Shown: piece after piece, positions 1 through 64,000 of the stretch
Position numbering within the stretch: the stretch's first letter is position 1
Layout of the letters: each line of letters opens with the position of its first letter
Source of the DNA: an uncultured bacterium
Lineage (GTDB): Bacteria; DYJV01
Assembly: GCA_964543655.1 (NCBI GenBank)
Contig: CAZIZE010000063.1
Coordinates: 23,020-87,019, forward strand
Direction of reading: 5' to 3'
DNA length: 64,000 nt
Position numbers and translations under genes: made by a program
The notes under the pieces: generated by a model
What the model was told of the DNA's origin: nothing
Databases searched by the model: none
The model's input: the letters and a program-made list of their open reading frames with translations, nothing else

Positions 1-4
1 AAAA

Positions 5-967
5 ATGAAAAAATTTTTTCTCTTAATATTTTTGCTATTTTTTGCAGCATCAGTTTATTCTGCAAATAAAGAAGTTATTGTTAAGTTAAAGGATAAAACT
101 GTTTCACCAACTACTATAGTTAAACTAAAAAATATAGGAATGGTTATTGGTGACAAAAGATTAGAAAATCTTATTATTGTAAAGTTTAATGAGGGGAGAG
201 AATCGTTTCTATTAAATAAGCAATTTGTTTACAACAAAATATTAAATTTCTATATTTCCAAAAAAGAAAATCCACCTAAAATAGTTTTGATTTCACACAA
301 TGCAATAAAGATATTAAGAAAAACTTATTTTCTTACATCTGAAACAATTCAAAGCCTTATTAAAAAATTTTTAAGAACAAATAAAGAAAAAATATTTAAA
401 CATAAAGAGTATAAGATTATTAAAATTATTTCTCCTGAAAAAATAAGAATACCAGAGAAAAATATAGATATAAGAATTAGCCTATTGTCAGAAAAAAATT
501 GCCAGAGATTACCATTTTTACTGACTTTAATAAATCATCAGAAAGTTGTTAAAGAAGTAAGAGTTTTAGCAATTACAGAAGTAAAGGGAAAGTATGTTGT
601 TGCAAAGAGAAGAATTTTTCTCAGAAAAATATTAACCCCAGATGATGTTGAAGTAAAAGATGTCCCCTTAACATCAATGAAAGGTAATTATTTTACAAGT
701 TTAAAAGATGTTCTTGGAAAAATAACCACAAGATATATTAGAGCTGGTGAGCCAATATCTTCGGATATGATTAAAGAGCCTCCAATGGTAAAAAGGGGTG
801 AGATTGTTGATGTTATTGCAAAAGGAGAGGGAATTGTAATAACAACTAAAGCTAAAGCACTTGAAAATGGATATTTTAATAAAAATATAAGAGTGTTGAA
901 TATGAGCAGTGGCAAAGTATTTGATGGCACTGTTGTTGGATATGGAAAAGTAAGAGTGATTTTTTAG
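5..967 (+). CDS. flgA: Flagellar basal-body P-ring formation protein FlgA
   Basis: N-terminal signal peptide; C-terminal SAF-like region (RYIRAGEPISSDMI...GKVFDGTVVGYGKVRV) typical of FlgA; immediately upstream of flgI. Confidence 0.65.
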   Translation: MKKFFLLIFLLFFAASVYSANKEVIVKLKDKTVSPTTIVKLKNIGMVIGDKRLENLIIVKFNEGRESFLLNKQFVYNKILNFYISKKENPPKIVLISHNAIKILRKTYFLTSETIQSLIKKFLRTNKEKIFKHKEYKIIKIISPEKIRIPEKNIDIRISLLSEKNCQRLPFLLTLINHQKVVKEVRVLAITEVKGKYVVAKRRIFLRKILTPDDVEVKDVPLTSMKGNYFTSLKDVLGKITTRYIRAGEPISSDMIKEPPMVKRGEIVDVIAKGEGIVITTKAKALENGYFNKNIRVLNMSSGKVFDGTVVGYGKVRVIF

Positions 968-972
968 AAATT

Positions 973-2070
973 TTGGAGGAAAAAATGAGGTTTTTGAAGA
1001 TTATTTTTGCAAATTTAATAATCTTAATTTTTGCAACCAATATTTTTGGTGCAAGATTAAAAGATATAATGAATATTAGAGGTGTGAGAGACAATCAATT
1101 AATAGGTTATGGCCTTGTTGTTGGGCTTAATGGCACTGGTGATGATGGAAAAAAGACATCATTTACTTTTGAAGCATTAACAAATATGCTTCGAAATATG
1201 GGTATAACAGTTAATAAAAAAGATATTGATAGCAATAATGTAGCTGCTGTTGTTGTTACTGCGGATCTCCCTCCATTTGGTAAACCTGGTATGAAGATAG
1301 ATGTAATTGTTTCCTCACTTGGTGATGCAAAATCATTACAGGGAGGAACTCTTTTAATGACTCCTTTAAAAGGTCCTGATGGAGTTGTTTATGCAGTTGC
1401 CCAGGGACCTGTGTCAATTGGTGGTTATGTTGCTGGAAATAGAGGAGGAAAAAATTTCCCAACAACAGGTAGAGTGCCTGATGGAGCTATTATTGAAAAA
1501 GCAGTACCTTTTTCATTAACTAAAAAGAAGAAGATTTTTCTCACTTTAAAGAATCCTGACTTTAGCACCAGTTCTAAAGTTGCTGATACTATTAATTTTG
1601 TTTTTAACTCTAATATTGCAACACCAGTTGATAGTTCTACAATTGAAGTTAGAGTTCCAACAAATGAGAACATTGTAAGATTCATTTCTAAAATAGAAAA
1701 AATTGATGTAACTCCTGATACATCAGCAAAAGTGGTTGTTAATGAAAGAACAGGTACTGTTGTTATTGGAGAAAATGTTAGAATAAGCACCATTGCACTT
1801 GCACATGGTAATCTCAGTATTCAGATAACAGAAAATCCTCAAGTTTCTCAGCCAAATCCTCTTGCTGGTGGAAACACTGTAGTAACAAATACAGAGAATG
1901 TAAAAGTAAAAGAGGAGAAGAAAAAATTAATGTTAGTAAATAAATCAGTTAATATAAAAGATCTTGTTAGAGGCTTAAATAGAATAGGTGTTTCTCCAAG
2001 GGATTTAATATCTATTTTGCAGGCAATAAAAGAAGCAGGTGCTTTGCAGGGTGATCTTATAATTATGTAG
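973..2070 (+). CDS. flgI: Flagellar P-ring protein FlgI
   Basis: Signal peptide followed by the strongly conserved FlgI core (GYGLVVGLNGTGD, LQGGTLLMTPLKGPDG, PRDLISILQAIKEAGAL). Confidence 0.9.
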   Translation: MEEKMRFLKIIFANLIILIFATNIFGARLKDIMNIRGVRDNQLIGYGLVVGLNGTGDDGKKTSFTFEALTNMLRNMGITVNKKDIDSNNVAAVVVTADLPPFGKPGMKIDVIVSSLGDAKSLQGGTLLMTPLKGPDGVVYAVAQGPVSIGGYVAGNRGGKNFPTTGRVPDGAIIEKAVPFSLTKKKKIFLTLKNPDFSTSSKVADTINFVFNSNIATPVDSSTIEVRVPTNENIVRFISKIEKIDVTPDTSAKVVVNERTGTVVIGENVRISTIALAHGNLSIQITENPQVSQPNPLAGGNTVVTNTENVKVKEEKKKLMLVNKSVNIKDLVRGLNRIGVSPRDLISILQAIKEAGALQGDLIIM

Positions 2071-2083
2071 TAAAGGAAAGAAG

Positions 2084-2407
2084 ATGGATATAAAAATTGA
2101 TAATAATATTTTAATGAAAAAATTAAACTCTGATATTAATAAACTTTCAAAAGAAGCTAAAGAGATCAAAAATGACAAGAAATTGAAAGATGCGTGTAAA
2201 GATTTTGAAAGTTTTTTTCTCTACTATATGTTTAAAGAAATGAAAAAAACTGTTCCAGAGTATGATATTGTTAAAAAAAGTAATGGTGAAAAAATTTATG
2301 AGTCATTTTACCTTGAGCAAATAACTAAAAAAATGGCTGACAGAGGTGGCATAGGTATTGCAGATATGATTTATAACAACTTTAAACAGGAAAAAATTTC
2401 AAAATAG
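2084..2407 (+). CDS. Rod-binding protein (FlgJ N-terminal-domain-like, no muramidase domain)
   Basis: About 107 aa; FESFFLYYMFKEM...ADRGGIGIADMIY matches the FlgJ rod-binding domain family; position flgI-x-flgM. Confidence 0.6.
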   Translation: MDIKIDNNILMKKLNSDINKLSKEAKEIKNDKKLKDACKDFESFFLYYMFKEMKKTVPEYDIVKKSNGEKIYESFYLEQITKKMADRGGIGIADMIYNNFKQEKISK

Positions 2408-2420
2408 TAGTTGAAAAATT

Positions 2421-2447
2421 TAAAGTTTTTTAATATCCTGCCGATGA
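2421..2447 (+). promoter_or_regulatory. Sigma-28 (FliA)-type promoter upstream of flgM: TAAA-N15-GCCGATGA
   Basis: TAAA at 2421-2424, 15-nt spacer, GCCGATGA at 2440-2447 versus consensus TAAA-N15-GCCGATAA. A hairpin (CCTGCC 2437-2442 / GGCAGG 2460-2465) overlaps the -10 and the Shine-Dalgarno sequence. Confidence 0.55.
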
Positions 2448-2475
2448 AAAAAATAAAAAGGCAGGAGGAGTGAAA

Positions 2476-2778
2476 ATGAAAATAGACACAAACGAATTAG
2501 GAATAAAAAACTTAATAAAAATAGATAAAAAAACTTCAAATAGTAAAGGTAGCTCCTTAAAAAAATCTGAAAGTGCAGATTATGATTCTGTTAGTTTTTC
2601 AGATGATTTGAAAAAAGCAGAAGAAAAAGTAGTTGATGTTTTAAATTATCCTGAAAAGAGAAGTGAAAAAATAGAACAAATTAAAGAAATGATAAAATCA
2701 GGGAAATATAATGTTGATGTTCATAAATTAACAGATAAAATTATAGATGATTTAATTTATGGAAAATTTTATAGGTGA
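2476..2778 (+). CDS. flgM: Anti-sigma-28 factor FlgM
   Basis: Small acidic protein with the conserved C-terminal FlgM helix (IEQIKEMIKSGKYNVDVHKLTDKIIDDL). Start chosen at the ATG 7 nt after AGGAGG rather than the GTG at 2470. Confidence 0.6.
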   Translation: MKIDTNELGIKNLIKIDKKTSNSKGSSLKKSESADYDSVSFSDDLKKAEEKVVDVLNYPEKRSEKIEQIKEMIKSGKYNVDVHKLTDKIIDDLIYGKFYR

Positions 2779-2789
2779 GGTAGAATATT

Positions 2790-3305
2790 ATGAGAAATGA
2801 GCTTGCAAAAAAAACAATCCCATCACTTTTATCTTTATTATCACAGGAGTATCAATTTTATAAGGAATTGGAACAGCTTTTAATAGAAGAGAGAGATTGC
2901 ATAGTTAATATGCAGAATGAAGAATTAACCAATATTAATTTTAAAAAAGAATCGTTGCTTTTAAATATTTTAGAAATAAAAAATGAAAGAGAGGAGATTC
3001 TTAATCAGATAAGCAATTATTTAAACATTAAAAAAGATGATATTTCTATTTCTTTTCTTTTAAAAACTTTTCCTGAATATGAAAAAGATTTTGCTGAATT
3101 TAAAATTAAATTTAAAAAAATTGGGCAGAAAATTAAATCTTTAAACGATATTAATAAACATATCCTTAATTCATCTCTTAATTTCATAAAATCATCTCTA
3201 AACATATTTTATCAAAATTCAAATAGAGCAGTTTATACAAATTTTGGCAAGGTTCGTGTTAATAAAAGTTATATGGCAAAAAGTTCCTTTAGCAGCAAAA
3301 TTTAG
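2790..3305 (+). CDS. flgN: FlgN-like flagellar export chaperone
   Basis: Helical, about 171 aa, FlgN-like N-terminal pattern; position flgM-flgN-flgK. Confidence 0.5.
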   Translation: MRNELAKKTIPSLLSLLSQEYQFYKELEQLLIEERDCIVNMQNEELTNINFKKESLLLNILEIKNEREEILNQISNYLNIKKDDISISFLLKTFPEYEKDFAEFKIKFKKIGQKIKSLNDINKHILNSSLNFIKSSLNIFYQNSNRAVYTNFGKVRVNKSYMAKSSFSSKI

Positions 3306-3331
3306 CCAATAACTTTTTCACGAGGTAAAAA

Positions 3332-5626
3332 ATGTCTTTAGGATTAAGCAATGCTTTGCAAATTGCAAAGACAGGGTTGTATGTAAATGAATACTTAATC
3401 AATGTCCATGGGCAGAATATTACCAATGCAAATACACCTGGATATTCCAGAAAAGAAGTTTCTCTGGAGCCTACTACTCCTATTACAAATGTTTCTCCTG
3501 GTAATGTTGGAACAGGTGTTAAAGTAACAGAGATAAAAAGGGTTGTTGACCAGTTTCTAAATATTCAGTTAGTTAAAAACAATAGTCAGGTAAACAATTG
3601 GGAAGCTGCTGATAAATATCTTCAACAGATTGAGCGAATTTTTAATAATACAGCAGAGGGTTCTTTAAACAGCTCTCTTGATGATTTCTGGAATGCATGG
3701 CTTGATCTATCAAATGACCCATCAAATAGTGCAGCAAGAGAAGCTCTACTTAATAAATCTAAAACCTTAGAGGATTTTTTTCAGACAACAAAATCACAAC
3801 TTGATTATATAAATGGCTCAATTGAGGAAGAGATAAAGGATAAAGTTGATAATATAAATGATATAGTTAGTCAAATAGCTGATTTAAATGATAAAATATT
3901 TAATTCAGAGGTTCATGAAAATAATAATGCAAATGATTTAAGGGATCAAAGAGATAAACTTTTAAATAAACTGTCTTCTCTAATTGATATTTCATATGTT
4001 GAAGAGAATCACCAGTTTAATGTTTTTTTGAATAATGGAACATCTTTAGTTACAGGTGTATTTACAAACACTTTAACAGCAGAAGGTGATTCAGATAACA
4101 GAAATTTAACCTCTATATATTTTAATGGAACCAATGATAACTCAAAAATCAATATAACACATACTATTAAAGATGGTGCTTTGAAGGGATTAATTTATGC
4201 AAGAGATTTAACACAAAAATATGAGGATAGATTAAATACAATTGCAAATGCCATTATGAAAGAAGTTAATAATGTTCACTCTCAGGGTATAGGCACAGAA
4301 GCTCTTACAGATGTTACAGGTTCAGTTAAGCTTGATTATAAAGATGCTCCTTTTAACTATTCTGGGGTGCAACAAGCTGTAAATAGTGGTAGTTTTAAAT
4401 TAATTGTATATGACTCAAATGGTAATGCCACATCAAATACAATTAATATTGGCGACCCTGATAATCAGGTGACAGGAGAGATCAATTCATTGCAAGAGCT
4501 TGTTGACTACATTAATGCAAATGTAGTAAATGTTACAGCATCTTCAAGCAATAATCAACTAAAAATAACAGCAGCTTCAGGTTACTCTTTTGGATTTGCT
4601 GATGATACATCTGGTGTATTATCTGCGCTTGGTGTTAACACCTATTTTAAAGGAGATAGATACTCTTTAACAAAAACTATTAATATAGTTGCTAACAATG
4701 ATCCTGCAAATGCTGCAGGAGATGCAATAACATTTACTGAATTTAGCAAAAAAAGCTTATTAACAGGTCATGAGTATAATATAGAATTTGATGCTTCTGG
4801 CAATATTAATATAACTGATATTAATACAGGAGATAAAGTTTCCAGCATAAAAACTTCAATTTCAGATGGTAAATATACATTAGAATTTGATGGAATAAAA
4901 ATGCAGTTTGGTGCTACCAAACCAGCAAATGGAAGTAAATACTACATTAGAAATATAGATGCAACAAGTGTAATTGATGATGATAATTTTTCCAATCACA
5001 TTTTTAGACTTGATTTTAGAAATGGCACTGATAATCTTTCTGTTTTTGATGTAACTGATAATCTCACTCTTTCAAGTGGAGATTTTACAACTACTGACTT
5101 AGATATTGATGGTGATGGTACTGCTGATCATGTGGCTGTAAATATAAAAAAATTTGGAATTACCGCTACAATTAAAAAAGATAGTTTTGGTGTAGCTCAA
5201 ATTACCCCTGATAAAGTTGGTGCTCAATTTATTGACAACAATATTTCTGATGGCAAAAATATTGCCGCAGCAAAGATTCAAACTGATAATGGAAATACAT
5301 TTTCAATAGGAGATAATAGAAACGCATTAGAAATAGCAGATTTACGGGATAAAAAAGCATTAAATAATGGAAGCTCTACAATAAATGATTATTTAAGCTC
5401 ATTTTTAGCTGAAATTGGATTTGATAGAGGAGATATAAAAAATAAAGTAGATGCTTCTAAGGTTACCCAGGAAAGTCTTCAAAAGCAGAGGGATAATGTT
5501 AGTGGTGTATCTCTTGATGAAGAGATGACAAAGCTTATTCAGATACAGCATGCTTACAGCGCAACAGCAAAATTATTAAATGTTGTTGATAGCTTAATGG
5601 CAACTTTAATTGAAACAGTTAGTTAA
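3332..5626 (+). CDS. flgK: Flagellar hook-associated protein 1 FlgK (unusually long, 764 aa)
   Basis: N-terminal rod/hook family motif (GLSNALQIAKTGLYVNEYLINVHGQNITNANTPGYSRKEV) and C-terminal DEEMTKLIQIQHAYSATAKLLNVVDSLMATLI; large variable middle region. Confidence 0.85.
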   Translation: MSLGLSNALQIAKTGLYVNEYLINVHGQNITNANTPGYSRKEVSLEPTTPITNVSPGNVGTGVKVTEIKRVVDQFLNIQLVKNNSQVNNWEAADKYLQQIERIFNNTAEGSLNSSLDDFWNAWLDLSNDPSNSAAREALLNKSKTLEDFFQTTKSQLDYINGSIEEEIKDKVDNINDIVSQIADLNDKIFNSEVHENNNANDLRDQRDKLLNKLSSLIDISYVEENHQFNVFLNNGTSLVTGVFTNTLTAEGDSDNRNLTSIYFNGTNDNSKINITHTIKDGALKGLIYARDLTQKYEDRLNTIANAIMKEVNNVHSQGIGTEALTDVTGSVKLDYKDAPFNYSGVQQAVNSGSFKLIVYDSNGNATSNTINIGDPDNQVTGEINSLQELVDYINANVVNVTASSSNNQLKITAASGYSFGFADDTSGVLSALGVNTYFKGDRYSLTKTINIVANNDPANAAGDAITFTEFSKKSLLTGHEYNIEFDASGNINITDINTGDKVSSIKTSISDGKYTLEFDGIKMQFGATKPANGSKYYIRNIDATSVIDDDNFSNHIFRLDFRNGTDNLSVFDVTDNLTLSSGDFTTTDLDIDGDGTADHVAVNIKKFGITATIKKDSFGVAQITPDKVGAQFIDNNISDGKNIAAAKIQTDNGNTFSIGDNRNALEIADLRDKKALNNGSSTINDYLSSFLAEIGFDRGDIKNKVDASKVTQESLQKQRDNVSGVSLDEEMTKLIQIQHAYSATAKLLNVVDSLMATLIETVS

Positions 5627-5648
5627 AAAATAAAATGGAGAGAGAAAA

Positions 5649-6779
5649 ATGAGAGTAACACTTGATGGCCAATATCGTAGTATGATATCTTCTCTTCAAT
5701 CACAAATGACAGAAATGACAAATTTGAATGATCAGATTTCAAGTGGAAAAAGACTCCAATATCTTAGTGATGATCCACTTGCTTCAGCAGAAGTTATAAA
5801 GTTTAAAAAACGGCTTACTCATATAGAGCAATACAACAAAGATATTACAAGGGGAAATGCCTGGATTAAATCAACAGATAATGTGCTGGATAATGTTGAA
5901 GGAATAGTGAGAGATGTAAAAACATATGCAGAGCAGGCAGCAACAGAAACTTATGATTATGATAATAGAAAAGAGATCTCTTACCATATTGATGCTATGG
6001 CTGAGGAGATAATGCAAAATGCCAACACAGATATTAATGGAGAGTATATTTTTTCAGGTTTCAAAACAGATAGAAAACCATTTAAAATTCCTGATTCAGC
6101 TTTTCAGAGTACAGGTAGTAATGGCAATAATTTTACAATAAGTGGTTATAAGCATAGTTTTGATCTTAATTTGAAAATCAGGGCAATAGATTCCACACAT
6201 TATGAATTTAGTGTTGATGGGGGCAATACATATATTAATAATAATGGCAGTGGTTTTACCTTTGGAGCAGTTAATCCTATACTTGGTTTCACAATTTCAG
6301 GCACAGCTACTGCAAATGAAGAAGCAACTTTTAACATAGAGCATGAATATCAGGGAGACAATGGAGAGTATAAAGTTGAAACTAATAAGGGACAACATAT
6401 TACAATAAATAAAACAGGAAAAGAAGTTTTTGCTGAGTCAGATGATAAAAATATATTTAAAATTATGGGTAACTTATGGGCAGGACTTGTTACAAATAAT
6501 AGAGACATGATTTCTAACCAGATAGATAAATTAAATAATTTTGAAAAACATGATTTAAAATTACAGGCATGGACAGGCTCAAGTTTAAATAGGCTTGACC
6601 AAATATCAAATAGTATGTTAGTGAAAGATAAAGAGAACACTACCAAGGCTATTTCAGACCTTGAAGATGCTGATGTTAGTGAAGCTATTACAAAGCTTAT
6701 GCAAACTCAAACTATTTATGAAGCTACTTTAAAAGCTACAGCAATGATTTCCAATATAAATATTATGAACTTTTTATAA
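5649..6779 (+). CDS. flgL: Flagellar hook-associated protein 3 FlgL
   Basis: Flagellin-like N- and C-terminal helices (LSDDPLASAEVIKFKKRL...; EAITKLMQTQTIYEATLKATAMISNINIMNFL); follows flgK. Confidence 0.75.
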   Translation: MRVTLDGQYRSMISSLQSQMTEMTNLNDQISSGKRLQYLSDDPLASAEVIKFKKRLTHIEQYNKDITRGNAWIKSTDNVLDNVEGIVRDVKTYAEQAATETYDYDNRKEISYHIDAMAEEIMQNANTDINGEYIFSGFKTDRKPFKIPDSAFQSTGSNGNNFTISGYKHSFDLNLKIRAIDSTHYEFSVDGGNTYINNNGSGFTFGAVNPILGFTISGTATANEEATFNIEHEYQGDNGEYKVETNKGQHITINKTGKEVFAESDDKNIFKIMGNLWAGLVTNNRDMISNQIDKLNNFEKHDLKLQAWTGSSLNRLDQISNSMLVKDKENTTKAISDLEDADVSEAITKLMQTQTIYEATLKATAMISNINIMNFL

Positions 6780-6797
6780 AATAGAAAAGGAAAATTT

Positions 6798-7028
6798 ATG
6801 CTCGTTCTAACACGGAAGTTGGGAGAAACAATAGTAATTTCAGATAATATAAAGGTTACAGTTATTGGGATTTCAGGTAAGCAGGTTAAATTGGGTATTG
6901 AAGCACCTAAAGGTATTTCTGTGCATAGAGAGGAAGTTTTTCAAAAAATAAAAGAAGAAAATATACTTGCATCAAAATGGTCTGTTGATGTAAATGAAAT
7001 AAAAGAAATTTTTAGGAAACAGGGGTAG
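6798..7028 (+). CDS. csrA: Carbon storage regulator CsrA
   Basis: [47 protein letters not shown] is a canonical CsrA. Confidence 0.9.
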
Positions 7029-7031
7029 TTT

Positions 7032-7550
7032 ATGAAAATTTTTTCTACAAGGTTTGGTGAAATTGAGATTAAGGATAATTCTACAATTTTTTTTCCAGAA
7101 GGTATTCCTGGTTTTCAAGATTTTAAAAATTATGTGTTATTAAGAAAAGAAGATAATGATATGTTCTGTTTTTTACACTCAACTGATACTCCTGATTTAA
7201 TGTTTATTCTCACTATTCCTTACCTTGTTTTATTTGATTATGAATTTAATATCCCTACAGAGGATTGTAACCTTCTGGAAATAGAAGAGAAAAATTTAGA
7301 AGATGTAGGTGTATTTGTTATTACAAAAATTGATAAAAATAAAAATATTTTTATAAACTTAAAAGCCCCTGTATGTATTAATTTTGAGAAAAAAATAGGA
7401 AAGCAGATTATTCTATATAACAGCGATTATTCTCACCAATTCAAACTTGAGCCAGAAAAAATTGTTGAGAATTTTAAGAAAAATTTTGATAATTCAAAGG
7501 TTAACCTATCAAAACTGTGCATGAATATGGAAATAGCCACTTCTATTTAA
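7032..7550 (+). CDS. fliW: Flagellar assembly factor FliW
   Basis: FliW family N-terminus (MKIFSTRFGEIEIKDNSTIFFPEGIPGF...); adjacent to csrA as in the FliW-CsrA partner-switch arrangement. Confidence 0.85.
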   Translation: MKIFSTRFGEIEIKDNSTIFFPEGIPGFQDFKNYVLLRKEDNDMFCFLHSTDTPDLMFILTIPYLVLFDYEFNIPTEDCNLLEIEEKNLEDVGVFVITKIDKNKNIFINLKAPVCINFEKKIGKQIILYNSDYSHQFKLEPEKIVENFKKNFDNSKVNLSKLCMNMEIATSI

Positions 7551-8073
7551 TTTTTTCAAAATTATTGGGGAGTAAGTATTTTTTGGCAAGGTCAATGTAA
7601 AGCTGCTTGGCATACAACCAGAACTCTTTATGCCTCTCCTGCACATTGCCAATGATTTCAAAAGGATTACCTGCAACTATTTTTTCATCAGGAATTACAG
7701 CTCTTCTATTAACAACTGCTCCTTCTGCAACAATACTCCATTTGCCAATTACAACATCAAACCCAATAATAGCACCAATGCCAATTACTGAAAAAGATTT
7801 TAGCTCATTGCAGTGAAGTATTGCTCCATGCCCAATTGTAACTTTTTCACCTATTTTAAGAATCCCATTTGGTCTAATGTGTAAATTTGCTCCCTCTTCA
7901 ACAGCTGTGCCATTCCCTATTTCTATGGTGCCATAATCACCTCTTAATATTGCTCCATGGCCAACATAGCAGTTGTCACCAATTATAACATCACCTATTA
8001 CAAGGGCTGAATCACTAACAAAAGAATTTTTCCCAATAACAGGGACTCTATTATTAAATTTGTAAATAGCCAT
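7543..8073 (-). CDS. Gamma-class carbonic anhydrase / hexapeptide-repeat (LbH) family protein
   Basis: Left-handed beta-helix hexapeptide repeats throughout, gamma-CA/PaaY-like N-terminus (AIYKFNNRVPVIGKNSFVSDSALVIGDVIIG). Confidence 0.8.
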   Translation of the reverse strand: MAIYKFNNRVPVIGKNSFVSDSALVIGDVIIGDNCYVGHGAILRGDYGTIEIGNGTAVEEGANLHIRPNGILKIGEKVTIGHGAILHCNELKSFSVIGIGAIIGFDVVIGKWSIVAEGAVVNRRAVIPDEKIVAGNPFEIIGNVQERHKEFWLYAKQLYIDLAKKYLLPNNFEKIK

Positions 8074-8075
8074 TT

Positions 8076-8109
8076 TATAGAAAAAGCACCTTAAAAAATT
8101 AAGGTGCTT
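8076..8109 (-). terminator. Rho-independent terminator downstream of the epimerase gene
   Basis: Hairpin AAGCACCTTAA-N6-TTAAGGTGCTT (8084-8109) followed on the minus strand by TTTTTCTAT. Confidence 0.5.
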
Positions 8110-8115
8110 AAATTT

Positions 8116-8532
8116 TTAGTGACCAGGTTGACAGATTTCAGTTAAAACCCCACCAGAAGCCTTTGGATGAATAAAAGCTACTTTTGTATTATGTGCACCA
8201 TCTCTTGGCTCATTGTCAATAAGTTTAACACCTTTCTCTTTTAAAACTTTAAGTGCTTCATTTATATCTTCCACTTCATAGCAAATATGATGAATGCCTT
8301 CTCTATTTTTTTCAAGGTATTTTGCTATTGGTGAATCAGGTGATGTGGCCTGAACAAGCTCAATATTAACTTCTCCTATTTTGAAAAAAGCAACTTTTAC
8401 TTTTTGAGATGCCACTTCATCAGTGCCATTAAACTGAAAACCCAATTGATCTTTATAAAACTTCATAGATTCTTCAAGGTTTTTTACAGCAATTCCAATA
8501 TGGTTAATTTTTTTAAACATGCTTACCTCCAT
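8116..8532 (-). CDS. Methylmalonyl-CoA epimerase (VOC/glyoxalase fold)
   Basis: HIGIAV...SPIAKYLEKNREGIHHICYEVEDI...GAHNTKVAFIHPK..GGVLTEI matches MCE; sits in a methylmalonyl-CoA gene cluster. Confidence 0.75.
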   Translation of the reverse strand: MEVSMFKKINHIGIAVKNLEESMKFYKDQLGFQFNGTDEVASQKVKVAFFKIGEVNIELVQATSPDSPIAKYLEKNREGIHHICYEVEDINEALKVLKEKGVKLIDNEPRDGAHNTKVAFIHPKASGGVLTEICQPGH

Positions 8533-8544
8533 TTTCTATGGTTT

Positions 8545-8943
8545 CTAATCTCTTTTTACATTTTCTTTTATAAAATCAATGGTTTCCTGAGTATCTGTGC
8601 CAGGAAGAAATATTGCCTTGATTCCATTTTCTTTTAAAAAAGGTATGTCATCTTCTGGTATAATTCCACCACCAAAAACAAGTATATCATCACCACCCAT
8701 TGCTTTGAGGTTTTTAACAACTTCAGGAAATAATTTCTTATGTGCACCTGATAAACAGCTCAGCCCTACTGCATCAACATCTTCCTGAACAGCTGTCATT
8801 GCTATCTGCTTGGGTGTTTGCCTTATACCAGTGTATATTACTTCAAAACCTGCATCTCTAAGTGCCCTTGCAACTACTTTTGCACCTCTATCATGTCCAT
8901 CAAGACCAGGTTTTGCAATTAGAACTCTTATTTTTTTACCCAT
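8545..8943 (-). CDS. Methylmalonyl-CoA mutase, B12-binding small subunit
   Basis: Cobalamin-binding motif [26 protein letters not shown] (DxHxxG) in a 132-aa stand-alone domain. Confidence 0.85.
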
Positions 8944-8975
8944 TTTTACCCCCTAAAATTTTTTCAAAACAAGTG

Positions 8976-10634
8976 TTATAAAATTGTACTTGCCTGATAT
9001 TCACCAAAAACATCTCTTAAAGTATCACAAATCTCCTGTAATGTTGCATAGGTTTTTACAGCTGAAAGTATAAAAGGAACTATATTTTTACCTTCTGATG
9101 CAGCTATTTTTAATTCATTGAGGCTCTCTTTTACTTTATTATTATCTCTCTCTGCTTTAACTTTTTTTAGTTTTTCTACTTGAAATTTTTCAACTTCTTC
9201 ATCTATTTTCAACAACTCTTTTTTATCTTCTTCTTCTATTTGAAATTTATTAACTCCCACAACAATCTGCTCTAATTTTTCAACAGCTCTCTGATATTTA
9301 TACGCACTGTCACTAATCTCCTGATGGACAAAACCTGTTTCAATTGCTTTAATCATTCCACCTATATCATCTATTTTTTGAATATATTCCATTGCTCTTT
9401 CTTCAATTTCATCTGTTAATTTTTCTACCATATAAGACCCTGCAAATGGATCAATGCTATCTGCAACTCCACTTTCATAAGCGATAATTTGCTGGGTTCT
9501 TAATGCAATTCTCACAGAATCCTCCGTAGGAAGAGAGAGAGCTTCATCTCTTGAATTTGTATGAAGAGACTGAGTCCCGCCAAGTACAGCAGCAAGAGCC
9601 TGTAAAGTAACTCTAATAACATTATTGTCAGGTTGCTGTGCTGTTAAAGTAGAGCCTGCTGTCTGAGTATGAAATCTTAGCATCATAGAACGAGGATTTT
9701 TGGCTTTAAATCTTTCTTTCATAATTTTTGCCCATAATCTTCTTGCAGCTCTAAATTTTGCAATTTCTTCAATAAAATTATTATGAGCATTAAAGAAAAA
9801 GGAAAGACGTTGAGCAAAAGAATCAACATCAAGACCTGCTTTAATTGCAGCATCAACATAAGCAATGCCATCAGCAAGTGTAAAAGCAACTTCTTGAACA
9901 GCACTTGAACCTGCCTCTCTAATATGGTACCCACTAATTGATATTGTATTCCATTTTGGCAGATTGTCCTTACAATACTCAAAAATATCTGTAATAATCT
10001 TCATTGATTCTTTTGGTGGAAAAATATATGTTCCTCTTGCAAAGTACTCTTTTAACACATCATTTTGAATTGTGCCTCTTAATTTCTCAATGGCAACCCC
10101 CTGCTTTTCTGCAACTGCAATATACATTGATAATAAAATTGAAGCAGGAGAATTTATTGTCATTGAAGTACTAACCTTGCCAAGGTCAATTCCATCAAAA
10201 AGAATTTCCATATCTTTAAGACTATCTATTGCTACTCCAACTTTTCCCACTTCTCCAGAGGATAATTCACTATCAGAATCATAACCAATCTGAGTTGGAA
10301 GGTCAAAAGCCACTGATAGACCAGTTTGCCCCTGTTCAAGAAGATATTTGTATCTTTTATTTGTTTCTTCAGCAGTCCCAAATCCAGCATATTGCCTCAT
10401 TGTCCAGAATCTACCTCTATACATTGTAGGCTGTACACCTCTTGTAAAGGGGTATAATCCTGGAAAACCCACTTCATCAGCATAATCTTTCCCTTGAATA
10501 TCCTCAGGAGTGTAGAGTCTTTTGATTTCAATTTCAGATGTTGTTTGAAAAGTCTCTCTCCTTTCAGGATATTTTGAAAGAGCCTTTTCTACTGATTGTT
10601 CCCATTGTTTCTTTAATTCTTTGTAATCACCCAT
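8976..10634 (-). CDS. Methylmalonyl-CoA mutase, catalytic large subunit
   Basis: TIM-barrel mutase domain motifs ([37 protein letters not shown]...[14 protein letters not shown]...); forms a split mutase with the small subunit. Confidence 0.9.
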
Positions 10635-10776
10635 TTTTAGCCCCTCTTTGTTTGTTTTCTAATTTTTTAAATACTTTTATAACAACTTTGTTGTACAATA
10701 TTTTGCTAATACCAATACTAACTATTAGACCAAGTATTAAAAAAATTATTTTCAGAAAAAAGTAAAGTATCTGCAT
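10627..10776 (-). CDS. Possible 49-aa single-pass membrane ORF between the carboxyltransferase and mutase genes (speculative)
   Basis: ATG...TGA frame [49 protein letters not shown]; its stop overlaps the mutase start; no convincing Shine-Dalgarno sequence. Position recalls small OadG/MmdD-type subunits. Confidence 0.2.
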
Positions 10777-10781
10777 TATTT

Positions 10782-12335
10782 TTACAATGGAATATTACCA
10801 TGCTTTTTCCATGGATTTTCATCCTTTTTATTTTTTAGCGATTCAAATGATTTAATCAAAATTTTCCTTGTATCCTCTGGTTTTATAACAGCATCTATAT
10901 ATCCAAGATTTGCTCCTTTGTATGGATTTGCAAATTTATCTCTATACTCTTTAATTAATTCTTGCCTTCTCTGCTCAGGATTATCTGAGTTTTGCAATTC
11001 TTTTCTAAAAACTATGTTAATAGCTCCTTCAGGTCCCATTACAGAAATTTCTGCTGTTGGATATGCAAAAACATAATCTCCTCTTAAATGCCTTGGATTC
11101 ATTGCACAATATGCACCGCCGTAAGCCTTTCTTGTAATTACAGTAATTTTAGGTACTGTTGCTTCAGCAAATGCAAAGATAATTTTAGCACCATGTCTAA
11201 TAATTCCACCATATTCCTGATTAGTTCCAGGTAGGTAACCAGGAACATCTTCAAGCACAAGAAGGGGAATATTAAAGCAATCACATGTTCTAACAAATCT
11301 TGCACATTTATCAGCAGAATTAATATCAAGGCAACCTGCAAGCCATGCTGGCTGATTGGCAATAACTCCAACGGCCTCACCATTTAATCTAATAAAACCA
11401 ACAATCATGTTAGCAGCAAATTTGGGCTGAATTTCAAGAAATTTGCCATTGTCTGCTATTAATTTAATAACCTTTTTCATATCATAAGGAACTTTTGGAT
11501 TAGCTGGAACAACTTTATTTAATTCAGGTATAACTTTATCAGGGGCATCATTGCAAGTTTCAACAGGAGGTTTCTCTCTGTTATTCTGAGGTAAGTAACT
11601 GAGAAGTTCCTTAACCTTTGCTATTGTGTCTTCGTCATTTTTTCCTGCAAGGTGTACATTTCCTGATTTTGTCATATGGGTATTAGCTCCACCAAGTGTC
11701 TCATGGTCAACATCTTCACTTGTAACTGCTTTAATAACCTGAGGACCTGTTATGTACATGTAGCTTGTTTTTTCAGTCATAATAATAAAATCCATTATTG
11801 CAGGAGAGTAAACTGCACCACCAGCACATGGACCTAAAATTGCAGAAATTTGAGGAATAACACCAGAGTACAAAGTATTTCTTTTGAAAATCTCAGCATA
11901 ACCTGCAAGAGCAGTTATCCCTTCTTGAATTCTTGCACCACCAGAGTCATTAAGCCCAACAATAGGTGCTCCATTTTTTGCTGCCATATCCATAACTTTG
12001 CATATCTTTTCAGCATGGGTTAGAGATAAAGAACCACCAAGCACTGTAAAATCTTGGGCAAATGCATAAACTAACCTTCCATTTACCTTGCCAAAACCTG
12101 TAACAACACCATCTCCAAGAAATTTATTTTTCTCCATACCAAAATCTGTACATCTATGAACTACAAATTTTCCAACTTCTTCAAAAGTGCCTTCATCAAA
12201 AAATTTGGATAGTCGTTCCCTTGCAGTTAATTTTCCAGACTTATGCTGTTTTTCAATTCTCTTTTCCCCACCGCCTGCTTCTGCTTCACTATTTAACTGC
12301 TCTAATTTTTCAATAAATTCAGTGTAATCACTCAT
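10782..12335 (-). CDS. Methylmalonyl-CoA carboxyltransferase / propionyl-CoA carboxylase beta-subunit family
   Basis: Full-length carboxyltransferase N and C domains (GKLTARERLSKFFDEG...; VPKITVITRKAYGGAYCAM). Confidence 0.9.
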   Translation of the reverse strand: MSDYTEFIEKLEQLNSEAEAGGGEKRIEKQHKSGKLTARERLSKFFDEGTFEEVGKFVVHRCTDFGMEKNKFLGDGVVTGFGKVNGRLVYAFAQDFTVLGGSLSLTHAEKICKVMDMAAKNGAPIVGLNDSGGARIQEGITALAGYAEIFKRNTLYSGVIPQISAILGPCAGGAVYSPAIMDFIIMTEKTSYMYITGPQVIKAVTSEDVDHETLGGANTHMTKSGNVHLAGKNDEDTIAKVKELLSYLPQNNREKPPVETCNDAPDKVIPELNKVVPANPKVPYDMKKVIKLIADNGKFLEIQPKFAANMIVGFIRLNGEAVGVIANQPAWLAGCLDINSADKCARFVRTCDCFNIPLLVLEDVPGYLPGTNQEYGGIIRHGAKIIFAFAEATVPKITVITRKAYGGAYCAMNPRHLRGDYVFAYPTAEISVMGPEGAINIVFRKELQNSDNPEQRRQELIKEYRDKFANPYKGANLGYIDAVIKPEDTRKILIKSFESLKNKKDENPWKKHGNIPL

Positions 12336-12481
12336 AAAATACCTCCATTTATTTTTATATTGAAATTATCAATGTATACAATATATTTTTAAAAAATTCA
12401 ATATTAATTTAACAGTTAACTGGAAGATTTTACATTGATTCAAAGTTCAGTTTTTGCTGATGTTTAAGGAAGTTGCTGAAT

Positions 12482-13561
12482 TTAAAATTTTTTTGCAACT
12501 TCTATTACTGATTTATCAAGGTATTTTGACAATTGAAAATTATTTTCTGGAGCAAAGTTAAAAACTTTTTTCCATACCTTCCTATTTTCCATGCAAAAAT
12601 AGAGTGGAACAATTTTACTCCTTTTTCTAATAAAAGAGACAATTTTTTTATAAAGTTCTATTCTTCTTTGTATAAAATATCTAAACTTGCCATCAAGGCC
12701 TGTATGAAATTCATTGTAGTAAATTTTGGTATTTGGAAATCTTTTAGTGGCAATATCCTTTAAAGCTGGTATAAATCTGAGACAACCTAAGCTAATCCAG
12801 CAAATATTTTTATCAGGAATATTGTCAAAAAGTAGATTTACAACTTTTTCATAATCTTTTTCGCAATCAGGATAATCAATTATAGGATCAAAGTGAAATG
12901 AATTTATAAAACCATTTTCAAAAGCCAATTTTGCAAGTTTAATCCTATGTTCAATTGAAGATGTTAGAAGCTCTTCTTTTCTATTAACTGAAAATGTGTT
13001 TAAAGAAAATGAAATAATGATTCTCCTGTTATGTGATGAGTAGTTTAAAAAATCTTTATCAATATATTTGCTTTTTAATTCTAAAAACATTTTTTTTGAT
13101 TTTGAAAAAAAAGGTATTAAGATTTCATTCCATTTACCAAATTTTTGCAATGCAAAGCTATCTGTAAATTCTCCTGTGCCAACCCTTACTATTTTTCTTT
13201 GCTTTTCAGCATACTCGAGCTCTTCCATCATTTTGTCAATATTTGTAAAAATTGTTAAATAAGGATTTTGAAAATATATTTGTAAAATACAATAACTGCA
13301 ATCCATCGGGCAATGCTCAGCTATGTGTAACACATTGTAAAGACAGCAGAGATATATAGGAGTGCCAGGGCACTTTTTTAAAAAGTTTTGTTTATTTTCA
13401 CACAGATAGATTATTTTTTTTCCATGATTAAGAGTAGTTGTAGGTGGCAGTGAGTCTACAATTTTGTAAGGAGTTCTTTTTAGAATTTTTAATGTATTTT
13501 TAGCAATTTCTGAGTCTACAGAATCTTTATGTATGTATATTTTTTCAATTGAAAAGCTCAT
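12482..13561 (-). CDS. Radical SAM protein, spore-photoproduct-lyase / COG1533-like
   Basis: CxxxCxxC cluster motif CPMDCSYCILQ; size and layout like SplB-type DNA repair radical SAM enzymes. Confidence 0.55.
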   Translation of the reverse strand: MSFSIEKIYIHKDSVDSEIAKNTLKILKRTPYKIVDSLPPTTTLNHGKKIIYLCENKQNFLKKCPGTPIYLCCLYNVLHIAEHCPMDCSYCILQIYFQNPYLTIFTNIDKMMEELEYAEKQRKIVRVGTGEFTDSFALQKFGKWNEILIPFFSKSKKMFLELKSKYIDKDFLNYSSHNRRIIISFSLNTFSVNRKEELLTSSIEHRIKLAKLAFENGFINSFHFDPIIDYPDCEKDYEKVVNLLFDNIPDKNICWISLGCLRFIPALKDIATKRFPNTKIYYNEFHTGLDGKFRYFIQRRIELYKKIVSFIRKRSKIVPLYFCMENRKVWKKVFNFAPENNFQLSKYLDKSVIEVAKKF

Positions 13562-14474
13562 TATACTCCTGCTCTTTTAATAAACATTCTATATTTTTTT
13601 CAATTAACTTCAATTTCTTTAAAAGCTCATCTAAGTTTGAAAAAAAAATCTCAATTTTAAAATTTTCATCTTCAAAAAGAGATGGTGAATAGCAATTTAC
13701 CTTGCTTAAACCTTTTCCTATAAATGATTTTTTAAAATCATTAAATTTAAGATTAAATTTGTAGAAATTGGGGCTGTGAATGGAAATTAGTTTATCAAAA
13801 AAATCTATTTCAAGTTTTTTTGTATACGGTTCATTTATAAATTTGCTGAAAAATTCCTCAATTAATTTATCAATGCTTAAATCCTTTCTTTTAGAAAGGT
13901 CAAATAGCATTTCAAACACTCGCTTCTGTTTGTTATTATTAAGTTTTAGATTATCAAATAATTTTAATATATAATTTTGTGCTTTTTCATTTATTTTAGA
14001 GAGCTTTAAACCTATATTTTTATTTAACGTATTGTTAATATATCTTATTTTTGCATCTAATGTTAAATTTTGAAGAGTTAAGTATTTTTCAACTATTTTA
14101 TCAGAATATTTAATTTCCAAACAATTAAAAACCTTTTTAATTAACTCCAAGCTATTGTTGAAGTATTTATTGATAACTTTTAAAATATTTGAAATTTCAA
14201 TGTCGTTAAAATCCCTAAATGCATTTTTTTTGCAATATTCAAGTAAAATTTCTTCATTAGTAAAAGATTTTTCAATTATTGAATAAGGAAAATCTTTGAT
14301 TTTATAAATTTTTACCCTCTTGTAGCCATCAACTATATAGAAAGAATTTTCTCTTTTTAACAAAATGATAGGTTGTTGAATACCAATTTTTTCAACTGAC
14401 TCTTTTAATTTTTTGAAATCATCTGCACCAGTAAAAGAAATTTCATCAAGAAATTCAAATTTTTTGATTTCCAT
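13545..14474 (-). CDS. ParB/Srx-fold N-terminal domain protein (ParB-like nuclease domain), function unknown
   Basis: N-terminus GIQQPIILLKRENSFYIVDGYKRVKIYK resembles the ParB N-domain signature (PI.V...Y.ii.G.rR); overlaps the radical SAM gene by 17 nt. Confidence 0.45.
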   Translation of the reverse strand: MEIKKFEFLDEISFTGADDFKKLKESVEKIGIQQPIILLKRENSFYIVDGYKRVKIYKIKDFPYSIIEKSFTNEEILLEYCKKNAFRDFNDIEISNILKVINKYFNNSLELIKKVFNCLEIKYSDKIVEKYLTLQNLTLDAKIRYINNTLNKNIGLKLSKINEKAQNYILKLFDNLKLNNNKQKRVFEMLFDLSKRKDLSIDKLIEEFFSKFINEPYTKKLEIDFFDKLISIHSPNFYKFNLKFNDFKKSFIGKGLSKVNCYSPSLFEDENFKIEIFFSNLDELLKKLKLIEKNIECLLKEQEYNELFN

Positions 14475-15300
14475 ACTTTTCCCTTAATTTTTTTAATAAA
14501 GCTTTATATTTTAAATATTCTTCTATTTTTCCCCTTTTTAATGCTCCATTTGTATAAATATCTATTTTTTTTCTTAAAACATTTAAAAGAGCTTTTTTCT
14601 TTAAATTATCTAATTGTTGCTCATTTAATAATTTTAATAGAGAGTAAATTCTATATTTATCTATAGCAGGGATTTTTGAAAGTTGATTGTCATGGCCACC
14701 TCTTTTTACAATTAATTTCTCATTTAAAAGCCCAACTTTATATTTTAATGAAACTCTTAGCCATAAGTCATAATCTTCGCAGGCAATTAAATTTTCATCA
14801 AAGTAGCCAATATCATTAAAAACATCTCTATGTATTAATACAGCAGAGGGGCTGACAATACAAAGCTCCAATGATTTAAAAAAAATATCACCCTCTATTT
14901 TTTTATGTTTTTTTTTTGGGTTAACAAATCTATTTTTTCTCAACCAGAATTCATCTGTCTGGCATATTTTAAAATTTTTCTCCTGCATGTATTTTATCTG
15001 CTTTTCAAGTTTATCTGGAAGCCAGTAATCATCTGAATCAAGCAATGCAATATATTCCCCCTTTGAAAGTTTAATACCTTTATTCCTTGAAAAACTTACA
15101 CCTCTATTACTACTGTTATAGAAGTAAAAAATTTTTTTATTGTCAATTAATTTGAATATAGAAAAATATGTGTCATCTGTTGAAGCATCATCAATAATAA
15201 TTAGCTGCCAATTTTTGTATGTCTGATTTAAAACAGACATAACAGCATGATAAATATAACTCTCCCTATTATAAACAGGAATTATAACAGAAACAAGCAT
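14455..15300 (-). CDS. Family 2 glycosyltransferase
   Basis: MLVSVIIPVYNRESYIYHAVMSVLNQTYKNWQLIIIDDASTDDT, canonical GT2 N-terminus with DxD. Confidence 0.8.
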   Translation of the reverse strand: MLVSVIIPVYNRESYIYHAVMSVLNQTYKNWQLIIIDDASTDDTYFSIFKLIDNKKIFYFYNSSNRGVSFSRNKGIKLSKGEYIALLDSDDYWLPDKLEKQIKYMQEKNFKICQTDEFWLRKNRFVNPKKKHKKIEGDIFFKSLELCIVSPSAVLIHRDVFNDIGYFDENLIACEDYDLWLRVSLKYKVGLLNEKLIVKRGGHDNQLSKIPAIDKYRIYSLLKLLNEQQLDNLKKKALLNVLRKKIDIYTNGALKRGKIEEYLKYKALLKKLREKYGNQKI

Positions 15301-15845
15301 TATTTTACTTCTTTAAAAAAAGTGTAAAAATATTTTACTCCAGAGGTTATTGTTAAAACAAGGGAGATGTATAGAAAAAAGTAGCCAATTGCTTTGGAGT
15401 TTAAACCAAGAAAGGGGTAATAAATAATAAGTGGTATTAATGCTGCTATCTGATAGCCAACTTTGTTTTTACCAGATGGTGATGCCTGAATAACAATACC
15501 TTCTGTTGCAGCAATTGCCCTCAATCCTGTAACTGCAAATTCTCTTGACAAAATAACAATTGCTACCCAGGCTGGCACTCTGTTAAGATGAACGAGCATT
15601 ATAAGAGCTGCAAGAACCATTAATTTATCTGCAAGTGGGTCTATAAATTTGCCAAATGTAGTTACCTGATTATATTTCCTTGCAATATAGCCATCAAAAA
15701 AATCTGTTATAAAAGCAAGAGAAAAAATAATTCCAGCTATTAAAGAAGTTACCCTGTTTTCAAAGTAGAGTAATATAACAACTGGAATTATTGAAATAAT
15801 TCTTGAAAAAGTAAGGCAATTTGAAATATTAAAAAAATTTTTCAT
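15300..15845 (-). CDS. CDP-alcohol phosphatidyltransferase (PgsA-like)
   Basis: CDP-OH_P_transf motif DGYIARKYNQVTTFGKFIDPLADK; start moved to the first in-frame ATG, since the longer ORF begins with a non-ATG start. Confidence 0.75.
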   Translation of the reverse strand: MKNFFNISNCLTFSRIISIIPVVILLYFENRVTSLIAGIIFSLAFITDFFDGYIARKYNQVTTFGKFIDPLADKLMVLAALIMLVHLNRVPAWVAIVILSREFAVTGLRAIAATEGIVIQASPSGKNKVGYQIAALIPLIIYYPFLGLNSKAIGYFFLYISLVLTITSGVKYFYTFFKEVK

Positions 15846-16479
15846 TATGCAAAAATTGCTTGTAAAGAGAGAGAACTTTATGCAAATATCTTCGTGTCTC
15901 CGGATATGGTGGCACACCATTATACCTGGTTACTGAATTTTCACCAGCATTGTATGCAGCAAGTGCTAACTTTGTATTACCATTGAACTTTTTTAATAGA
16001 TATTTCAGGTATCTTGCACCACCACGGATATTTTCCTCTATGTTGTTCAAATTTTTTACACCAAATCGTGAGGCTGTTTCTGGCATTAACTGCATTACTC
16101 CAACTGCACCTTTATTAGACACAACATTATGCTGTAGGTTTGACTCAACAAGAGCTACTGATTTTAATAATTTATAGTCAATGTTGTAGTCTTGTGCTAC
16201 CTTTTTTAAAATATGGATAACATTGGGTAAATTGTAACTTTTAACAATATTGAATTTTACAGGTTTTAGCTTAATCTTTTTAACTACTTTATACTCTTTG
16301 TTAATATGGACACTTGTAATATTAGTAAGCAAAATATTGCCATTACTGTTTTTGTAAATATACAAATCCTCTGAGTGTAGAGTTATTATTGTAAACAGTA
16401 ATAGAGAAATACTAAGAGTTAAGCTTTTCTTTAAGCTCTTTGCCAACTTTAAAAAAAGGCAATTTCTTTTCTGATACAT
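15829..16479 (-). CDS. Lytic transglycosylase (SLT domain) with signal peptide
   Basis: SLT catalytic region ALVESNLQ...GAVGVMQLMPETA...AAYNAGENSV. The start is uncertain: the ATG ORF overlaps the IHF gene by 68 nt, and a TTG at 16446 gives the signal peptide MAKSLKKSLTLSISLLLF. Confidence 0.75.
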   Translation of the reverse strand: MYQKRNCLFLKLAKSLKKSLTLSISLLLFTIITLHSEDLYIYKNSNGNILLTNITSVHINKEYKVVKKIKLKPVKFNIVKSYNLPNVIHILKKVAQDYNIDYKLLKSVALVESNLQHNVVSNKGAVGVMQLMPETASRFGVKNLNNIEENIRGGARYLKYLLKKFNGNTKLALAAYNAGENSVTRYNGVPPYPETRRYLHKVLSLYKQFLHNEKFF

Positions 16480-16687
16480 GGATCACCTCCCCAGTTCTGG
16501 GGTTCCTCCCTTCGTACGGTTTGTACTGCTTAACTTTAAAAGTGCCAAAGCCTCTAATCTCTACTTTATCACCATTTACAAGTGCCTCTTTCATACTGTC
16601 AAAAACTATGTCAACTATCTCCTCAGCTATCTTCCTTTTAAGGTTTTCTTTTTCTGCAAGCTTTTTAACAATTTCAGATTTTGTCAT
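16412..16687 (-). CDS. HU/IHF-family DNA-binding protein (IHF-beta-like)
   Basis: MTKSEIVKKLAEK...GDKVEIRGFGTFKVKQYKPYEGRNPRTGEVIHV is a canonical HU/IHF fold with the beta-arm. Confidence 0.85.
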   Translation of the reverse strand: MTKSEIVKKLAEKENLKRKIAEEIVDIVFDSMKEALVNGDKVEIRGFGTFKVKQYKPYEGRNPRTGEVIHVSEKKLPFFKVGKELKEKLNS

Positions 16688-16802
16688 AATTATACTCCTT
16701 TCATTTCAGTAAGTTAATGGTCAGGTGTGCGGTATTAATATCAATTTAATTTTTTGTCAAGTTTTTGTTGATTTTTTTTAAAAAATATTTTATTCATATA
16801 GT

Positions 16803-17555
16803 ATGAGAAAAATATCCATAATACTTCTATTTCTATTAATGAGTAGTTTTCTCTTTGCAGGAGACAATATTTTTAACAATTACCTTCTGCATCAGGAAAA
16901 TTTTAAAATAAAATATTATAATCCTGCACTTTCCATTATTGAAAATAACATAATTTCAGGAAAAATCAACCTTAAATTAGAAAATAAAAAAAGAGATTCA
17001 TTTGAAAATGACAAATTGCACAAATATTTTGATATTAAAAGTGAAAGTATCACACCTAATATTAAAATAAATCTTCCTGATGAATCTTCATTGAAAATTG
17101 GTTACAATGATGAAACTTCAGAATTTATACCTGTTGCTAAAAAGAAAGAGAGATTTTTAAAAAGAAGTTATAACTTTGACTTTGAGCAATATCTTGGTTA
17201 CAATATTGCCTCCAAGTTTTCATACATTTACCAGAAAGATTACTTTCAAAAACTTAATGATTTTAACCTTACAGAGAAAAAATACCAGATTAATATTACA
17301 AAATTTTTTAACAATAACAAGTTTGATTTCTTGTATCAATATATAGATACAAATGTTGCTGGAACCTATGAAAATATTTATATGCTTCAGGATGAAAAAA
17401 CTCAGAAATTTTCCTTTTCTTATGAAATATCATTTGATAGAAAATTTTCCCTTGTGCTACTTTACTCACTTGAACAAAATGAAAAAGATGATGATTTTAA
17501 TCAGGTAAATTATCTTTATACAGGTTTTAAATATATTTTTGACCTTAACAAATAA
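16803..17555 (+). CDS. Secreted/outer-membrane hypothetical protein
   Basis: N-terminal signal peptide (MRKISIILLFLLMSSFLFAG), beta-rich with aromatic residues, ends in an F-x-L-N-K-like OMP terminus. Confidence 0.4.
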   Translation: MRKISIILLFLLMSSFLFAGDNIFNNYLLHQENFKIKYYNPALSIIENNIISGKINLKLENKKRDSFENDKLHKYFDIKSESITPNIKINLPDESSLKIGYNDETSEFIPVAKKKERFLKRSYNFDFEQYLGYNIASKFSYIYQKDYFQKLNDFNLTEKKYQINITKFFNNNKFDFLYQYIDTNVAGTYENIYMLQDEKTQKFSFSYEISFDRKFSLVLLYSLEQNEKDDDFNQVNYLYTGFKYIFDLNK

Positions 17556-17566
17556 CCTCTCTTAAT

Positions 17567-18160
17567 ATGCTCAAACGATATTCTCATTACAAATTAATTA
17601 ATGGCAGTGTGGAAGTTGATGGAATTAGAATGCATCAAACTGCAAAAATAACACCTATTGAAGATACATTATACAAAATAAATTCAATACCAATAAAAAG
17701 TAGTTACAGGGTACTTGATATATGTACAGGTCTTGGTTACACCGCTATTTATTCAGCTAAGAAAGCTAAGATTGTATTTACAATTGATAATGATCCATAC
17801 ATGCTTGAAATAGCAAAGAAGAATCAAGCTTCATCTCAATTATTTACAGCAGAAAATATTATAAAAATTATTGCAAATGCAGAAGAGATTATAGAGACTT
17901 TTCCTGAAAACTATTTTGATGCTATTATTCATGATCCACCCCGACTTAAGAGAGCAGGTTTTTTATATTCTCAAGATTTTTATAATAATCTTTTTAAAGT
18001 TTTAAAATCTAACAGGCACCTGTTTCATTATACAGGTAAGCCTGGAGTAAAAGCAGGAAAAAATATTCCAGCAGGTGTAAAAAAACGTCTTATTAATGCT
18101 GGCTTTGTTAATGTAAAGTGGATTGAAAAAGCTCTTGGTTTTGCTGCTAAGAAGATTTAG
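17567..18160 (+). CDS. Class I SAM-dependent methyltransferase (amino-methyltransferase-like, DPPR motif)
   Basis: Motif I VLDICTGLGYTAI and motif IV IIHDPPRL. Confidence 0.6.
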   Translation: MLKRYSHYKLINGSVEVDGIRMHQTAKITPIEDTLYKINSIPIKSSYRVLDICTGLGYTAIYSAKKAKIVFTIDNDPYMLEIAKKNQASSQLFTAENIIKIIANAEEIIETFPENYFDAIIHDPPRLKRAGFLYSQDFYNNLFKVLKSNRHLFHYTGKPGVKAGKNIPAGVKKRLINAGFVNVKWIEKALGFAAKKI

Positions 18161-18927
18161 AAACTTCCTGATGCAATTAATGCAGCACCAAAAGCTCCAC
18201 AAAACTGAGGATTTTCAGGGATTAACACCTCACAGCCTGTTTTATTTTCAATAAGTTTTTTGATTATAGGGAAATTTGCAATTACTCCACCTGTTAAAAT
18301 AATAGAATCACCAAAAGTATCCATTTCTATTATTCTTTGACAAACTGAGTTAAAGATTCCTTTTGAAATATTTTCAACAGATTGTCCCTCTTTAATTAAT
18401 CTGATAATCTCTGTTTGTGCAAAAACAGTGCAAAAACTTGCAATAGTAATATCCTCAGTTGCTCTGTTTGCAAAATCTTCTAACTTGTTTAACTCTATCC
18501 CAAGTCTGTTTGCTGTTTCTTCAATAAAAGCTCCTGTACCTGCTGCACATTTTCTATTCATTTTAAAATTAAGTACACTTCCTGTTTCATCTATTGTAAT
18601 CACTTTATTATCCTGTCCACCTATATCTATTATTTTTCCAGGCTTTTTAAAATAGTAATATGCTCCTTTAGCATGACAAATTATCTCTGTTTTAAAGCTA
18701 TTTGCAAACTCAACATTTTTTCTACCATAACCTGATGAGACAATATTTTTAATATGTTCAATTTTTAGATTAGCTTTTCTAAGGAGGTTTTCTTTTAAAG
18801 TTCTACCTGCTTCTGAAAAGCTATAACCTGTTTTCACTAAATGTTTTGCAATAACTTTGCTCTGAGAATCAATTATTACACCTTTGCTCATAGATGAACC
18901 AAGATCTAATCCCATATAATATTCCAT
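18157..18927 (-). CDS. BadF/BadG/BcrA/BcrD-family ATPase (HgdC-like CoA-substrate-specific enzyme activase)
   Basis: GLDLGSSMSKGVII, DIGGQDNKVI, MNRKCAAGTGAFIE, SFCTVFAQTEIIRL, LTGGV all align to the 2-hydroxyglutaryl-CoA dehydratase activator family. Confidence 0.85.
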   Translation of the reverse strand: MEYYMGLDLGSSMSKGVIIDSQSKVIAKHLVKTGYSFSEAGRTLKENLLRKANLKIEHIKNIVSSGYGRKNVEFANSFKTEIICHAKGAYYYFKKPGKIIDIGGQDNKVITIDETGSVLNFKMNRKCAAGTGAFIEETANRLGIELNKLEDFANRATEDITIASFCTVFAQTEIIRLIKEGQSVENISKGIFNSVCQRIIEMDTFGDSIILTGGVIANFPIIKKLIENKTGCEVLIPENPQFCGAFGAALIASGSF

Positions 18928-18945
18928 TGTTGACCCCTATTAATT

Positions 18946-20400
18946 TTATTTTGAAATATTAAATTCCTGGCAATTAACATAACCAACTATTCTGTTATCT
19001 TTTCTGTATAGTGCACAGGCTTTATATGTGCCGTAAATTATATTCCCTTCAAGTTTTAAAGGTGTTGAAACTGAATTAGCATCACCATACAGAGTTAAGG
19101 ATGAGTAATGCTCAATTTTAGAGAAAGTCCAGGTTGGAGAATAATCGGAATTAAGTGAAGTATAGTATAATCCATTGTTATAATGCAAAACAGCTACATT
19201 ATTATCTGGCATTATAAAACCAAAGTAGAAATCAAAGTTACTGCTTAAAGGTGGCAATATAAGGCTTAAGTATAGATAATCACCGTATAAAAATTGAGTT
19301 TTATTAAGCTGTATATATACACCTGTACCATATGCTGAATCAGAAAGATCAACAACTTTATACTTTTCTGTAACATCATAATATGCATGGGAGAGAATAA
19401 TCTCTTTTATATTATCCAAAGAAAAATATGGATTAAGTGATAATAGGTCTGCAATTATACCTGTTACTATAGGTGCAGAAAAAGATGTACCTGTTTGTTT
19501 TAAATAAGAATCTCCAATATAAGTGGTTAAAACCTGCTCTCCTGGTGCAAATATGAAAGTCTGATTATCGTAATCAGAAAATGAACTTTTTTCAAAATCA
19601 TTATTAACAGAGCCAACTCCAAGAACATAACTGTTACTCGCAGGATAACTTTCTTCATCATTACCACCATTGCCAGTTGCTGCAACTAAAATTACACCTT
19701 TTTCTTTTGCATAAGAGATTGCATCTTCAATTGCCTGATTGCTCTGACTCATTTCAATACTCATATTTATAACTTTAGCACCATTATCAACCAGATAATA
19801 AATCCCTTTGGCAACTGAATAATCATCAAATGTAGGGGATGCTCCTTTGTTAATTTTAGCAACAACAAATTTTACATCAGGAGCAACACCTCTTATTCCC
19901 ACACCATTATTTGCAATTGCACCTATTATTCCTGCAACTGATGTGCCATGGCCAAAGCCATCAGAAACATCATAAGAATCTTCTGCTACATTGTAATATT
20001 TTAAAAATTGACCATTTAAATCTTCATGATCAAGTTCAACACCAGAATCGAGCAGACCAACAATAATACCACTACCTTTTGAAATATCAATTAGTTTTAG
20101 ACCATTAACCACTTGAAGCCATGTTTGCTCACCAAGCATTGGATCAGTAGTGTTTGAAAAATTATTACTATAGCTTTTAATGGTACTATTATTACTTTTA
20201 ATAAAATGAAATCTATGAATTCTGTTTGGAATAATTTTAACACCATTAACTGCAAAGTTTTTTAAATTACTTTCTCTTTTGTAATATTTAACAAATTCTT
20301 GATAAGAGTGGGCATTTTTTAATTTCACTATGTAACTTTCAGAAAAGCAAAATGAGTTTAAAATAAAAAAAATTAATAAAAAAGATAGAAATTTTAACAT
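18946..20400 (-). CDS. Secreted subtilisin-like serine protease (peptidase S8)
   Basis: Signal peptide; catalytic triad motifs (GVELDHEDL, HGTSVAGII, GTSFSAPIVTG). Confidence 0.8.
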   Translation of the reverse strand: MLKFLSFLLIFFILNSFCFSESYIVKLKNAHSYQEFVKYYKRESNLKNFAVNGVKIIPNRIHRFHFIKSNNSTIKSYSNNFSNTTDPMLGEQTWLQVVNGLKLIDISKGSGIIVGLLDSGVELDHEDLNGQFLKYYNVAEDSYDVSDGFGHGTSVAGIIGAIANNGVGIRGVAPDVKFVVAKINKGASPTFDDYSVAKGIYYLVDNGAKVINMSIEMSQSNQAIEDAISYAKEKGVILVAATGNGGNDEESYPASNSYVLGVGSVNNDFEKSSFSDYDNQTFIFAPGEQVLTTYIGDSYLKQTGTSFSAPIVTGIIADLLSLNPYFSLDNIKEIILSHAYYDVTEKYKVVDLSDSAYGTGVYIQLNKTQFLYGDYLYLSLILPPLSSNFDFYFGFIMPDNNVAVLHYNNGLYYTSLNSDYSPTWTFSKIEHYSSLTLYGDANSVSTPLKLEGNIIYGTYKACALYRKDNRIVGYVNCQEFNISK

Positions 20401-20411
20401 ATTATATCCTT

Positions 20412-21974
20412 TTATTTAATATTTTGAAGCAAATTTAAAAAGGGACCAACACTTAATAAAATTATAGTAATTGGCAAAAATATTTTATATTCCCTATTTT
20501 CTTTAATAAAAAAACTCTTTGTTGAATAGTATACTATAAATATCTTTATAATTAACATTAAATTAACATCTTTTATTGATAAAAGAAGAATAATTATAAC
20601 ATGAATTATTAAAATTTCAAGTGGATTGTATATGAAAAGGTCAAACTGTTTTTTTATAAAAGTCCTAAATAGTATTAAAATAAATAATAGCATAACAATA
20701 ATATTGGATAAATAGAAAAATTCTTTATTAACTCGGAAAATAATATAGAAATAAATCCAGAAAACAATAAAATTTGAAAAAATTTTTACAGTATCATCCT
20801 TTGAATTAAACATCTGGTTGGCAAGCATTAAAAGGACTATAAGAATAAAAATCAGAGATTTTTGTAGATTCCAGTTTTCAGCTTTATAAAAGAGAATGTA
20901 TATTCCAACTATTGAGAAAATGGTTACAATATTGACAATTAGGAGAGATTTACTTTTTGTAGTGTAAATTTCACCTTTAACTAATTTTCTAATTGCTCTT
21001 CTAATAAGATAATTTAATCTTTTAACCTTTTTTTTAAAATTAAAAGGTTGAAGAATTTTAATAAAAAGAAGTGAAACATAAAAGATTCCTATAACAGAGA
21101 TTGCTATTATTTTTAAATTAATAAGATAATTCTTCAATGTAATTATAGAGATAAAGCAGGATAAAGTGTAAAGTAGTAAAATTACCTGCCTGTCAGTAAA
21201 ACCAAGGTCCATTAATTTATGATGTATATGCTCTTTATCTGATTTAAAGATACTTTTTTTATTTTTCATTCTATTAAAAGCAACCCTTATAACATCCATT
21301 AAAGGAATTATAAGAAATAACACTGGCATTAAAAAGGAAAATGAAACAACAGTTTTTGAGTATATTAGTAAACTCATTGCTGAAATTATAAAGCCAAGGT
21401 ATAAACTGCCACTATCTCCAAGAAAAATTTTAGCAGGTGGAATATTAAATCTTAAAAAAGCTGCAAGAGCTGAGCTAACAATTAAACAGTACAGAATGAG
21501 GTCTTTGTAAGAATTTTGGATTGCAACACTTAAAACACTTGTAAAAAGTATAAAGCTTAATCCTGCTGCAAGTCCATCAACACCATCTATTAAATTAATT
21601 GAATTAATTACAAATATTATCCAGAAAAGTGTAAATAGAAAATTAAAAATTTTAATTTGAAAAAAATTTACCCAATAAATTGATGGAAGCTTATAAATAA
21701 AGAAAGAAACAATTAAAATCTGAAAGAAAAGTTTTGCTAAAGCTGGAATATCAAAAATATCATCAATAATTCCTAATACAAAAATGAACATACCAAAAAG
21801 AATAACCAAATTTACGAACTGATTTTTTATGATTAAAAAAGGTATTAAAGAGGTAACAAAAAATATAATAAAACCCCCTAAAAAGGGGGTGGGTTTTGAA
21901 TGAATTTTTCTTTGTGAAGTTGGGTAATCAAGTAAATTTAGATAATTTGCACCTGAAATAGTTAGTGGTGTCAA
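20412..21974 (-). CDS. Glycosyltransferase family 4 (WecA/MraY-like polyprenyl-phosphate sugar-1-P transferase) with an additional C-terminal polytopic membrane extension
   Basis: N-terminal WecA-like region (LLDYPTSQRKIHSKPTPFLGGFIIF...DGVDGLAAG...FLGDSGSLYLGF) followed by roughly 170 extra hydrophobic residues. Confidence 0.7.
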   Translation of the reverse strand: MTPLTISGANYLNLLDYPTSQRKIHSKPTPFLGGFIIFFVTSLIPFLIIKNQFVNLVILFGMFIFVLGIIDDIFDIPALAKLFFQILIVSFFIYKLPSIYWVNFFQIKIFNFLFTLFWIIFVINSINLIDGVDGLAAGLSFILFTSVLSVAIQNSYKDLILYCLIVSSALAAFLRFNIPPAKIFLGDSGSLYLGFIISAMSLLIYSKTVVSFSFLMPVLFLIIPLMDVIRVAFNRMKNKKSIFKSDKEHIHHKLMDLGFTDRQVILLLYTLSCFISIITLKNYLINLKIIAISVIGIFYVSLLFIKILQPFNFKKKVKRLNYLIRRAIRKLVKGEIYTTKSKSLLIVNIVTIFSIVGIYILFYKAENWNLQKSLIFILIVLLMLANQMFNSKDDTVKIFSNFIVFWIYFYIIFRVNKEFFYLSNIIVMLLFILILFRTFIKKQFDLFIYNPLEILIIHVIIILLLSIKDVNLMLIIKIFIVYYSTKSFFIKENREYKIFLPITIILLSVGPFLNLLQNIK

Positions 21975-22034
21975 AATTAGAGTAACAAAACCTGTAATTA
22001 CAATTAAATAAAAGTAGAGTATCTTACTACCTCT

Positions 22035-22835
22035 TTATTTAACAAATTTTATTTTATATTCCTTTAATAACCTGTTCCTGATTTTACTTCGAATTTTTTC
22101 AGCTTTTTTCTCAAATAAGATTTTTCTGATTTTTTCTTTTATCTGCTCAAAACTCAATGTTTTTGGCTCTTTTTTATCAACTAATTTAATTATTAAATAT
22201 TTGTCATTATATTTAAAAGGCTTGGAAATTTCACCCTTTTTTAAATTTTTTAACACTGACAAAACTTTTTTAGGTAATTTGTCAGCCTCTCTGAAACTAT
22301 TTTGAAATAGAGCTGCAAAAGGGTTTTTCTGATATTTTGCCATTAAAACTTCAAATTTTTTCCCTTTTTTAATTTCATTGTAAACTTTTTCAGCTTCTTT
22401 CTTACTTTTTAATGGAATTTGTGAATATTTGTATTTAGCTTTTTCAATAAAATGGGCTTTATTTTTATTGTAATATTCTTTAACCTCTCTGTCACTGATT
22501 TTTATTTTATTGACTTTCTCCTTTAAATAAGCTTTGTATAAAATTCTGTCAATTTGAATCTGAATTTGTCTTTTTACATCTGGATTCTTATCCAGTTTTT
22601 CCTTTTTAGCTTCTATTGCTCCAACTTTTTGAAGAATGATATTTTCAGCAAATCTTTTTTTATTTCTTAAAATAAATTGCCTGAACTGTACAGGTATATC
22701 TTTAAGATAAAAGTTCAGGTCATTGTCAGTAAAGTTATATTTCTTGCCATTAACTTTATATGTGGCAATTACACCAGCAAAAAGATTGGTTGTTAAAAAT
22801 GTAAAAAAAATCAGACTAATCAAACTTTTCCTCAT
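22035..22835 (-). CDS. SurA-N-domain-like periplasmic chaperone (PpiC/SurA family), parvulin domain not evident
   Basis: Signal peptide, Lys-rich helical SurA-N-like architecture; no clear parvulin signature. Confidence 0.45.
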   Translation of the reverse strand: MRKSLISLIFFTFLTTNLFAGVIATYKVNGKKYNFTDNDLNFYLKDIPVQFRQFILRNKKRFAENIILQKVGAIEAKKEKLDKNPDVKRQIQIQIDRILYKAYLKEKVNKIKISDREVKEYYNKNKAHFIEKAKYKYSQIPLKSKKEAEKVYNEIKKGKKFEVLMAKYQKNPFAALFQNSFREADKLPKKVLSVLKNLKKGEISKPFKYNDKYLIIKLVDKKEPKTLSFEQIKEKIRKILFEKKAEKIRSKIRNRLLKEYKIKFVK

Positions 22836-23673
22836 TAAACTCCTCCTTGACTTTGTAATTAAAATTATTTAATAAACTTAATGTTTTTTTATTTATTTTA
22901 TCTCTTTCCCTATCAAAAAACCAGCCCCATTTGTTGAAATATTTAATAGCAGAAATTAAATGAATTAACAAGTATTTAATTTTTCTATACGATAAGCTGG
23001 CTCTTTTATGTAATGCCTCTATTTCAGGAAAATAAATTGTATAAAAATATTTAGCAACCCTTCTAACAAAGTCAACATCTTCCATATATAGAAAAAATCT
23101 TTCATCAAAATAGCCAACTTTTTTGAATGCATTACTGCTAATAAATAAGCAGCAACCTGAAAGATTGGGTACAAATTGAATTTGCTCTTTTTTCATTGCT
23201 TCAAGATTGTAAAAATCTATTGATTTTTTAAAAAAATTTGGAAAAAATCTTTTAGAGAAAAGGTTAAATGGCGTTGGAATTAAATGGCATGTTGAGGAAA
23301 GATGGTATTCCTCTGTATTGTGTAAAACTTTTGGTGCTAAGATGCCTATTTCTTTATTGTTAATCATAAAATTGTATGCTTTTTCAATATGTTTAGCTTC
23401 AATAAATATATCAGGATTTAAAATTAAAAATATTTCTGATTTTTCTATATATTTTCTAAAAACTATATTGTGACCCTTGCCAAAGCCTAAATTTTTTCCT
23501 GTTTTTATATATTCTATGGCAAATTTGCTTAATAATGATTCATTTAAACTATTCTGGCTATTATCAACAATACATATTCTTTTCTTTAACCTAACTTTGT
23601 TAAGCTCTTTTAATATAGGCTCTATTTCATGAAAAGTGTTATTGTATAATACCATTGAAATAATTATTTCCAT
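22816..23673 (-). CDS. Family 2 glycosyltransferase-like protein
   Basis: GT2-like N-terminus (ISMVLYNNTFHEIEPILKEL...CIVDNSQN) and DxD-like (YMEDVD). Confidence 0.6.
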   Translation of the reverse strand: MEIIISMVLYNNTFHEIEPILKELNKVRLKKRICIVDNSQNSLNESLLSKFAIEYIKTGKNLGFGKGHNIVFRKYIEKSEIFLILNPDIFIEAKHIEKAYNFMINNKEIGILAPKVLHNTEEYHLSSTCHLIPTPFNLFSKRFFPNFFKKSIDFYNLEAMKKEQIQFVPNLSGCCLFISSNAFKKVGYFDERFFLYMEDVDFVRRVAKYFYTIYFPEIEALHKRASLSYRKIKYLLIHLISAIKYFNKWGWFFDRERDKINKKTLSLLNNFNYKVKEEFNEEKFD

Positions 23674-23749
23674 AAGTGGTAATTATCAGAAAAATAATTC
23701 TTCTTCAATAAATATTGACTTTAAAACGTAAATTTAATAATAGATTATT

Positions 23750-25033
23750 ATGGATGAGTCATCAATAATAGATTTATGGCTTACAATTTTGCTAATTGTT
23801 TTAATTATTTTATCTGCTTTTTTCTCAGGTTCAGAAACATCCTTTTTTGCTCTTAACAAATTTAAGTTAATCCATCTTGTAAGGGAGAAGGTTAAAAAAG
23901 CAGAAAAAATTAAAAAGCTGTTAGATGATAAAGAATCTCTTATAGGTGCCATACTTCTTGGTAATAATCTTGTAAATGTTGCAGCATCTTCTATTTCAAC
24001 TTATCTATTTCTAAAATATTTTGGTAACTCAGGGATTGTTTATTCTACTATAATTATGACATTTATACTTTTAATTTTTGCAGAAATCACACCTAAAGTT
24101 TACTCTTCCACCTATCCTGAAAAGGTATCTTTCTTTGCTGCTAATATTATAGAAAAGATAATTTTTATTTTAAAACCATTTTTATATATTACAACTTTTT
24201 TTTCAGGTTTGATTTTGAAAATTTTTTCAGTAAAATCTACAAAAGATAAAATTTACATTTCCAAGGAAGAATTAAAAACTCTTATTCTCACCGGTGAAAA
24301 AAGTGGATTTCTTGATAAAGATAAAAGAGAGATGCTTAACAATTTGTTGGAGTTTAGTGAACTTATAGTAAAGGATGTTATGATTCCAAGAATTGATGTG
24401 ATAATGTTGAATATAGAGAATAGTATTGATGAAATAATAAAAACCATGAATGAAAACAATTATTCAAGATACCCAGTTTATAAGAAAAATATAGATAATA
24501 TTATAGGAATTCTCCATACAAAGACTTTTTTAAATCTTTTTACAACAAAAAAGAATATTACTAAAGATGATATTATCAATAATCTACAGAAAGTGTTTTA
24601 TACTTCAGAGTTTACAAAAATAGAATTTTTATTAAAAAAAATGAAGCAGAACAAAATTCATCTTGCAGTTGTTGTAGATGAGTATGGTGGTTTTGAGGGA
24701 ATTGTTACTCTTGAGGATATTTTAGAAGAGATAGTTGGTGAAATTCAAGATGAGTTTGATACAGAAAATGAAAAGTTTATTAAGATAGATGATTCAACTT
24801 ATATATTGGATGGAGATTTTTCAATAAAAAAATTTAATGAAATTTTTTCAACAGATTTACCCCATGAAGATGAATCAACAATTGCTGGATTTTTTATTGC
24901 AAACATTGGTAAAATTCCTGAGGAGCATGAAGTTACATTTTATAAAAATTTTAAATTCACAGCATTAAAAATAGAGAAACGTACAATTAAAAAATTAAAA
25001 GTAGAGATTAAAAATGAGGAAAATAAGGATTAA
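23750..25033 (+). CDS. CNNM/CorC/TlyC-family membrane protein (DUF21 + CBS pair + CorC_HlyC)
   Basis: N-terminal 4-TM DUF21, tandem CBS domains (VMIPRIDVIML...; LAVVVDEYGGFEGIVTLEDILEEIVGEI) and C-terminal transporter-associated domain. Confidence 0.85.
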   Translation: MDESSIIDLWLTILLIVLIILSAFFSGSETSFFALNKFKLIHLVREKVKKAEKIKKLLDDKESLIGAILLGNNLVNVAASSISTYLFLKYFGNSGIVYSTIIMTFILLIFAEITPKVYSSTYPEKVSFFAANIIEKIIFILKPFLYITTFFSGLILKIFSVKSTKDKIYISKEELKTLILTGEKSGFLDKDKREMLNNLLEFSELIVKDVMIPRIDVIMLNIENSIDEIIKTMNENNYSRYPVYKKNIDNIIGILHTKTFLNLFTTKKNITKDDIINNLQKVFYTSEFTKIEFLLKKMKQNKIHLAVVVDEYGGFEGIVTLEDILEEIVGEIQDEFDTENEKFIKIDDSTYILDGDFSIKKFNEIFSTDLPHEDESTIAGFFIANIGKIPEEHEVTFYKNFKFTALKIEKRTIKKLKVEIKNEENKD

Positions 25034-25150
25034 ATATATTATTTTATTTTTATTTATCTGCTTTATGATTACAGGAATTATAATTGGAGAAAACAAGGTT
25101 ATTTTTAAAAAAGCTATATCTATCTGTCTTAGCTGTATTGGTATTGGTTA

Positions 25151-25996
25151 ATGAAAATTAAGAGAAAAATTTTTCAGGTATTATTTACAATATTTAACAA
25201 TATTTATCTGCTATTTCCTTTCACAGGGAGAATTTATCAAGGAAATCTAAAATATATATGTTCACCAGGATTAAATTGCTATTCTTGCCCTGCAAGTATT
25301 TTTGCATGTCCAATAGGAGCAATGCAAAACTTTTTTACTGGTTTAAAAGCAGGTATTGCATTTGGTAAGTATTATTTTGGTATTTTTGTAATAGGTTTTT
25401 TAGGAACAATAGGTATGTTGTTAGGGAGAATTGTATGTGGCTGGGCATGCCCTTTTGGTTTATTTCAAGAAATATTGTATAAAATACCTACAAAAAAATT
25501 TAAAATTAATTTTTCGTATCTTAAGTATTTAAAATATCTCATTTTAGTTATTATGGTAATTATTTTACCAATATTTCTTACAGACAATTTTGGATATGGC
25601 TCAGCTATTTTTTGCAAGTATCTCTGTCCTGCTGGCACTCTTGAAGCAGGTTTGCCTCTACCACTGCTAATACCTTCTTTGAAAGAAATGATAGGTTTTC
25701 TATATTACTGGAAATTATCAATATTGATAATATTTATAATTTTTTTTATAATTTCCAAAAGGCCATTTTGTAGATACCTCTGTCCTCTTGGAGCAATATA
25801 CTCTTTATTTAACAGATTCTCTTTTCTCCAGTTAGAGAAAGATTTGACAAAATGCACTAAATGCTTAAAATGTGAGGCAGTTTGTCCCATGTCATTAAAA
25901 TTAGATGAAATTCCTAAGGATCAGAATTGTATAAGATGTTTTAGCTGTATTAAAGCCTGTCCTGAGAAAGCAATAAAAATAAGTTTTAGAAGTTAA
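25151..25996 (+). CDS. NapH/MauN-type membrane polyferredoxin (4Fe-4S)
   Basis: Repeated CxxCP-type motifs (GWACPFG, CKYLCPAG, CRYLCPLGA) plus two C-terminal CxxCxxCxxxCP ferredoxin motifs. Confidence 0.7.
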   Translation: MKIKRKIFQVLFTIFNNIYLLFPFTGRIYQGNLKYICSPGLNCYSCPASIFACPIGAMQNFFTGLKAGIAFGKYYFGIFVIGFLGTIGMLLGRIVCGWACPFGLFQEILYKIPTKKFKINFSYLKYLKYLILVIMVIILPIFLTDNFGYGSAIFCKYLCPAGTLEAGLPLPLLIPSLKEMIGFLYYWKLSILIIFIIFFIISKRPFCRYLCPLGAIYSLFNRFSFLQLEKDLTKCTKCLKCEAVCPMSLKLDEIPKDQNCIRCFSCIKACPEKAIKISFRS

Positions 25997-26922
25997 GCTT
26001 TATATGTTTTTTCATAAATAAGCAACATTAAAAGTGCAATAATCATTGGAAGGATAAAATAGATTACCCTATAGAGAAGCAAAGATAAAAATAGAGTATT
26101 AACATTGAAAATATTTTTCAGGTAATAAATTATAATTGAATCAAAAACTCCTATTCCTGCTGGGACATGACTTGTAACTGCACCAATCTGAGCAACTAAA
26201 AATATTGGAAAAAAATTTTCAAAAGATAATCCATTTGGAAGTAAAAAGTAGAATACAAATGATAATAAGAGCCAATCAAGAGTAGAAATTATAGTGATAA
26301 TCACCAATCTTTTGCTACTTGCTATTGGAAATAGAATTTTCCATTTTAAATTAAAAATATCTTTTATTATTGATAATGATGAAAAAGCTAATAAAATAAC
26401 TAAAGAAGCTATTCCTATTTCATAACCTGAAAATTTTATATTAGTAAATGGCAGGTTAAACATATAATTTGGCTCAATAAATAAAAAAGTTATTAAAGAT
26501 AGAAATATTAAACCAACCCAGTAAACCCATGATAAAATAACAAGGTATTTACCAATATCTTTAATATTTATATTCATTTTTGTAAAAAAACGGAACCTTA
26601 AAATTCCACCAAGGAAGGCACCGAAGCCAAGATTATTATTTATTATAAATGTAATGAGTGAGATTAATGACAAACGTTTCAAAGGAATTTTCAATTTTAG
26701 CTGTGAAGCAACAGAAATATCGTAAAATGTAATAATTATATAGTTTAAAATGGTCAAGCCTAATGCCCATATAATGTAATTTATCTGAACAGAATTGAAA
26801 GCAGCAATTACCTTCTCACAGGACAATTCTTTGGAAATTTGAAACATATACCTAAAAGAGAGATAAATAATAGTAGCAATAATAGCTATATTTATAAATT
26901 TTAAGATGCTTTTTTTATTCAT
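25993..26922 (-). CDS. Polytopic membrane protein, UPF0104 / lysylphosphatidylglycerol-synthase-TM-like
   Basis: About 8 predicted TM helices; family assignment by overall topology and sequence feel only. Confidence 0.4.
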   Translation of the reverse strand: MNKKSILKFINIAIIATIIYLSFRYMFQISKELSCEKVIAAFNSVQINYIIWALGLTILNYIIITFYDISVASQLKLKIPLKRLSLISLITFIINNNLGFGAFLGGILRFRFFTKMNINIKDIGKYLVILSWVYWVGLIFLSLITFLFIEPNYMFNLPFTNIKFSGYEIGIASLVILLAFSSLSIIKDIFNLKWKILFPIASSKRLVIITIISTLDWLLLSFVFYFLLPNGLSFENFFPIFLVAQIGAVTSHVPAGIGVFDSIIIYYLKNIFNVNTLFLSLLLYRVIYFILPMIIALLMLLIYEKTYKA

Positions 26923-26928
26923 TACAGT

Positions 26929-27828
26929 TTAGTTTTTTAATATTTCACTTAAATATCCTTTTTGTAGCATTTCTAAATTCAACAAATAGTCAGCTTGATA
27001 AAAGTATTCTTTTAAAGGGGCTTGGGTTTTAATCCATCCTTGTCCATCAGTAATCCAGATGAATTCTATTCCCTGTTTTTTCCAAAATTGATTCATTGTA
27101 ATATATTCACCAGCAGTAGATTTTAACTTGGAACCACCGCCACCATAAAAGTTGGTTTCTATAAAATATAATTTTTTATTTTTACAAATTACAAAATCAA
27201 TTTTTCTATATGATTTATCAACTTTAATATTAAATCCCCATTTATTTTTAATTTTTGAAGCTGTTGCCTGAGATATATAATCAGCATTGTTTAAATAACA
27301 TGCATTAGCTACAAAAATTTCTACAATAGATTCCATTAAAGAGCCAATTCTATTTTTTCGGGCATTACTATCTAAACCAACTTCTACACCTATAACATAA
27401 TCTACTAAATTCTTAATTTTTTTATTAATTAAAAGCTTTCCAATCCCTGATTCTAAAAGAAATTCAGCAAATTTTTCTGCTTCTTCAATGGTGGGTGAGC
27501 TATTTTTAAAGTTGAATCTTTTATATATAAAGCGATTTATATTAACCAAAATCTCCAGAGAATTTTCTCTTATTGCCAAAAGCTTGGGAATAGCTTTTAT
27601 TACCTGTGGATACTCTAAAATAAGCGAAATCGCTTCATTTATAAAGTCATCTTTGCCAATTAGAGAATTTAAAAGATTTAATTCTCGTTCTATTGGAGTT
27701 ATATTCTTTAAAACTTTTTCCCAATTAACAAAGTAATCCCACTTTGTTATTTTATGTTTTAAAGTTTTAATAAAGTAATCAAAAAACTCATCTTCTGATA
27801 TTTTTGCTATTTGACAGATCTTTTTCAT
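26929..27828 (-). CDS. Type II restriction endonuclease, DpnII/MboI family (predicted GATC specificity)
   Basis: Closely parallels R.DpnII: NLVDYVIGVEVGLDSNARKNRIGSLMESIV, FIETNFYGGGGSKLKSTAGEY, WITDGQGW. Confidence 0.85.
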   Translation of the reverse strand: MKKICQIAKISEDEFFDYFIKTLKHKITKWDYFVNWEKVLKNITPIERELNLLNSLIGKDDFINEAISLILEYPQVIKAIPKLLAIRENSLEILVNINRFIYKRFNFKNSSPTIEEAEKFAEFLLESGIGKLLINKKIKNLVDYVIGVEVGLDSNARKNRIGSLMESIVEIFVANACYLNNADYISQATASKIKNKWGFNIKVDKSYRKIDFVICKNKKLYFIETNFYGGGGSKLKSTAGEYITMNQFWKKQGIEFIWITDGQGWIKTQAPLKEYFYQADYLLNLEMLQKGYLSEILKN

Positions 27829-27836
27829 AATTTATT

Positions 27837-28691
27837 TTAAGGTAAAACTCCATAATTTTGAATAGTTTCCTTAACTTGCATTTTATTGAATATAGAATTT
27901 TTTTGTAAAAAAAGCTCCTCACTAATTCTTGGGATAGCAAGTTTTTCTAAATATTGTTTTTCTGAATCTATACCAACAAATTTTCTTTTGTATCTAATAG
28001 CTACAACACCTGTAGTGCCACTACCACAGAAAGGATCAAGCACAATATCGCCTTCATTGCTTGATGCTAAGATAATTCTTTTAAGTAATGTTTCAGGTTT
28101 TTGGGTTGGATGTTTACCAAATTTTTTCTCACCATTTTTAGGAGTATTTATTGCCCAAACACTTCTCATTTGTTTATTTGGTTTTTTTATAAAATCATCA
28201 TTCCATTCACCATTTTTCATTAAATCATAATTAAATAAATGTTTTGCTTTTTTATTTTTTTTTGCCCATAAAAGAGTTTCATGGCTGGCAGTAAACATTC
28301 TACAGGAAAGGTTGGGAGAGGCATTTGGCTTAAACCAGCATATATCATTGATTAAATGCCATCCCTGTTTCTGAAGTGCAAAACCACAAGCATATATTGA
28401 ATGATAAGTCCCTGAAATCCATAATGTCCCGGTTGATTTTAATACTCTTTTACATGCTTCTATCCATTTATAATGAAACTGAAAATCCTCTTCAACACCT
28501 CTACTTTTATCCCATTCCCCTTTATTTACACTTACTCTTTTTCCTGCATGGCAGGTAAATCCATCATTTGAAAGATTATATGGTGGATCAGCAAAAATTA
28601 GGTCTATGCTTTCTTCTGGTAATTGAGTTAAAGTTTCAATTACATCTCCATGGTAGATTCTAATACCAATGTCACTAAAAAATGGTTTCAT
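27837..28691 (-). CDS. N6-adenine DNA methyltransferase, DpnA (M2.DpnII)-like beta-class
   Basis: IFADPPYNLS motif IV, SVNKGEWDK, WISGTYHSIY, NLSCRMFT, FGKHPTQKPE, LDPFCGSGTTGVVA (motif I at the C-terminus); 8 nt upstream of the endonuclease gene. Confidence 0.9.
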   Translation of the reverse strand: MKPFFSDIGIRIYHGDVIETLTQLPEESIDLIFADPPYNLSNDGFTCHAGKRVSVNKGEWDKSRGVEEDFQFHYKWIEACKRVLKSTGTLWISGTYHSIYACGFALQKQGWHLINDICWFKPNASPNLSCRMFTASHETLLWAKKNKKAKHLFNYDLMKNGEWNDDFIKKPNKQMRSVWAINTPKNGEKKFGKHPTQKPETLLKRIILASSNEGDIVLDPFCGSGTTGVVAIRYKRKFVGIDSEKQYLEKLAIPRISEELFLQKNSIFNKMQVKETIQNYGVLP

Positions 28692-28980
28692 AAAAATTTC
28701 CTAAGATTTTTAATATATAACAGATTATTAAATAACTGATAAAAATTTTTTTATTTTCACTTTTAACTATTTTAAGTTGTATAAAATAAAATTCTTTTTA
28801 TGTCAATTTTTGTATAAAAAACTTGTTGAACAAATATAATTCATTTGTTATTATGTTTAAAATTTAATATTTTATACGATTTTCTACTTAAAATGATACT
28901 TGTAATATTTACAATCATCTGTTATTAAATTTTTTTCAACTTTAAACTGTTGACCATAAACTTATTTTAGGAGTGTTTCC

Positions 28981-29697
28981 ATGGCAAAGCTTGGAGTAAA
29001 TGTTGACCATGTAGCAACTATCAGGCAAGCAAGAGGTATTAATGAGCCTGACCCAATTTATGCTGCATTAATTGCTGAAGAAGCAGGTGCATCATGTATT
29101 ACTGTTCATCTAAGAGAGGATAGAAGGCATATACAAGATAGAGATGTTATACTGCTTAACCAAATTATTAAAACCAAACTTAACCTTGAAATGGGTTTAT
29201 TTGAAAATGTTCTTGAAATAGCACTTAAAGTTAAGCCGTATTCAGTTTGCATAGTACCAGAGAGAAGAGAAGAATTAACAACAGAAGGTGGTCTTGATGT
29301 GGTAAAGTTTTTTAATAGCATAGAGGATTATATTAAAATTTTTCATAAAAATAACATTGTTGTAAGTTTATTTGTTGATCCAGATCTTGATCAGATTAAA
29401 GCAAGTAGAGATGCAGGAGCAGATTATGTGGAACTTCACACAGGGAGATACGCTGATGCAGAAAATGAAGAAGTAGAAATGCAAGAATTTCAAATATTAA
29501 AGAAGGCTGCTCAATATACCTTAAATATTGGGTTGGGACTCAATGCTGGACATGGGCTTAATTATAGAAACGTTACTCCTGTTGCAAAGCTACCAAATAT
29601 GAATGAACTGAATATTGGACATAGTATAGTTGCAAGAGCTGTTATTGTTGGTTTTAAAGAAGCAGTTAAAGAAATGGTTCGACTTATTAATTGTTAG
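28981..29697 (+). CDS. pdxJ: Pyridoxine 5'-phosphate synthase PdxJ
   Basis: MAKLGVNVDHVATIRQARG...EPDP...VHLREDRRHIQDRD canonical PdxJ. Confidence 0.9.
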   Translation: MAKLGVNVDHVATIRQARGINEPDPIYAALIAEEAGASCITVHLREDRRHIQDRDVILLNQIIKTKLNLEMGLFENVLEIALKVKPYSVCIVPERREELTTEGGLDVVKFFNSIEDYIKIFHKNNIVVSLFVDPDLDQIKASRDAGADYVELHTGRYADAENEEVEMQEFQILKKAAQYTLNIGLGLNAGHGLNYRNVTPVAKLPNMNELNIGHSIVARAVIVGFKEAVKEMVRLINC

Positions 29698-29709
29698 TGG
29701 AGGATTTTT

Positions 29710-31248
29710 ATGGATTTTGATAAAGTATTGATTCTTGACTTTGGCTCCCAATATACACAACTTATTGCAAGAAGAATTAGAGAGTTAAGTGTATATTCTG
29801 AAATATTTCCTTACAATGCACCTATTGAAAAAATTAAAGATTTTAATCCAAAGGGTATTATTTTGTCAGGTGGTCCAGCGAGTGTTTATGAAGAAAATGC
29901 ACCTGTTATAAGCAAAGATATTTTTGAGCTCAAAGTTCCTGTTCTTGGTATATGCTATGGTATTCAGCTAATAAGCTTTCTTTTTAACGGAGATGTTGAA
30001 AAATCAGCAAAGCATGAGTATGGTTTTGCTATTTTAAAGATAAAAAATAGAGACCTTTTATTTAAAAATCTTCCTGAATCATTTCAGGTATGGATGAGCC
30101 ATGGAGATAAAATAATTAAACTCCCAGAAAATTTTGAAGTAATTGCTTTTACAGAGAATTCGCCATTTGCTGCAATTAGAAATATTGAGAAAAAGATTTG
30201 GGGAGTTCAATTTCACCCAGAAGTTGTTCATACAAACTATGGCAGAGAGATATTAAAAAATTTCTGTTTTGAAGTTTGTAAATGTGAGCCTAACTGGAAC
30301 ATTGGCTCTTTTTTAAATGATACAGTTAAGCAGATAAAGAAAATTGTTGGAAATGAACGAGTTATATGTGGATTAAGTGGGGGAGTTGATTCATCTGTTG
30401 TTGCAGTGCTAATACATAAAGCTATTGGAGAACAATTAACCTGTATTTTTGTTAACAATGGTGTTTTAAGAAAAAATGAAGCAGAAAAAGTGAAAAAAAT
30501 TTTCAGAGAAAATTTTAAGATAAATTTAATTTATGTTGATGCTGAGAATATTTTCCTTGAAAAGCTAAAAGGTGTTACTGACCCTGAGAAAAAGAGAAAG
30601 ATTATTGGAAACACATTTATTGAAGTTTTTGAAAAAGAAGCAAAAAAGCTTGGTAATGTAAGGTTTCTTGCTCAGGGTACATTATATCCTGATGTAATTG
30701 AAAGTGTTTCTTTTAAGGGACCTTCAGCGACAATTAAAAGTCACCACAATGTAGGTGGGCTTCCAGAGAAAATGAATTTAAAGTTAATAGAGCCCCTGAG
30801 AGAGCTTTTCAAAGATGAGGTTAGAAAGCTTGGTAAAGAACTTGGAATGCCTGATGAGATTATTTTCAGGCAGCCATTTCCTGGTCCGGGGCTTGCAATT
30901 AGAATTATTGGAGAGGTTAATAAAGAGAGACTTAATATTTTAAGAGAAGCTGATGATATTATTTTATCAGAAATAAAAGCAGCAGGACTTTACAGAGAAA
31001 TCTGGCAAAGTTTTGGAGTGCTCTTGCCAGTAAAGACTGTTGGTGTTATGGGAGATGAAAGAACTTATGAAAATGTTATTGCAATTAGAGCTGTAAATAG
31101 TGTAGATGGAATGACAGCTGACTGGGTTAAACTTCCGTATGAGTTATTAGGTAAAATTTCAAATAGAATAATTAATGAAATTAGAGGAGTAAATAGAGTA
31201 GTGTATGATATTTCCTCAAAGCCACCAGCTACAATAGAATGGGAATAG
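29710..31248 (+). CDS. guaA: GMP synthase (glutamine-hydrolysing) GuaA
   Basis: GATase1 domain ([25 protein letters not shown]...GICYG) plus ATP-PPase SGGVDSSV and C-terminal dimerisation domain. Confidence 0.95.
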
Positions 31249-31252
31249 TGAA

Positions 31253-31906
31253 ATGAAAAAGATTATTTTAATATTTTTAATCTGTTATGTGAATTTTGCA
31301 TTTGCAAGTGAACTTACAGTAAATTTTGTGCTAAAAAATTTACACAAAAATTATGATAATGTTACAAGTTTTAAAGCTGAATTTAAACAGATCTCTTTTT
31401 TTAAATCAGTTAATAGCGTGCAGGAATTTAAGGGGACTCTTTATTTAAAAAAACCTGATAAAATGAGATGGGATTACACCTTCCCTGAAACACAGCTTAT
31501 TGTCAGTAATGGTGAAAAAATCTGGTATTATTACCCAAAAGATAATCAGGTAAACGTTGGGAATATTTCAAAGAATAACAAAGAAAAAAACCTTATTTTT
31601 ATGTTGCTTGATGGAATTACAAAAGTTGAAAAACAGTTTAATATTACCATGGTAAAAGGGAAAAATAACAAAGACTACATATATTTACAGCTTCTCCCCA
31701 AAAAACCAAATACTTTATTTGATAAAATAATTATTACACTATATAGAAAAAATTTTAAAATAGCCAAATCATACATTTTTTATCTAACAGGAGATATTTC
31801 TAAACTTATTTTTTTAAAAACATATTTAAATGTTAAATTAAGCAACGCTTTTTTTAATTTTAAACCACCAGCAGGATGTGAAGTTTTTCAAATGCCATCT
31901 TATTAA
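31253..31906 (+). CDS. LolA-like outer-membrane lipoprotein carrier protein
   Basis: Signal peptide; F-x-Q-x motif region (FKAEFKQISF...GTLYLKKPDKMRWDYTFPE) typical of LolA. Confidence 0.6.
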   Translation: MKKIILIFLICYVNFAFASELTVNFVLKNLHKNYDNVTSFKAEFKQISFFKSVNSVQEFKGTLYLKKPDKMRWDYTFPETQLIVSNGEKIWYYYPKDNQVNVGNISKNNKEKNLIFMLLDGITKVEKQFNITMVKGKNNKDYIYLQLLPKKPNTLFDKIIITLYRKNFKIAKSYIFYLTGDISKLIFLKTYLNVKLSNAFFNFKPPAGCEVFQMPSY

Positions 31907-31919
31907 TTGAGGAGTAAAT

Positions 31920-33269
31920 ATGAATTTTGCGGAAATTGACAAGAAGTATATATGGCACCCATGCACTCAGATGAAAGATCATGAACAGTTTCCTATTATT
32001 CCCATTGTTAAAGGAAAAGGTGTTTACCTATACGATATTAATGGGAATAAACTTTTAGATGCAATTTCTTCATGGTGGGTTAATATATTTGGCCATTCAA
32101 ATGAGAGGATTAATAATGCAATAAAGAAGCAACTTGACACATTAGAGCATGTTATTTTTGCAGGTTTTACTCATGAGCCAGCTGCAATTCTTGCTGAAAA
32201 ACTTATTAAAATAATGCCTGACAATATAAGAAAAATATTTTTTGCAGACAATGGCTCAAGTGCTGTTGAAGTTGCACTAAAAATGAGCTTTCAATATTTT
32301 CAGCAAATAGGTTTAAAGAAAAAAACTAAATTTATATCAATAGAAGGCTCATATCATGGTGAGACAATAGGTGCACTTTCTGTTGGAGGTATTGATCTTT
32401 ATAAGCAGATATATGCTCCAATATTACTTGACTGTATTAAAGTAAAGGGGCCAGATTGTTTTCTTTGTCCATACAACCTCAATAGGAACTCATGTAATGC
32501 AGAGTGTTTTGAATCAATGCAAAAAGCTATAGAAGAGCATCATGAAGAAATTATTTCAGTAATAATAGAACCAATGGTGCAATGTGCCAATAGTATGAAT
32601 ATTTATTCTGAGAAATATCTTATAAAATTAGCAGATTATTGCAAAAGATATAATATCCACTTAATTGCTGATGAAATAGCTGTTGGATTTGGCAGAACTG
32701 GAAAAATGTTTGCATTTGAGCATGCAAATATAAAGCCTGATATTATTTGCCTTTCAAAAGGTATTACTGCAGGATATCTACCTCTATCTGTGGTTTTAAC
32801 AACAGAAGAGGTTTACAATGTGTTTTATGATGACTATGTTAAATTAAAAGCATTTTTACATAGTCACAGTTATACAGGCAATGCAACAGCTTGTGCTGCT
32901 GCTGTGGAGACATTAAAAATTTTTGAAGAGGAAAAAATTATTAATAAAAATCTTGAAAAAAAAGAAAAAATATATAATAAATTATTAGAGGTATTTGATA
33001 ATCATCCAAATATTGGAGAGATAAGGCAGCTTGGTATGATAGCTGCCATAGAAATTGTAAAAGATAAAGAGAAAAAGATTCGTTTTCCATGGGAGCAGAG
33101 AATAGGTTTTCAGGTATATAAAGAAGCAGTGGCACGAGGAGTATTATTAAGACCACTTGGTGATGTAATTTATTTTATGCCACCTTATGTTATAAATGAA
33201 AAAGAGATTGATTTTATGATAGATGTAGCTTATAAGTCAATAAATAAAATTTTAAAAATAGAGAGGTGA
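31920..33269 (+). CDS. bioA: Adenosylmethionine-8-amino-7-oxononanoate aminotransferase BioA
   Basis: Class III aminotransferase with BioA-specific N-terminus (YIWHPCTQMKDHEQFPIIPIVKGKGVYLYDINGNKLLDAISSWWVNIFGH). Confidence 0.85.
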   Translation: MNFAEIDKKYIWHPCTQMKDHEQFPIIPIVKGKGVYLYDINGNKLLDAISSWWVNIFGHSNERINNAIKKQLDTLEHVIFAGFTHEPAAILAEKLIKIMPDNIRKIFFADNGSSAVEVALKMSFQYFQQIGLKKKTKFISIEGSYHGETIGALSVGGIDLYKQIYAPILLDCIKVKGPDCFLCPYNLNRNSCNAECFESMQKAIEEHHEEIISVIIEPMVQCANSMNIYSEKYLIKLADYCKRYNIHLIADEIAVGFGRTGKMFAFEHANIKPDIICLSKGITAGYLPLSVVLTTEEVYNVFYDDYVKLKAFLHSHSYTGNATACAAAVETLKIFEEEKIINKNLEKKEKIYNKLLEVFDNHPNIGEIRQLGMIAAIEIVKDKEKKIRFPWEQRIGFQVYKEAVARGVLLRPLGDVIYFMPPYVINEKEIDFMIDVAYKSINKILKIER

Positions 33270-33272
33270 AAA

Positions 33273-33656
33273 ATGGCACTTGATACTAAAATGAAAGTTT
33301 TGGTTGTTGATGATTTTGCAACCATGAGAAGAATAATTAAAAACATTTTGAGACAGATTGGTTTTACCAATATTATAGAAGCTGATGATGGTTCTACAGC
33401 TCTTCCTATTCTTGAAAAGGACAATATCGACCTTGTAATCACTGACTGGAATATGCCTAAAATGAGTGGATTAGAACTTCTCAAAGCCATTAGGAGTAAC
33501 CCTAATTTAAAAGATACTCCTGTGTTAATGGTAACAGCTGAAGCTTTAAAAGAGAATATAATTGAAGCTGTTAAAGCTGGAGTTAACAACTATGTTGTAA
33601 AGCCATTTACAGCACAAACTTTACAGGAAAAAATAGAGAAAATTTTTGGGAAATAA
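33273..33656 (+). CDS. CheY-like single-domain response regulator
   Basis: KVLVVDDFATMRRII...VITDWNMPKMSGLELLKAIR...PVLMVTAEA...VKPF matches all CheY conserved positions (DD, D57, T87, K109). Confidence 0.85.
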   Translation: MALDTKMKVLVVDDFATMRRIIKNILRQIGFTNIIEADDGSTALPILEKDNIDLVITDWNMPKMSGLELLKAIRSNPNLKDTPVLMVTAEALKENIIEAVKAGVNNYVVKPFTAQTLQEKIEKIFGK

Positions 33657-33659
33657 TAG

Positions 33660-34595
33660 ATGCCAAATTTATTGCAACTTTTAACAAATGAAGATGGAAA
33701 TGTTAGAAAAGCAGCCCTTCTTGGGCTTGCATATAAGGGAGAAACAACCTCATATAAAAAAATTCTTCCTCTACTTAAAGATAAATATTGGCAAATCAGG
33801 CTTGCTGCTGTTCAATGCCTTGAAATTTTAAAATGCAAGGAAGCTTTGCCATATCTGTTTAGCAGGTTAGGGATTGATGCACAATCTGGGAGAAAAGCAA
33901 TTCTTGATATATTAGCTGTTAGAAAGCCAAAACCTGAAGAAGAGGAAGATTCATCAAATGTTGAAAATTCTTTTAGAGTTAAAAAAGCAATTGCTCATGC
34001 AATTGCAACAATTGATGAAAATTACCTGATTAATCCATTAATAAATTCTTTAAGCTCTGACAATATTAATATGCAGCTTGCTGCAATTACAGGTCTTGGG
34101 AATATTGGTGCAGAATCAGCTGTACCTAAGATGTTAGAATTATTAGATACTGATAATGTATTATTGCAAAAAGCTATTATAGTTTCTCTTGGGAAAATTA
34201 AATCTTATATGGCTGTTGAACGTTTAATTGAGCTTACCGAGCATAGTGACGCTCAAATTAGGATGGAGGCTATTATTGCTCTCAATCATATTAAAGATTC
34301 AAGAGCAATAAAAATATTTATTGAGAAATTAAATGATAAAGATGTTAATGTAAGAAGGACTGCTGTTATTGCACTTGGTAATACCAAGAATCCAGAAATT
34401 TTGGATTTCCTTTTGGATAAGTTAAATGATAATAGTATTGTTGTAAGAAGAGCAGTTGTTTCTTCATTGGTAAATTACAGAGAAGAGAAGGTCCTGACCT
34501 CTCTTGTAAATCTTATGGAGCAGGAGACAGATGAAGACTTTATAAAAGAAATTTCCATGACATTTAATAAAGTTTTTGCAGGAATGTATCAGTGA
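33660..34595 (+). CDS. HEAT-repeat (PBS-lyase-type) protein
   Basis: Multiple approximately 30-aa repeats of the x-VR-xAA-xALG-xIG pattern. Confidence 0.7.
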   Translation: MPNLLQLLTNEDGNVRKAALLGLAYKGETTSYKKILPLLKDKYWQIRLAAVQCLEILKCKEALPYLFSRLGIDAQSGRKAILDILAVRKPKPEEEEDSSNVENSFRVKKAIAHAIATIDENYLINPLINSLSSDNINMQLAAITGLGNIGAESAVPKMLELLDTDNVLLQKAIIVSLGKIKSYMAVERLIELTEHSDAQIRMEAIIALNHIKDSRAIKIFIEKLNDKDVNVRRTAVIALGNTKNPEILDFLLDKLNDNSIVVRRAVVSSLVNYREEKVLTSLVNLMEQETDEDFIKEISMTFNKVFAGMYQ

Positions 34596-35398
34596 AAATA
34601 AAATGCCTAATAGCATCAACAAAAAGAAATTTTATAGATAAAATAACCAGGTTCATTAACAAAGAAAATCTTAGCCAGCTTGATATTGTAGATAAAATAG
34701 ATAGCAAAGAGATATTAAAAAAACATTATGATATTATTATAATTGATGATGATATTTGTGATGATTGGGAAAAGTTACATAAGGATATAAAAGAGACAAA
34801 TATCAACAATATTTTCATTTCAATTGTCAACAAAGTTAATATTGATAAACTTCGTCAAGCCTTTAGAGATGGTATCTATGATGTAATCCATCATAACATT
34901 AATGACAATGAAATATTGCACGTTTTTATGAAAGCTCTTGATACAGCTAAGATAATGAAATCGTGTGAAAAAGTTGTAAAATATTGTACACATAAAATTT
35001 TTTTTGAAATTCCAAGTGAAGTTAATTTAGTAAATGAGACTATTTTGCAGATATTAGAAACAGCAAAACTTGTTGGTTTTATTAAAAACACTGATTTAGA
35101 AAGTAACTTAAGACTTGTTTACACAGAAGCAATAGTTAATGCTATAGTTCATGGAAATAAATCCGATAAGAGTAAAAAGGTTATTGTTGTAGCAGAAATT
35201 ACTTATGAAAAGATGATAGTTTCCATTGAGGATATGGGAGAAGGTTTTGATTTTCAAAAGATAAATAACCCGCTTGAAGAGGATAATTTGCTCAAATCAT
35301 CAGGACGAGGCATATATTTAATAAAAGCAATTATGGATGAAGTAAAGTTTGAAAAAAATGGCAGTAAAATTATTTTAGTAAAGTATAGGGAGGGGTAA
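34592..35398 (+). CDS. Receiver-like domain fused to an HATPase_c (RsbW/SpoIIAB-type anti-sigma-factor-like serine kinase) domain
   Basis: The N-terminal half has REC-like topology but no clear phosphoacceptor context. The C-terminus (EAIVNAIVHGNKSDKSKKVIVV...IEDMGEGFD...SGRGIYLIKAIMDEV) matches the GHKL ATPase N and G boxes. Confidence 0.5.
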   Translation: MKIKCLIASTKRNFIDKITRFINKENLSQLDIVDKIDSKEILKKHYDIIIIDDDICDDWEKLHKDIKETNINNIFISIVNKVNIDKLRQAFRDGIYDVIHHNINDNEILHVFMKALDTAKIMKSCEKVVKYCTHKIFFEIPSEVNLVNETILQILETAKLVGFIKNTDLESNLRLVYTEAIVNAIVHGNKSDKSKKVIVVAEITYEKMIVSIEDMGEGFDFQKINNPLEEDNLLKSSGRGIYLIKAIMDEVKFEKNGSKIILVKYREG

Positions 35399-35418
35399 AT
35401 GGGATAAGGAGCATAGAT

Positions 35419-35712
35419 ATGCAGCAAATTCTCAACTACAATATAAAGGTTGAGAGAGTTTTCCACCTTTATCAGGAGCAAGGTGAGATAAATAGAAGTC
35501 TTTTATCAGAAGAGTTTGAAAAACTTCAAGAGCAAATCAAAGAAAAAGTTAACATGCCAGAAGAGACAGAAACTGATAATAAAGTTAAAGATAAAGAAGA
35601 ACATACTGCCTCTCCAAATAGCTATCAACAAAAGAAGAAAAAATCTAATGAGCCTAAAAAAGAGATAAAATATTTAAAAGAGCCTGATTCAAATATTGAT
35701 ATTAAAATTTAA
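35419..35712 (+). CDS. Hypothetical charged protein (97 aa)
   Basis: ORF with the Shine-Dalgarno-like sequence GGATAAGGAG upstream; low complexity; no recognisable domain. Confidence 0.35.
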   Translation: MQQILNYNIKVERVFHLYQEQGEINRSLLSEEFEKLQEQIKEKVNMPEETETDNKVKDKEEHTASPNSYQQKKKKSNEPKKEIKYLKEPDSNIDIKI

Positions 35713-35720
35713 AAATATCT

Positions 35721-35752
35721 ATTATACAAAACCAACCTTGAATTAAGAGATT
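35721..35752 (+). repeat. Direct repeat copy A (32 nt; ATTATACAAAACCAACCTTGAATTAAGAGATT)
   Basis: Matches copy B at 35984-36015 at 31 of 32 positions. Confidence 0.8.
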
Positions 35753-35788
35753 GTTAGCGCTGAAGCCTTTAAATAGTTGTCAGTTATT

Positions 35789-35923
35789 AGTTCAAAGTTC
35801 AAGGTTAAAAGTTAAATCAGGATTTGGGATTTAGGGATTAGGAATAAGTAGGGGCAATTTATGAATTGCCATTACGGGATATTATATAAGTTTACAGTTC
35901 AACGTTCATAGTTCAATGTTGAA
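35789..35923 (+). repeat. Two clusters of tandem heptamer repeats (unit AGTTCAA) and a GGGATT triplet flanking a perfect hairpin (GGCAATT-TATG-AATTGCC at 35853-35870)
   Basis: 35789-35816 AGTTCAA AGTTCAA GGTTAAA AGTTAAA; 35821-35846 GGGATTT AGGGATT AGGAATA; 35896-35923 AGTTCAA CGTTCAT AGTTCAA TGTTGAA. Confidence 0.7.
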
Positions 35924-35983
35924 AAATACTTTAATAACAGTAAGTTAAAAATATTGCAAATGTCATTTCAAGTAGAAAACTGT

Positions 35984-36015
35984 ATTATATAAAACCAACC
36001 TTGAATTAAGAGATT
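35984..36015 (+). repeat. Direct repeat copy B (32 nt), followed by the palindrome GGGCTTAAGCCC
   Basis: 31 of 32 identity to copy A; the following 25 nt differ between copies but both are GC-richer stem-like segments. Confidence 0.8.
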
Positions 36016-36168
36016 TTTCGGGCTTAAGCCCTCAAAATGACTGTTTTGATGGCAGAGAGGAGCACTGTGTGAAAAAATTACTGTTGGGTTTTACATTTGG
36101 TTTTGGATAAGAGCACCTATAAAAAACAAAGTTGGATTTTATACTTGGCTCTGTATTGGTTATAAAAA

Positions 36169-36240
36169 GCTGGTAAGGGGAATTGAACCCCTGACATGCT
36201 GATTACGAATCAGCTGCTCTACCATCTGAGCTATACCAGC
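36169..36240 (-). tRNA. tRNA-Thr (anticodon CGU)
   Basis: Reverse complement GCTGGTATAGCTCAGATGGTAGAGCAGCTGATTCGTAATCAGCATGTCAGGGGTTCAATTCCCCTTACCAGC folds as a cloverleaf (7-bp acceptor, GCTC/GAGC D stem, anticodon loop TTCGTAA, GGTTCAATT T-loop); CCA is not encoded. Confidence 0.85.
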
Positions 36241-36245
36241 AGATT

Positions 36246-38339
36246 TTAATTTCCCATTATTTCATTATAAGCTTTTATTAGCATTTCTCTGTAATATTCT
36301 ATATCATAAGAATCAGCAATTTGTCTAATTTTTACTCGCTCTTCTGAGACTTTGCTTCTATTATCTGTAATTACATATTCTACACTTTCGCCAGGTTGTA
36401 TATTGGTGAGAGAAGATGCAGCAATTATATTTAGATTTTTATTTTTATATGAAGATATAGGTTTTGAAACTCTTTTTTTTATTACCAGTTCATCAATATT
36501 GACCTCTCCATTTTGTAACAGTAGAAGATATTCTTTTAAAATTTTATTAGCGCGTTTATAATCTGGGAAAATTTTTAACAATTTTTGCTGAAAATTTTTT
36601 ATAAATATAGGGGTGTCCCTTTTTCTAAGCATCAGTCCTCTTACCTTTATTTTGCCATTATCAAATATGCCAAAAAATTTATTCATAACCTGTTTATTTT
36701 TATTCTCTGCTGAAGGAAGAAATTTAATGAATTGATAAATCCCTTCTATGTTGAGGATAAAACCAGTTTTAGTTGATATTTCTTTTGCAATATTTGTATA
36801 TTCTTCTCTTGTGGCATTTTTTTTATATATGTAGAGAGAGTCAGTTACTGCATAAATAATTTTAAACCCACTATTTTCAGCTATTTCTTTTGCTTTTAGT
36901 AGAATATCTCTGCCAGCAGCAGTTGTTGCTTCATGAGCTTCTACACATCCAAATTTTGCATTTTTATATCCTAAATAACCAAAGCAAGTAACGAGCATCC
37001 ATTTTATAGCATTCTGTCTATTTTTAAAAACTTCACTTGCTTTAAAATTTTTGTAAAGCTTTCTTTTTTTTAATAAAGGAGATATTGTCTCCGGGATAAT
37101 ACCTTGTTTTTTCTGACAAAAATAGTAATTAGTGCCAGGTATTTTAAGCTTTTCTGAAATATGCTGGCAACATTTGCAGTTTAATGTTTCAACTGATATG
37201 TTGAATTTTTCAATTATTGATGGATACATTGAAAAAAAGTCAACTTCTGCTACATTCTTGAAAATACCTACAGGTGGCAGGAAAAATAGACCACCTTTGT
37301 CAACTTTTATAAAATCTATTGCCCTTTTGAACCTTTCTGGAAAGGCTTTGTGTGAAGGAATAAGGTAATTATTTTTATAAGCTGTTTTTAGCTCCATTGT
37401 GGATATTGAGGAGCCAGGAGAAATTCTCGCAGCTTCTTGCAAAGGAAGTGAAGTGAGCCGTGCCACTTCTATTAACCCGTCAATTCCAGAATTTTTTACA
37501 AAAAAAGAATTATTAATGTCTATATGAATTCTACCTTTAAGATAGCTTATACTATCTTTAAATACTACTTTACCGTATGAAAAAAAGGAGTAAGATTTTT
37601 TTGATACAATTTTCAGATTATCTGTAGGTCTTGAGAGGGGTATATCTATGTTATATTTTTGGGCTCCAAACTTTATTAGGGGAATAATTACAGGATCTCC
37701 TGATAATGTAATAACCATATCAGGATCATATTCTTTAAAAATATTTCCAATGGAAATAAAAAATTCTTCTGTATCAAATTTTTCAAAAAAAAGTTTCTCT
37801 CCATTGGGCATGGTAATATCAATACCTGTCCATTGTGAATACTTTGGATTGCCCTTGCACACAGGGAATATGCCTAAAATGTTTAAAGGTGGTAATTTGT
37901 AATTTATATCCATGGGATTGTCTAAAGATTTAATAGAGATAATATGGTTGTTATTATGTGTTACTTCAACTTTTGCAAATGGAAAAAGATTGTGCTCAAA
38001 GTAAAATTGCAACAGAGGTGAAAGGTCAGAGTTGTAGACTCCTATATTTTCCTGGTTAAGAAGATAAGCTTTTACATTCCAGAAATTTTTAATATCCATT
38101 TTTATACCATAAACTTTTACCTTTTTTCCTGTGTAAATTTCTCCCATTTCTGTAGAGTAAAATGAAATTTTAAAAAATTTAGATAAATTTTTAATAAATT
38201 TATATGATGATTTAACATAAAGTGTAGGAGTGTAATTAAAGTATAGAAAAGATTTGCTTGCTTCATTATTAACTAAACATAGGAGCAATTTATTGTTATC
38301 AATAAAAGTATCAAGGAGAAAAAGTTCATTCTTTTTCAT
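36246..38339 (-). CDS. Family B DNA polymerase (Pol II / archaeal PolB-like) lacking the 3'-5' exonuclease catalytic motifs
   Basis: Motif A DFFSMYPSII, motif B KWMLVTCFGYLGY, motif C IYAVTDSLYI (YxDTDS), KxY-region NKFFGIFDNGKIKVRGL, plus PolB-typical GRIHIDI and GIIPETISPLLKKRKLYK. Exo I (DxE) and Exo II (NxxxFDxxY) positions are replaced (LLDTF; ITLSGDPVIIPLI). Confidence 0.8.
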   Translation of the reverse strand: MKKNELFLLDTFIDNNKLLLCLVNNEASKSFLYFNYTPTLYVKSSYKFIKNLSKFFKISFYSTEMGEIYTGKKVKVYGIKMDIKNFWNVKAYLLNQENIGVYNSDLSPLLQFYFEHNLFPFAKVEVTHNNNHIISIKSLDNPMDINYKLPPLNILGIFPVCKGNPKYSQWTGIDITMPNGEKLFFEKFDTEEFFISIGNIFKEYDPDMVITLSGDPVIIPLIKFGAQKYNIDIPLSRPTDNLKIVSKKSYSFFSYGKVVFKDSISYLKGRIHIDINNSFFVKNSGIDGLIEVARLTSLPLQEAARISPGSSISTMELKTAYKNNYLIPSHKAFPERFKRAIDFIKVDKGGLFFLPPVGIFKNVAEVDFFSMYPSIIEKFNISVETLNCKCCQHISEKLKIPGTNYYFCQKKQGIIPETISPLLKKRKLYKNFKASEVFKNRQNAIKWMLVTCFGYLGYKNAKFGCVEAHEATTAAGRDILLKAKEIAENSGFKIIYAVTDSLYIYKKNATREEYTNIAKEISTKTGFILNIEGIYQFIKFLPSAENKNKQVMNKFFGIFDNGKIKVRGLMLRKRDTPIFIKNFQQKLLKIFPDYKRANKILKEYLLLLQNGEVNIDELVIKKRVSKPISSYKNKNLNIIAASSLTNIQPGESVEYVITDNRSKVSEERVKIRQIADSYDIEYYREMLIKAYNEIMGN

Positions 38340-38565
38340 GTAGCGTTCTGATTTCTTTTAAAAGCTCTATGCACATTGATAACAATATACCTTCCATTGG
38401 CAGGGGGAAAGAGGAATAAGCGCATGCTTGAATATGTTTTCTTGCTTTTTCCCATAATTCATCAAATATCTCTTGATCCTCTTTTCGAAGTGCGCGTCTA
38501 AAATCTTTGAGATTGCTTTTTTCTCTGTTTAATACGTATGTAAAAGGTGCAACTGTCCTGCCCAT
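38326..38565 (-). CDS. Hypothetical small protein (79 aa) within the lexA-polB operon
   Basis: ORF overlapping both neighbours (14 nt with polB, 37 nt with the RecA-fold gene); no recognisable domain. Confidence 0.35.
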   Translation of the reverse strand: MGRTVAPFTYVLNREKSNLKDFRRALRKEDQEIFDELWEKARKHIQACAYSSFPLPMEGILLSMCIELLKEIRTLHEKE

Positions 38566-39068
38566 AGCTTATTAACCCCTTTTTTTAGATGAAGTGGCTT
38601 TACAATAGATGTATCTTCTATAAATACTTTGCTCTTCTTTTCCACTATTTTATAGTATCCTCTTCTATCAAATCTATTTAAAGTTATAATAGCAGGTGAT
38701 ATGTGAGATAGATAAGATAGAGATTTTCTAAAAATTTTCATTGCATGTATATGAGAAATATTGTCATCATCAAGCAGGGTAGTAAAACCCAGTAGTATAA
38801 ATAGAAAATTTTTACCTGTTTTTTTGAAAAAGAGAATTTTCTCTATAAGTTTTAACATTTGAAATGGTGTGAAAGCTCGGGCAATAAATATATTTTCAAG
38901 AATGGTGTATGGTGTAATTTTCATTGCTACACAGATATTTGATATAAGGTATGGGTCAAATTTGTTTGCAGCATCAACAACAATGATATTGGAATTATCT
39001 CTGAAAATAGCCCTGATATAGTACCAGATAAATTTGTGAATCCCTGAATTACCAGCAACTGCAATCAT
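38529..39068 (-). CDS. RecA-fold protein with a degenerate Walker A (ImuA/SulA-like)
   Basis: IAVAGNSGIHKF (degenerate P-loop) then IIVVDAANKFDPYLISNICVAMKI, which aligns to RecA [21 protein letters not shown]. A later hydrophobic strand ends in DDD (FLFILLGFTTLLDDD), like RecA VIVVDSV. 179 aa, similar in size to SulA or ImuA. Confidence 0.5.
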   Translation of the reverse strand: MIAVAGNSGIHKFIWYYIRAIFRDNSNIIVVDAANKFDPYLISNICVAMKITPYTILENIFIARAFTPFQMLKLIEKILFFKKTGKNFLFILLGFTTLLDDDNISHIHAMKIFRKSLSYLSHISPAIITLNRFDRRGYYKIVEKKSKVFIEDTSIVKPLHLKKGVNKLWAGQLHLLHTY

Positions 39069-39682
39069 GATATTTTCCTTATTATCCCAACAACTTTACC
39101 TATTATTTTAACTTCATCAGGATTGATATTGTTAAGGATAATATCTTCATATTTATCATTTTCAGGATGAAGAATGATAAGGTTGTCCTTTTTTATAAAT
39201 CTCTTTAAAGTAATTTCATTGTAAATAGATGCAACAACAATGTCGTTATGCTCAACATTAGAATCAGTTGATACCACAGCAATATCTCCATCTTCAATAA
39301 GAGCATTTATCATTGAATCACCAATAACTTTAAACATAAAAATATTAGAAAATGGAAAAATTTTAGTATCAACAATGTAGTAATCTTCTGCAACTTCGTT
39401 AATATCAATTGGTGAACCAGCAGCTACATAAGATATAAGAGGAGCTTTTTTTATATTACTGGCTGGCTCTTCAATAGAAAGAGATATACCTCTGGAGATT
39501 TTTTTCTCTTTTTTTAAATATCCCTTTTTTTCTAAAATAGTAACATATTTGAAAGCATTTTTAGGTGCAATGCGAAAATGTTCAGCTATCTCTCTAATGG
39601 TAGGGGGCAGCCCCCTGTTATGTAAAAAATCTTTAATAAATAGATAGACTTCTTTTTCTTTTAATGTAATATTGGGTAACAT
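39065..39682 (-). CDS. lexA: LexA repressor
   Basis: N-terminal wHTH (LKEKEVYLFIKDFLHNRGLPPTIREIAEHFRIAPKNAFKYVTILEKKGYL), Ala-Gly cleavage site VAAGSP, catalytic Ser in VIGDSM and Lys in ITLKRF. Confidence 0.9.
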   Translation of the reverse strand: MLPNITLKEKEVYLFIKDFLHNRGLPPTIREIAEHFRIAPKNAFKYVTILEKKGYLKKEKKISRGISLSIEEPASNIKKAPLISYVAAGSPIDINEVAEDYYIVDTKIFPFSNIFMFKVIGDSMINALIEDGDIAVVSTDSNVEHNDIVVASIYNEITLKRFIKKDNLIILHPENDKYEDIILNNINPDEVKIIGKVVGIIRKIS

Positions 39683-39717
39683 ATGTTACCTATAGTTGAA
39701 AAAAATATTTTTGTCAA
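39675..39717 (-). promoter_or_regulatory. Candidate lexA promoter/operator: imperfect 22-bp inverted repeat TTGACAAAAAT|ATTTTTTTCAA containing a consensus -35 TTGACA, plus a perfect 16-bp palindrome GGTAACATATGTTACC spanning the lexA start codon
   Basis: In lexA sense: TTGACA-N17-TATAGG then AGGTAACAT-ATG. The 22-bp inverted repeat at 39696-39717 matches at 10 of 11 positions per arm. Confidence 0.4.
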
Positions 39718-39797
39718 GTTTTTTATGAAAATTAGTTATTGTGTTTTAATTTTACTAATGCTAATGAAGTGCACATTTGAAATTTTATGGAGAAGAA

Positions 39798-41624
39798 ATG
39801 AAAAAACGTAATCAAAAAATTAGAAATATTGCAATAATTGCCCATGTTGATCATGGTAAAACTTACCTTGTTGATAGCTTGTTTAAATATTGTGGAATGT
39901 TTAGAGAAAATCAGAATGTTGAAGATAGGGTTCTTGATAATATGGAGCTTGAAAAGGAGCGTGGTATTACAATAGCAGCAAAGAATTGCTCAATTTTCTG
40001 GAGAAATGTAAAGATAAATATAATTGATACTCCTGGGCATGCTGATTTTGGCGGAGAAGTGGAGAGAGCACTTTCAATGGCTGATGGAGCTATTTTACTT
40101 GTTGATGCGTCTGAGGGACCAATGCCCCAAACAAGATTTGTGCTGCAAAAGGCACTATCTTCAGGTTTAAAAATTATAGTGGTTATAAACAAAATAGATA
40201 GAAGTGATGCAAGACCAGATGAAGTTCTGGATGAAATTTATGAGCTTTTTTTTGATCTTGACGCAAGTGATGAGCAGATAGATTTTCCTTTGTTGTATGC
40301 AATTGGCAGGGAAGGTATAGTAAAAAGAGAGCTTGAGCATGAAAATGGTGATATGGGAATTTTACTTGATACAATTTTAAAGGAGATTGAAGGGCCTGAA
40401 TATATAGAAAATGAGCCGTTTCAAATGCTTGTATCTGATCTTGGATATTCTGAATATCTTGGACGGCTTGCTATTGGAAAGGTATTTAATGGAGAAGTAA
40501 AGCAGAATGATACATTAATATGCATAAATGAGAAAAATGAAAATATTCCTTTAAAAGTTACTAAAATACAATCTTATGTGGGTATGACTCTGAAAGATGC
40601 TGATGTTTCAGAGAGAGGAGATATAATAGTTATTTCAGGTATTGAAAATGTAAAAATAGGTGACACTATTTGCAGAGCAGACAATCCTAAACCTCTTAAA
40701 AGAATAAGGGTTGATGAGCCAACTGTTTCTATGAAATTTACCATTAATACCTCTCCTTTTGCTGGTATGGAAGGGAAATTTGTGCAGGCAACCAAAATTA
40801 AAGATAGGTTATTTAAAGAAACATTAAGGAATGTAGCTATTAAATTGGAAGAAACTGATGATAAAGACACTTTTATTGTAAAAGGTAGAGGAGAATTTCA
40901 GCTTGCAATTATTATTGAAACAATGAGACGAGAAGGATTTGAATTTAGCGTTGGTAGACCTGAAGTTATTTTTAAAAAAGAAAATGGCAAACTACTTGAG
41001 CCAATGGAGCATGTTTATATAGATTGTAATGAATCTTTCATGGGTGTTGTTACAGAGAAACTTTCCATTAGAAAGGGGAGAATGGTAAATATGGTTAATA
41101 AAGGCAGTGGCAGAGTTAGAATTGAGTTTACTATTCCTTCCAGAGGATTAATAGGTTACAGAGATGAGTTTTTATCAGATACCAAAGGGACAGGTATTTT
41201 AAATTCATTTTTTGAAGGTTATGACGAATATAGAGGTGATTTTCCATCAAGGTTCACTGGCTCTCTTGTTTCAGATAGAAAAGGTAAAGCTGTTGCGTAT
41301 GCGCTTTTTCATCTTGAGCCAAGAGGACGGTTATTTATTACACCAGGAAAAGAGGTTTATGAAGGTATGGTAATTGGTGAAAATAATAAAGCAATGGATC
41401 TTGATGTAAATCCATGTAAAGAGAAAAAATTGACAAATTTAAGAGCAGCAGGGAAGGATGAAAATATAATTTTAAAACCAGTTCTTCCTTTAACTCTGGA
41501 ACAAGCCATTCATTTTATTGCAGATGATGAATTAATAGAGGTTACACCTAAATCTATTAGAATAAGAAAAGAGATTCTTTCAGCACAAAAAAGGAGAAAT
41601 ATAAAGAGCAGGAAAAGTAGTTAA
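39798..41624 (+). CDS. typA: Translational GTPase TypA/BipA
   Basis: IRNIAIIAHVDHGKTYLVDSL, DTPGHADF, NKIDR G-motifs and EF-G-like domains; start set at the ATG after GGAGA rather than the TTG at 39777. Confidence 0.95.
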   Translation: MKKRNQKIRNIAIIAHVDHGKTYLVDSLFKYCGMFRENQNVEDRVLDNMELEKERGITIAAKNCSIFWRNVKINIIDTPGHADFGGEVERALSMADGAILLVDASEGPMPQTRFVLQKALSSGLKIIVVINKIDRSDARPDEVLDEIYELFFDLDASDEQIDFPLLYAIGREGIVKRELEHENGDMGILLDTILKEIEGPEYIENEPFQMLVSDLGYSEYLGRLAIGKVFNGEVKQNDTLICINEKNENIPLKVTKIQSYVGMTLKDADVSERGDIIVISGIENVKIGDTICRADNPKPLKRIRVDEPTVSMKFTINTSPFAGMEGKFVQATKIKDRLFKETLRNVAIKLEETDDKDTFIVKGRGEFQLAIIIETMRREGFEFSVGRPEVIFKKENGKLLEPMEHVYIDCNESFMGVVTEKLSIRKGRMVNMVNKGSGRVRIEFTIPSRGLIGYRDEFLSDTKGTGILNSFFEGYDEYRGDFPSRFTGSLVSDRKGKAVAYALFHLEPRGRLFITPGKEVYEGMVIGENNKAMDLDVNPCKEKKLTNLRAAGKDENIILKPVLPLTLEQAIHFIADDELIEVTPKSIRIRKEILSAQKRRNIKSRKSS

Positions 41625-41873
41625 ACAAAACCAAATTAAAGTAATATATAACGTTTTTTAAAAGGCTTTATATTTGCCAATAATATATTTTTCCACTTAA
41701 AATAATATCTATAATATTTTAAAAGCAAGGTTAGTTTTGTATTAAAATAAATTAATAAAAACTTAACCTACATACAATTGATTTTTTAATTTTTTAATGC
41801 TATATATAAGCTATTCTTGACTTTCAATAAATTATTTGTTATTTGTAATTAAAATTTTGAATATAGGTTCAGA

Positions 41874-42782
41874 ATGGGTAAGCTGAAAAATAGATACAAT
41901 ATAATGATATTTTCCACATCGACAGGCAAAAGCCACAATTGGGAAGTATCAGCAACTCTTATAAAATTTTTTATTTTCTCTTTTATAATTCTTTTAATTA
42001 TTTCTGGTTTTTCAATATACCACTATTTAGAATATGGTTCAAATAAGAAGCAGTTAGTTGCTCTTAAAAAGAAAAATCAAATTTTATCACAGAAAATAGG
42101 AGAGTTTAACAAGGAAATAAATACCTTAAAAGCCAAAGTTGACAAACTTAACAACCTTGGAACCAAGCTTAGAGTAATGGCAAGGTTAGATATACCTGAG
42201 AAAAAAGTTGAAGGTGTTGGGGGACCTTCTTTTGATGATGTTAAAAACTTTATTAATGAAAATAATTTTGAAGATCAGAATATTAAAAAGCTTCACTATG
42301 TTCTTGATAAATTAAATTTTGAGCTAAAGCAGGAAGAGAATAATATTAAACAGCTCTTCAAATATTATAAAGAGAACAATATAAAACTATCATGTACACC
42401 ATCAATCTGGCCTGCTCAAGGTTGGGTGTCATCACCATTTGGTTGGAGAAGAGATCCTTTTACCGGAAAGAGGAGATTTCATGAAGGACTTGACATTACC
42501 AATAGAGTTGGTACTCCTGTTGTTGCACCTGCTGATGGTATAGTGATATTTGCAGGTAGAAATGGAGGCTATGGTAATGTTATATATATTTCCCATGGAT
42601 TTGGTATTTCTACAAGATATGGCCATTTATACAAAATATTTGTTAAAGTTGGCCAGCATGTTCAGAGAGGAGATATTATAGGTGAAATAGGCAATACTGG
42701 CAGAAGCACTGGCCCTCATCTTCATTATGAGGTTAGGCTTAATAATAAACCAGTTAATCCAGTCAACTTTATCCTTGATTAA
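41874..42782 (+). CDS. M23 family metallopeptidase with N-terminal coiled coil (EnvC/LytM-like)
   Basis: HEGLDI...GTPVVAPADGIV...GHL...GNTGRSTGPHLHYEV M23 signature. Confidence 0.85.
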   Translation: MGKLKNRYNIMIFSTSTGKSHNWEVSATLIKFFIFSFIILLIISGFSIYHYLEYGSNKKQLVALKKKNQILSQKIGEFNKEINTLKAKVDKLNNLGTKLRVMARLDIPEKKVEGVGGPSFDDVKNFINENNFEDQNIKKLHYVLDKLNFELKQEENNIKQLFKYYKENNIKLSCTPSIWPAQGWVSSPFGWRRDPFTGKRRFHEGLDITNRVGTPVVAPADGIVIFAGRNGGYGNVIYISHGFGISTRYGHLYKIFVKVGQHVQRGDIIGEIGNTGRSTGPHLHYEVRLNNKPVNPVNFILD

Positions 42783-42861
42783 ACAATCCAGATTTTTCTT
42801 TTATTAAAATAATTTTTGTGTTATTTACATTTAAATTAAAGAATTTTTAAGGAGATTTTTA

Positions 42862-45558
42862 ATGTTAGGCTCTATATTTAAAAAGGTTTTTGGCTCAAAA
42901 AATGAACGGGAAATAAAAAAATTAAAACCTTATGTTGAAAAGATTAACAGTTTAGAAGAGAAGTATGAAAAGTATTCACAAGAACAGCTTAAAGAATTTA
43001 CTTTTAAATGGCTTGATTATTTTAAAAATAATAAATTTAAATCCCAAGAAAAGATAGAAAAAGTTCTTGATGAAATTCTTCCTGATGCTTTTGCAATAGT
43101 TAGAGAAGCCTCAAAGAGAACGTTGAAAATGAGACATTTTGACGTTCAGCTAATAGGTGGTATTGTATTGCATCAAGGTAAAATCGCTGAAATGAAGACA
43201 GGTGAAGGTAAAACTCTTGTTTCTACACTTTCTGCTTATCTTAATGCCCTTGTTGGAAGAGGTGTGCATATTGTTACTGTTAATGATTATCTTGCCAAGA
43301 GGGATTCAGAATGGATGGGTGTAATTTACCACTATCTTGGGATGGATGTTGGCACAATTGTTCATGATCTTGATGATAATGAGAGGAAGAAGGCTTATAA
43401 CTGCCATATTACATATGGTACTAATAATGAATTTGGTTTTGATTATTTAAGAGATAATATGAAATTTGATATAGAAGATTATGTTCAAAGAGAACATTAT
43501 TATGCAATTGTTGATGAAGTGGATAGTATTTTAATTGATGAAGCAAGGACTCCTCTGATAATTTCTGGCCCAACAGATGAGACAACTGATAAATATGTAA
43601 AGATTAATCAGGTAGTAAAATACCTTAATAGAGAAACTGATTTTACTGTTGATGAAAAGAGTAAAACTGTTAGTTTAACTGAAGAGGGAGTGGCTAAATT
43701 AGAAAAACTTTTAAATCAAGGTAATCTCTATGATCCTTCCAATATTGAAACTCTTCACCATATACATCAAGCTTTAAAAGCAAATGTCCTTTTTAAAAGG
43801 GATGTTGATTATGTTGTAAAAGATGGAGAGGTTTTAATAGTTGATGAATTTACAGGAAGGCTTATGCCTGGTAGACGGTATAGTGATGGTCTTCATCAGG
43901 CTCTTGAAGCAAAAGAGGGTGTTACTGTTGAGAAAGAGAATCAAACCCTTGCATCAATTACATTTCAAAATTACTTTAGAATGTACACCAAGTTAGCAGG
44001 AATGACAGGTACTGCTGATACAGAGGCTGTTGAATTTAATAAAATCTATGGTCTTGATGTTATTGTAATTCCTACAAATAAGCCAATGATCAGGAAAGAT
44101 TACAATGATGTAATATATAAAACTGAAAAAGAGAAATTTAAAGCTGTTATAGATGAGATTGTAGAATGTCACAAAAGAGGGCAACCAGTTTTAGTTGGTA
44201 CGATTTCAATTGAAAAATCAGAAATACTCAGTAAAATGCTTGCTAAAAGAGGGATAAAGCACAATGTTTTAAATGCAAAACATCATGAAAATGAAGCGTA
44301 CATAATAGCTCAAGCAGGTAGAAAAGGAGCTGTTACAATTTCTACAAATATGGCAGGTAGGGGTACTGACATTGTTCTTGGTGGTAATCCTGAGATGATG
44401 CTCAAAGAAGAGATGAAATTAAAAGGTAAAGAGTACACTCCTGAAGAGTATGAAAAGAGATTAAAAGAGTTACAAAAACAGTGTGAAAAGGAGAGAGAAG
44501 AGGTTTTAAAAGCAGGGGGACTTCATGTACTTGGAACAGAGAGACATGAAAGTAGAAGGATAGATAACCAGTTAAGAGGAAGGTCCGGTAGGCAGGGAGA
44601 CCCTGGTTCTTCAAGATTTTATGTTTCCCTTGAAGATGATTTAATGAGAATTTTTGGTGGAGAGAGAATTTCATCATTAATGGATAAACTTAAAATTCCA
44701 GAAGGTGAGCCTATTGAAAACAAGTTGATTACAAAATCCATTGAAAATGCCCAGAAAAAAGTTGAAGGTCACAATTTTGAAATAAGGAAGCAGTTACTTG
44801 AATATGATGATGTTATGAATAAGCAGAGAGAGACAATATATTCTCTTAGAAAAGATATTCTCACAGAAGGAAATCTGAAAGAATTAATGTCAGAATTTAT
44901 AGAGGAATATTTTGATTCTGTTTTCTACAAATATATTGATGAAAAGATTAATCCAGAAGAATGGGATTTTAAATCATTAATAAAAGAGTTAGAGTCTGAC
45001 CTTACAATAAAATTTAATATAGACTTTGACAAATTAGAAGATACACCAGTTCAGGAAATTAGAGAGAAACTTTTAAATATTATTTTCCAGGAGTATGAGA
45101 ATAGGGAGAAAACTTTTGGAGAAGAGTTAATCAGACATCTTGAAAAGTTGATTCTGCTTCATTCTCTTGATACTTTGTGGAAGGAGCATCTTCTTAACAT
45201 TGATTTGTTAAAAGAAGGGATTGGGCTTAGAGGATATGCCCAGCAAGACCCTGTTAGAGTATATCAGAAAGAGGCTTATGAGCTATTTTTAAATTTAATA
45301 GATAGTATAAAGATGACAGCTGTTAAAGATTTCTTTAGAATAAGAGTTGTCACAGAAGATGAGGTTAGCAAGCTTGAAGAAGAGACCAAAAAAGATCAAG
45401 AGTTTGTGCTTGTTGCAGGAGGAGAGGCTACTCAGCAAGAGGCAAAGAAAAAACCTCAGAAAAGAAAATTTAAAAAAGTAGGGAGAAATGATCCATGCCC
45501 ATGTGGTAGTGGGAAAAAATATAAGAAGTGTTGCTGGGCAAAGGATCATGCAAAATAA
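42862..45558 (+). CDS. secA: Preprotein translocase ATPase SecA
   Basis: Full-length SecA ([32 protein letters not shown]) with C-terminal zinc-binding [13 protein letters not shown]. Confidence 0.95.
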
Positions 45559-46549
45559 AATAGGTGTAGCCATTAGTGGTGGTATAGACAGCTTTTATGC
45601 ATTAAAGCAATCATTGTTGCATTATGAAAATATTACAGCTGTTTTCCTTAATTTTTTAGATAAAAAAGAGCAAATTAAGAAAGTTCGTCTTATTTCAGAG
45701 TATTTTAAAGTTCCTTTACAAATTTTTGATTGCAGAGAAGAATTTAAAAAAGAGGTTATTGATTATTTTACATCTGAATATTTAAAAGGCAGGACACCAA
45801 ATCCCTGTGTAATTTGTAATGAAAAATTTAAATTTCAGTATATTCTTAAATTCTTCCAAAAAGTTATTACAGGTCATTATGCATGTATAACCTTACATGG
45901 AAATAAATACTTTATTTCCAGAGGAATTGACAGAGCTAAAGAACAATCGTATTTTCTTGCAAGATTAAGCAAAGATATTCTTGAGAGAGTGGATTTTATC
46001 CTTGGTAAAAAAAGTAAAATAGATATAAAATCAGAGGTGGGTAAGGAATATGAACAATTTGGAGTTATCAAAGAAAGCCAGGAGATATGCTTTATTCCCA
46101 ATAATAATTATAAAAAGTTTTTGGAGAAATACGTTGGAGTAAAAGAGGCTGTAGGAGTAATAGTTAGCAAAAATGGTAAAAAATTAGGTTATCATAAAGG
46201 ATTTTTTAATTTTACAATAGGTCAGAGAAAAGGGTTAAATATAGCCATGGGAACACCATACTATGTTACAGGAATTGATGCGGAAAATAATATAGTATAT
46301 GCTGGACCTAAAGATGAAACATTTAACAAAGGATTTGAGATTGAAAATATTTTATGGTATGATGAACCTGATAAATATGAAAATATTAAAGTTAAGGTTA
46401 GATATAGAACCAGTGAAAAACTATGTAAAATCAACAATAACCAGATTTTTTTTATAGAAGATGAGCAGTCAGTTACCCCAGGCCAATTAGCAGTTTTTTA
46501 TTGGAAAAATATAGTGATAGGGAGTGGATGGATAAATGCAGTATTATAA
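45548..46549 (+). CDS. mnmA: tRNA-specific 2-thiouridylase MnmA
   Basis: PP-loop [19 protein letters not shown] catalytic cysteine regions; start at the ATG overlapping the secA stop. Confidence 0.8.
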
Positions 46550-47438
46550 GAATAATATTCTTGAAGCAATTGGAAATACACCTCTTGTAAAGATTAATAA
46601 GTTAAATCCATACAAAAATGTTAATATACTTGCCAAACTTGAAGGTTGCAACCCAGGTGGTAGTGTTAAAGATAGAACAGCTCTCTATTTAATAAAGAAA
46701 GCTATTGAAGATGGTACATTGACAAAGGATAAAATAATACTTGAACCTACAAGTGGCAATACAGGAATAGGTATTGCAATGGTTGGTGCGGTGCTTGAAT
46801 ATAAGACATTAATAGTGTTACCAGAAAGTGTCAGTGTTGAAAGAAGAAAAATTTTAAAAGCATTTGGTGCAGAAATAGTGCTTTCTCCAGCTGACAAAGG
46901 AACAGATGGTGCAATTGATGTTGCAAAAGAAATTTTCAATAGTGACCCAGAAAAGTATATAATGCTTGACCAATTCAGCAATAAAAATAATATCCTTGCA
47001 CATTATGAAACCACAGGAAAAGAGATTATTGAGCAAACAGGTGGTAAAATAGATTACTTTGTAGCAGGTATTGGCACTTCAGGGACATTAATGGGAGCAG
47101 GTAAGAGATTAAAAGAGCACAATAAAGATATAAAAGTAATAGCTGTGGAGCCTATTCTCAATCATAAACAGCAAGGTTTAAAAAATTTAAAAGAAGCTCA
47201 TGTACCACCAATATTTGATATTAGAAGAGTTGATGAAATTGTTCAGATTAGTGATAATGAATCATTTAATTTAACTAAGGAGCTTGCAAGAAAAGAGGGA
47301 ATTTTTGTTGGAATAAGCTCAGGGTCGGCTCTTGCTGGTGCATTGAAAATAGCTGAGAGAATAGAGCAGGGCACAATAGTAGTGGTTTTCCCAGATAGTG
47401 GATTTAAATATTTATCAACAGAGGGTTTATTTGAATAA
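46536..47438 (+). CDS. Cysteine synthase (O-acetylserine sulfhydrylase, CysK/CysM family)
   Basis: PLP-lysine motif [26 protein letters not shown]. Confidence 0.85.
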
Positions 47439-48731
47439 GTGAGATTTTACGTTAAAACATTTGGATGTAAAGTTAATCAATTTGAATCTGAGTATTTTAT
47501 TAACAGCTTAATTAAAAAAGGTTTTAAATTAACGGATAGTGAAAAAGATAGCAATGTAGTTATTGTTAATAGCTGTGCGGTGACAAATGAAGCAGAGCGT
47601 CAGTTAAGGCAATATTTAAGAAAACTGAGAAGGAATTTTGAAAATATAAAAATAGTTTTAACTGGATGCGCAGTTGATTGCACAGAAAAATTTAATAAAG
47701 AGTTGTTTGATACAATAGTATCAAATTATTATAAACAGAACTTACCTTCCATTATTTCTGAAAATAGTAATTCTACATGGTTAGAATCTATATTTAATCA
47801 AAAAGAGTTTGTTGAGCTTAAAGCTGAAGAGAGTTTTCAACATACAAGAAAATTTTTTAAAATTCAGGATGGCTGTTCTAATTATTGCTCTTACTGTATT
47901 ATCCCATATGTTAGAGGTGTTCCAAGGAGCTTACCTGAGGAAAAAGTTTTGGAAAATTTAATTTATTTTTCAGAGAAATTCAGAGAGGTTGTTTTAACAG
48001 GGATTAATGTGGAGATGTATGGGAAAGATTTAGGAATTAGAAATGGTTTTTTAAAGCTTATGGAAAGTATTGAAAAGGAATTGGATAAAAGAGGAGTTAA
48101 AGATTTTAGACTGAGGGTAACATCGTTAAAACCTGATAAAGTTTTATACAATTATGTGGATTTTGTTGCAGAGTCTAAATATTTTGCACCTCATTTTCAT
48201 ATTTCTGTTCAAAACTTTAATAATAAAGTTTTAAAATTAATGAACAGGAATTATACATCAGAAGATATTTTTAATATTGTTGCTAAAATTAGGGAAAAGA
48301 TTGCAAATGCTGGTATTGGTGCTGATATGATTACAGGGTTTATTGGTGAAGGAGAAATGGAATTTGAAGATAATTTGAAAAAAATAGGAGAGATTGATAT
48401 AAACTTTTTCCATATATTCCCTTTTAGCAGGAGAAACAGAACAAAAGCTGAAAAATTAAATGAAACTTGTGACAATAAAGAAAAGAAAAGGCGGGTGAAA
48501 ATTCTAAAAAAAATAACAGATAGAAAAAAAGAGGAGTTTATAAAGAGAAACCTTTTTAGAAAATTTAGTGTGCTCGTTGAAAAAGAGGAAGATGGTTATT
48601 TTACTGGCTATAGTGAAAATTATATAAAAATTTTCATACAAAGAAAAAATCATTTTACATTGAAAAATAAATTTGTTAATGTTTATGGAAAGAAAATTAA
48701 AGATAGATTTTTTATTGAAGCTGAACTATAG
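47439..48731 (+). CDS. MiaB-like radical SAM methylthiotransferase (MtaB/RimO/MiaB family)
   Basis: N-terminal MTTase domain with three Cys (FGCKVNQ...NSCAV...TGCAV), radical SAM CSNYCSYC, C-terminal TRAM-like region. Confidence 0.8.
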   Translation: MRFYVKTFGCKVNQFESEYFINSLIKKGFKLTDSEKDSNVVIVNSCAVTNEAERQLRQYLRKLRRNFENIKIVLTGCAVDCTEKFNKELFDTIVSNYYKQNLPSIISENSNSTWLESIFNQKEFVELKAEESFQHTRKFFKIQDGCSNYCSYCIIPYVRGVPRSLPEEKVLENLIYFSEKFREVVLTGINVEMYGKDLGIRNGFLKLMESIEKELDKRGVKDFRLRVTSLKPDKVLYNYVDFVAESKYFAPHFHISVQNFNNKVLKLMNRNYTSEDIFNIVAKIREKIANAGIGADMITGFIGEGEMEFEDNLKKIGEIDINFFHIFPFSRRNRTKAEKLNETCDNKEKKRRVKILKKITDRKKEEFIKRNLFRKFSVLVEKEEDGYFTGYSENYIKIFIQRKNHFTLKNKFVNVYGKKIKDRFFIEAEL

Positions 48732-48776
48732 ATTAGAGTGCTAAAATTATATGCAAATAAATTAAAGGAGGAGATA

Positions 48777-48971
48777 ATGATTACCAAAGATATGTCAATT
48801 ACAGAAATTGTTCAAAAGTATCCACAGTTAATTGAAGTTTTTCAAAGCTTTGGGTTAGGTTGACTTGGTTGCATTGCAGCTACTTTTGAGACACTTGAGC
48901 AGGGTGCTCAAGCACACGGACTTGATGTAAATGAATTAGTTGATAAATTAAACCAGAAATTGAGTGAGTAG
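48777..48971 (+). CDS. Candidate selenoprotein: DUF1858 / hybrid-cluster-protein-associated redox-disulfide family, with in-frame UGA (48861-48863) at the first Cys of CxxC
   Basis: SD AAAGGAGGAG 6 nt before the ATG. Reads MITKDMSITEIVQKYPQLIEVFQSFGLG-U-LGCIAATFETLEQGAQAHGLDVNELVDKLNQKLSE and is family-like only if TGA is read through. Perfect 8-bp hairpin CTTGAGCA-GGG-TGCTCAAG at 48894-48912, 31 nt after the UGA. Confidence 0.5.
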
Positions 48972-50074
<1,103 letters not shown>

Positions 50075-50075
<1 letters not shown>

Positions 50076-50914
50076 TGAGAGAATTTAACCTTGCTATTTC
50101 AACATGCCCCAATGATACATTTATTTTTTATGCTTTAGTTAATAATAAATTTGAAAATTATAAATTTAATGTTTCTTTTGCTGATATTAATGAGCTTAAC
50201 AATTTGGCTTTTCAAAAAGAATTTGATATTATTAAGGTCTCATTTAATGCATTTGGATTTTTAATGAATGATTATGATCTGCTTGATTCTGGAAGTGCAC
50301 TGGGTCAGGGTTGCGGACCAATAATAATTTCAAAAAATTTTGTGAAAATAGAAGAGCTTTCAGGGAGAAAGGTTGGTGTTCCTGGAAAGTACACAACAGC
50401 AAATTATCTTTTTAACCTTGCTAAAAATGTTGAAACAGAAGATGTATTTATGCGTTTTGACAGAATAATCCCTGCAATTTTGAAAAATGAGATAGATGCT
50501 GGGGTTATAATTCATGAAAGCAGGTTTACATATGAAAGTTATGGGCTTAAAAAAATTTTGGATCTTGGCGAATATTGGGAGAAACACTTTAATACGCTTA
50601 TTCCACTTGGAGGGATTATTGTAAAAAAAAGTATAGAGCCAAATGTAAAAATGGAGATAGATAAGTTAATTAAGCTTAGCATAAATTTTTCAAAAAATAA
50701 TTTTCAGAGAGTTCTACCTTTTATTAAAAATTATGCAAAAGAGCTTGATGAAGCAACAATTAAATCTCATATAGACCTCTATGTTAATCAATATACCTAT
50801 TCCCTTGGAAAAGAGGGAAGTTTAGCAATAGAAAAGTTTTATAAATCAGGTTATGAAAAAGGAATTTTTGAAAATTTTAAATTTTGCATTGTGGGGCAAA
50901 ATGGAATAGGGTAA
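50075..50914 (+). CDS. MqnA/MqnD-family (futalosine-pathway menaquinone biosynthesis) periplasmic-binding-fold protein
   Basis: N-terminal ISTCPNDTFIFYAL signature of the MqnA/MqnD (DUF178/191) family. Confidence 0.6.
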
Positions 50915-50935
50915 AATTTAAAAGGAGGAGTTATA

Positions 50936-53194
50936 ATGTATCTTAACGAGAGGCAAAAGATTGTTCTTGAACGAAGAATTTTACTTAGAAATGAAAAAGG
51001 AGAAGTAGTAGAAACACCAATTGAAATGTTCAGACGAGTTGCTAATTATGTGGCAAAAGCTGAAAAAGAAAGTAAAAAGCAGAAAGAGTATGAAAAAAAA
51101 TTTTTTGAAGTTATGACCAATCTTGATTTTTTACCAAACAGCCCCTGCCTTGTTAATGCTGGAGTGCCAGGTAGAAAGCATCAGCTTGCTGCATGTTTTG
51201 TTCTTGTTGTTGATGATGAAATAGAGAATATATATGAGACATTGAAACATGCTGCTATTATTCATAAAACAGGGGGAGGCACAGGATTTGATTTTTCAAA
51301 AATAAGGCCAGAAGGTGCTATTGTTAATACTACTAAAGGTATTGCATCTGGTCCTGTTTCATTTATGAAAATATATGATGTATCAACTGAGCAAATTAAA
51401 CAGGGAGGAGTTAGAAGAGGTGCAAATATAGGAGTTTTGAGAGTTGACCATCCTGATGTGTTGAAGTTTATTGAAGCTAAAAAAGGCAAAGATTGTCTTA
51501 AAAATTTTAATCTCTCTGTAGCAATAACTGATGAGTTTATTAAAGCAGTTAAGGATGATGATGAGTTTGAGTTGAAACATGAGCATTTTGATAAGACAAT
51601 AAAAGTTAGAGCAAGAGATTTGTGGGATAAAATTGTTAAGAATGCTCATGGTACAGGTGACCCAGGACTTTTATTTATTGATAGAATTAATGAGCTACAT
51701 CCTGTTGCAAATTATGAAATTAGAGCAACTAATCCATGTGGAGAAACTGTTCTTGCTGATGGTGAATTGTGCTGTCTTGGAAGTATAAACCTTTCAAATT
51801 TTTACAATGCAGAAAAGCATTCAATTGATTACAGTAGGCTTGCAGATGTTGTTTCAATTGGTATTAGGTTTCTTGACAATATACTTGATGTAAATGATTA
51901 TCCTCTTGAAAAAATAAAGAAAGTTACACTTGATAATAGAAAAATTGGTCTTGGAGTTATGGGATGGGCTGACCTATTAATAAAATTGAAAATACCATAC
52001 AATTCAGAGGAAGCAATAGAACTTGGTGAAGAAGTTATGAGCTTTATTCTTACTGAAGCTGCAAGGACAAGTTATGAACTTGGGAAAGAAAAAGGGGCTT
52101 TTCCAAATGTGAAAAATTATAAACCTTATCCTGCAATTAAAAACATAATTAAGAATAAACTTGGGTTGAAAATAGATGAATATAAACCAAGAAATGCTAC
52201 TCTCACAGCAATTGCACCTACAGGTACTCTCTCTATAATTGCAAATTGTTCATCTGGTATTGAGCCTGTTTTCTCATTTGAAACTTTGGAAAGAAGAGTT
52301 GATACAGAGATTGTTCATTACCATCCTCTTTACAAAGAGTGGATAGAGAACCATTCTGAGGAGGATAAACCAGATTATTTTGTTACAGCTCATGATGTGC
52401 CTGTTGATTACCATATTAGAATGCAGGCAGCATTTCAGAAATTTAACTGTAACTCAGTTTCAAAAACTATTAATCTTCACAGAGGTGCATCAGAGCAAGA
52501 AGTTTATGATGCTTTTATTAAAGCGTACGATTATGGATGTAAGGGGATTACTGTGTATGTTGATGGAAGCCTTGAAGGTCAGACTCTTTCAATAAAATCA
52601 GAAGCAGAGATGGAAGAGATTCCAGCATGGTTAAAAGAGTATGTTGATGAATACAAAGAAAATGGTGAGGAAGAAGTTGTTGAGTTTATTAAGAAAAATT
52701 ATAATCATCCATTTTTTACAAATGGTTTAAAGCCAATTCAAAGAATTGACCATTTACAGGGTATTACATATAGGATAAAAACAGGTTATGGTAACTTATA
52801 TGTAACAATAAATGAACTTACAGGTAAACCATTTGAAGTGTTCTGCCAGATTGGTAGAAGTGGTGCAAGTGAGCTTGCTAAAGCAGAAGCTGTTGGTAAA
52901 CTTGTATCTCTTGCACTAAGAAGTGGAATCCAACTTGAATACATTATAGAGCAGATAGATGATATTATGGGTAGCCAGCCTATTATTACAAAGCAGGGAT
53001 ACATTAAATCAATTCCAGATGCTATGGCTAAAGTTTTAAAAGAGTATATGGAAAAAAGGCAGAAAAAACAGGTTAAGTCTAAAATAGCCCCAAAAATAGG
53101 TAAGCAGATATGTCCAGAATGTGGAAATGACCTTATCCCTGATAGTAGGTGTCCATATTGTAGTGTTTGTGGGTGGAAAAGTTGCGGTGGTTAA
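50936..53194 (+). CDS. nrdJ: Class II (adenosylcobalamin-dependent) ribonucleotide reductase NrdJ with C-terminal zinc ribbon
   Basis: Class II RNR motifs (NSPCLVNAGV, ACFVL, TNPCGE, thiyl-radical loop) and CPECGNDLIPDSRCPYCSVCGW. Confidence 0.9.
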   Translation: MYLNERQKIVLERRILLRNEKGEVVETPIEMFRRVANYVAKAEKESKKQKEYEKKFFEVMTNLDFLPNSPCLVNAGVPGRKHQLAACFVLVVDDEIENIYETLKHAAIIHKTGGGTGFDFSKIRPEGAIVNTTKGIASGPVSFMKIYDVSTEQIKQGGVRRGANIGVLRVDHPDVLKFIEAKKGKDCLKNFNLSVAITDEFIKAVKDDDEFELKHEHFDKTIKVRARDLWDKIVKNAHGTGDPGLLFIDRINELHPVANYEIRATNPCGETVLADGELCCLGSINLSNFYNAEKHSIDYSRLADVVSIGIRFLDNILDVNDYPLEKIKKVTLDNRKIGLGVMGWADLLIKLKIPYNSEEAIELGEEVMSFILTEAARTSYELGKEKGAFPNVKNYKPYPAIKNIIKNKLGLKIDEYKPRNATLTAIAPTGTLSIIANCSSGIEPVFSFETLERRVDTEIVHYHPLYKEWIENHSEEDKPDYFVTAHDVPVDYHIRMQAAFQKFNCNSVSKTINLHRGASEQEVYDAFIKAYDYGCKGITVYVDGSLEGQTLSIKSEAEMEEIPAWLKEYVDEYKENGEEEVVEFIKKNYNHPFFTNGLKPIQRIDHLQGITYRIKTGYGNLYVTINELTGKPFEVFCQIGRSGASELAKAEAVGKLVSLALRSGIQLEYIIEQIDDIMGSQPIITKQGYIKSIPDAMAKVLKEYMEKRQKKQVKSKIAPKIGKQICPECGNDLIPDSRCPYCSVCGWKSCGG

Positions 53195-53757
53195 TAAGTG
53201 ATATTTTTGAGAAACTTAGAGATATAGATATTATAATAGGTGTAAAATTTGAAAATATTAATTCATTAAAAATTTCTGAAAATATTTTATATATTTCTTT
53301 TTATAGAGGTTTGTTTGGCTTTAATGAAATTAATTATATTAAAGAGATACTTTTTGATAACTTTAATATAACAGAGGCAAAATTTCAACAGGATAAGGAG
53401 AAAATTTTATATCCTTATCCTGTTGTTAATTCAAAATTTAACAATTTCATAACAGAAATTTCTATTGAACAAAATGAGTATATTTTAGAGTTTTTTCAAA
53501 AGGATAATAAGAAACATTATGAAAAATGTAAACATGCTTTTCGCAATATTAATGAATTCCTCACTTATTTATCAAACTATACTTTAAAAAAGGTAAATTT
53601 ATTAGAAGAGCTTTACAGATATAATCAGGTGATTCTCCCTTTTGAGCTTTTTGAAGAAGAAATAGCTTATATTACAGAAAAATGGGAGAGTTTTAGAAGA
53701 AAAGAAAATATAATTAAGTTTGTTGATAAAATTTATTTTAATGTCAAAGGGGGATAG
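53167..53757 (+). CDS. Hypothetical protein (196 aa) with no in-frame ATG, presumably a TTG or GTG start
   Basis: A long open frame is improbable by chance in such AT-rich DNA, but the only possible starts are non-ATG codons overlapping the nrdJ 3' end. Confidence 0.35.
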   Translation: MWVEKLRWLISDIFEKLRDIDIIIGVKFENINSLKISENILYISFYRGLFGFNEINYIKEILFDNFNITEAKFQQDKEKILYPYPVVNSKFNNFITEISIEQNEYILEFFQKDNKKHYEKCKHAFRNINEFLTYLSNYTLKKVNLLEELYRYNQVILPFELFEEEIAYITEKWESFRRKENIIKFVDKIYFNVKGG

Positions 53758-53758
53758 A

Positions 53759-54013
53759 ATGAGCCATCATCACCATCATCACAACCATTCACATGATAAT
53801 TGTACCTCAGAAGAAAAGGGATTAAGAGAAAAGTTAAAAATTTTGGTAGCTCATTGGATGGAGCATAATAATTCACATTTACAAGAGTATAAAAAATGGG
53901 AAAACCGAGCAAAAGAAGAGGGAGAAATAGACCTTGCTGAGATTTTAAAAGAAGTTTGCGAAAAAGTAAAAGAGATAGATATGCTTTACAAAGAGTTAGA
54001 AAAGTTATTATAA
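53759..54013 (+). CDS. Small His-rich protein (MSHHHHHHNHSHDNC..., 84 aa), putative metal-binding
   Basis: SD AAAGGGGGA 5 nt upstream of the ATG; a native run of 6 His plus HxH and Cys at the N-terminus, then a helical tail. Confidence 0.45.
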   Translation: MSHHHHHHNHSHDNCTSEEKGLREKLKILVAHWMEHNNSHLQEYKKWENRAKEEGEIDLAEILKEVCEKVKEIDMLYKELEKLL

Positions 54014-54023
54014 AAATTCAATA

Positions 54024-55577
54024 ATGAAAAAAGTAGAAAATCATCTGATTTTAAATATTACCCGAATGGGTGATATTATTCAATCAGCACCTTTATTAAC
54101 TAATCTTAAAAAAAAAGGTGTAAAGATAAGCTACCTTTTGTTGAGCAATTTTAAAGAAACAGCTACACTTATCCCTGAAATTGATGAAATAATAGAGCTT
54201 GATTTCAGCTCATTGCTTGAAGCAATTGACAGATTTGATTTTGCCACTGCTTTTAATTATTTTAAATATTTTGAAGAAGATTTATTAAAAATAAAATTTA
54301 AAAAATTATATAATCTTTCCTTTTCAAAATTAAGTGCATACCTTTCATATTTTATAAACTCTGATTATAAAAAAGGATTAATTTTCAAAAGAAGTAATGA
54401 ATTTGTTGCAAATGATAACTGGAGTAGATTTTTTTTATCAATAGTAGATTACAGAGAGTTTTCTCCATTTAATCTTGTAGATATTTATTCTATGATTGGT
54501 TCAGCAAATAGTGGAAATATTTTTATTGAAAGAATTGATAATAAAGAGAGCCTGAAAATAGGTTTTGTTATGGGTGCTTCATCGTATGATAGACGTTGGT
54601 CTCCTGAAAATTTTGCTATATTAGCAGAAAAGATTTTAAAAGAATTTCCATTAAGCAGGATAATTTTATTTGGTACAAAATCTGAAAAAGAGCTTGGAGA
54701 AAGATTTTTTAAATACTTTAAGTTCGATAAAGGGAACATAGTGGATTTGATTGGTAAGACAACTGTAAAAGAATTGGCTGAAGAGATAAAAAATATAGAT
54801 ATTCTCATAACAAATGACACAGGTACAATGCATTTAGCATGGTATTTTGGAAAAAGGGTTATTGAGTTATCACTTGGTCCAGCTCTCTATAACACAACAG
54901 GTCCTTATGGAGATGGACACATTGTAGTGCAGCCTGAAATCGATTGTGTTCCATGCAGTTATAAAACAAAGTGTAAAACATTGCATTGCCATAAATTAAT
55001 ATCAGCAGATGTTGTTATGCAATGCTTGAGATTTTTATTAAAAGAAGAGAGAAATTTTTCTTCATGTAATAATGTGAAAATATTGGAAACTTATTTTGAC
55101 AGAAAAGGTTTTCTCAGTTTCAAACTAATTCATGGAAAAAAAACAAAAGATATAGAGTTGAGAGAATTATTGAAAGATATATGGATTGATACTTTAGAAA
55201 AGTGTTTGAAAAAAAATGAAAAATATATTATTAATAGAGAAGCGCGATTTTACCTTATTTACAAATATATTTCAAATATTAAAAAGATAATAGAGAATTG
55301 CTTAAATTATATTGAAAAAAATAGAATTGATGATGTGGAAGGCAGTATTGAGTTACTTTACAATATTGATTATGAGCTGAGAAATCTTATTTACAGTAAC
55401 TATAAAGAGTTAATTCCATTTTATAAATACTTTGAATTTAGTAAAAATTTATTATCAGAAACAGATTTGAAATATAATCTAAAGTCATTAAAGTATTTGT
55501 ACGATATTTTACTATGGCAAATTAAGATGTTAGAATATAAAAATTTAAATGGAGGAGAGTATGAAAGTTTATCTTGA
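54024..55577 (+). CDS. GT9-family (heptosyltransferase-like) glycosyltransferase with a roughly 170-aa C-terminal extension
   Basis: N-terminal ILNITRMGDIIQSAPLL and central GKTTVKELAEEIKNIDILITNDTGTMHLAWYFGKRVIELSLGP resemble ADP-heptose:LPS heptosyltransferase motifs. Confidence 0.55.
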   Translation: MKKVENHLILNITRMGDIIQSAPLLTNLKKKGVKISYLLLSNFKETATLIPEIDEIIELDFSSLLEAIDRFDFATAFNYFKYFEEDLLKIKFKKLYNLSFSKLSAYLSYFINSDYKKGLIFKRSNEFVANDNWSRFFLSIVDYREFSPFNLVDIYSMIGSANSGNIFIERIDNKESLKIGFVMGASSYDRRWSPENFAILAEKILKEFPLSRIILFGTKSEKELGERFFKYFKFDKGNIVDLIGKTTVKELAEEIKNIDILITNDTGTMHLAWYFGKRVIELSLGPALYNTTGPYGDGHIVVQPEIDCVPCSYKTKCKTLHCHKLISADVVMQCLRFLLKEERNFSSCNNVKILETYFDRKGFLSFKLIHGKKTKDIELRELLKDIWIDTLEKCLKKNEKYIINREARFYLIYKYISNIKKIIENCLNYIEKNRIDDVEGSIELLYNIDYELRNLIYSNYKELIPFYKYFEFSKNLLSETDLKYNLKSLKYLYDILLWQIKMLEYKNLNGGEYESLS

Positions 55578-56181
55578 TAACCAGCAGATAGAAGTTGATG
55601 TTAACAAATTTAATAATTTAGAGGATCTTATTTATGAAGTAATGAGTAAGTTTATTCCAGGTGATAGATTGTTGGTTGAAGTAAAAGTTAATGATGTAAC
55701 TTTTTCTGAGAGATGGCCTGGAGAAGCTAAAATAGTCCCTCTTGATAAAATAGTGAAATTAGATTTTCTCACTGTTCCAATAGAAGAAGCTGCATCTAAA
55801 ATGCTTGATGATTTACCGGCTCAGATAGATATGATTCATAAGGGATTGTTAGAAGCAGCAGAGCTTTACAGAGTTGCAGATGAGCAGGAAGCCAACCTAC
55901 ATTTTGTTAAAATGTTAGCTACATTAAGAGATTTTGTAAGTTTTATTACTCAGCTTAGGAAAGCAAATATTATTAATTGGGATAAACTTAATATTGATGG
56001 TATGGAAATAGAAACTCATTATGAAAAACTTAATAAATTAATAGATGAGATGCTTGATGTTCAGGAAGATGAAGATTGGATTTTACTTGCTGATCTTATT
56101 GAATATGAATTAAATCCAATAATGATAAAATGGAAAGAGTTTTTAGAGCAGGCAAATAGGCATTTAAAAGAAAAAATATGA
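55561..56181 (+). CDS. Hypothetical protein (about 206 aa)
   Basis: GGAGGAG Shine-Dalgarno 7 nt before the ATG at 55561; no recognisable domain. Confidence 0.4.
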   Translation: MKVYLDNQQIEVDVNKFNNLEDLIYEVMSKFIPGDRLLVEVKVNDVTFSERWPGEAKIVPLDKIVKLDFLTVPIEEAASKMLDDLPAQIDMIHKGLLEAAELYRVADEQEANLHFVKMLATLRDFVSFITQLRKANIINWDKLNIDGMEIETHYEKLNKLIDEMLDVQEDEDWILLADLIEYELNPIMIKWKEFLEQANRHLKEKI

Positions 56182-58073
56182 AAGAAGTAGTTTATAAAGG
56201 ACATGGCCAAATAGAGAATTACTCTATTGATTCTGCTCTATGGGGTGTTGTTGCCCATGAGCAGAGGCATGCAAATTTTAACAGATATATTTCATCAATA
56301 AAAAATGAAGAAGTAGATCAAGATGTTAAAATTACCATTCAATTTGAAGATGGCAAACCTGTACCAGTAAAAGCCTACACAGAAGCTAAATTTGACAAAA
56401 ATAGTAAAAAAGAAGAAGATTTTTTAAAAGTATTATTTTTAAATTTTCAAATTTCAAAAACCAAAAAAGAAATAGAAAATACTGAAAATAAAGATAGAAG
56501 AATAGAACTATACATTAAACTGAGAGACTATGAGCAGCAACTTGAAAACTTAAAAAAGAGATTATTTATTTCTGACAAAACGGAATATAAAAAAGATAAT
56601 GCCCAATTTTATGGTATTTACGATTTCCAGAAATATAACATTCCACCTGTTAGATTAACAGACCCTTTTTTATCAGGTTATGAAGTTAACCAATTGTTAA
56701 AAGATGCTTATCTTAAAGATAGCTCCTCTACAGCAATGCCTGAGAAATTAATATATCAGAATAAGAATTACAAAGATTATGTTGTTAATGCATTGGAAGA
56801 GCTTTATAGAAAATTTTTGGATTTAGATTCATTTTTAAATGATTATAATTTTCAATTTTATCAAGCTAAATCAAACGATTATTTTAATTTAGTTATTACA
56901 GATAATTACAATGATGGAGAAAAGGAATTTAAGATAAATATTAAAAGCATTGCAAAATCATTTATAGTGTATTCGAAAAAATTTTTTGATCCTTATGAAG
57001 CTCTTGGGATAAGTGGTAGTTTTAAGTTAAATGGAGTAGAAATAGATGTTGATACTACAGATTCACTTTATGATATTGTTGAAAAGATAAACTGGGGTGA
57101 AGATACCAATCACAATGGTGTTCTTGATTATGATCTTGGAGAAGATGTTAATAATAATCAGCAGTTAGATGGTGGGACATCTGATCATGGGATATATGCT
57201 TATATTGAAAATAACAGATTGTTTTTAAAAAATTTTGAAACAGGAGATAAAACCATTGTAATAGATGATTCAGATAATATTTTACACAATTTTAACATTA
57301 TAGCTGAAAATCCTGATGATGATTCATATTATTTCCCAAATATTTTTCAAAAGGGCACAAATGCAGATGTTGTTATTAATGGAAAAGAAATCTCTTCTGT
57401 TTCAAATCTTATTTCATACAATGGAATGTTATTTAATTTAAAGCATGTTACCAATGGTGATTATACTCTTAAAATTAATGCTGATAATGATACTGTTTTT
57501 AATAAAATTAAAATGTTTGTTAATGAGTACAACAGAGTAATTAAAGATTTAAATGAAAAATTAGAAGATGATAATTTTACCAAATCTTTTGTTGTATTAA
57601 AGATGAAGAGGGAGCTTACAGAGGCAGTATTTTCTGATGTTAAAAATATTGATGTAACAGATATAGGATTTAATTTATTAGATGAGAAAAATTATATTAC
57701 CCCTTTGCAACTAAGAGATCTTACTAATAAAAAATTTAATTTAAGCTTACACGATTTACTATATTCTATTGGTATTAAAAATAACAATGATGAAACAATT
57801 GAGATAGATGAAGACACATTAAAAAATTCTATAAAAAAGAATAAAAGTGGAGTGTATAATCTATTTTTTTCTGAAAATGGAGTGGTAAATAGATTAAAAG
57901 AAGTTGTAAACAAAGTGATTAATACAGATAATGGAATGATAGCAAATGAAATCAGCCAGATCTCCTCAGAAAAATTATCAGAAATATTCAAGCTTTATGA
58001 AAAAGAAAAGGTTTATGCTCAATACTATGCTGAAAAATTAGGAACAATTAATGAAATAATAACATTAAAATAG
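56178..58073 (+). CDS. Hypothetical large protein (631 aa) with two dockerin/EF-hand-like Ca-binding loop motifs
   Basis: DTNHNGVLDYD and DVNNNQQLDGGTSD match the DxNxNGxxD loop pattern; otherwise no assignable domain. Start overlaps the previous gene by 4 nt. Confidence 0.4.
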   Translation: MKEVVYKGHGQIENYSIDSALWGVVAHEQRHANFNRYISSIKNEEVDQDVKITIQFEDGKPVPVKAYTEAKFDKNSKKEEDFLKVLFLNFQISKTKKEIENTENKDRRIELYIKLRDYEQQLENLKKRLFISDKTEYKKDNAQFYGIYDFQKYNIPPVRLTDPFLSGYEVNQLLKDAYLKDSSSTAMPEKLIYQNKNYKDYVVNALEELYRKFLDLDSFLNDYNFQFYQAKSNDYFNLVITDNYNDGEKEFKINIKSIAKSFIVYSKKFFDPYEALGISGSFKLNGVEIDVDTTDSLYDIVEKINWGEDTNHNGVLDYDLGEDVNNNQQLDGGTSDHGIYAYIENNRLFLKNFETGDKTIVIDDSDNILHNFNIIAENPDDDSYYFPNIFQKGTNADVVINGKEISSVSNLISYNGMLFNLKHVTNGDYTLKINADNDTVFNKIKMFVNEYNRVIKDLNEKLEDDNFTKSFVVLKMKRELTEAVFSDVKNIDVTDIGFNLLDEKNYITPLQLRDLTNKKFNLSLHDLLYSIGIKNNNDETIEIDEDTLKNSIKKNKSGVYNLFFSENGVVNRLKEVVNKVINTDNGMIANEISQISSEKLSEIFKLYEKEKVYAQYYAEKLGTINEIITLK

Positions 58074-58082
58074 GATTTTAAA

Positions 58083-58508
58083 GTGAAAGAAAAATTTTTA
58101 ATTATTATAGATGAGGAAAAGAAAATTTACAATGAGATTTACTCGTTAAATTTGACACTTTTAAACAAAGTTAAAAGTTTTGAATTTGAGGAATTTAAAA
58201 AAGATGTTTTAAAGAAAGATAAACTTATTAATGAGCTTCAAAATTTTGACAAAGAATTGATGAATTTATGGCGCAACTGGGAAGAATATAAAGAGCTGTT
58301 TTCTGAAAATGAGAAAAATAATATTAGGGAATTAAAATCATTAATGGAGAAAAATTTTGAAATTGAAAATATAATAATTTCTGAATTTGAAAAATTAATG
58401 GAAAAAGAGAAAACAAAAAATAAGCATATTCAGAAAGGTAAAGCAGCTTTTAATGCTTATAAAACCAAAAAAGTATCATTCCCATATTTTGTAAATGAAA
58501 AGGGTTAA
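58083..58508 (+). CDS. Hypothetical coiled-coil protein (141 aa)
   Basis: ORF convergent with fliS; heptad-rich; no domain recognised. Confidence 0.35.
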   Translation: MKEKFLIIIDEEKKIYNEIYSLNLTLLNKVKSFEFEEFKKDVLKKDKLINELQNFDKELMNLWRNWEEYKELFSENEKNNIRELKSLMEKNFEIENIIISEFEKLMEKEKTKNKHIQKGKAAFNAYKTKKVSFPYFVNEKG

Positions 58509-58522
58509 GCGGAAATTTCCGC

Positions 58523-58951
58523 TTATGCCCTTAGTTCTGATAAATTAACTTTTCCTTCTGGTAAGTTAGCAGTTTCTGATTCTTGAGGATTTTTTTTGCT
58601 AATTTCTTCCCATGCTTCTTTTAAAGTATTTAAAATAGAGATTACTTCCATAATCATTTTTTTATTTTTTGAAATATTTGCTTTCACAAGGTAGAAGTAT
58701 AGAAAATTGTAAATTTTTCTCAAATTTACAGCGATTTCACCACCTTCTTTCATATTGAGGGAGTTGTTTAGCTCATCAATAATATCTTGTGCTTTTGAGA
58801 TGTAGATACCCTTATTTGCCATGTCATTTTTTTCCAAATATTGAATGGCTGTTTTTAGGAATGAAATTGCACCATCATAGAGCATTACAACAAGTTTTAA
58901 CCTGTCACTTGTGGTAACCTGCATTTTTTGATAATTCATGTAATTGTTCAT
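58523..58951 (-). CDS. fliS: Flagellin-specific chaperone FliS
   Basis: YQKMQVTTSDRLKLVVMLYDGAISFLKTAI...KAQDIIDELNNSL is canonical FliS. Start moved to the ATG preceded by GGAGGA (MNNYMNYQ...), which removes the 86-nt overlap with fliD. Confidence 0.8.
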   Translation of the reverse strand: MNNYMNYQKMQVTTSDRLKLVVMLYDGAISFLKTAIQYLEKNDMANKGIYISKAQDIIDELNNSLNMKEGGEIAVNLRKIYNFLYFYLVKANISKNKKMIMEVISILNTLKEAWEEISKKNPQESETANLPEGKVNLSELRA

Positions 58952-59006
58952 TTTATCCTCCTGAAAAGTTTTTCCTTTTTCAATTTGTATAGCAATTGAC
59001 GTGCCA

Positions 59007-61424
59007 TTATATTTGAGGTAGTTTGGCAATATTTGCCTGAAGGTATTGCATTTGGCCATTAAGCTGTGAAAGGGTTGCTTCCATTCTTGCAAATTGGTTT
59101 TGCAATCTTTTTTCTATAGATAAAATTCTATTTTTTTCTCTATCAATTTTAGTATCTATATTATTGATTATGCCGTTATAATTGTCAATTAAAACATTTA
59201 AAGGTCCATGATTAGGATCAAGAAGATCATCCAATTTGTTGTTTAATGTTTTTGTAACACCTGTAAGTAGTCTTATTTCAGCATCATATGTGCCATCTAC
59301 TGATGTATCAACAAGCAATTGTAAACCAGCTTCAGGATTACCAGCTTGACCAACTATATAGTTGCCATCTATAGTGGCATCATGACCATTTATTGTTGCT
59401 GCTGTAATTGTTCCACCTGATACAGTTACTTCAACTTCATAAGTGCCTGGTTCAGTAAGATTTTTTACATGGCTGTCATATGTAATTTTATTGGTTGTGG
59501 TATCATTTCTTCCTACACAATCAGCACCAAAAAGCAGTGCAACATCATCAGGATGATCTTGCAAAGCTTCTTCAAGTTTTGCACTATCTATTTCAAGATA
59601 TTTATCATCAACAGTTTTTATACCAATGGAGCTTAATGAAACGTATCTTTCAGAGCCTGGTGGAGGTTCAATAGAATTGATAGATTTAAATCCTGGTGGA
59701 ATTTCTGTTGCAGTTCTCATAATGTCGTATTGCACCATTTGTGCAGCATAATTACTTTGTAAAGTTCCTGCTTCTTTTGTCTGTGCATCATACTTTACAA
59801 CATCATCCATATATTTCATTAAATCGTTATATGCATCAACAAAGTTTTGTATTTTTTCTTCCATTGCAGAAGTGTCATTTGCAACAACAATAGTGGTATT
59901 ACCTGTAGATTTTAAAGTAATAGTTACACCATCAATAAGGTCTGATATTACATTGGAATCATGCTGAATGTATTGTGTTGGATCAGTTGGAAACCCATCT
60001 AATCTCACCATAGAATTTTGTGCTTCCTGTGTTTTGGTAAAAGTTGCAGATGTGAAATTTGTTGTACCAGAACTCCCATCAAGTGTAGTAGCTGTATCAT
60101 CAATTTCTATAGTATATGCAGCTCCCTGATTTTTACCTGTGAGAACAAGATGGTATGAATTACTTAACCCCTGTCCATCATTAACTATAGTGGCAATAAC
60201 TCCTGGGTTTTTGCTATCTTCATTTATTGCATCAGCAAGATCTTTTAATGTTGCACCATCTGCAACTGATACCTGAATTGTATCACCACCTGCATATTTG
60301 TAAGCAAAAATTTTTGCTGAACCACTGCTATTAATTATAGTATCTTCAGAAGCTACTCCAGCATGTAATTCCTTTTCTGTTTGAGCAAGACCAGAATCCT
60401 GAGCTTTTTGTAAATCTGGTGCCCATAAATCTATTTTGAATTTATCTCCTTCAGTGTAAGTTGTGTTGGCATTTAAGGTAATTTGAACCCCTTGTTCCAC
60501 ATCAAAAGTCCCTGTAGCGCTTGTTTCAATAACTCCTGATTTACCAAGCTCATCATCTGTCCATCTGATTTTTACTGTGTCTCCTGCACCTAAATCTCCA
60601 CCTTGAATTACCTCAAAATTAATTGATTTATTGGTAACTCCAGTGTAGGTGCCTCCACTTGTAACATTACTTGAGCCAGATGTTCCTACAATATCCTCAA
60701 CATCGTCAATATTTGTATTGACAAAGTCTGTGGAAGTGTTGTTGGTTGGCACTGTAATTGTATTAGCACTACCACCTGATTGGCCTGTTAAAACCAATCT
60801 GTAAGGATTACTTGTAGAACTATCATTTAAAATACTTGCAACAATTAATTTATTCCCACTTCCATCATCATTGTCTGAATCACCATTAATTGCATTAGCT
60901 AACTCCTCAAGGCTAAGATCACCACTGCTATCAGCATCATAGGCTGAGGCCTCTGTGTCTGTAACAGTAATTGTATGGCCACCTATAGTTAAAACAATTG
61001 CATTTGTAGCACTACCAAGTGTGTAAACAGAGTCAGTTGAAGCAGAGAATCCCTGAGATGCAAGTTTATGATTAATTGCTGAACCAACAGTGAGATTGTA
61101 TGAACCAGGTTCAGCAAGAGGAGTGTTGGTTACAGTTGCTACACTTTCATTGCTTGAAAGGGAAGTTCTTGAATAAAAGTCGTTAAAAGAATCAAGAGCT
61201 GCAACAGAAGATTGAAAGGTACTGAGTTTTGAGTTATAATTTTGCAGTTCATCTATTTTCTTTTGCCATGATTCTTTCCAAACTTCCATTCTGTTAACTG
61301 TAACAGATTCCTGTTTAACAACGGCATCAATAATACTTTTGTAGTCTATTCCTGAAGCAATACCTGTAAATGTTATTGATGGTCCGGCAGTTGTGCTTAC
61401 TGCATCTGCCATATTTCCCTCCAA
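59007..61424 (-). CDS. fliD: Flagellar filament cap protein FliD (HAP2), long form (805 aa)
   Basis: FliD N-terminal (ITFTGIASGIDYKSIIDAVVKQESVTVNRME...) and C-terminal helical regions (ILSIEKRLQNQFARMEATLSQLNGQMQYLQ); large central insertion. Confidence 0.8.
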   Translation of the reverse strand: MEGNMADAVSTTAGPSITFTGIASGIDYKSIIDAVVKQESVTVNRMEVWKESWQKKIDELQNYNSKLSTFQSSVAALDSFNDFYSRTSLSSNESVATVTNTPLAEPGSYNLTVGSAINHKLASQGFSASTDSVYTLGSATNAIVLTIGGHTITVTDTEASAYDADSSGDLSLEELANAINGDSDNDDGSGNKLIVASILNDSSTSNPYRLVLTGQSGGSANTITVPTNNTSTDFVNTNIDDVEDIVGTSGSSNVTSGGTYTGVTNKSINFEVIQGGDLGAGDTVKIRWTDDELGKSGVIETSATGTFDVEQGVQITLNANTTYTEGDKFKIDLWAPDLQKAQDSGLAQTEKELHAGVASEDTIINSSGSAKIFAYKYAGGDTIQVSVADGATLKDLADAINEDSKNPGVIATIVNDGQGLSNSYHLVLTGKNQGAAYTIEIDDTATTLDGSSGTTNFTSATFTKTQEAQNSMVRLDGFPTDPTQYIQHDSNVISDLIDGVTITLKSTGNTTIVVANDTSAMEEKIQNFVDAYNDLMKYMDDVVKYDAQTKEAGTLQSNYAAQMVQYDIMRTATEIPPGFKSINSIEPPPGSERYVSLSSIGIKTVDDKYLEIDSAKLEEALQDHPDDVALLFGADCVGRNDTTTNKITYDSHVKNLTEPGTYEVEVTVSGGTITAATINGHDATIDGNYIVGQAGNPEAGLQLLVDTSVDGTYDAEIRLLTGVTKTLNNKLDDLLDPNHGPLNVLIDNYNGIINNIDTKIDREKNRILSIEKRLQNQFARMEATLSQLNGQMQYLQANIAKLPQI

Positions 61425-61442
61425 TTAAAATACTCTTACTCT

Positions 61443-61471
61443 TTTATCGGTAATATTTTCCTATACTTTAA
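61443..61471 (-). promoter_or_regulatory. Sigma-28-type promoter upstream of fliD (TAAAG-N15-ACCGATAA on the minus strand)
   Basis: Reverse complement of 61443-61471 is TTAAAGTATAGGAAAATATTACCGATAAA. Confidence 0.45.
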
Positions 61472-61537
61472 TTTTTTGCAATAAAAATACCAAAATAAAT
61501 TATTGTAACAAAAAGTGGAATATGTTAATATTGAAAA

Positions 61538-62650
61538 ATGGATTTTGAACATGGTGGAAATATTATTCAGATGAGCAGAAACCTTGGAGTTGAAGAAAGT
61601 GAATTATTAGATTTTAGTGTAAATATTAATCCATTAGGTTTCCCTGAAAACTTTAAAAAAGTTATAATTGATAATATTAATAAATTAAGCTTTTACCCAG
61701 AAATTTATTCTCAATCATTAAAAGAGGAAATTTCAGCACAATTATCAATCTCTTCTGATAATATTGCAGTAGGTAATGGCTCCACTCAGCTTATTTATTG
61801 TTTGCCAGAAGTATTGAAATTGAAAAAAGCAGTTGTAGTGGAACCAACATTTTCAGAGTATAAAAAAGCATTAATCAGATATAATTGTAAAGTAGAAACA
61901 TTTATGTTAAATGAAGTTGATAATTTTATTATAGATGTTGAGCTATTAATTAACTTTTTGCAACAGAGAGAATTTGATGCACTTTTTCTATGTAATCCCA
62001 ACAATCCCAATGGTTATTTAGTAAAAACAGATGAATTGAAAAAGCTTTCAGAGTTTATGGAAAAGAGTCGAAAATTTTTAATAATTGATGAGGCGTTTAT
62101 TGATTTTACTGGAGAAAGAAGTTTTAGCAGCTTTCAATACAATTATATTGTTATTTTAAAATCCCTAACAAAGATTTTTGCAATTCCTGGGTTGAGGCTT
62201 GGATATTTAAAGGCTAACAGAACTATTATAGAAAGTATAGAAAAAATTTTAGAGCCCTGGTCAGTAAATATATTTAGCCAACTAATAGGAATAGAAACTT
62301 TAAAACAGGATAAGTTTATTGAAAATACAAAAAAATTCCTTGAAAAAGAAAGAGATTTTGTTGTAAAAGAACTCTCTAAAATTAAAGGAATAAAAATCTT
62401 TCCTTCTTATACAAATTATTTGCTTATTAAAATTTTAACATCTGTTAATGTTAATCAATTGGAAAAATATCTTTTGTGTAAAAAGATTTTAATAAGAAAT
62501 TGTTCAAATTTTTATGGATTAGATGAAAAGTTTTTTAGAATATCGATAAATGATCGTAATTCTAACATAAAATTGATTAAGGAATTAAAAGAATTTTTTC
62601 AAATTAATTTAGCAGGAAAGGGAGAAAATGAGGGAACTTTTCAAAGGTGA
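61538..62650 (+). CDS. cobD: L-threonine-O-3-phosphate decarboxylase CobD (class I/II aminotransferase fold)
   Basis: [66 protein letters not shown] parallel the Salmonella CobD signature blocks. Confidence 0.75.
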
Positions 62651-64000
62651 AATTAACCAGGTGCCAATAGAAGATGAGCTTCAAAAATCGTACTTAGAGT
62701 ATGCTATGAGTGTTATTATCGGGAGGGCACTACCTGATATTCGAGATGGTCTCAAGCCTGTTCATAGGAGAATTTTATTTGCCATGCATGAACTTGGCAA
62801 TGTTTATAATAAACCATACAAAAAATCAGCAAGGATAGTGGGTGAAGTTATTGGTAAATTTCATCCACATGGTGATGCTGCTGTTTATGATACTATTGTT
62901 AGAATGGCTCAAGATTTTTCTCTGAGGTATCCTCTTATAGATGGTCAGGGGAACTTTGGCTCAGTTGATGGTGATCCACCAGCAGCAATGAGATATACTG
63001 AAGTTAGAATGGCAAGAATTGCATCAGAGTTTCTTGCTGATATAGATAAAGATACAGTTGATTTTGTACCAAATTACGATTCTTCATTGCAGGAACCAGT
63101 AGTTTTACCAACAAAAGTTCCAAATTTGCTAATTAATGGCTCTTCTGGAATTGCTGTTGGAATGGCTACTAATATTCCACCTCATAATTTACGAGAAATT
63201 ATAGATGCACTTACTTCATTAATTGATAATCCTGATTTGTCAATTGACGAACTTTTAAAAATTGTACCTGGCCCAGATTTTCCAACGTATGGAATTATTA
63301 AGGGTAGAAAAGGGATAGAAGATGCTTACAGAACAGGTAGGGGTAGCATTACTGTTTTTGGCAAAACAGATATTGAAGAATTAAAAGGAAAAAGATTTGC
63401 AATTATTATCAAAGAGTTGCCATACCTTGTTAATAAAGCTAAACTTATAGAAAAAATAGCAGCTCTTGTAAAAATGAAGAAGATAGATGGGATTTCAGAT
63501 ATTAGAGATGAATCTAACAGAGAAGGTATGAGAGTTGTTATAGAATTGAAAAAAGATGCGCAGCCTCAGGTTATCTTAAATTATCTTTATAAACATACAC
63601 AGTTAAAAAGCAACTTTGGGATTATTTTACTTGGAGTTTTAAATAATCAGCCAAGAATTTTCAACTTAAAAAATTTACTTACAAGCTTTATAGACCACAG
63701 GAAAGATGTGGTTATAAGAAGAACAAAGTATAACCTTAAGAAAGCAGAAGAACGGGCTCATATTTTAGAAGGATTAAAAATAGCAGTTGAGAACATTGAT
63801 GAAGTTATTAAAATTATTAGAGGTTCTAAAGATCCAAAGGAAGCTAAACAGGCTTTAATAAATAGATTTGATTTTACACCTATTCAATCACAGGCTATTC
63901 TTGATATGAGATTGCAGAGATTAACTTCATTTGAAATTGACAAGTTAATAGAGGAATATAATCAAATTTTAAAACTTATATCAGAACTCAGGGAAATTCT
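62628..64000 (+). CDS. gyrA: DNA gyrase subunit A (N-terminal part; continues past the window end)
   Basis: [70 protein letters not shown], active-site Tyr region AAMRYTE. Confidence 0.95.

Follow-up and report, generated by a model that had tools for sequence, protein, structure and literature searches.

A repeat-laden spacer beside a tRNA-Thr gene of an uncultured vent bacterium as a probable mosaic of MITE-like element ends and heptamer satellites

Correia (NEMIS) elements of Neisseria are small, intergenic, non-coding elements with short inverted ends, and several short repeats are also combined in the BIMEs of enterobacteria, which are mosaics of REP and other motifs, and in the BOX elements of Streptococcus pneumoniae. 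BIME and BOX elements are covered by a general review (PMC3184786). The MITE 'BrickBuilt' of Porphyromonas gingivalis carries an internal minisatellite and has bidirectional promoter activity (PMC4596501). Heptamers, in the work of Mrazek 2007 as summarized in PMC4679880, are the most abundant class of long simple sequence repeats (SSRs) in bacteria and are sporadically distributed, and intergenic TAACTGA arrays occur in Beggiatoaceae, Cyanobacteria, and Bacteroidetes (PMC4679880). The intergenic heptamers GGGNATC of Xanthomonas and GGGGA(C/T)T of Nostoc form G-quadruplexes and cluster near stop codons (PMC4692102). The spacer described here combines known kinds of repeats in a lineage where they had not been described before, and we consider it probable that MITE-like element ends and STRR-like heptamer satellites have come together in it as a mosaic, and that it is not a device specific to this locus.

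The spacer occupies positions 35713-36167 (~455 nt) of the window, by which we mean the whole 64-kb stretch of DNA that was analyzed, with a G+C content of ~30%. It runs from the stop codon of a 97-aa ORF (35419-35712, plus strand), which forms its left border, to the 3' end of a tRNA-Thr gene with anticodon CGT, where the lexA operon ends. Because the tRNA gene has minus orientation, the spacer falls on its 3' side, between convergent genes; the sequence-only reading of this DNA had correctly placed it downstream of tRNA-Thr. That reading also saw no ORF, and none of at least 30 aa is found in the spacer. The only candidates for a leader peptide or small ORF are four overlapping mechanical ORFs of 21-27 aa, which were set aside as they have no ribosome-binding context. 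Within 10 kb to the left and right of the spacer there is no integrase, phage, ICE, rep, par, or candidate binding-protein gene, and none of its neighbors is a dnaA gene. By GuaA, the named taxa closest to the source organism are Hydrogenothermaceae (at most 71-72% identity) and Deferribacter (69%), with unnamed vent MAGs at 74-89%, and several of the relatives originate from hydrothermal-vent metagenomes. The features discussed below are, by window position:

35710-35773, plus strand: direct repeat copy A, with its core at 35720-35752 (TATTATACAAAACCAACCTTGAATTAAGAGATT), followed by a degenerate hairpin
35775-35817, plus strand: heptamer array 1 (TRF), units AGTTGTC AGTTATT AGTTCAA AGTTCAA GGTTAAA AGTTAAA
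35820-35842, plus strand: G-rich heptamer array (TRF), GGATTT-GGGATTTA-GGGATTA-GG
35848-35875, no strand assigned: hairpin region, with the stem GGCAATT/AATTGCC at 35853-35870
35880-35889, plus strand: third TATTATATAA box, repeating part of the outer end of the direct repeat
35888-35924, plus strand: heptamer array 2, units AAGTTTA CAGTTCA ACGTTCA TAGTTCA ATGTTGA, 78-79% identical to array 1
35973-36036, plus strand: direct repeat copy B, with its core at 35983-36015 and the palindrome GGGCTTAAGCCC inside
36083-36095, 36097-36113, and 36129-36146, minus strand: three inverted partial copies of the AAAACCAAC outer end of the repeat
36168-36240, minus strand: tRNA-Thr (72.2 bits), bounding the spacer on the right and starting 5 nt past the stop codon of polB
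41728-41769, no strand assigned: diverged end motif forming a head-to-head palindrome, AGGTTAGTTTTGTATTAA-N6-TTAATAAAAACTTAACCT, with 18-nt arms that are 83% complementary

The 32-nt direct repeat that had been read from the sequence, in two copies 263 nt apart and identical at 31 of 32 positions, corresponds to the two cores listed above, and the repeat extends to 64 nt at 83% identity. A local alignment of the copies covers 54 nt at 87% identity (E = 8.5e-15), the repeat 25-mer had no match in 100 shuffles of the window, and 199 nt lie between the two 64-nt copies. A tandem duplication of a 263-nt unit was rejected because the shared part is just 64 nt long. The perfect palindrome seen earlier in copy B is present at 36020-36031, within an imperfect palindrome of 26 nt (36013-36038). 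The sequence-only reading had overlooked the third TATTATATAA box, a motif for which three of the four window-wide occurrences fall in the spacer, all of them on the plus strand; the inverted partial copies toward the tRNA gene; and a CCTTGAA(T) stretch within the 32-mer, the reverse complement of which is close to the heptamer unit (A/G)GTTCAA(G). The palindrome at 41728-41769 is the sole further end-motif occurrence found in the 64-kb window.

Near the tRNA end of the spacer, a direct repeat of 18 nt (36083-36100 and 36131-36148) is identical at 15 of 18 positions (p = 0.004), and it is to this repeat that a ~48-nt tandem duplication considered for 36055-36150 was reduced. The best inverted match among the motifs at 36083-36148 has p = 0.016, with one alignment covering 17 nt at 88%. 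The motif at 36097-36113 is complementary to copy A at 16 of 17 positions in the strains L001 and L013. Judged by sequence, these motifs are candidates for the right end or ends of a MITE-like unit of ~115-165 nt beginning at copy B; this right end is ambiguous, the best of the three alternatives matching at 13-15 of 17 positions. These three are the inverted partners of copy B in the window; copy A has none and is read here as a putative solo left-end (TIR-like) module.

When the spacer was compared, at high sensitivity, with all the loci fetched, its modules were found elsewhere in relatives. In a related species, the apparent left terminal inverted repeat of a ~170-nt element matches the core TATTATAYAAAACCAACCTTGAA, and an end-motif scan that allowed up to 4 mismatches located TATACAAAACCAACCTTGAA-like sites at L016 3414-3433 (TATACAAAATCAACCTTAAA) and L009 2985-2966 (AATACAAAATCTACTTTGAA), both of which resemble the first 20 nt of the 32-mer. 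Each of these sites begins a ~170-nt block that aligns end to end between the two loci at 83% identity and contains three GC hairpins. One block follows tRNA-Asn and the other tRNA-Leu, at a distance of 120-150 nt, and the gene contexts of the two are unrelated. Their inverted ends, matching at 15/20 and 16/20 positions, were read from the alignment by eye and were not listed by the repeat finder. L009 is from MAG GCA_054009555.1 and L016 from metagenome ERZ23491132, which is also the source of L010; as L009 and L010 encode an identical RsbW-like protein, the two loci probably come from one species. A homologous block with inverted ends at different loci would be the signature of a small mobile element. 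Of four good occurrences of the end motif, three are beside the sole tRNA gene of their locus. The dispersed copies comprise those at the two loci of probably one related species and, in the window, this locus together with the diverged motif at 41.7 kb, and the source genome seems to have few copies.

In common with BrickBuilt and the Correia/NEMIS elements, the spacer is small, non-coding, and strictly intergenic, has candidate short inverted ends with promoter-like boxes and tandem repeats between 'leader' and 'tail' parts, and has apparently related copies at several loci within a narrow host range. With units of ~115-170 nt and no ORF of at least 30 aa, it falls within the size (<~500 bp) and the non-coding character of a MITE. 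Unlike in BrickBuilt-type MITEs, where the internal repeats are 23 nt long, the units here are of 7 nt, the apparent copy number in the source is very low, and the window copies share just an end of ~25 nt with the well-bounded ~170-nt element of the relatives. Neither a target-site duplication, TA or other, that was consistent among the inspected flanks in the window, L009, and L016, nor a cognate transposase with matching TATTATAYAAAACCAAC-type inverted ends in the loci fetched was seen. Membership in the MITEs is not fully established, the apparent inverted ends and multi-copy status agreeing with this class in part.

A generic REP-like element occurring hundreds of times per genome, which the sequence-only reading had named as one outcome that would overturn its interpretation, is not what database scans returned. 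Among GTDB species representatives, the exact 20-mer core had one chance match, in a Planktophila MAG; the source species is seemingly absent from this set, so that the scan says little about the source genome itself. In JGI metagenomes, the core was found at this locus in a third strain, with two chance matches in an organism of 39% G+C. Occurrence of the core only at this locus in both large collections indicates that it is not a generic high-copy REP. An assignment to REP or BIME was also rejected as there are just two core copies and the palindromes are short and AT-flanked. The spacer does resemble BIME and BOX elements in being a modular mosaic that combines different short repeats, each in a variable number of modules, in its position between convergent or co-directional genes, and in having hairpins able to affect termination or mRNA stability. 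It differs from them in that its modules have no REP or BOX sequence, the window copy has no GTAG/CGTC-tagged GC-rich palindromes, and no RAYT transposase was seen.

Both blocks of AGTTCAA heptamers that had been read by eye were recovered. The first (35789-35816; AGTTCAA AGTTCAA GGTTAAA AGTTAAA) is the core of the TRF array, and the second has approximately five degenerate units at 35888-35924. The units are degenerate, with a match of 66-85% (TRF), and the self-match over 35775-35930 is 0.54 at lag 7, 0.47 at lag 14, and 0.39 at lag 21. This head-to-tail 7-nt periodicity is the strongest in the 64-kb window and exceeds chance, being reached by 0 of 5000 shuffles, and within the window the AGTTCAA and GGATTT arrays are confined to this spacer. 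The GGGATT run between the blocks is likewise real, reading GGATTTGGGATTTAGGGATTAGG at 35820-35842. The G-tracts within 35820-35852 are GG, GGG, GGG, GG, and GGGG, and GGATTTGGGATTTAGGGATTAGGAATAAGTAGGGG is a candidate G-quadruplex sequence. The central hairpin was also described correctly, as GGCAATT-TATG-AATTGCC with a perfect 7-bp stem and a 4-nt loop (35853-35870); it is the sole terminator-like site flagged by a terminator scan, on the minus strand, and a strain SNP at 35860 falls in its loop, leaving the stem retained.

The same heptamers recur at many intergenic loci of the lineage. Arrays of the AGTTCAA family are present at L009 10790-10821, L016 3271-3298 and 9550-9573, and L023 8195-8226, and the reverse complement of array 2 matches L009 7170-7187, downstream of the orthologous 97-aa ORF. 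For the G-rich array, an identical 16-mer occurs at L016 3314-3329, and further members of the GGATTT family are at L009 11115-11146, L019 344-389 and 14933-14952, and L023 8292-8309. The (A/G)GTTCAA and GGATTT(A/G) arrays are often found together (L009 10790-11146, L016 3271-3345, L019 344-389 and 14933-14952, L023 8195-8309) and recur together in at least 5 other intergenic regions of relatives, with those at L016 3271-3345 directly following tRNA-Leu. Alongside these arrays stand further shared modules, such as TTCTCACRCAAAG and CTTCGACAAGCTCAGCAACC, and other heptamer families, and in L023 a composite unit of ~185 nt is itself tandemly duplicated. No heptamer arrays were found in the relatives L005, L017, and L022.

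The heptamer arrays share with the cyanobacterial STRR and TAACTGA repeats the head-to-tail arrangement of 2-6 units, the restriction to intergenic DNA, the recurrence of the unit at many loci of a lineage, and a sporadic phylogenetic distribution (PMC4679880). One TAACTGA unit can be read from the sequence on the minus strand at ~35781-35787. The differences are that the units here are (A/G)GTTCAA and GGATTT(A/G) in a hydrothermal-vent host, that the arrays stand at gene 3' ends, unlike TAACTGA arrays directly upstream of start codons, and that other modules surround them in a mosaic. The GGATTTGGGATTTAGGGATTAGG...GGGG run is similarly comparable to the GGGNATC and GGGGA(C/T)T repeats in consisting of non-coding G-tract heptamers near a stop codon that recur in the lineage. 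It differs from them in having ~3 units, with GG/GGG rather than GGG/GGGG tracts, in a genome of 30% G+C.

Three strains could be compared at this locus: the window itself, the ENA contig L001, and a JGI strain represented by contigs L013 and L014. Over 20.8 kb, the window and L001 differ by 36 substitutions and no indels. The 455 nt of the spacer account for eight of these, the remaining 923 nt of intergenic sequence for none, and the 19,429 nt of coding sequence for 28, such that 2% of the compared sequence holds 8/36 of the SNPs (Fisher p = 1.4e-4 against other spacers and 1.2e-6 against coding sequence). The spacer is the least constrained and fastest-diverging DNA of the locus, and is probably weakly constrained overall. 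Within the repeat, three independent variable sites among the three strains fall in copy A (35727, 35740, and 35758) and none in copy B, which is included in a 245-nt SNP-free stretch (35861-36105) that could reflect constraint; in the JGI strain (L014), the copy A core is identical to that of copy B at 33/33 positions. The three strains show no variation in the number of heptamer units and differ by substitutions only, which implies that slippage is not active now. The JGI assembly is broken inside the spacer, with L014 ending at window position 35986 and L013 beginning at 35853, and this is the effect that a real repeat is expected to have on an assembler.

These data bear on whether the spacer is a functional protein-binding array, as the sequence-only reading had proposed. 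A small repressor or a protein of the partition type might bind the heptads cooperatively, much as arrays of 7-bp heptads on plasmid pSM19035 are bound by the omega repressor, or the forward and reverse AAAACCAAC motifs might be transposase or recombinase sites that organize a nucleoprotein complex by the tRNA gene. The strong 7-nt periodicity, the convergent layout of two or three forward motifs followed by three reverse ones, the operator-like look of the 18-nt-arm palindrome at 41728-41769, and the proximity of most good motif occurrences to a tRNA gene are all in keeping with such an array. However, the units are degenerate and variable between strains, the spacer has the top SNP density of the locus, and no candidate binding-protein, rep, par, or integrase gene is within 10 kb. 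The same arrays also stand in unrelated spacers of relatives that have no common neighbor gene, and weak constraint argues against a finely tuned binding array, so that we judge this explanation unlikely.

More specific versions of it did not hold up either. Iterons or a response-regulator array do not fit units of 7 nt that are degenerate and out of helical phase, with no rep gene or regulator target nearby, and a replication origin was rejected given the 263-nt distance between the long repeats, the lack of a rep or dnaA neighbor and of a GC-skew switch, and no similarity to plasmids; a 'distant' blastn search of the spacer against plasmid and phage collections gave no match. An array of SOS boxes, suggested by the GTTC in the heptads and by the lexA operon ending at the tRNA gene, was rejected because the local LexA-type palindrome differs, being GTAAC-N4-GTTAC, a conserved sequence upstream of lexA that occurs exactly once in the window.

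The position of the spacer relative to conserved gene order raises the further question of a recombination scar. The order bioA-cheY-HEAT-rsbW-like-97aa is retained in relatives with an RsbW-like protein 81% and 52% identical to that in the window, and it ends directly after the 97-aa ORF, where the next gene is fliW, yhdP, or an epimerase-like gene depending on the genome. The spacer is consequently a synteny breakpoint without an ortholog, and no orthologous spacer is present in the relatives. On the right side, lexA, a RecA/Rad51-like gene of 179 aa, DUF8156, and polB form a cassette conserved in three relatives, in a different context in each, and in none of them is polB followed by a tRNA gene. 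A site-specific recombination scar at a tRNA-linked hot spot, with the 64-nt repeats as attL/attR-like remnants of an integrative element that was later lost, would account for the adjacency to a tRNA gene, for a break in synteny exactly here with right-hand neighbors that differ in every relative, and for the changing surroundings of the lexA...polB cassette. Against this, neither repeat reaches into the 3' end of the tRNA gene, just 199 nt separate the two, integrase, phage, and ICE genes are lacking within 10 kb, and the core of the repeat recurs in an apparently TIR-bounded element elsewhere, for which transposition is a better fit than att duplication. We regard such a scar as quite improbable. 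The related proposal of a recombinase arm-site array also failed for want of an integrase within 10 kb and of any tRNA sequence in the repeats, and att or arm-type sites were rejected on the same grounds, the repeats ending at least 131 nt from the tRNA gene.

The other possibility raised from the sequence was a pair of duplicated small-RNA genes. In its fuller form, this would make the repeats two paralogous small-RNA genes or promoter modules, with a -10 box TATTAT, a start just upstream of AAAACCAACC on the plus strand, and the adjacent stem as a structural element or terminator, or else with TATAAT on the minus strand driving leftward transcripts. Sigma-70-like sequences are indeed found at both copies on the plus strand (TTGATA-18-TATTAT at 35696-35725 and ATGTCA-17-TATTAT at 35960-35988), a perfect TATAAT can be read on the minus strand in both repeat copies, folding of the minus strand is more stable than that of shuffled sequence (z = -3.0 over the entire spacer and -3.2 over 35845-35990), and copy B and its surroundings have no SNPs. 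Yet the eight promoter-like sites are no excess over the shuffle expectation of 5.5 +/- 2.3, and the low energies of the minus strand come mostly from inverted repeats pairing with each other. Folds of the plus strand are ordinary, with z = -1.4 for the whole spacer and -0.5 to -1.9 for sub-segments, compared with -2.1 to -3.2 for sub-segments on the minus strand. Rfam returned only the tRNA, plus noise, whether the whole window was searched at the gathering threshold or the spacer at E <= 10, and no small-RNA family matched the spacer even at E = 10. Neither copy is followed by a U-tract terminator, substitutions accumulate in copy A, and the spacer is not conserved in relatives. With no Rfam match, no promoter paired with a terminator, and no conservation, we think it improbable that small-RNA genes or promoter modules explain the repeats.

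What stands of the initial description is that this is organized repeat DNA rather than random AT-rich spacer; the specific binding-array and small-RNA interpretations attached to it do not. The presence of the modules in unrelated spacers of relatives, together with the fastest divergence at the locus, points instead to dispersed or selfish, slippage-generated repeats, and it is on this basis that we favor the mosaic of MITE-like ends and heptamer satellites. According to this model, the 32-mer would be the outer (left) terminal repeat of a non-coding element family with terminal inverted repeats. Copy B and the inverted motifs at 36083-36148 would form one roughly complete unit of ~115-165 nt, and copy A would be a solo left end. 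The AGTTCAA/GGTTCAA arrays and the G-rich GGATTT(A/G) array, beside and between these ends, would be of the STRR or long-simple-sequence-repeat kind. The heptamers may have grown by replication slippage and then spread by or alongside the mosaic elements, and the patchwork would have accumulated in a convergent spacer by a tRNA gene, where the gene order of the lineage has been rearranged. We infer transposition and slippage as the generating mechanisms, and any function would presumably be incidental, for instance through hairpins that help to terminate converging transcripts, or through the -10-like TATTAT boxes that the element ends carry. A bolder proposal, which we offer as a long shot, is that TATTATAYAAAACCAACCTTGAA and the subterminal (A/G)GTTCAA heptads could be the recognition apparatus of undescribed small mobile elements that prefer tRNA-gene flanks in this deep-branching vent lineage, with the heptads as transposase- or recombinase-binding sites and the elements driving the gene-order breaks seen here.

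The interpretation of the spacer as a mosaic has implications for how such regions are read. A spacer that catches the eye as 'organized' can be explained by selfish and slippage-generated repeats found throughout a lineage, and recognizing this guards against taking it for a regulatory device. The known hosts of heptamer-satellite and MITE-like mosaics, until now mainly cyanobacteria, Beggiatoaceae, xanthomonads, and a few Bacteroidetes, would also come to include a hydrothermal-vent lineage of 30% G+C. As such repeats break metagenome assemblies, as happened in one JGI sample, and mark points of rearrangement, cataloguing them aids both the finishing of MAGs and studies of the evolution of synteny.

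The conserved operon at window 33273-35712 consists of four genes and ends with the gene for the 97-aa protein that borders the repeat-packed spacer; its gene order is retained in relatives down to 52% identity. In order, its products are as follows:
Gene 1: cheY-like receiver, 127 aa
Gene 2: HEAT-repeat protein, 311 aa
Gene 3: 268-aa protein carrying an RsbW-type HATPase_c_2 domain at its C-terminus
Gene 4: 97-aa lysine-rich protein, for which there was no Pfam match

In two contigs from relatives, L003 and L004, the RsbW-like protein and a 96-aa ORF are identical, whereas directly past the stop codon (from 1965 in L003 and 1694 in L004) the contigs diverge completely, one continuing into fliW-csrA-flagellin and the other into an epimerase-like ORF. 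This suggests that the strains differ by a rearrangement, or else that one assembly is chimeric, at the same point, the spacer after the 97-aa ORF, where gene order breaks between the window and its relatives. Within that spacer, L013, a JGI contig of a strain variant, carries a single mismatch at its position 3 (window 35855), 3 nt from the contig start. The overlapping contig L014 lacks this mismatch, which therefore probably reflects misassembly at the contig end rather than a real variant.

The end motif of the spacer's 32-mer, its outer (left) end, also makes up a palindrome with 18-nt arms at window 41728-41769, AGGTTAGTTTTGTATTAA-N6-TTAATAAAAACTTAACCT, in a spacer flanked by bipA/typA and an M23 peptidase gene. 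This palindrome could represent two head-to-head element ends, or it could be an operator. Upstream of pdxJ in the MAG of a relative, the spacer (L023 8056-8534) holds a tandem duplication of a composite unit of ~185 nt, comprising a hairpin, AAATCC-type heptamers, a AAATTCGAATATCGAAAT module, and GTTCAAG heptamers. Elsewhere in the window, at about 26.9-28.7 kb (2338-4100 of the ENA variant contig L001), a gene for a restriction endonuclease of the DpnII family adjoins one for an N6/N4 DNA methyltransferase. Together they make up a type II restriction-modification pair, flanked by a ferredoxin-like gene and pdxJ; a 70% relative (L005) lacks the pair at the corresponding position.

Beside tRNA-Thr, a four-gene cassette occupies window 36246-39689 on the minus strand:
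39065-39682, minus: lexA
38529-39068, minus: RecA/Rad51-like protein, 179 aa (weak Pfam Rad51 match)
38326-38565, minus: DUF8156 protein, 79 aa
36246-38339, minus: family-B DNA polymerase (polB)

tRNA-Thr begins 5 nt beyond the polB stop. Three relatives (L016-L018) keep the cassette from lexA to polB, each in a different genomic context, and all four genomes share a perfect palindrome, GGTAACATATGTTACC, overlapping the start codon of lexA. The cassette resembles a PolB module for mutagenesis or repair under SOS control, which would be analogous to imuA-imuB-dnaE2.

Follow-up and report, generated by a model that had tools for sequence, protein, structure and literature searches.

A likely LexA-regulated PolB2 mutasome operon, lexA-iRadA-PPB2-polB2, in an uncultured low-G+C bacterium

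We analyzed a 64-kb stretch of DNA from an uncultured bacterium (the window) and found in it a four-gene cassette that is very likely a LexA-regulated bacterial PolB2 mutasome operon, lexA-iRadA-PPB2-polB2. The first-pass annotation had described a LexA-led operon joining a proofreading-less B-family polymerase to a dead RecA-fold partner, which is right in outline. It had also proposed an undescribed system, but the same four-gene bacterial locus was in print in 2014 (PMC4104785) and was analyzed in depth in 2025 (PMC11791011). The cassette is a typical member of this published family and no undescribed system. The features of the locus are as follows.

39689-39717, minus strand: predicted sigma-70-type promoter, read from the sequence (TTGACA at 39717-39712, 17-nt spacer, TATAGG at 39694-39689)
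39675-39690, no strand assigned: candidate LexA operator, the perfect palindrome GGTAAC-ATAT-GTTACC
39065-39682, minus strand: lexA, 205 aa, the open reading frame as placed in the first pass
38529-39068, minus strand: orf179, here iRadA, 179 aa
38326-38565, minus strand: orf79, here PPB2, 79 aa
36246-38339, minus strand: polB, here PolB2, 697 aa
36168-36240: tRNA-Thr gene, 5 nt downstream of polB

The four overlapping minus-strand genes described earlier are all present as open reading frames, and they overlap head to tail by 4 nt (lexA/iRadA), 37 nt (iRadA/PPB2), and 14 nt (PPB2/PolB2). The start then given for the cassette, 36169, falls within the tRNA-Thr gene, which is no cassette member in relatives.

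We observed the gene order and overlaps, the four protein families, the motif states, the folds, and the conservation across genomes both of the promoter/operator layout and of the cassette. Every testable sequence-level hallmark of a PolB2 mutasome is present at the locus. The genes run iRadA-PPB2-PolB2; PPB2 begins with MGRT; the polymerase lacks the first Asp of motif C, has the D-K loop motif, and shows decay of the exonuclease domain; and orf179 (iRadA) is of the Rad51/RadA type, is devoid of Walker A and B, and carries a beta-clamp-like QLHLL tail. Such a locus, composed of lexA, an inactivated radA, arCOG07300, and PolB2, was described in Leptospirillum by Makarova, Krupovic, and Koonin in 2014 (PMC4104785). 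Timinskas et al. in 2025 named the parts iRadA, PPB2, and PolB2, modelled a PolB2:iRadA:PPB2(3) complex, covered the MGRT, DK loop, and clamp motifs as well as the enrichment of lexA, and traced the PolB2 family in bacteria to horizontal transfer from archaea (PMC11791011). A 2026 survey treats the family as group G2/PolB2 (PMC12926913). The L. ferriphilum locus LFML04_0990-0993 agrees with the cassette in all four genes and in their order and orientation (PMC4104785, PMC11791011). In common with published bacterial PolB2 mutasomes, whose members show direct sequence similarity to the proteins of this locus, the cassette has an MGRT PPB2, an I/L/V-x-D motif C, a D-K/R loop, a decayed exonuclease, and an iRadA that lacks the N-terminal domain and Walker motifs and that, rather than PolB2, carries the clamp-type motif.

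Unlike the published bacterial members, the cassette belongs to a compact, divergent sub-clade, in which PolB is 673 to 700 aa long (about 720 to 790 aa for the bulk of the family, to which it is only ∼35% identical) and iRadA is 176 to 179 aa long. Here all genes overlap, iRadA and PPB2 by 37 nt in an out-of-frame arrangement specific to the clade, and the candidate operator contains the start codon of lexA itself. The identical cassette, with the same overlaps, occurs in four relatives with 54 to 62% PolB identity and different flanking genes, and its recurrence is therefore far beyond chance. PolB2 relatives are encoded in at least 592 GTDB species genomes. The grouping of lexA with a RecA-fold gene and an exonuclease-deficient polB, which the first-pass annotation had singled out, recurs in part: among the 62 GTDB loci having enough upstream sequence, 58 contain iRadA-PPB2-PolB2 in that order, and 21 additionally have lexA upstream on the same strand.

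Profile matches and alignment assign the polymerase to the archaea-derived PolB2 group of B-family polymerases. It matches PF00136 (E, 4e-32), and its best NCBIfam models are archaeal type-B, all below their cut-offs. PolB2 is colinear with the N-terminal 399 aa of the Leptospirillum ferriphilum PolB2 (33% identity; E, 6e-65). A structure prediction (AF2) gave a pLDDT of 92 and a pTM of 0.90, with a single weak loop at residues 331 to 350, and the model aligns with archaeal PolB structures at a Foldseek TM of ∼0.75. The polymerase was previously thought to retain every polymerase motif. Asp367 of motif A is indeed intact; however, motif C reads Y-A-V498-T-D500-S, so that Val stands where the canonical D-x-D has its first catalytic Asp, a loss that is the hallmark of PolB2, and the "KxY" position reads N-K554-F555. 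The loop motif D347-K348 is preceded by F337-x-x-A340. The predicted loss of the exonuclease site, itself among the PolB2 hallmarks, was borne out: no Pfam exonuclease-domain model matched at an E value of ≤1, the position of the Exo II catalytic Asp is Ile218, and the stretch expected to hold Exo III is ∼45 aa shorter and cannot be aligned. For Exo I the alignment is ambiguous, and a near-invariant Asp140 may occupy the old Glu position.

Is PolB2 then catalytically dead, a DNA-binding scaffold that has, together with iRadA and PPB2, a purely structural or regulatory role? An older view, reportedly that of Rogozin in 2008, regarded PolB2 as an inactivated polymerase. The alignment of 30 family members from which our column statistics derive has I, L, or V throughout at the first position of motif C (Val here), iRadA is likewise inactivated, and the interpretation was adopted in PMC4104785. 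However, Asp367, Asp500, K446 of motif B, Y455/G457, and K565-x-R567-G568 are invariant in the same 30 sequences, which is hard to explain without catalysis. Moreover, Sulfolobus Dpo2, with I-I-D at this motif, is a robust, exonuclease-free extender polymerase needed for damage-induced mutagenesis; polymerase activity despite loss of the first Asp is demonstrated only for the Sulfolobus enzymes (PMC8764526, PMC7390963). We consider a dead PolB2 unlikely.

Within the PolB2 mutasome reading, orf179 is identified from its profile matches as iRadA, an inactivated Rad51/RadA-core protein without the N-terminal domain. These matches, to RadA, Rad51, and DMC1, are weak yet consistent. A degenerate Walker A remains (G6...H11-K12, without GK[ST]), and Gly94, which is invariant, takes the place of the Walker B Asp. 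The C terminus carries an invariant W-x-G-Q-L-H-x-L that includes the beta-clamp-like QLHLL; because this ends in L and not in the F of the canonical QLxLF, binding of the beta-clamp by iRadA is a guess. The first-pass annotation had seen in orf179 a RecA-core protein with a degenerate P-loop, of ImuA/SulA type, and in the cassette an undescribed B-family counterpart of lexA-imuA-imuB-dnaE2. The RecA-superfamily fold and the dead ATPase site stand, lexA does head the operon, and the functional logic resembles that of ImuA-ImuB-DnaE2, an often LexA-regulated system in which a RecA-fold accessory with a degenerate ATPase serves a damage-induced, error-prone polymerase. The type does not stand: all eight clade members examined matched only RadA/DMC1/Rad51 models, and none matched ImuA, SulA, or RecA profiles at an E value of ≤1. 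The plan differs as well, as the ImuA system is built on a C-family polymerase and an inactive Y-family scaffold, whereas neither an ImuB-like gene nor DnaE2 is present here, and the whole cassette matches a family of archaeal origin. An ImuA-type reading of the cassette is very unlikely, and as a novel ImuA/SulA-type system it is rejected, its locus type being already in PMC4104785 and PMC11791011.

The 79-aa protein, a real open reading frame that had been left unexplained, is assigned by its sequence to PPB2 (arCOG07300/PF26485 DUF8156), a small helical PolB2 partner with an N-terminal MGRT arm. It begins with MGRTVAPFT, its precomputed Pfam assignment is DUF8156, and it is 38% identical over 72 aa to one published PPB2 (BLASTP; E, 8e-19). 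This diagnostic start is present in 70 of 73 PPB2 open reading frames of related loci. PPB2 is preceded by a Shine-Dalgarno sequence of its own (AGGGG, at a distance of 10 nt), and its first 37 nt double as the C terminus of iRadA in another frame (dual-coding overlap).

The first gene had been called an unmistakable LexA, and the profile match agrees: its product, identified as the SOS repressor and S24 self-cleaving peptidase, scores 169.7 bits against TIGR00498 (curated cut-off, 110.95), also matches PF01726 and PF00717, and has the Ala88-Gly89 cleavage site, Ser123 (GDSM), and Lys160 (LKRF). In four orthologous loci (L083, L084, L085, and L087), the same TTGACA-17/18-TATA(G/T)G layout lies equally far from the ATG of lexA; a generic promoter scan did not list the predicted operon promoter because TATAGG has no T at position 6. 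The palindrome shares its outermost 2 nt with the end of the −10 element and runs across the lexA ATG (39680-39682). It is the sole exact match to GGTAAC-ATAT-GTTACC in the window (0 expected from 100 shuffles), is kept at the same position in 5/5 orthologous loci, with arms reaching 10 to 12 nt in L083 and L085, and is the only GTAAY-N4-RWTAC site in each orthologous locus of 10 to 22 kb. Its core, AAC-N4-GTT, resembles the Gram-positive-type LexA box, GAAC-N4-GTTC. We infer that the palindrome is a candidate LexA operator; it could be the target of another regulator. lexA lacks a Shine-Dalgarno sequence, and its ATG follows the −10 element after only 6 nt; its mRNA is therefore probably leaderless. 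The conserved palindrome across the start codon likewise suggests a leaderless, autoregulated lexA.

The cassette is flanked by housekeeping genes such as typA, secA, mnmA, bioA-like, guaA, and pdxJ. The host is an uncultured low-G+C lineage; its SecA is at most 64% identical to organism-named homologues, all of them MAG proteins. Could the cassette, instead of being a chromosomal repair operon, be a polymerase module of a mobile element or phage (pipolin-, casposon-, or prophage-like) that inserted next to a tRNA gene? The adjacent tRNA-Thr, the 455-nt noncoding stretch with a 23-nt exact direct repeat beyond it, the differing contexts of the cassette in relatives, and the archaea-to-bacteria transfer of the family (PMC11791011) would be compatible with this. 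However, the 10 kb to each side of the cassette contain no integrase, Cas1, terminal protein, or phage gene, the G+C content equals that of the flanks (0.29 to 0.31), the adjacent tRNA is absent from relatives' loci, and PolB2 shows no protein-priming features like those of the pipolin-type PolBs. A mobile module thus appears extremely unlikely.

How does the PolB2 mutasome compare with known mutagenesis systems? The published analogy is with Pol V and Pol zeta. E. coli Pol V (UmuD'2C-RecA-ATP) is likewise a LexA-repressed, multisubunit translesion polymerase that uses the beta-clamp, binds a RecA/Rad51-family protein via an oligomerization-like motif, and includes a small subunit whose N-terminal arm inserts (PMC11791011). 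In contrast, its catalytic subunit is of the Y family, its RecA is the active protein that also serves the rest of the cell, its small subunit is an S24 peptidase fragment, and, except for RecA/RadA, its parts have no homology to those of the PolB2 mutasome. E. coli Pol II (polB) resembles PolB2 in its B-family fold (Foldseek TM, 0.75 to 3k5m), LexA control, extender role, and beta-clamp use, but Pol II consists of one subunit, its DEDDy exonuclease is intact, and its motif C is the canonical D-T-D; PolB2 scores far below the cut-offs of the Pol II NCBIfam models (99.5 versus 570 bits). Experiments have been done on only one member, the Sulfolobales system (Dpo2, iRadA, and PPB2). It consists of the same three protein families and shows the same loss of proofreading and of the first Asp of motif C, damage-inducible expression, and an extender translesion role. 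Unlike the locus here, it has the order PPB2-PolB2-iRadA, regulation by Orc1-2/Tfb3 instead of LexA, and PCNA-type clamp motifs.

The overall logic first proposed, a damage-inducible translesion or mutagenic polymerase, is supported in outline; for bacteria, activity, assembly of the complex, and induction by damage are extrapolated, and the literature searched contained no experiments on any bacterial PolB2. In undamaged cells, LexA would bind GGTAAC-N4-GTTACC and repress lexA together with the three tightly coupled downstream genes; since the −10 element, the start codon of lexA, and the probable transcription start all overlap with the palindrome, LexA would shut off its own operon. Upon DNA damage, RecA bound to single-stranded DNA would trigger LexA self-cleavage at Ala88-Gly89 by the Ser123/Lys160 dyad, a chemistry taken from the literature, and the operon would be derepressed. 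A heteropentamer would then assemble from a single copy each of PolB2 and iRadA and three copies of PPB2 as a trimer, as predicted by published AlphaFold models, with the F337-x-x-A340/D347-K348 loop of PolB2 holding iRadA and the MGRT arm of PPB2 inserted between PolB2 and iRadA, near the DNA. The beta-clamp may recruit the complex to stalled primer ends via the C-terminal QLHLL of iRadA. There, by analogy with the extender activity measured only for archaeal Sulfolobus Dpo2, the complex would carry out proofreading-free translesion synthesis, chiefly the extension of mismatched or lesion-opposed primer ends.

The locus is a bacterial PolB2 mutasome operon, an already known kind of system, and conceptually it offers nothing new. 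The four minus-strand open reading frames proposed by the first-pass annotation were found at the coordinates it had given, and neighbouring genes overlap by 4 nt (lexA/iRadA), 37 nt (iRadA/PPB2), and 14 nt (PPB2/polB). The left end that had been assigned to the locus, 36169, falls within the adjoining tRNA-Thr(CGT) gene.

Features of the cassette and the adjoining tRNA gene (coordinates in the window)
39065-39682, minus strand: lexA, 205 aa
38529-39068, minus strand: orf179 (iRadA), 179 aa
38326-38565, minus strand: orf79 (PPB2), 79 aa
36246-38339, minus strand: polB (PolB2), 697 aa
36168-36240, minus strand: tRNA-Thr(CGT), starting 5 nt past the polB stop codon

Linkage of a PolB2 homologue, an arCOG07300 homologue, and an inactivated radA in several bacteria was reported by Makarova, Krupovic, and Koonin (2014; PMC4104785), whose predicted operon in some bacteria also includes lexA, as in Leptospirillum ferriphilum LFML04_0990-0993. 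Timinskas, Timinskas, and Venclovas (2025; PMC11791011) named the components PolB2, PPB2, and iRadA, described passage of the operon from archaea to bacteria, found iRadA-PPB2-PolB2 to be the only gene order in bacteria, and noted that lexA is enriched near bacterial PolB2 operons. The group has since been entered as G2/PolB2 in a 2026 survey (PMC12926913). The window carries this sole bacterial order on one strand, with lexA joined to the same predicted operon through its overlap with iRadA. Comparison of the three cassette proteins with sequences from the supplement of PMC11791011 matched orf79 to published PPB2 (38% identity over 72 aa; E = 8e-19) and orf179 to published iRadA (26% identity; E = 4e-9), and PolB aligned colinearly with L. 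ferriphilum PolB2 over the N-terminal 399 aa (33% identity; E = 6e-65). The locus had been put forward as an undescribed system, but the same operon type is published in both PMC4104785 and PMC11791011. From that first interpretation, the LexA-led arrangement and the exonuclease-decayed B-family polymerase stand, whereas the novelty, the link to ImuA and SulA, and the presence of every polymerase motif do not. The window cassette is an unusually compact, tightly overlapped version of the operon (697 + 179 + 79 aa). With its clean candidate LexA operator, it could suit biochemistry or cryo-EM of the predicted PolB2-iRadA-PPB2-clamp complex, and the locus could serve to show LexA control of a B-family mutasome.

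Does the polymerase carry the hallmarks of its group? PolB2 is diagnosed by a D-x-D motif without its first Asp, by an exonuclease domain whose active site is missing, and by a D(K/R) motif that lies in a flexible loop, after a Rad51-oligomerization-like element that binds iRadA (PMC11791011). The window PolB matches PF00136 in Pfam (E = 4e-32). We aligned it with 29 homologues and read column statistics per position. No variation occurs among these 30 sequences at motif A Asp367, at K446, Y455, and G457 of motif B, or in the K565-x-R567-G568 element. Motif C reads Y496-A-V498-T499-D500-S, with D500 invariant and I, L, or V at position 498 in 30/30 sequences. Every polymerase motif had been called present, but motif C has no first Asp (V498-T-D500), the very loss that defines PolB2. 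D347 is also invariant and is followed by K or R at position 348 in 30/30, and the FxxA upstream of D347-K348 has F337 in 27/30 and A340 in 28/30 sequences. An AF2 model of PolB (pLDDT 92.1, pTM 0.90), grouped by Foldseek with archaeal PolB structures (TM about 0.75), has a single low-confidence stretch, residues 331-350 (pLDDT 59-66). This fits a predicted partner-binding loop that is disordered when PolB is modelled alone.

The exonuclease site has been lost, as the first-pass annotation held. No Pfam exonuclease-domain model matched PolB at E≤1. In an alignment to Pyrococcus abyssi PolB, the position of the Exo II catalytic Asp is taken by Ile218, and this column is L or I in 30/30 sequences. 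The Exo I motif can be placed either at strand 154-161, as first suggested, or by profile-HMM alignment at Ser138 (for the Asp) and Asp140 (for the Glu), and D-x-E is intact under neither placement; the five commonest residues in the S138 column include none that is acidic. The Exo III segment is deleted and not alignable, with ∼78 aa in place of ∼123 aa between two anchors (∼45 shorter). Read from its sequence, the exonuclease domain of the window PolB is present and predicted to lack its active site, a case of structural decay. E. coli Pol II, a single-subunit B-family polymerase, differs on both counts, having a D-T-D motif C and an intact DEDDy exonuclease, whereas the window PolB has V-T-D and an Ile for the Exo II Asp. 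The score with the E. coli-type Pol II model NF004421 was 99.5 bits (equivalog cut-off, 570).

These losses raise the alternative that PolB2 is a catalytically dead scaffold. Sulfolobus Dpo2 has polymerase activity but no exonuclease activity, and it extends both mismatched termini and termini opposite lesions (PMC8764526); it is damage inducible and the sole source of targeted mutagenesis in that archaeon (PMC7390963). Because Dpo2 is active and the catalytic residues of PolB are invariant across the 30 sequences, a dead scaffold is unlikely. In the searchable literature we found no experimental study of a PolB2 mutasome in a bacterium; the experiments concern archaeal Sulfolobus Dpo2.

We then considered the two small proteins. 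In profile searches orf179 weakly matches RadA/Rad51/DMC1 models, and it has the Rad51/RadA ATPase-core fold without the N-terminal domain or the ATPase active-site residues. In an alignment of eight iRadA clade members, GK[ST] is absent from all eight, and Gly94 occupies the position of the Walker B Asp. The protein had been likened to ImuA and SulA; none of the eight members matched ImuA, SulA, or RecA models, and RadA, DMC1, and Rad51 models were the only ones matched (8/8). These profile and fold results, like the earlier publications, rule out a novel ImuA-type cassette. The ImuA-ImuB-DnaE2 cassette has a C-family DnaE2 and an inactive Y-family ImuB, whereas the window polymerase belongs to the B family, and none of the four cassette proteins matched ImuA, ImuB, or DnaE2 models at E≤1. 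For orf79, the 79-aa sequence begins with MGRTVAPFT, and published PPB2 is a helical protein of about 80-90 aa whose conserved N-terminal MGRT arm is diagnostic (PMC11791011). Precomputed assignments annotate orf79 as PF26485 (DUF8156); a direct Pfam profile search of it gave no match.

As for attachment to the replication machinery, a beta-clamp motif is published as lying at the C-terminus of iRadA or else of PolB2, and rarely of both (PMC11791011). The window iRadA ends in ...LWAGQLHLLHTY, in which W-x-G-Q-L-H-x-L is invariant in the eight clade members; its QLxLL tail resembles but departs from the QLxLF beta-clamp motif. The PolB C-terminus (...AYNEIMGN) has no clamp-like motif. A clamp-like motif on iRadA and none on PolB fits the published either/or pattern. 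Among related loci (L003-L082), several Chloroflexota/Anaerolineae iRadA proteins and one from Terriglobia end in QLRLF, QPRLF, or QLNMF, and Ignavibacteriota PolB2 proteins end in Q(E)LPLFRIEI, with the clamp-type motif on the polymerase instead. Putative clamp-type motifs shuttle between iRadA and PolB2 among related loci, as published.

The 37 nt shared by iRadA and PPB2 (38529-38565, minus strand) are read in two frames, as WAGQLHLLHTY of iRadA and as the PPB2 arm MGRTVAPFTYVL. This overlap is kept in 5/5 members of a compact PolB2 sub-clade formed by the window and four close-relative loci; in other lineages, the two genes may be as much as 238 nt apart or overlap by as much as 107 nt. 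Fused genes in some bacteria, together with an A-AAA-AAA-G run directly upstream of the overlap, prompted us to consider a programmed -1 frameshift joining iRadA to PPB2. Two TAA stops lie directly before the PPB2 ATG in the PPB2 frame, so that a slip would end after two codons, and PPB2 has its own Shine-Dalgarno sequence (AGGGG); the frameshift was therefore rejected.

The first gene is LexA, as initially proposed. Its product scores 169.7 bits against TIGR00498 (equivalog cut-off, 110.95), matches PF01726 and PF00717 (winged-helix DNA-binding domain and S24 peptidase), and has the Ala88-Gly89 cleavage site, Ser123, and Lys160. Upstream of the gene, TTGACA is followed after 17 nt by TATAGG, then by TAACAT and the ATG. 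At 39675-39690 lies a perfect palindrome, GGTAAC-ATAT-GTTACC, which runs from the end of the -10 hexamer across the start codon; no other copy occurs in the window, where 0 would be expected by chance. Promoter spacing and palindrome position are the same in all five orthologous loci, with one site per locus and arms reaching 10-12 nt in two of the five. A search of the window for GGTAAC-N4-GTTACC with up to two mismatches returned the lexA site alone. Two further candidate boxes, TAAC-N4-GTTA at 62436 and a degenerate pattern at 1708, were rejected as intragenic and at chance level, and no LexA regulon could be defined in the window, where only the lexA site stands out. LexA boxes are expected to differ between phyla. 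We found no operator common to all phyla, the best palindromes before lexA varying by lineage; putative operators of cassette-linked lexA elsewhere include CTGAACA-N-TGTTCAG and ATTTTCG-N8-CGAAAAT. The candidate LexA box is clade specific.

A Shine-Dalgarno sequence precedes iRadA (AGGA), as it does PPB2, and is absent for lexA. Since lexA also starts only 6 nt past the -10 hexamer and its ATG falls within the candidate operator, its mRNA is probably leaderless, a parallel to lambda cI transcribed from PRM. The lexA message is probably both autoregulated and leaderless, with LexA occluding promoter and start site. The gene divergent from lexA is typA/bipA (GTP_EFTU, EFG_C, and BipA_C domains; 39777-41624, plus strand). 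The two start codons are 94 nt apart, so the lexA promoter/operator probably overlaps the typA upstream region.

At the other end of the operon, we found no convincing intrinsic terminator between polB and tRNA-Thr, and because the two lie on the same strand, co-transcription of the tRNA with the operon is possible. A tRNA at the matching position is absent from the four close-relative cassettes, and an Rfam scan of the whole window returned tRNA only. Between tRNA-Thr and the convergent orf97 lies a 455-nt noncoding gap (35713-36167) without an Rfam match. Within this gap, the 23-nt sequence TCTCTTAATTCAAGGTTGGTTTT occurs twice as an exact direct repeat, at 35728-35750 and 35991-36013 (minus strand; 0 expected by chance), and each copy is followed by (A/G)TATAAT. 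Duplicated promoters, small RNA genes, and att-like remnants are all possible identities for the copies. The adjoining tRNA-Thr and this nearby repeat would suit a mobile-element module, but housekeeping genes flank the cassette, G+C is uniform with no compositional shift, and integrase and phage genes were looked for and none was found within 10 kb on either side; a mobile origin has little support. Elsewhere on the same contig, about 7.5 kb past the polB2 end (locus L001, 19649-21411), an N6_N4_Mtase gene and a DpnII-family endonuclease gene form a type II restriction-modification pair unrelated to the cassette.

How common is this arrangement? Bacterial PolB2 mutasomes are widespread: a PolB search recovered >1,695 protein clusters at E≤1e-10, and a genome scan found relatives in the genomes of at least 592 GTDB species, belonging to Acidobacteriota, Nitrospirota, Thermodesulfobacteriota, Chloroflexota, Ignavibacteriota, Bacteroidota, and other phyla. 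Neighbourhoods were analyzed by ORF and HMM searches at the 62 loci for which 2.6 kb or more of upstream sequence was available. PPB2 was present in 59/62, and iRadA and PPB2 occurred in canonical order in 58/62; MGRT starts 70/73 PPB2 proteins of related loci. lexA is an accessory gene of the family, placed ahead of the trio and in the same orientation in 21 of the 62 loci (34%). Sub-clade PolB proteins (673-700 aa) share 45-62% identity with one another and about 35% with the remaining family. All four close-relative loci (L083, L084, L085, and L087) carry the identical four-gene cassette in the same order, with near-identical overlaps, in differing genomic contexts. The window SecA shows at best 62-64% identity, to proteins of metagenome-assembled genomes labelled Deltaproteobacteria, Thermodesulfobacteriota, or Nitrospirota.

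What was observed directly is how the cassette is built, which families its proteins belong to, and how far it is conserved. In the mechanism that we propose, LexA would hold the operon repressed until damage gives rise to RecA filaments, LexA cleaves itself, and the four genes are derepressed. PolB2, iRadA, and a PPB2 trimer would then assemble, as in the PolB2:iRadA:PPB2(3) heteropentamer backed by published AlphaFold models (PMC11791011), and the iRadA tail would tether the complex to the beta-clamp. By analogy with archaeal Dpo2 (PMC8764526, PMC7390963), on which the predicted catalysis and mutagenic role rest, the complex would elongate primer ends over or beyond lesions with no proofreading, giving rise to mutations.

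A bolder reading, which we consider rather improbable, is that the sub-clade cassette is a self-contained, portable, autoregulated mutasome module. Such a module may have its own dedicated LexA paralogue, translated from an mRNA that has no leader and whose start codon is embedded in the gene's own operator; its four genes may shift between genomic contexts as a unit; and its polymerase may be held to the beta-clamp through the QLHLL tail of a dead recombinase, iRadA. If the module reading were true and the host were without Pol V, DinB, and ImuABC, the module would be its main route of SOS mutagenesis.

Follow-up and report, generated by a model that had tools for sequence, protein, structure and literature searches.

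In the window (the whole 64-kb stretch of DNA that we analyzed), we found a gene for a family-B DNA polymerase, polB2, directly downstream of lexA, iRadA, and PPB2, with all four genes on the same strand:

39065..39682, minus strand: lexA, 205 aa, with HTH and S24 peptidase domains; the A88-G89 cleavage site, S123, and K160 are present
38529..39068, minus strand: iRadA, 179 aa, a RadA/Rad51 ATPase core without the N-terminal domain
38326..38565, minus strand: PPB2, 79 aa (arCOG07300/DUF8156), beginning MGRTVAPFTYVL
36246..38339, minus strand: polB2, 697 aa, a family-B DNA polymerase whose exonuclease domain has decayed

Each gene overlaps the next. The lexA stop and the iRadA start share an ATGA, iRadA and PPB2 overlap by 37 nt, and PPB2 and polB2 overlap by 14 nt. 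The neighboring genes are ordinary chromosomal ones (typA, secA, mnmA, guaA, and fliD), and the host appears, from the single neighboring protein TypA, to be an uncultured Deferribacterota-like bacterium.

The initial annotation had assigned the 697-aa open reading frame to PolB, and Pfam, PDB, and AF2/Foldseek results all agree. Pfam DNA_pol_B (PF00136) matches with an E value of 4e-32, a PDB search returns Pyrococcus/Thermococcus PolB with an E value of 2e-44, and the AF2 monomer model (pLDDT 91.8) superposes in Foldseek over its full length on 9N, KOD, and Pab PolB (E 2e-41, TM 0.75). By Pfam, AF2, and Foldseek, the family-B fold is present with its N-terminal, exonuclease-like, palm, fingers, and thumb domains. 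The top NCBIfam model is PRK05761.1-2 (NF004416), with an E value of 4e-109, under the model's cut-off. The gene context, with lexA, iRadA, and PPB2 upstream, settles the matter: polB2 very probably encodes the bacterial form of the PolB2 polymerase known from archaea, predicted to be a repair enzyme without a proofreading site.

The LexA protein matches TIGR00498 over the curated cut-off (E 5.7e-50), as well as PF01726 and PF00717. iRadA, used as a single sequence, gives weak RadA matches (E 5e-5), and its family profile (A2) matches the Pyrococcus furiosus RadA core with an E value of 7e-11. Its P-loop is degenerate (G6NSGIHKF13, of which only G6 is conserved within the family), the Walker B Asp is replaced by Gly (I91LLGF95), and the protein ends in a C-terminal motif, Q172LHLL. 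iRadA is thus a truncated RadA homologue, ATPase-dead as judged from these motifs. PPB2 had no match in our local Pfam search; it is identified by the precomputed PF26485 assignment, the MGRT motif, and synteny. An MGRT N terminus is the signature of the PPB2 family, and, going by the published description of that family (PMC11791011), the protein should be helical.

We investigated the conservation of this arrangement in 62 related GTDB loci having at least 2.5 kb of sequence upstream of PolB2. The iRadA-PPB2-PolB2 order on one strand was found in 56 of them, the same number as have an iRadA homologue upstream of PolB2. A PPB2 homologue lies directly 5' of PolB2 in 59/62 loci and carries MGRT in 58 of those 59, and a same-strand lexA is found upstream in 20/62. 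In the three closest relatives, the four genes, the 37-nt overlap, and a palindrome across the lexA ATG are all kept. The supplement of PMC11791011 lists RJP21303.1 as a PolB2 of group 1a with the order LexA-iRadA-PPB2-PolB2. The stretch between motifs B and C of our protein is identical to that of RJP21303.1 at 42 of 61 residues, and the motif string of RJP21303.1 is also matched by a homologue from Abyssubacteria (P0018).

Two parts of the decayed exonuclease domain could be placed on the sequence:

37857..37880, minus strand: Exo I-equivalent beta-strand, residues 154-161 (ILGIFPVC), a strand in the AF2 model, with no DxE
37674..37727, minus strand: Exo II-equivalent block, residues 205-222 (DPDMVITLSGDPVIIPLI), placed by HMMER alignment to 4flt and by column counts, with the catalytic Asp replaced by I218

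The exonuclease carboxylates (DxE of Exo I, D of Exo II, and YxxxD of Exo III) are missing from PolB2, and the loss is family-wide among 120 homologues. Residues 150-166 (PPLNILGIFPVCKGNPK) contain neither D nor E, and across the family there is no conserved acidic column at the Exo I-equivalent strand, whose register against D141/E143 of Pfu is approximate. Some family members have a Glu near this strand, in 'LRLEG', which we considered as an Exo I remnant; the PolB2 studied here has none. At Exo II, HMMER pairs DMVITLSGDPVIIPLI (residues 207-222) with DVIITYNGDNF(D)FPYL of Pyrococcus abyssi PolB, so that N falls on S213, F on V217, and the catalytic D on I218. Position 218 in the 120 homologues is L in 85, I in 33, V in 1, and F in 1, and it is never acidic. 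For Exo III, only 16 residues, with no Tyr, lie between GRIHID (269-274) and EVARL (291-295), where the P. abyssi equivalent is about 45 residues longer and was left unaligned by HMMER. E291 and D287 were considered as Exo III remnants, but E291 pairs with the Gln in the 'QLARL' of P. abyssi, which lies downstream of Exo III, and this reading was therefore rejected. The absence of Exo I, II, and III signatures, as initially annotated, is thus borne out. The LLDTF that had been placed at the Exo I position is a misplacement; it comprises residues 8-12, in the N-terminal domain, and the Exo I equivalent is I154-C161. The literature also describes the DnaQ-like domain as inactivated in all G2/PolB2 proteins (PMC12926913).

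PolB2 further carries the following features:

37290..37331, minus strand: F337-K-R-A340 (FxxA-like) followed by D347-K-G-G350, the loop predicted to bind iRadA and the arm of PPB2, located where canonical PolBs have YxGG
37215..37247, minus strand: motif A, residues 365-375 (EVDFFSMYPSI); D367, the metal ligand, is present in 120/120 homologues
37116..37178, minus strand: Cys cluster C388-x-C390-C391 ... C408, present in 118-120 of 120 homologues
36966..37004, minus strand: motif B, residues 446-458 (KWMLVTCFGYLGY), with K446 kept in 120/120 homologues and NSxY changed to VTCF
36837..36854, minus strand: motif C, residues 496-501 (YAVTDS), with the first Asp changed to Val and D500 kept

Motif A is canonical (D367FFSMYPS), and of motif B, K446 and the Gly remain. 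Motif C had been read as VTDS with the second Asp retained, and this is correct: D500 is found in all 120 homologues and an Asp at position 498 in none. The initial annotation also credited the protein with all polymerase motifs, which is too generous, because motifs B and C and KxY (NKF at 553-555) depart from the canonical form. Since the altered residues of motif B (VTCF) and KxY (Y to F) serve dNTP and primer binding in canonical PolBs, the kinetics could differ substantially from those of canonical PolBs. The block described as a YxGG-like region exists, but it is the PolB2-specific D347-K-G-G. In the loop, E335, K338, D347, G349, and G350 are invariant (D347 in 120/120), with A340 conserved to at least 90%, and the pLDDT of the AF2 monomer model falls to 57-64 there; the predicted role of the FxxA-like motif and the D(K/R) loop in binding iRadA and PPB2 is taken from PMC11791011. 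C391 and C408 of the Cys cluster align with a Cys pair of P. abyssi PolB.

The loss of the first Asp of motif C, the altered motif B, and the missing exonuclease site would also suit a catalytically dead pseudo-polymerase serving only as a scaffold, structural or regulatory, such as at stalled forks or when replication is initiated, which was the published view of PolB2 in 2008-2014 (PMC4104785). We consider this improbable. D367, D500, K446, K565, R567, and D575 are invariant in the 120 homologues, which share only about 35% identity, and this is hard to explain without catalysis. Moreover, natively expressed Dpo2 enzymes of Sulfolobus islandicus and S. solfataricus are robust polymerases (PMC8764526).

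Upstream of the four genes, we identified the following candidate regulatory elements:

39712..39717, minus strand: -35-like hexamer TTGACA, 17 nt upstream of TATAGG, read by eye as part of a putative operon promoter
39689..39694, minus strand: putative -10-like hexamer TATAGG, which abuts the palindrome and overlaps it
39675..39690, no strand: GGTAACATATGTTACC, a perfect palindrome of 16 bp and candidate LexA operator across the lexA ATG (39680-39682)

The exact sequence GTAAC-N4-GTTAC occurs once in the window, and GGGTAAC-AAAT-GTTACCC is found at the equivalent place in two relatives (L083 and L084). The palindrome resembles the Gram-positive box, CGAAC-N4-GTTCG. A search of the window for further GTAAC-N4-GTTAC or TAAC-N4-GTTA boxes gave only chance-level matches, at 1708 and 62436, and these 64 kb do not reveal a wider SOS regulon. 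The TTGACA-17-TATAGG/TATATG arrangement recurs in the same two relatives. A consensus promoter scan did not call TTGACA-17-TATAGG, because its second hexamer has no T at position 6, and the 26 sites that it did call were no more than the number from shuffled sequences. The operon promoter is thus putative, read by eye and backed by conservation in two relatives.

Taken together, the window very probably holds a mutagenesis cassette of four genes under LexA control (minus strand, 39682 down to 36246), which is the bacterial counterpart of the PolB2 (Dpo2) mutasome of archaea. In undamaged cells, LexA would sit on GGTAACATATGTTACC, overlapping the -10 hexamer and the lexA start, and repress the whole operon, including lexA itself, as the position and conservation of the palindrome suggest. 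Upon DNA damage, RecA-ssDNA would trigger LexA self-cleavage at A88-G89 through S123 and K160, residues that are all present. The four overlapping genes would then be cotranscribed, and their translation may be coupled through the overlaps. PolB2 is expected to assemble with a single ATPase-dead iRadA and with PPB2 as a trimer, with loop 337-340 touching iRadA and the MGRT arm touching D347-K, as in published AlphaFold-Multimer models of a 1:1:3 PolB2:iRadA:PPB2 heteropentamer (PMC11791011); the sequence motifs for these modeled contacts are all present here. The complex would polymerize by means of D367 and D500 without proofreading, resulting in error-prone damage tolerance.

Archaeal Dpo2 is a robust polymerase that lacks 3'-5' exonuclease activity and efficiently extends mismatched or lesion-opposed termini, and bacterial G2 proteins share its ExoII and PolC substitutions (PMC8764526). 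By analogy, the complex may mainly extend primer ends that another polymerase has left mismatched or opposite a lesion. As the papers examined give enzymology only for archaeal Dpo2, and no assay of a bacterial PolB2 was found, the activity, fidelity, and extender function proposed here are extrapolated by homology from Sulfolobus enzymes that share only family-level motifs with our PolB2. The active, non-proofreading translesion polymerase proposed in the initial annotation is supported, as far as sequence and analogy go, by the invariant D367, D500, and K446, the missing exonuclease carboxylates, the operon with its LexA-type palindrome, and the Dpo2 precedent; in the literature, 'translesion' is narrowed to an extender working in a multisubunit mutasome, as opposed to a lesion inserter that works alone. 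That first reading was right in its conclusion, although Exo I was misregistered in it and the gene context was missed.

Bacterial family-B polymerases are often carried by mobile elements, and polB2 might instead encode the replicative or self-priming polymerase of a casposon, pipolin, or prophage-like element, not a cellular repair enzyme. This is very unlikely. Polymerases of such elements normally retain an active exonuclease, the flanking genes are housekeeping ones (typA, secA, mnmA, and guaA, with an M23 peptidase), and the conserved partners are lexA, iRadA, and PPB2. The GC content of the cassette is not distinct from its surroundings, and the flanking genes scanned include no integrase, Cas1, or terminal protein. 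Horizontal transfer of the PolB2 cassette into bacteria, which has been proposed (PMC11791011), would fit a mobile origin.

A reading of polB2 as an orthologue of Escherichia coli Pol II (polB/dinA) whose proofreading was merely lost in this lineage is scarcely credible: Pol II is likewise a LexA-regulated family-B polymerase of damage tolerance and is found by Foldseek (TM 0.75), but its sequence similarity is very weak (PDB E 3e-12 against 2e-44 for archaeal PolB; NCBIfam E 1.6e-28 for NF004421 against 4e-109 for NF004416), the exonuclease-site loss is family-wide rather than lineage specific, neither the active DEDDy exonuclease nor the canonical DTD of motif C that mark Pol II (G1) is present here, and Pol II works as a single subunit and is not known to have iRadA or PPB2 partners.

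The LexA-controlled PolB2 cassette is already known. The same four-gene locus was described in Leptospirillum (Makarova et al. 2014, PMC4104785), and PolB2/G2 with dead proofreading and its operon, described since 2014, was modeled in detail in 2025 (Timinskas et al. 2025, PMC11791011). Our locus shares with this bacterial PolB2 (G2) operon the gene order and orientation, the adjacent lexA, the decayed exonuclease, the x-x-D motif C, the D(K/R)GG motif, the MGRT arm of PPB2, the ATPase-dead RadA core without an N-terminal domain, and a possible beta-clamp motif that lies on iRadA and not on PolB2. The cassette matches the described operon, and the finding is therefore a correct but ordinary rediscovery with no new biology. 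It differs in that all four genes overlap and in its Deferribacterota-like host; Deferribacterota do not appear in the part of the supplement of PMC11791011 that was consulted. It also belongs to a compact, low-GC subgroup that is only about 35-38% identical to typical members; PolB2 proteins of the subgroup have 673-700 aa, compared to about 720-790 aa in those members, and no C-terminal tail.

Compared with S. islandicus and S. solfataricus Dpo2, the family-B fold without exonuclease catalytic residues, the substituted first Asp of motif C (IID in Dpo2 as described, VTD here), and the association with iRadA and PPB2 are the same, as would be the DNA damage inducibility suggested here by the LexA context. 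Dpo2, however, is regulated by Orc1-2/Cdc6 instead of LexA, has a PCNA-type rather than a beta-clamp-type motif, and has been characterized by experiment, whereas our PolB2 is known from its sequence. E. coli Pol V (UmuD'2C-RecA) and ImuA-ImuB-DnaE2 are likewise SOS-regulated multisubunit mutasomes with a RecA/Rad51-fold accessory, often sharing an operon with lexA, but their catalytic subunits belong to family Y (UmuC) or C (DnaE2), and their accessory proteins are not PPB2 homologues.

A possible, if doubtful, reading is that the compact Deferribacterota-type cassette represents a distinct variant of the PolB2 mutasome, in which PolB2 is tail-less, clamp recruitment has moved to the QLHLL of iRadA, and the CxCC...C cluster might bind a metal. 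A single 37-nt stretch encodes QLHLL in one reading frame and the conserved MGRT arm of PPB2 in another. Neither the clamp shift nor the metal cluster was found in the text of the PolB2 literature examined.

The cassette thus occurs, in an unusually compact and fully overlapping form, in a low-GC, Deferribacterota-like lineage, for which GGTAAC-N4-GTTACC is a clear candidate LexA operator. The small, tail-less PolB2 could suit a first biochemical test of a bacterial SOS-controlled family-B mutasome.

The polB2 gene is the last in a cassette of four genes, in which three genes lie upstream of it on the same strand and the successive overlaps are 4, 37, and 14 nt:

39065..39682, minus strand, lexA (TIGR00498, E = 5.7e-50, above the cut-off; PF01726 and PF00717)
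38529..39068, minus strand, iRadA, an inactivated RadA (179 amino acids; single-sequence matches to RadA/Rad51 are weak)
38326..38565, minus strand, PPB2, a small MGRT protein (79 amino acids; N terminus MGRTVAPFTYVL; recorded as PF26485/DUF8156)
36246..38339, minus strand, polB2 (697 amino acids)

Residues 312 to 690 of PolB2 match the Pfam family DNA_pol_B (PF00136; E = 4e-32). Among the NCBIfam models, archaeal-type PRK05761.1-2 ("type B DNA-directed DNA polymerase") ranks first (residues 45 to 694; E = 4e-109, with a score below the curated cut-off), and the models for Escherichia coli Pol II are much weaker matches (1.6e-28 or weaker). The closest PDB sequences are Pyrococcus/Thermococcus PolB (E = 2e-44), with Pol II at just 3e-12. 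An AlphaFold2 model built from a 35-sequence alignment (mean pLDDT, 91.8; pTM, 0.90) fits 9°N, KOD, and P. abyssi PolB over the full length (Foldseek E about 1e-41; TM, 0.75). Together, these matches and the superposition of the model indicate that polB2 is a real gene encoding a complete family-B polymerase.

The initial annotation had found no Exo I, II, or III signature, and this was correct. HMMER places residues 192 to 243 against the Exo II region in PolB of P. abyssi and P. furiosus, and DMVITLSGDPVIIPLI lies opposite DVIITYNGDNF(D)FPYL, so that N is replaced by S213, F by V217, and the catalytic Asp by I218; among 120 PolB2 homologues, position 218 is Leu in 85, Ile in 33, Val in 1, and Phe in 1. 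Only 16 residues, none of them Tyr, separate the conserved GRIHID (269 to 274) and EVARL (291 to 295) in the Exo III stretch, where P. abyssi PolB has about 45 more residues and could not be aligned to PolB2 by single sequence or family profile; residues 279 to 296 are modeled as one unbroken helix. Exo I had been placed at LLDTF (residues 8 to 12), which is the wrong register: these residues form the opening strand of the N-terminal domain, with D10 at least 90% conserved within "WLFDxYP," and the Exo I-equivalent strand in the AlphaFold2 model is I154 to C161. Since residues 150 to 166, PPLNILGIFPVCKGNPK, contain no Asp or Glu, DxE is beyond recovery by any register shift.

The description of PolB2 as having all polymerase motifs was too generous. 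Motif A is canonical (E365-V-D367-FFSMYPS), and D367, K446, and D500 are present, but canonical motif B, the first Asp of motif C, and KxY are not: motif B is KWMLVTCFG compared with KxxxNSxYG (K446 and the Gly are retained), and KxY is N-K-F (553 to 555). The "YxGG-like" element is D347-K-G-G. Motif C, Y-A-V498-T-D500-S, had been read properly as VTDS with the second Asp kept. None of the 120 homologues has Asp at position 498. D367, K446, D500, D347, K565, R567, and D575 occur in all 120, at about 35% identity among them. The strict conservation of both metal-binding Asp residues and the motif B Lys argues for a working active site. A cysteine cluster, C388-x-C390-C391...C408 (window 37116-37178, minus strand), is found in 118 to 120 of the 120 homologues; C391 and C408 align with the Cys pair of P. 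abyssi PolB, and C388 and C390 are extra in PolB2. It could be a metal site or form disulfides; the terms "cysteine" and "zinc" are absent from PMC11791011.

All residues for LexA autocleavage are present (A88-G89 site, S123, and K160). A profile of 28 iRadA family members matches the P. furiosus RadA ATPase core (E = 7e-11); Walker B has Gly at the Asp position (ILLGF), and the family has no conserved P-loop. In PolB2, an FxxA-like F337-K-R-A340 precedes D347-K. At 38529-38565 (minus strand), the last 12 iRadA codons (LWAGQLHLLHTY*) share bases with the first 12 PPB2 codons (MGRTVAPFTYVL) in a different frame. With QLHLL, the tail of iRadA is similar to a beta-clamp-binding motif (QLxLF), and the two closest relatives have QLHHLL and QLHLLL there; the string could have a function or be a mere by-product of the conserved PPB2 MGRT arm. 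A tRNA-Thr(CGU) gene (36168-36240, minus strand) starts 5 nt past the polB2 stop on the same strand and could share the transcript of the SOS operon or be transcribed from a separate promoter.

Upstream of lexA are TTGACA, 17 nt, TATAGG, and then a perfect palindrome, GGTAACATATGTTACC (39675-39690), within which the lexA ATG falls. Exact GTAAC-N4-GTTAC occurs once in the 64-kb window, at the lexA start. A generic promoter scan of the window did not call the TTGACA-17-TATAGG site, so the lexA promoter is a putative one. At 39675-39717 (minus strand), the -10-like hexamer and palindrome abut the lexA ATG, as in two related loci (L083 and L084). Because a Shine-Dalgarno sequence has no space before the ATG, the lexA mRNA may be leaderless.

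PolB homologues are abundant (1,696 with E < 1e-5 among the candidates scored), and a scan of GTDB species representatives gave matches in Acidobacteriota, Ignavibacteriota, Chloroflexota, Nitrospirota, Thermodesulfobacteriota, and other phyla. Of 62 related loci with 2.5 kb or more of upstream sequence, 59 have a PPB2 homologue directly upstream of PolB2 (MGRT in 58 of those 59), 56 have iRadA, 56 show the order iRadA-PPB2-PolB2, and 20 have a lexA upstream in the same orientation. In the closest relatives (GCA_054035995.1, GCA_027036465.1, and one ENA contig; PolB 54 to 56% identical), none of the four genes is missing, iRadA and PPB2 again overlap by 37 nt, TTGACA-17-TATAGG/TATATG is retained, and GGGTAAC-AAAT-GTTACCC covers the lexA ATG. 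One homologue (P0115; 888 amino acids; 48-kb ENA contig) carries a C-terminal TIR domain (PF01582/PF13676; about columns 760 to 924 of the homologue alignment A1), so that a translesion-type polymerase is joined, unusually, to a domain characteristic of immune signaling. Many longer, typical bacterial PolB2 proteins in A1 have C-terminal tails with Q-x-x-LPLF/QxxLF-like strings (e.g., KSQELPLFQIQI and SQTSLPLFTHE) that look like beta-clamp motifs; this tail is wholly missing in the window's subgroup.

The neighboring TypA is 78 to 79% identical to that of Calditerrivibrio and 74% to that of Flexistipes, several of its matches are labeled Deferribacterales or Deferribacteres, and the window has about 30% GC. 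From this single marker and the GC content, the host is probably an uncultured Deferribacterota-like bacterium. The contig has an identical counterpart in ENA, ERZ27262694 k141_494872. Beyond the polB2 stop, the other strand carries a small signaling cluster, followed by a Lys/Glu-rich open reading frame (35419-35712; 97 amino acids) with no family match in the domain scan:

within 33273-35398, plus strand, stand-alone receiver domain protein (127 amino acids)
within 33273-35398, plus strand, HEAT-repeat protein (311 amino acids)
within 33273-35398, plus strand, protein with C-terminal HATPase_c_2 (anti-sigma/RsbW-like; 268 amino acids)

PolB2 has been linked to arCOG07300 and an inactivated RadA, with lexA in the same operon in some bacteria, as in a four-gene Leptospirillum locus (Makarova et al. 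2014, PMC4104785). Timinskas et al. 2025 (PMC11791011) renamed the partners PPB2 and iRadA and reported only the order iRadA-PPB2-PolB2 in bacteria, with lexA enriched nearby; a decayed exonuclease domain without an active site; substitution of the first Asp of DxD in most PolB2; a conserved D(K/R) motif contacting the PPB2 "MGRT" arm; a preceding loop binding iRadA like the Rad51 oligomerization motif; and a clamp-binding motif on iRadA or PolB2, seldom on both. Each of these sequence features is found in the window cassette, and the motif B-C stretch is identical at 42 of 61 positions to a protein classed as PolB2, from a LexA-iRadA-PPB2-PolB2 operon, in that paper's supplement. Feng et al. 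2022, working on Sulfolobus Dpo2, remarked that its ExoII and PolC substitutions are shared by the bacterial G2 clade (PMC8764526), and a 2026 survey reports the DnaQ-like domain inactivated in all G2/PolB2 enzymes (PMC12926913). Judged by sequence, the window gene is a rediscovery of this known PolB2/G2 family, confirmed by the decisive operon context, which the initial annotation had missed.

We interpret the cassette as a LexA-repressed mutasome. LexA would sit on the palindrome that overlaps the -10 element and start codon; DNA damage would lead to RecA-stimulated LexA autocleavage, for which the needed residues are present; and the four overlapping genes would then be coexpressed. PolB2 may assemble with iRadA and a trimer of PPB2, as in published models whose motifs are present in the window proteins, and the complex would synthesize DNA without proofreading, probably as an extender in translesion synthesis by homology to Dpo2. 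Sulfolobus Dpo2 is a robust polymerase lacking 3'-5' exonuclease, poor at insertion opposite lesions and efficient in extending mismatched or lesion-opposed termini (Feng et al. 2022, PMC8764526). The initial prediction of an active, nonproofreading translesion polymerase appears right; no assay of a bacterial PolB2 was found in the PolB2 literature examined. The invariance of the catalytic residues and the biochemistry of Dpo2 make it unlikely that PolB2 is a dead scaffold. It is also unlikely to be a mobile-element replicase: it is flanked by housekeeping genes (typA, secA, mnmA, guaA, M23 peptidase, and fliD), the cassette GC is not distinct from the neighborhood, and the scanned flanking genes include no element hallmark. 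The NCBIfam and PDB similarity ranking excludes an orthologue of Pol II, as does loss of the exonuclease site family-wide rather than in one lineage. What may be new in the putative LexA-repressed mutasome is its compact, tail-less, fully overlapping form, the candidate LexA operator, and the dual-coded iRadA tail/PPB2 arm.

What the first reader, a model, noticed from the sequence alone, without database searches (positions are those of the whole stretch)
39675..39717. Paired palindromes at the lexA promoter: candidate SOS box for this lineage
Two symmetric elements sit just upstream of the lexA ATG. One is the 22-bp inverted repeat TTGACAAAAAT/ATTTTTTTCAA, which contains a perfect -35 TTGACA. 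The other is the perfect 16-bp palindrome GGTAACATATGTTACC, centred on CATATG and overlapping the start codon. Either could be the autoregulatory LexA operator. Neither resembles the E. coli CTGT-N8-ACAG box or the Gram-positive GAAC-N4-GTTC box, so the operator for this LexA may be a distinct motif.
Basis: seen in the sequence. Interest (0 to 1): 0.5.

Follow-up and report, generated by a model that had tools for sequence, protein, structure and literature searches.

The report
LexA operator overlapping lexA's start codon
The 16-bp palindrome GGTAACATATGTTACC at the start of lexA is very probably this uncultured bacterium's own LexA binding site, a variant of known LexA boxes, while the neighbouring A/T-rich palindrome is only the -35 promoter element plus chance symmetry.

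Summary
Position and conservation are what matter.

The 16-bp palindrome (39675-39690) contains the lexA ATG. It follows a conserved TTGACA-17-TATA(A/G/T)G promoter, so the mRNA is probably leaderless. GGTAAY-AWAT-GWTACC is kept in all nine distinct lexA promoters of this clade, while the rest of the upstream DNA is unalignable.

The same box sits in non-coding DNA in lexA promoters of a distant, GC-rich LexA family from Deltaproteobacteria/Thermodesulfobacteriota MAGs (34-35% identity). That family shares the recognition-helix signature PKNAxK(H/Y). A third locus, predicted from the helix signature alone, also carried the box. A cassette-linked Nitrospirae LexA with a different helix has a different palindrome at the same spot.

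The 22-bp A/T-rich repeat is not conserved; only its TTGACA is.

Its core AACATATGTT is the Firmicutes consensus core, and its 18-bp frame differs from the Geobacter box at one symmetric position.

LexA binding and regulon membership remain untested. This is a new variant of a known kind, of modest interest.

The parts
39675..39690 (.). Candidate LexA operator, the 16-bp perfect palindrome GGTAAC-ATAT-GTTACC. The 18-bp frame is 39674-39691. Clade consensus is (G/A)GGTAAY-AWAT-GWTACC(C/T).
   Evidence: for the sequence. for conservation (identity 0.89 at -8..-1 and 0.97 at +1..+8, against 0.29-0.49 in the other upstream segments). for the same box in three lexA promoters of a distant family.
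39712..39717 (-). -35 element TTGACA of the lexA promoter.
   Evidence: Exact TTGACA in eleven of the twelve lexA promoters examined and TTGACT in the twelfth, L215. In the nine clade promoters it ends 29-32 nt before the ATG.
39689..39694 (-). -10-like hexamer TATAGG, 17 nt after the -35. Its last two bases are the first two of the palindrome.
   Evidence: TATA(A/G/T)G at this spacing in the orthologues. The promoter scanner did not call it because position 6 is G, not T.
39680..39682 (-). lexA start codon inside the palindrome. The inferred transcription start is at or next to its A (leaderless mRNA; inference).
   Evidence: The A of the ATG is the 7th base after the -10 hexamer. The N-terminus aligns with solved LexA proteins from residue 5.
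39065..39682 (-). lexA (205 aa), first gene of the operon.
38529..39068 (-). 179-aa RadA/Rad51-like protein with a degenerate P-loop, matching the 'inactivated RadA' of the PolB2 cassette. It overlaps the lexA stop by 4 nt.
   Evidence: Weak Rad51/RadA matches. Conserved gene order. Described in PMC4104785.
38326..38565 (-). 79-aa protein. Its orthologues carry DUF8156. It occupies the position of the arCOG07300-type partner of PolB2 (equivalence inferred).
   Evidence: Precomputed DUF8156 hits on orthologues. tblastn conservation. PMC4104785.
36246..38339 (-). 697-aa family B DNA polymerase of the archaeal PolB2-like type, last gene of the operon. No exonuclease domain was detected. Motif C reads VTD instead of DTD.
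39696..39717 (.). 22-bp A/T-rich imperfect palindrome. It is the -35 element plus an A/T-rich spacer and is not a conserved element.

Best explanation
The 16-bp palindrome is the operator through which a LexA dimer represses its own four-gene operon: lexA, an inactivated RadA-like gene, a DUF8156 gene and a PolB2-like polymerase gene. The promoter is TTGACA-17 nt-TATAGG. The palindrome begins inside the -10 hexamer and runs across the transcription start and the ATG. Bound LexA would therefore block RNA polymerase. After DNA damage, RecA-stimulated self-cleavage at the conserved Ala-Gly site would release the promoter. Because the ATG lies about 7 nt after the -10 hexamer, the mRNA is probably leaderless, and the right half-site GTTACC(C) doubles as codons 1-3 (Met-Leu-Pro). 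The half-site GGTAAC is read by a recognition helix with the signature PKNAxK(H/Y). Shown here: the sequence, the gene identities, conservation of the box, its recurrence in a distant LexA family, and the link between helix type and box type. Inferred: LexA binding, the transcription start, and damage-induced derepression.
For: 1. The gene is a true lexA and heads an operon conserved in all relatives, although the flanking genes differ.
2. Nine distinct clade promoters were compared, with LexA identity as low as 55% to the window protein. Only TTGACA, TATA(A/G/T)G and GGTAAY-AWAT-GWTACC are kept. Identity is 0.89-0.97 in the box against 0.29-0.49 in the other upstream segments.
3. The gap from the -35 to the ATG is 29-32 nt, which leaves no room for a leader.
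4. Codon 3 is CCC in 6 of 9 orthologues, yet CCC is only 6.8% of Pro codons in window genes. This points to DNA-level selection for the symmetric base.
Two are lexA promoters from a GC-rich family only 34-35% identical to this LexA. There the box is non-coding, lying 18 nt (L118) and 2 nt (L175) upstream of the ATG.
6. That family shares the helix signature (G/S)(P/A)(K/Q)NAxKH with the clade's APKNA(F/H)KY.
7. Prediction test: a third family member, P0290, was chosen before its DNA was seen. It comes from a 58% G+C genome. Its promoter reads TTGACT-17-TATCAT-A-GGGTAACATTTGTTACCC-T-ATG, and this is the only site with fewer than 3 mismatches in 20 kb.
8. Contrast: the Nitrospirae locus L023 has the same lexA-RadA-like-DUF8156-PolB cassette and the same promoter layout. 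Its helix is SPNGVKKH and its palindrome is GTGTAC-AAAT-GTACAC. Its LexA is as distant from the window LexA (34%) as the family that shares the box.
9. The same footprinting approach recovers published boxes in Firmicutes and Fibrobacter loci.
Against: There are no binding data. No second site with 2 or fewer mismatches exists in about 178 kb of clade DNA, and no canonical SOS gene could be examined, so regulon use is unshown. The right half-site is coding in this clade, so part of its conservation is shared with the Met-Leu-Pro N-terminus. A 16-bp palindrome is not rare in this window. The same palindrome type lies upstream of TetR-family and MqsR-like genes in other metagenome loci, so it is not exclusive to LexA. 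The promoter scanner did not call the promoter because the -10 hexamer ends in G.
Confidence: 0.8

Rival explanations
1. The palindrome is conserved for reasons other than LexA binding. The left half would serve the promoter discriminator or a weak ribosome-binding site (AGGT/GGGT), and the right half would simply encode Met-Leu-Pro.
For: The right half is coding and Met-Leu-Pro is conserved. AGGT/GGGT lies 5-6 nt before the ATG. Palindromes of this size occur by chance in the window.
Against: The complete palindrome recurs where it is entirely non-coding and at different distances from the ATG, in L118, L175 and L215. The rare CCC codon is favoured at codon 3. The -35 to ATG distance leaves no transcribed ribosome-binding site. 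The box type follows the LexA helix type.
Confidence: 0.07
2. The palindrome is the operator of another regulator, for example a TetR-family protein, which controls lexA.
For: Identical 16-mers lie in the promoters of TetR-family genes in other metagenome loci (L100, L116, L142).
Against: In those loci the palindrome sits in the regulator's own promoter. By the same logic, twelve lexA promoters point to LexA. No TetR gene is linked to the operon, and its neighbours differ between relatives.
Confidence: 0.04
3. The palindrome works as an RNA hairpin at the 5' end of the mRNA, sequestering the AUG or stabilising the transcript.
For: It folds as a 6-bp stem with a 4-nt loop at -6.8 kcal/mol. The C-to-T change in L086 and L088 would keep a G-U pair.
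Against: The fold z-score is only -1.26, and 27 of 200 shuffles fold as well. With the inferred start site the left arm is not transcribed in this clade. There are no compensatory double changes, the half-site sequence itself is conserved, and L083 breaks a pair. This role could coexist with LexA binding in the GC-rich family.
Confidence: 0.05
4. The 22-bp A/T-rich inverted repeat is the LexA operator, or a second one.
For: It overlaps the -35 element and pairs at 10 of 11 positions in the window.
Against: In eight orthologues the equivalent arms pair at only 5-8 of 11 positions, and only TTGACA is kept. Seven such 22-bp palindromes occur in the window, and shuffles reach 7.
Confidence: 0.02

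Closest known systems
Geobacter sulfurreducens LexA box, GGTTnnCnnnnGnnnACC, also written GGTT-N10-AACC (Jara et al. 2003, as cited in PMC2248561 and PMC8565304)
   Same: An 18-bp palindrome with outer GG/CC, T at position 4 and an inner C-N4-G. It lies in autoregulated lexA promoters of operons that also encode a translesion polymerase. The relative L215 has lexA-DUF6504-IMS. The bacterial affinity is deltaproteobacterial.
   Different: Position 3/16 is G/C, or A in the window, instead of T/A. The inner AA/TT is fixed here. I could not obtain the Geobacter LexA sequence or the original paper, so whether Geobacter LexA has the PKNAxKH helix is unknown.
Cheo box of Firmicutes and Actinobacteria, CGAAC-N4-GTTCG (PMC4951493; PMC2248561)
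   Same: The same dyad geometry with a 4-bp A/T-rich spacer. The core AAC-ATAT-GTT is identical, and the role as a lexA autoregulatory operator is the same.
   Different: The outer core base is T, not G (TAAC against GAAC), in 12 of 12 sites. Extra GG/CC flanks are conserved. The recognition helix is APKNAFKY, against SSSTVHGH in GAAC binders.
Cyanobacterial LexA box, RGTAC-N3-DGTWCB, with footprint consensus aggtACAtaTGTacct (PMC2248561)
   Same: AGGTAC-ATAT-GTACCT is nearly the same string, with GGT at the outside and ACATATGT at the centre.
   Different: Each half-site here is one base longer (GGTAAC against GGTAC).
PolB2 - arCOG07300 - inactivated RadA - lexA operon (Makarova, Krupovic and Koonin 2014, PMC4104785; example Leptospirillum ferriphilum LFML04_0990-0993)
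   Same: The same four gene types in one operon headed by lexA.
   Different: The passages I read from that paper describe the gene association and mention no operator. Here the operator is proposed for two versions of the cassette, GGTAAC-type in this clade and GTGTAC-type in L023.

Membership tests
Autoregulatory LexA operator (SOS box) | It lies in the core promoter of a gene encoding a genuine LexA, with an HTH domain, an S24 peptidase domain, the Ala-Gly cleavage site and the catalytic Ser/Lys. | tested here: met
   for the protein. for the position from -10 to +8.
Autoregulatory LexA operator (SOS box) | The repeat-structured motif is conserved in orthologous lexA promoters while the flanking DNA diverges. 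| tested here: met
   9 of 9 clade promoters plus 3 of 3 examined promoters of a distant family.
Autoregulatory LexA operator (SOS box) | The motif type follows the LexA recognition helix (alpha3). | tested here: met
   PKNAxK(H/Y) goes with GGTAAC. SPNGVKKH goes with GTGTAC in L023. SSSTVHGH goes with GAAC. Overall identity does not predict the box.
Autoregulatory LexA operator (SOS box) | The motif recurs upstream of other damage-inducible genes (a regulon). | tested here: inconclusive
   No further site with 2 or fewer mismatches in about 178 kb of clade DNA. None of the about 45 window genes annotated is a canonical SOS gene; about 11 ORFs at 10.8-20.4 kb were not annotated. recA, uvrA and similar genes of this lineage could not be reached.
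Autoregulatory LexA operator (SOS box) | Physical binding by LexA and RecA-dependent derepression. | not testable with these tools
   Needs EMSA or footprinting and expression data.
Cheo box (GAAC-N4-GTTC) | Half-sites GAAC and GTTC. | tested here: not met
   TAAC/GTTA in all 12 sites.
Cheo box (GAAC-N4-GTTC) | A 4-bp spacer and an AAC...GTT core. | tested here: met
   The comparison consensus is in PMC2248561.
Geobacter-type LexA box (GGTT-N2-C-N4-G-N2-AACC) | An 18-bp frame with GG..T..C-N4-G..A..CC. | tested here: met
   GGGTAAC-N4-GTTACCC in L081, L085, L089, L118 and L215, compared.
Geobacter-type LexA box (GGTT-N2-C-N4-G-N2-AACC) | T at position 3 and A at position 16. | tested here: not met
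   G or A at position 3 in all 12 sites.
PolB2 / arCOG07300 / inactivated RadA / lexA cassette | The four gene families lie in one co-directional cluster. | tested here: met
   The equivalence of DUF8156 and arCOG07300 is inferred from size and position only.

The most novel reading that the evidence does not exclude
GGGTAAC-N4-GTTACCC is the previously undescribed LexA box of a large LexA family with the PKNAxK(H/Y) recognition helix. The family includes Thermodesulfobacteriota/'Deltaproteobacteria' MAGs and this AT-rich uncultured clade. In these bacteria LexA governs little more than its own translesion-polymerase operon (PolB2 or DinB type). In this clade the box has moved onto the start codon of a leaderless mRNA, so that an operator half-site dictates the protein's Met-Leu-Pro N-terminus.
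Probability: 0.4. Interest if true: 0.45.

Novelty: new variant of a known kind. Interest (0 to 1): 0.35.

Why it matters
LexA is a standard example of a transcription factor whose binding motif has drifted between phyla. This locus gives a well-footprinted motif, GGTAAC-N4-GTTACC, together with the helix signature that goes with it. The motif sits between the Firmicutes, cyanobacterial and Geobacter boxes. It lets SOS regulons be predicted in an uncultured lineage and in many Thermodesulfobacteriota MAGs. It also supplies the missing cis element for the lexA-PolB2-RadA-like cassette that comparative genomics linked to DNA damage. The mechanism itself, an autorepressed lexA promoter, is textbook.

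Tried and rejected
1. Window-wide search for GTAAC-N4-GTTAC gave only the lexA site plus one 1-mismatch hit inside a gene, which is within chance. The 22-mer matches only itself.
3. Cluster look-up gave no source names. SecA homologues gave only a vague affinity: named hits are Deltaproteobacteria, Thermodesulfobacteriota and Nitrospirota MAGs at 62-65% identity.
4. Extending the contig on both sides (L093, L094) and annotating about 45 window genes found no canonical SOS gene and no second box.
5. The promoter scanner did not call the lexA promoter, because of its rule that the -10 hexamer must end in T. Rfam found only the tRNA.
6. RNA folding of the palindrome was not better than shuffles.
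7. Literature string searches for the motif as a LexA box found nothing. The original Geobacter paper, PMC152628, is not held.
The hit counts (2 lexA promoters, several TetR and MqsR-like promoters) are therefore a sample, not a census.
The only hit was in an unrelated actinobacterial locus.

Full report
**Observation.** On the minus strand the region reads TTGACAAAAATATTTTTTTCAAC TATAGG TAACAT ATG TTACCC.
- The perfect palindrome GGTAACATATGTTACC occupies 39675-39690. The lexA start codon (39682-39680) is bases 9-11 of it.
- The A/T-rich repeat occupies 39696-39717 and pairs at 10 of 11 positions.
- Symmetry alone is not significant here. The window (about 30% G+C) holds five perfect 16-bp palindromes against 3.7 expected. 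It holds seven 22-bp palindromes with at most one mismatch against a mean of 2.3 and a maximum of 7 in shuffles.

**Gene context.**
- The ORF 39065-39682 (minus strand) is a genuine LexA. It has LexA_DNA_bind plus Peptidase_S24 and scores 169.7 bits against the TIGR00498 cut-off of 110.95. It aligns over its full length with solved LexA structures. The Ala-Gly site and the catalytic Ser and Lys are invariant in the clade.
- It is the first gene of a tight four-gene operon. The other genes are a 179-aa RadA/Rad51-like protein with a degenerate P-loop, a 79-aa protein whose orthologues carry DUF8156, and a 697-aa family B polymerase.
- The polymerase is closest to archaeal-type PolB models and has no detectable exonuclease domain.
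- Makarova, Krupovic and Koonin (2014) already described this association of PolB2, arCOG07300, inactivated RadA and lexA in a few bacteria and linked it to the damage response (PMC4104785).

**Phylogenetic footprint.**
- LexA homologues fall into a small clade of 13 clusters at 53-100% identity to the window protein, then drop to about 45%.
- I recovered nine distinct lexA promoters of this clade: the window, L081, L083, L085, L086, L088, L089, L090 and L091.
- All keep the lexA-first operon, as far as the shorter contigs extend, while the flanking genes differ.
- Anchored on the ATG, only three things are kept. These are TTGACA, TATA(A/G/T)G about 17 nt later, and (G/A)GGTAAY-AWAT-GWTACC(C/T).
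- Mean pairwise identity is 0.89 at -8..-1 and 0.97 at +1..+8. It is 0.29-0.49 in the other upstream segments and 0.53 in the next 37 coding bases.

**Promoter geometry.**
- The -35 element ends 29-32 nt before the A of the ATG. That equals a 17-nt spacer, a 6-nt -10 hexamer and 6-9 further bases.
- Transcription should therefore start at or within a few bases of the ATG, giving a leaderless mRNA. This is an inference.
- The tool's promoter rule rejects the -10 hexamer because it ends in G. That G is the first base of the palindrome.
- A repressor on the palindrome would cover the end of the -10 hexamer and the start site.

**Selection on the DNA rather than the protein.**
- The right half-site encodes Met-Leu-Pro, so coding constraint could inflate its conservation.
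- However, codon 3 is CCC in 6 of 9 orthologues, while CCC makes up only 6.8% of Pro codons in 45 window genes. The C completes the 18-bp symmetry GGGTAAC...GTTACCC.

**The A/T-rich repeat.** In the eight other promoters the corresponding arms pair at only 5-8 of 11 positions, and only TTGACA persists. The repeat is the -35 element plus chance symmetry in an A/T-rich spacer.

**Evidence from outside the clade.**
- Two of these loci are lexA promoters from 52-54% G+C contigs:
  - L118: TTGACA-17-TATATT-CG-GGGTAACAAATGTTACCC, then 18 nt including a Shine-Dalgarno sequence, then the ATG.
  - L175: TTGACA-17-TAATAA-T-AGGGTAACAGATGTTACC-TT-ATG.
- Their LexA proteins are only 34-35% identical to the window LexA.
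- They belong to a large family whose named members are Deltaproteobacteria or Thermodesulfobacteriota MAGs.
- In that family the box is entirely non-coding.
- The family shares one conspicuous feature with the window clade, the recognition helix. It reads (G/S)(P/A)(K/Q)NAxKH there and APKNA(F/H)KY here. These residues align with E. coli S39-H46, the base-contacting helix (from my knowledge of PDB 3JSO).

**Prediction test and contrast.**
- I chose another family member, P0290, before seeing its DNA. It is 66% identical to the L118 LexA and comes from a 58% G+C genome.
- Its promoter reads TTGACT-17-TATCAT-A-GGGTAACATTTGTTACCC-T-ATG. This is the only site with fewer than 3 mismatches in 20 kb, and it heads a lexA-DUF6504-IMS operon.
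- The Nitrospirae locus L023 gives the opposite case. It carries the same lexA-RadA-like-DUF8156-PolB cassette and the same operator-abuts-ATG layout.
- Its helix is SPNGVKKH and its palindrome is GTGTAC-AAAT-GTACAC.
- The window LexA is as distant from L023's LexA (34%) as from the family that shares its box (34-35%). The box therefore follows the helix, not overall relatedness.

**Relation to known boxes.**
- In other LexA loci fetched here, the lexA promoters show NNNAC-N4-GTNNN palindromes. The published Firmicutes (CGAAC-N4-GTTTG) and Fibrobacter (TGCCC-N4-GTGCA) types are among them.
- The window box shares its inner AAC-ATAT-GTT with the Firmicutes consensus and nearly matches the cyanobacterial footprint aggtACAtaTGTacct (PMC2248561).
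- Its 18-bp frame differs from the Geobacter box GGTTnnC-N4-GnnAACC, also written GGTT-N10-AACC, only at position 3/16.
- No paper in the searchable library gives GTAAC-N4-GTTAC as a LexA motif.

**Regulon.**
- No second site with 2 or fewer mismatches exists in about 178 kb of clade DNA.
- None of the about 45 window genes annotated is a canonical SOS gene, and the two flanking loci L093 and L094 add none. About 11 ORFs at 10.8-20.4 kb were not annotated.
- I could not reach recA, uvrA or similar genes of this lineage.
- Absence of the box there would not refute the operator. Loss of recA regulation and small regulons are reported for Deltaproteobacteria (PMC4951493).

**Caveats and rivals.**
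- The same 16-mer type lies in promoters of TetR-family genes and MqsR-like toxin genes in unrelated metagenome loci. The palindrome is therefore not exclusive to LexA.
- In those loci it sits in the regulator's own promoter. By the same logic, twelve lexA promoters point to LexA.
- An RNA hairpin is possible (-6.8 kcal/mol) but is no better than shuffles. It shows no compensatory changes, and in this clade its left arm would not be transcribed.

**Verdict.** The 16-bp palindrome is very probably the LexA operator (confidence about 0.8). The 22-bp repeat is not an element. The box is a variant of known LexA boxes rather than an unrelated motif. The finding is useful but of modest interest.

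Noticed in passing
window 36246-39068 (minus strand): lexA heads an operon with an inactivated RadA-like protein, a DUF8156 protein and an archaeal PolB2-like polymerase. The polymerase has no detectable exonuclease domain, and its motif C reads VTD. This cassette was described by comparative genomics in 2014 (PMC4104785), but the function remains untested in bacteria to my knowledge.
   Followed up: partly
L023 about 5180-9021 (Nitrospirae MAG): The same lexA-RadA-like-DUF8156-PolB cassette has a different palindrome, GGTGTACAAATGTACACC, abutting the ATG, and a different LexA recognition helix (SPNGVKKH).
   Followed up: partly
proteins P0250-P0369: 11 of 120 LexA proteins of the PKNAxKH family begin with M-(L/Y/F)-P, for example MLPY and MYPY. 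Start codons inside the operator (ATG-TTA-CC or ATG-TAC-CC) may therefore recur in that family. MYP would imply a GGGTAC-type half-site variant. No DNA was checked.
   Followed up: no
L100, L116/L138/L196, L142, L186/L209/L107 (metagenome loci): The identical GGTAAC-N4-GTTACC palindrome lies in promoters of TetR-family regulators and MqsR-like toxin genes in unrelated, mostly AT-rich organisms.
   Followed up: partly
L215 10001-12100: In a 58% G+C Thermodesulfobacteriota-type genome the same box precedes a lexA-DUF6504-IMS (Y-family polymerase) operon, which resembles the lexA-dinB operons of Geobacter.
   Followed up: partly
window 26929-28691 (minus strand), with an unannotated 309-aa ORF at 25993-26922: A DpnII-type restriction endonuclease lies next to an N6/N4 DNA methyltransferase, forming a probable restriction-modification system. 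The adjacent ORF has no Pfam match.
   Followed up: no
window about 14750: In ENA assembly ERZ27262694 the window is split between two contigs (k141_319624 and k141_494872). By coordinate arithmetic they abut at about window position 14750, so another assembly joined them. The junction was not examined.
   Followed up: no
window 56178-58073 (+) and 59007-61424 (-): Two FliD-like filament cap genes (631 and 805 aa) lie close together beside FliS. A flagellar gene cluster with a P-ring gene (FlgI), LolA and a heptosyltransferase indicate a flagellated diderm.
   Followed up: no
window 36168-36240 (minus strand): tRNA-Thr (CGT) lies 5 nt downstream of the polB stop codon on the same strand.
   Followed up: no
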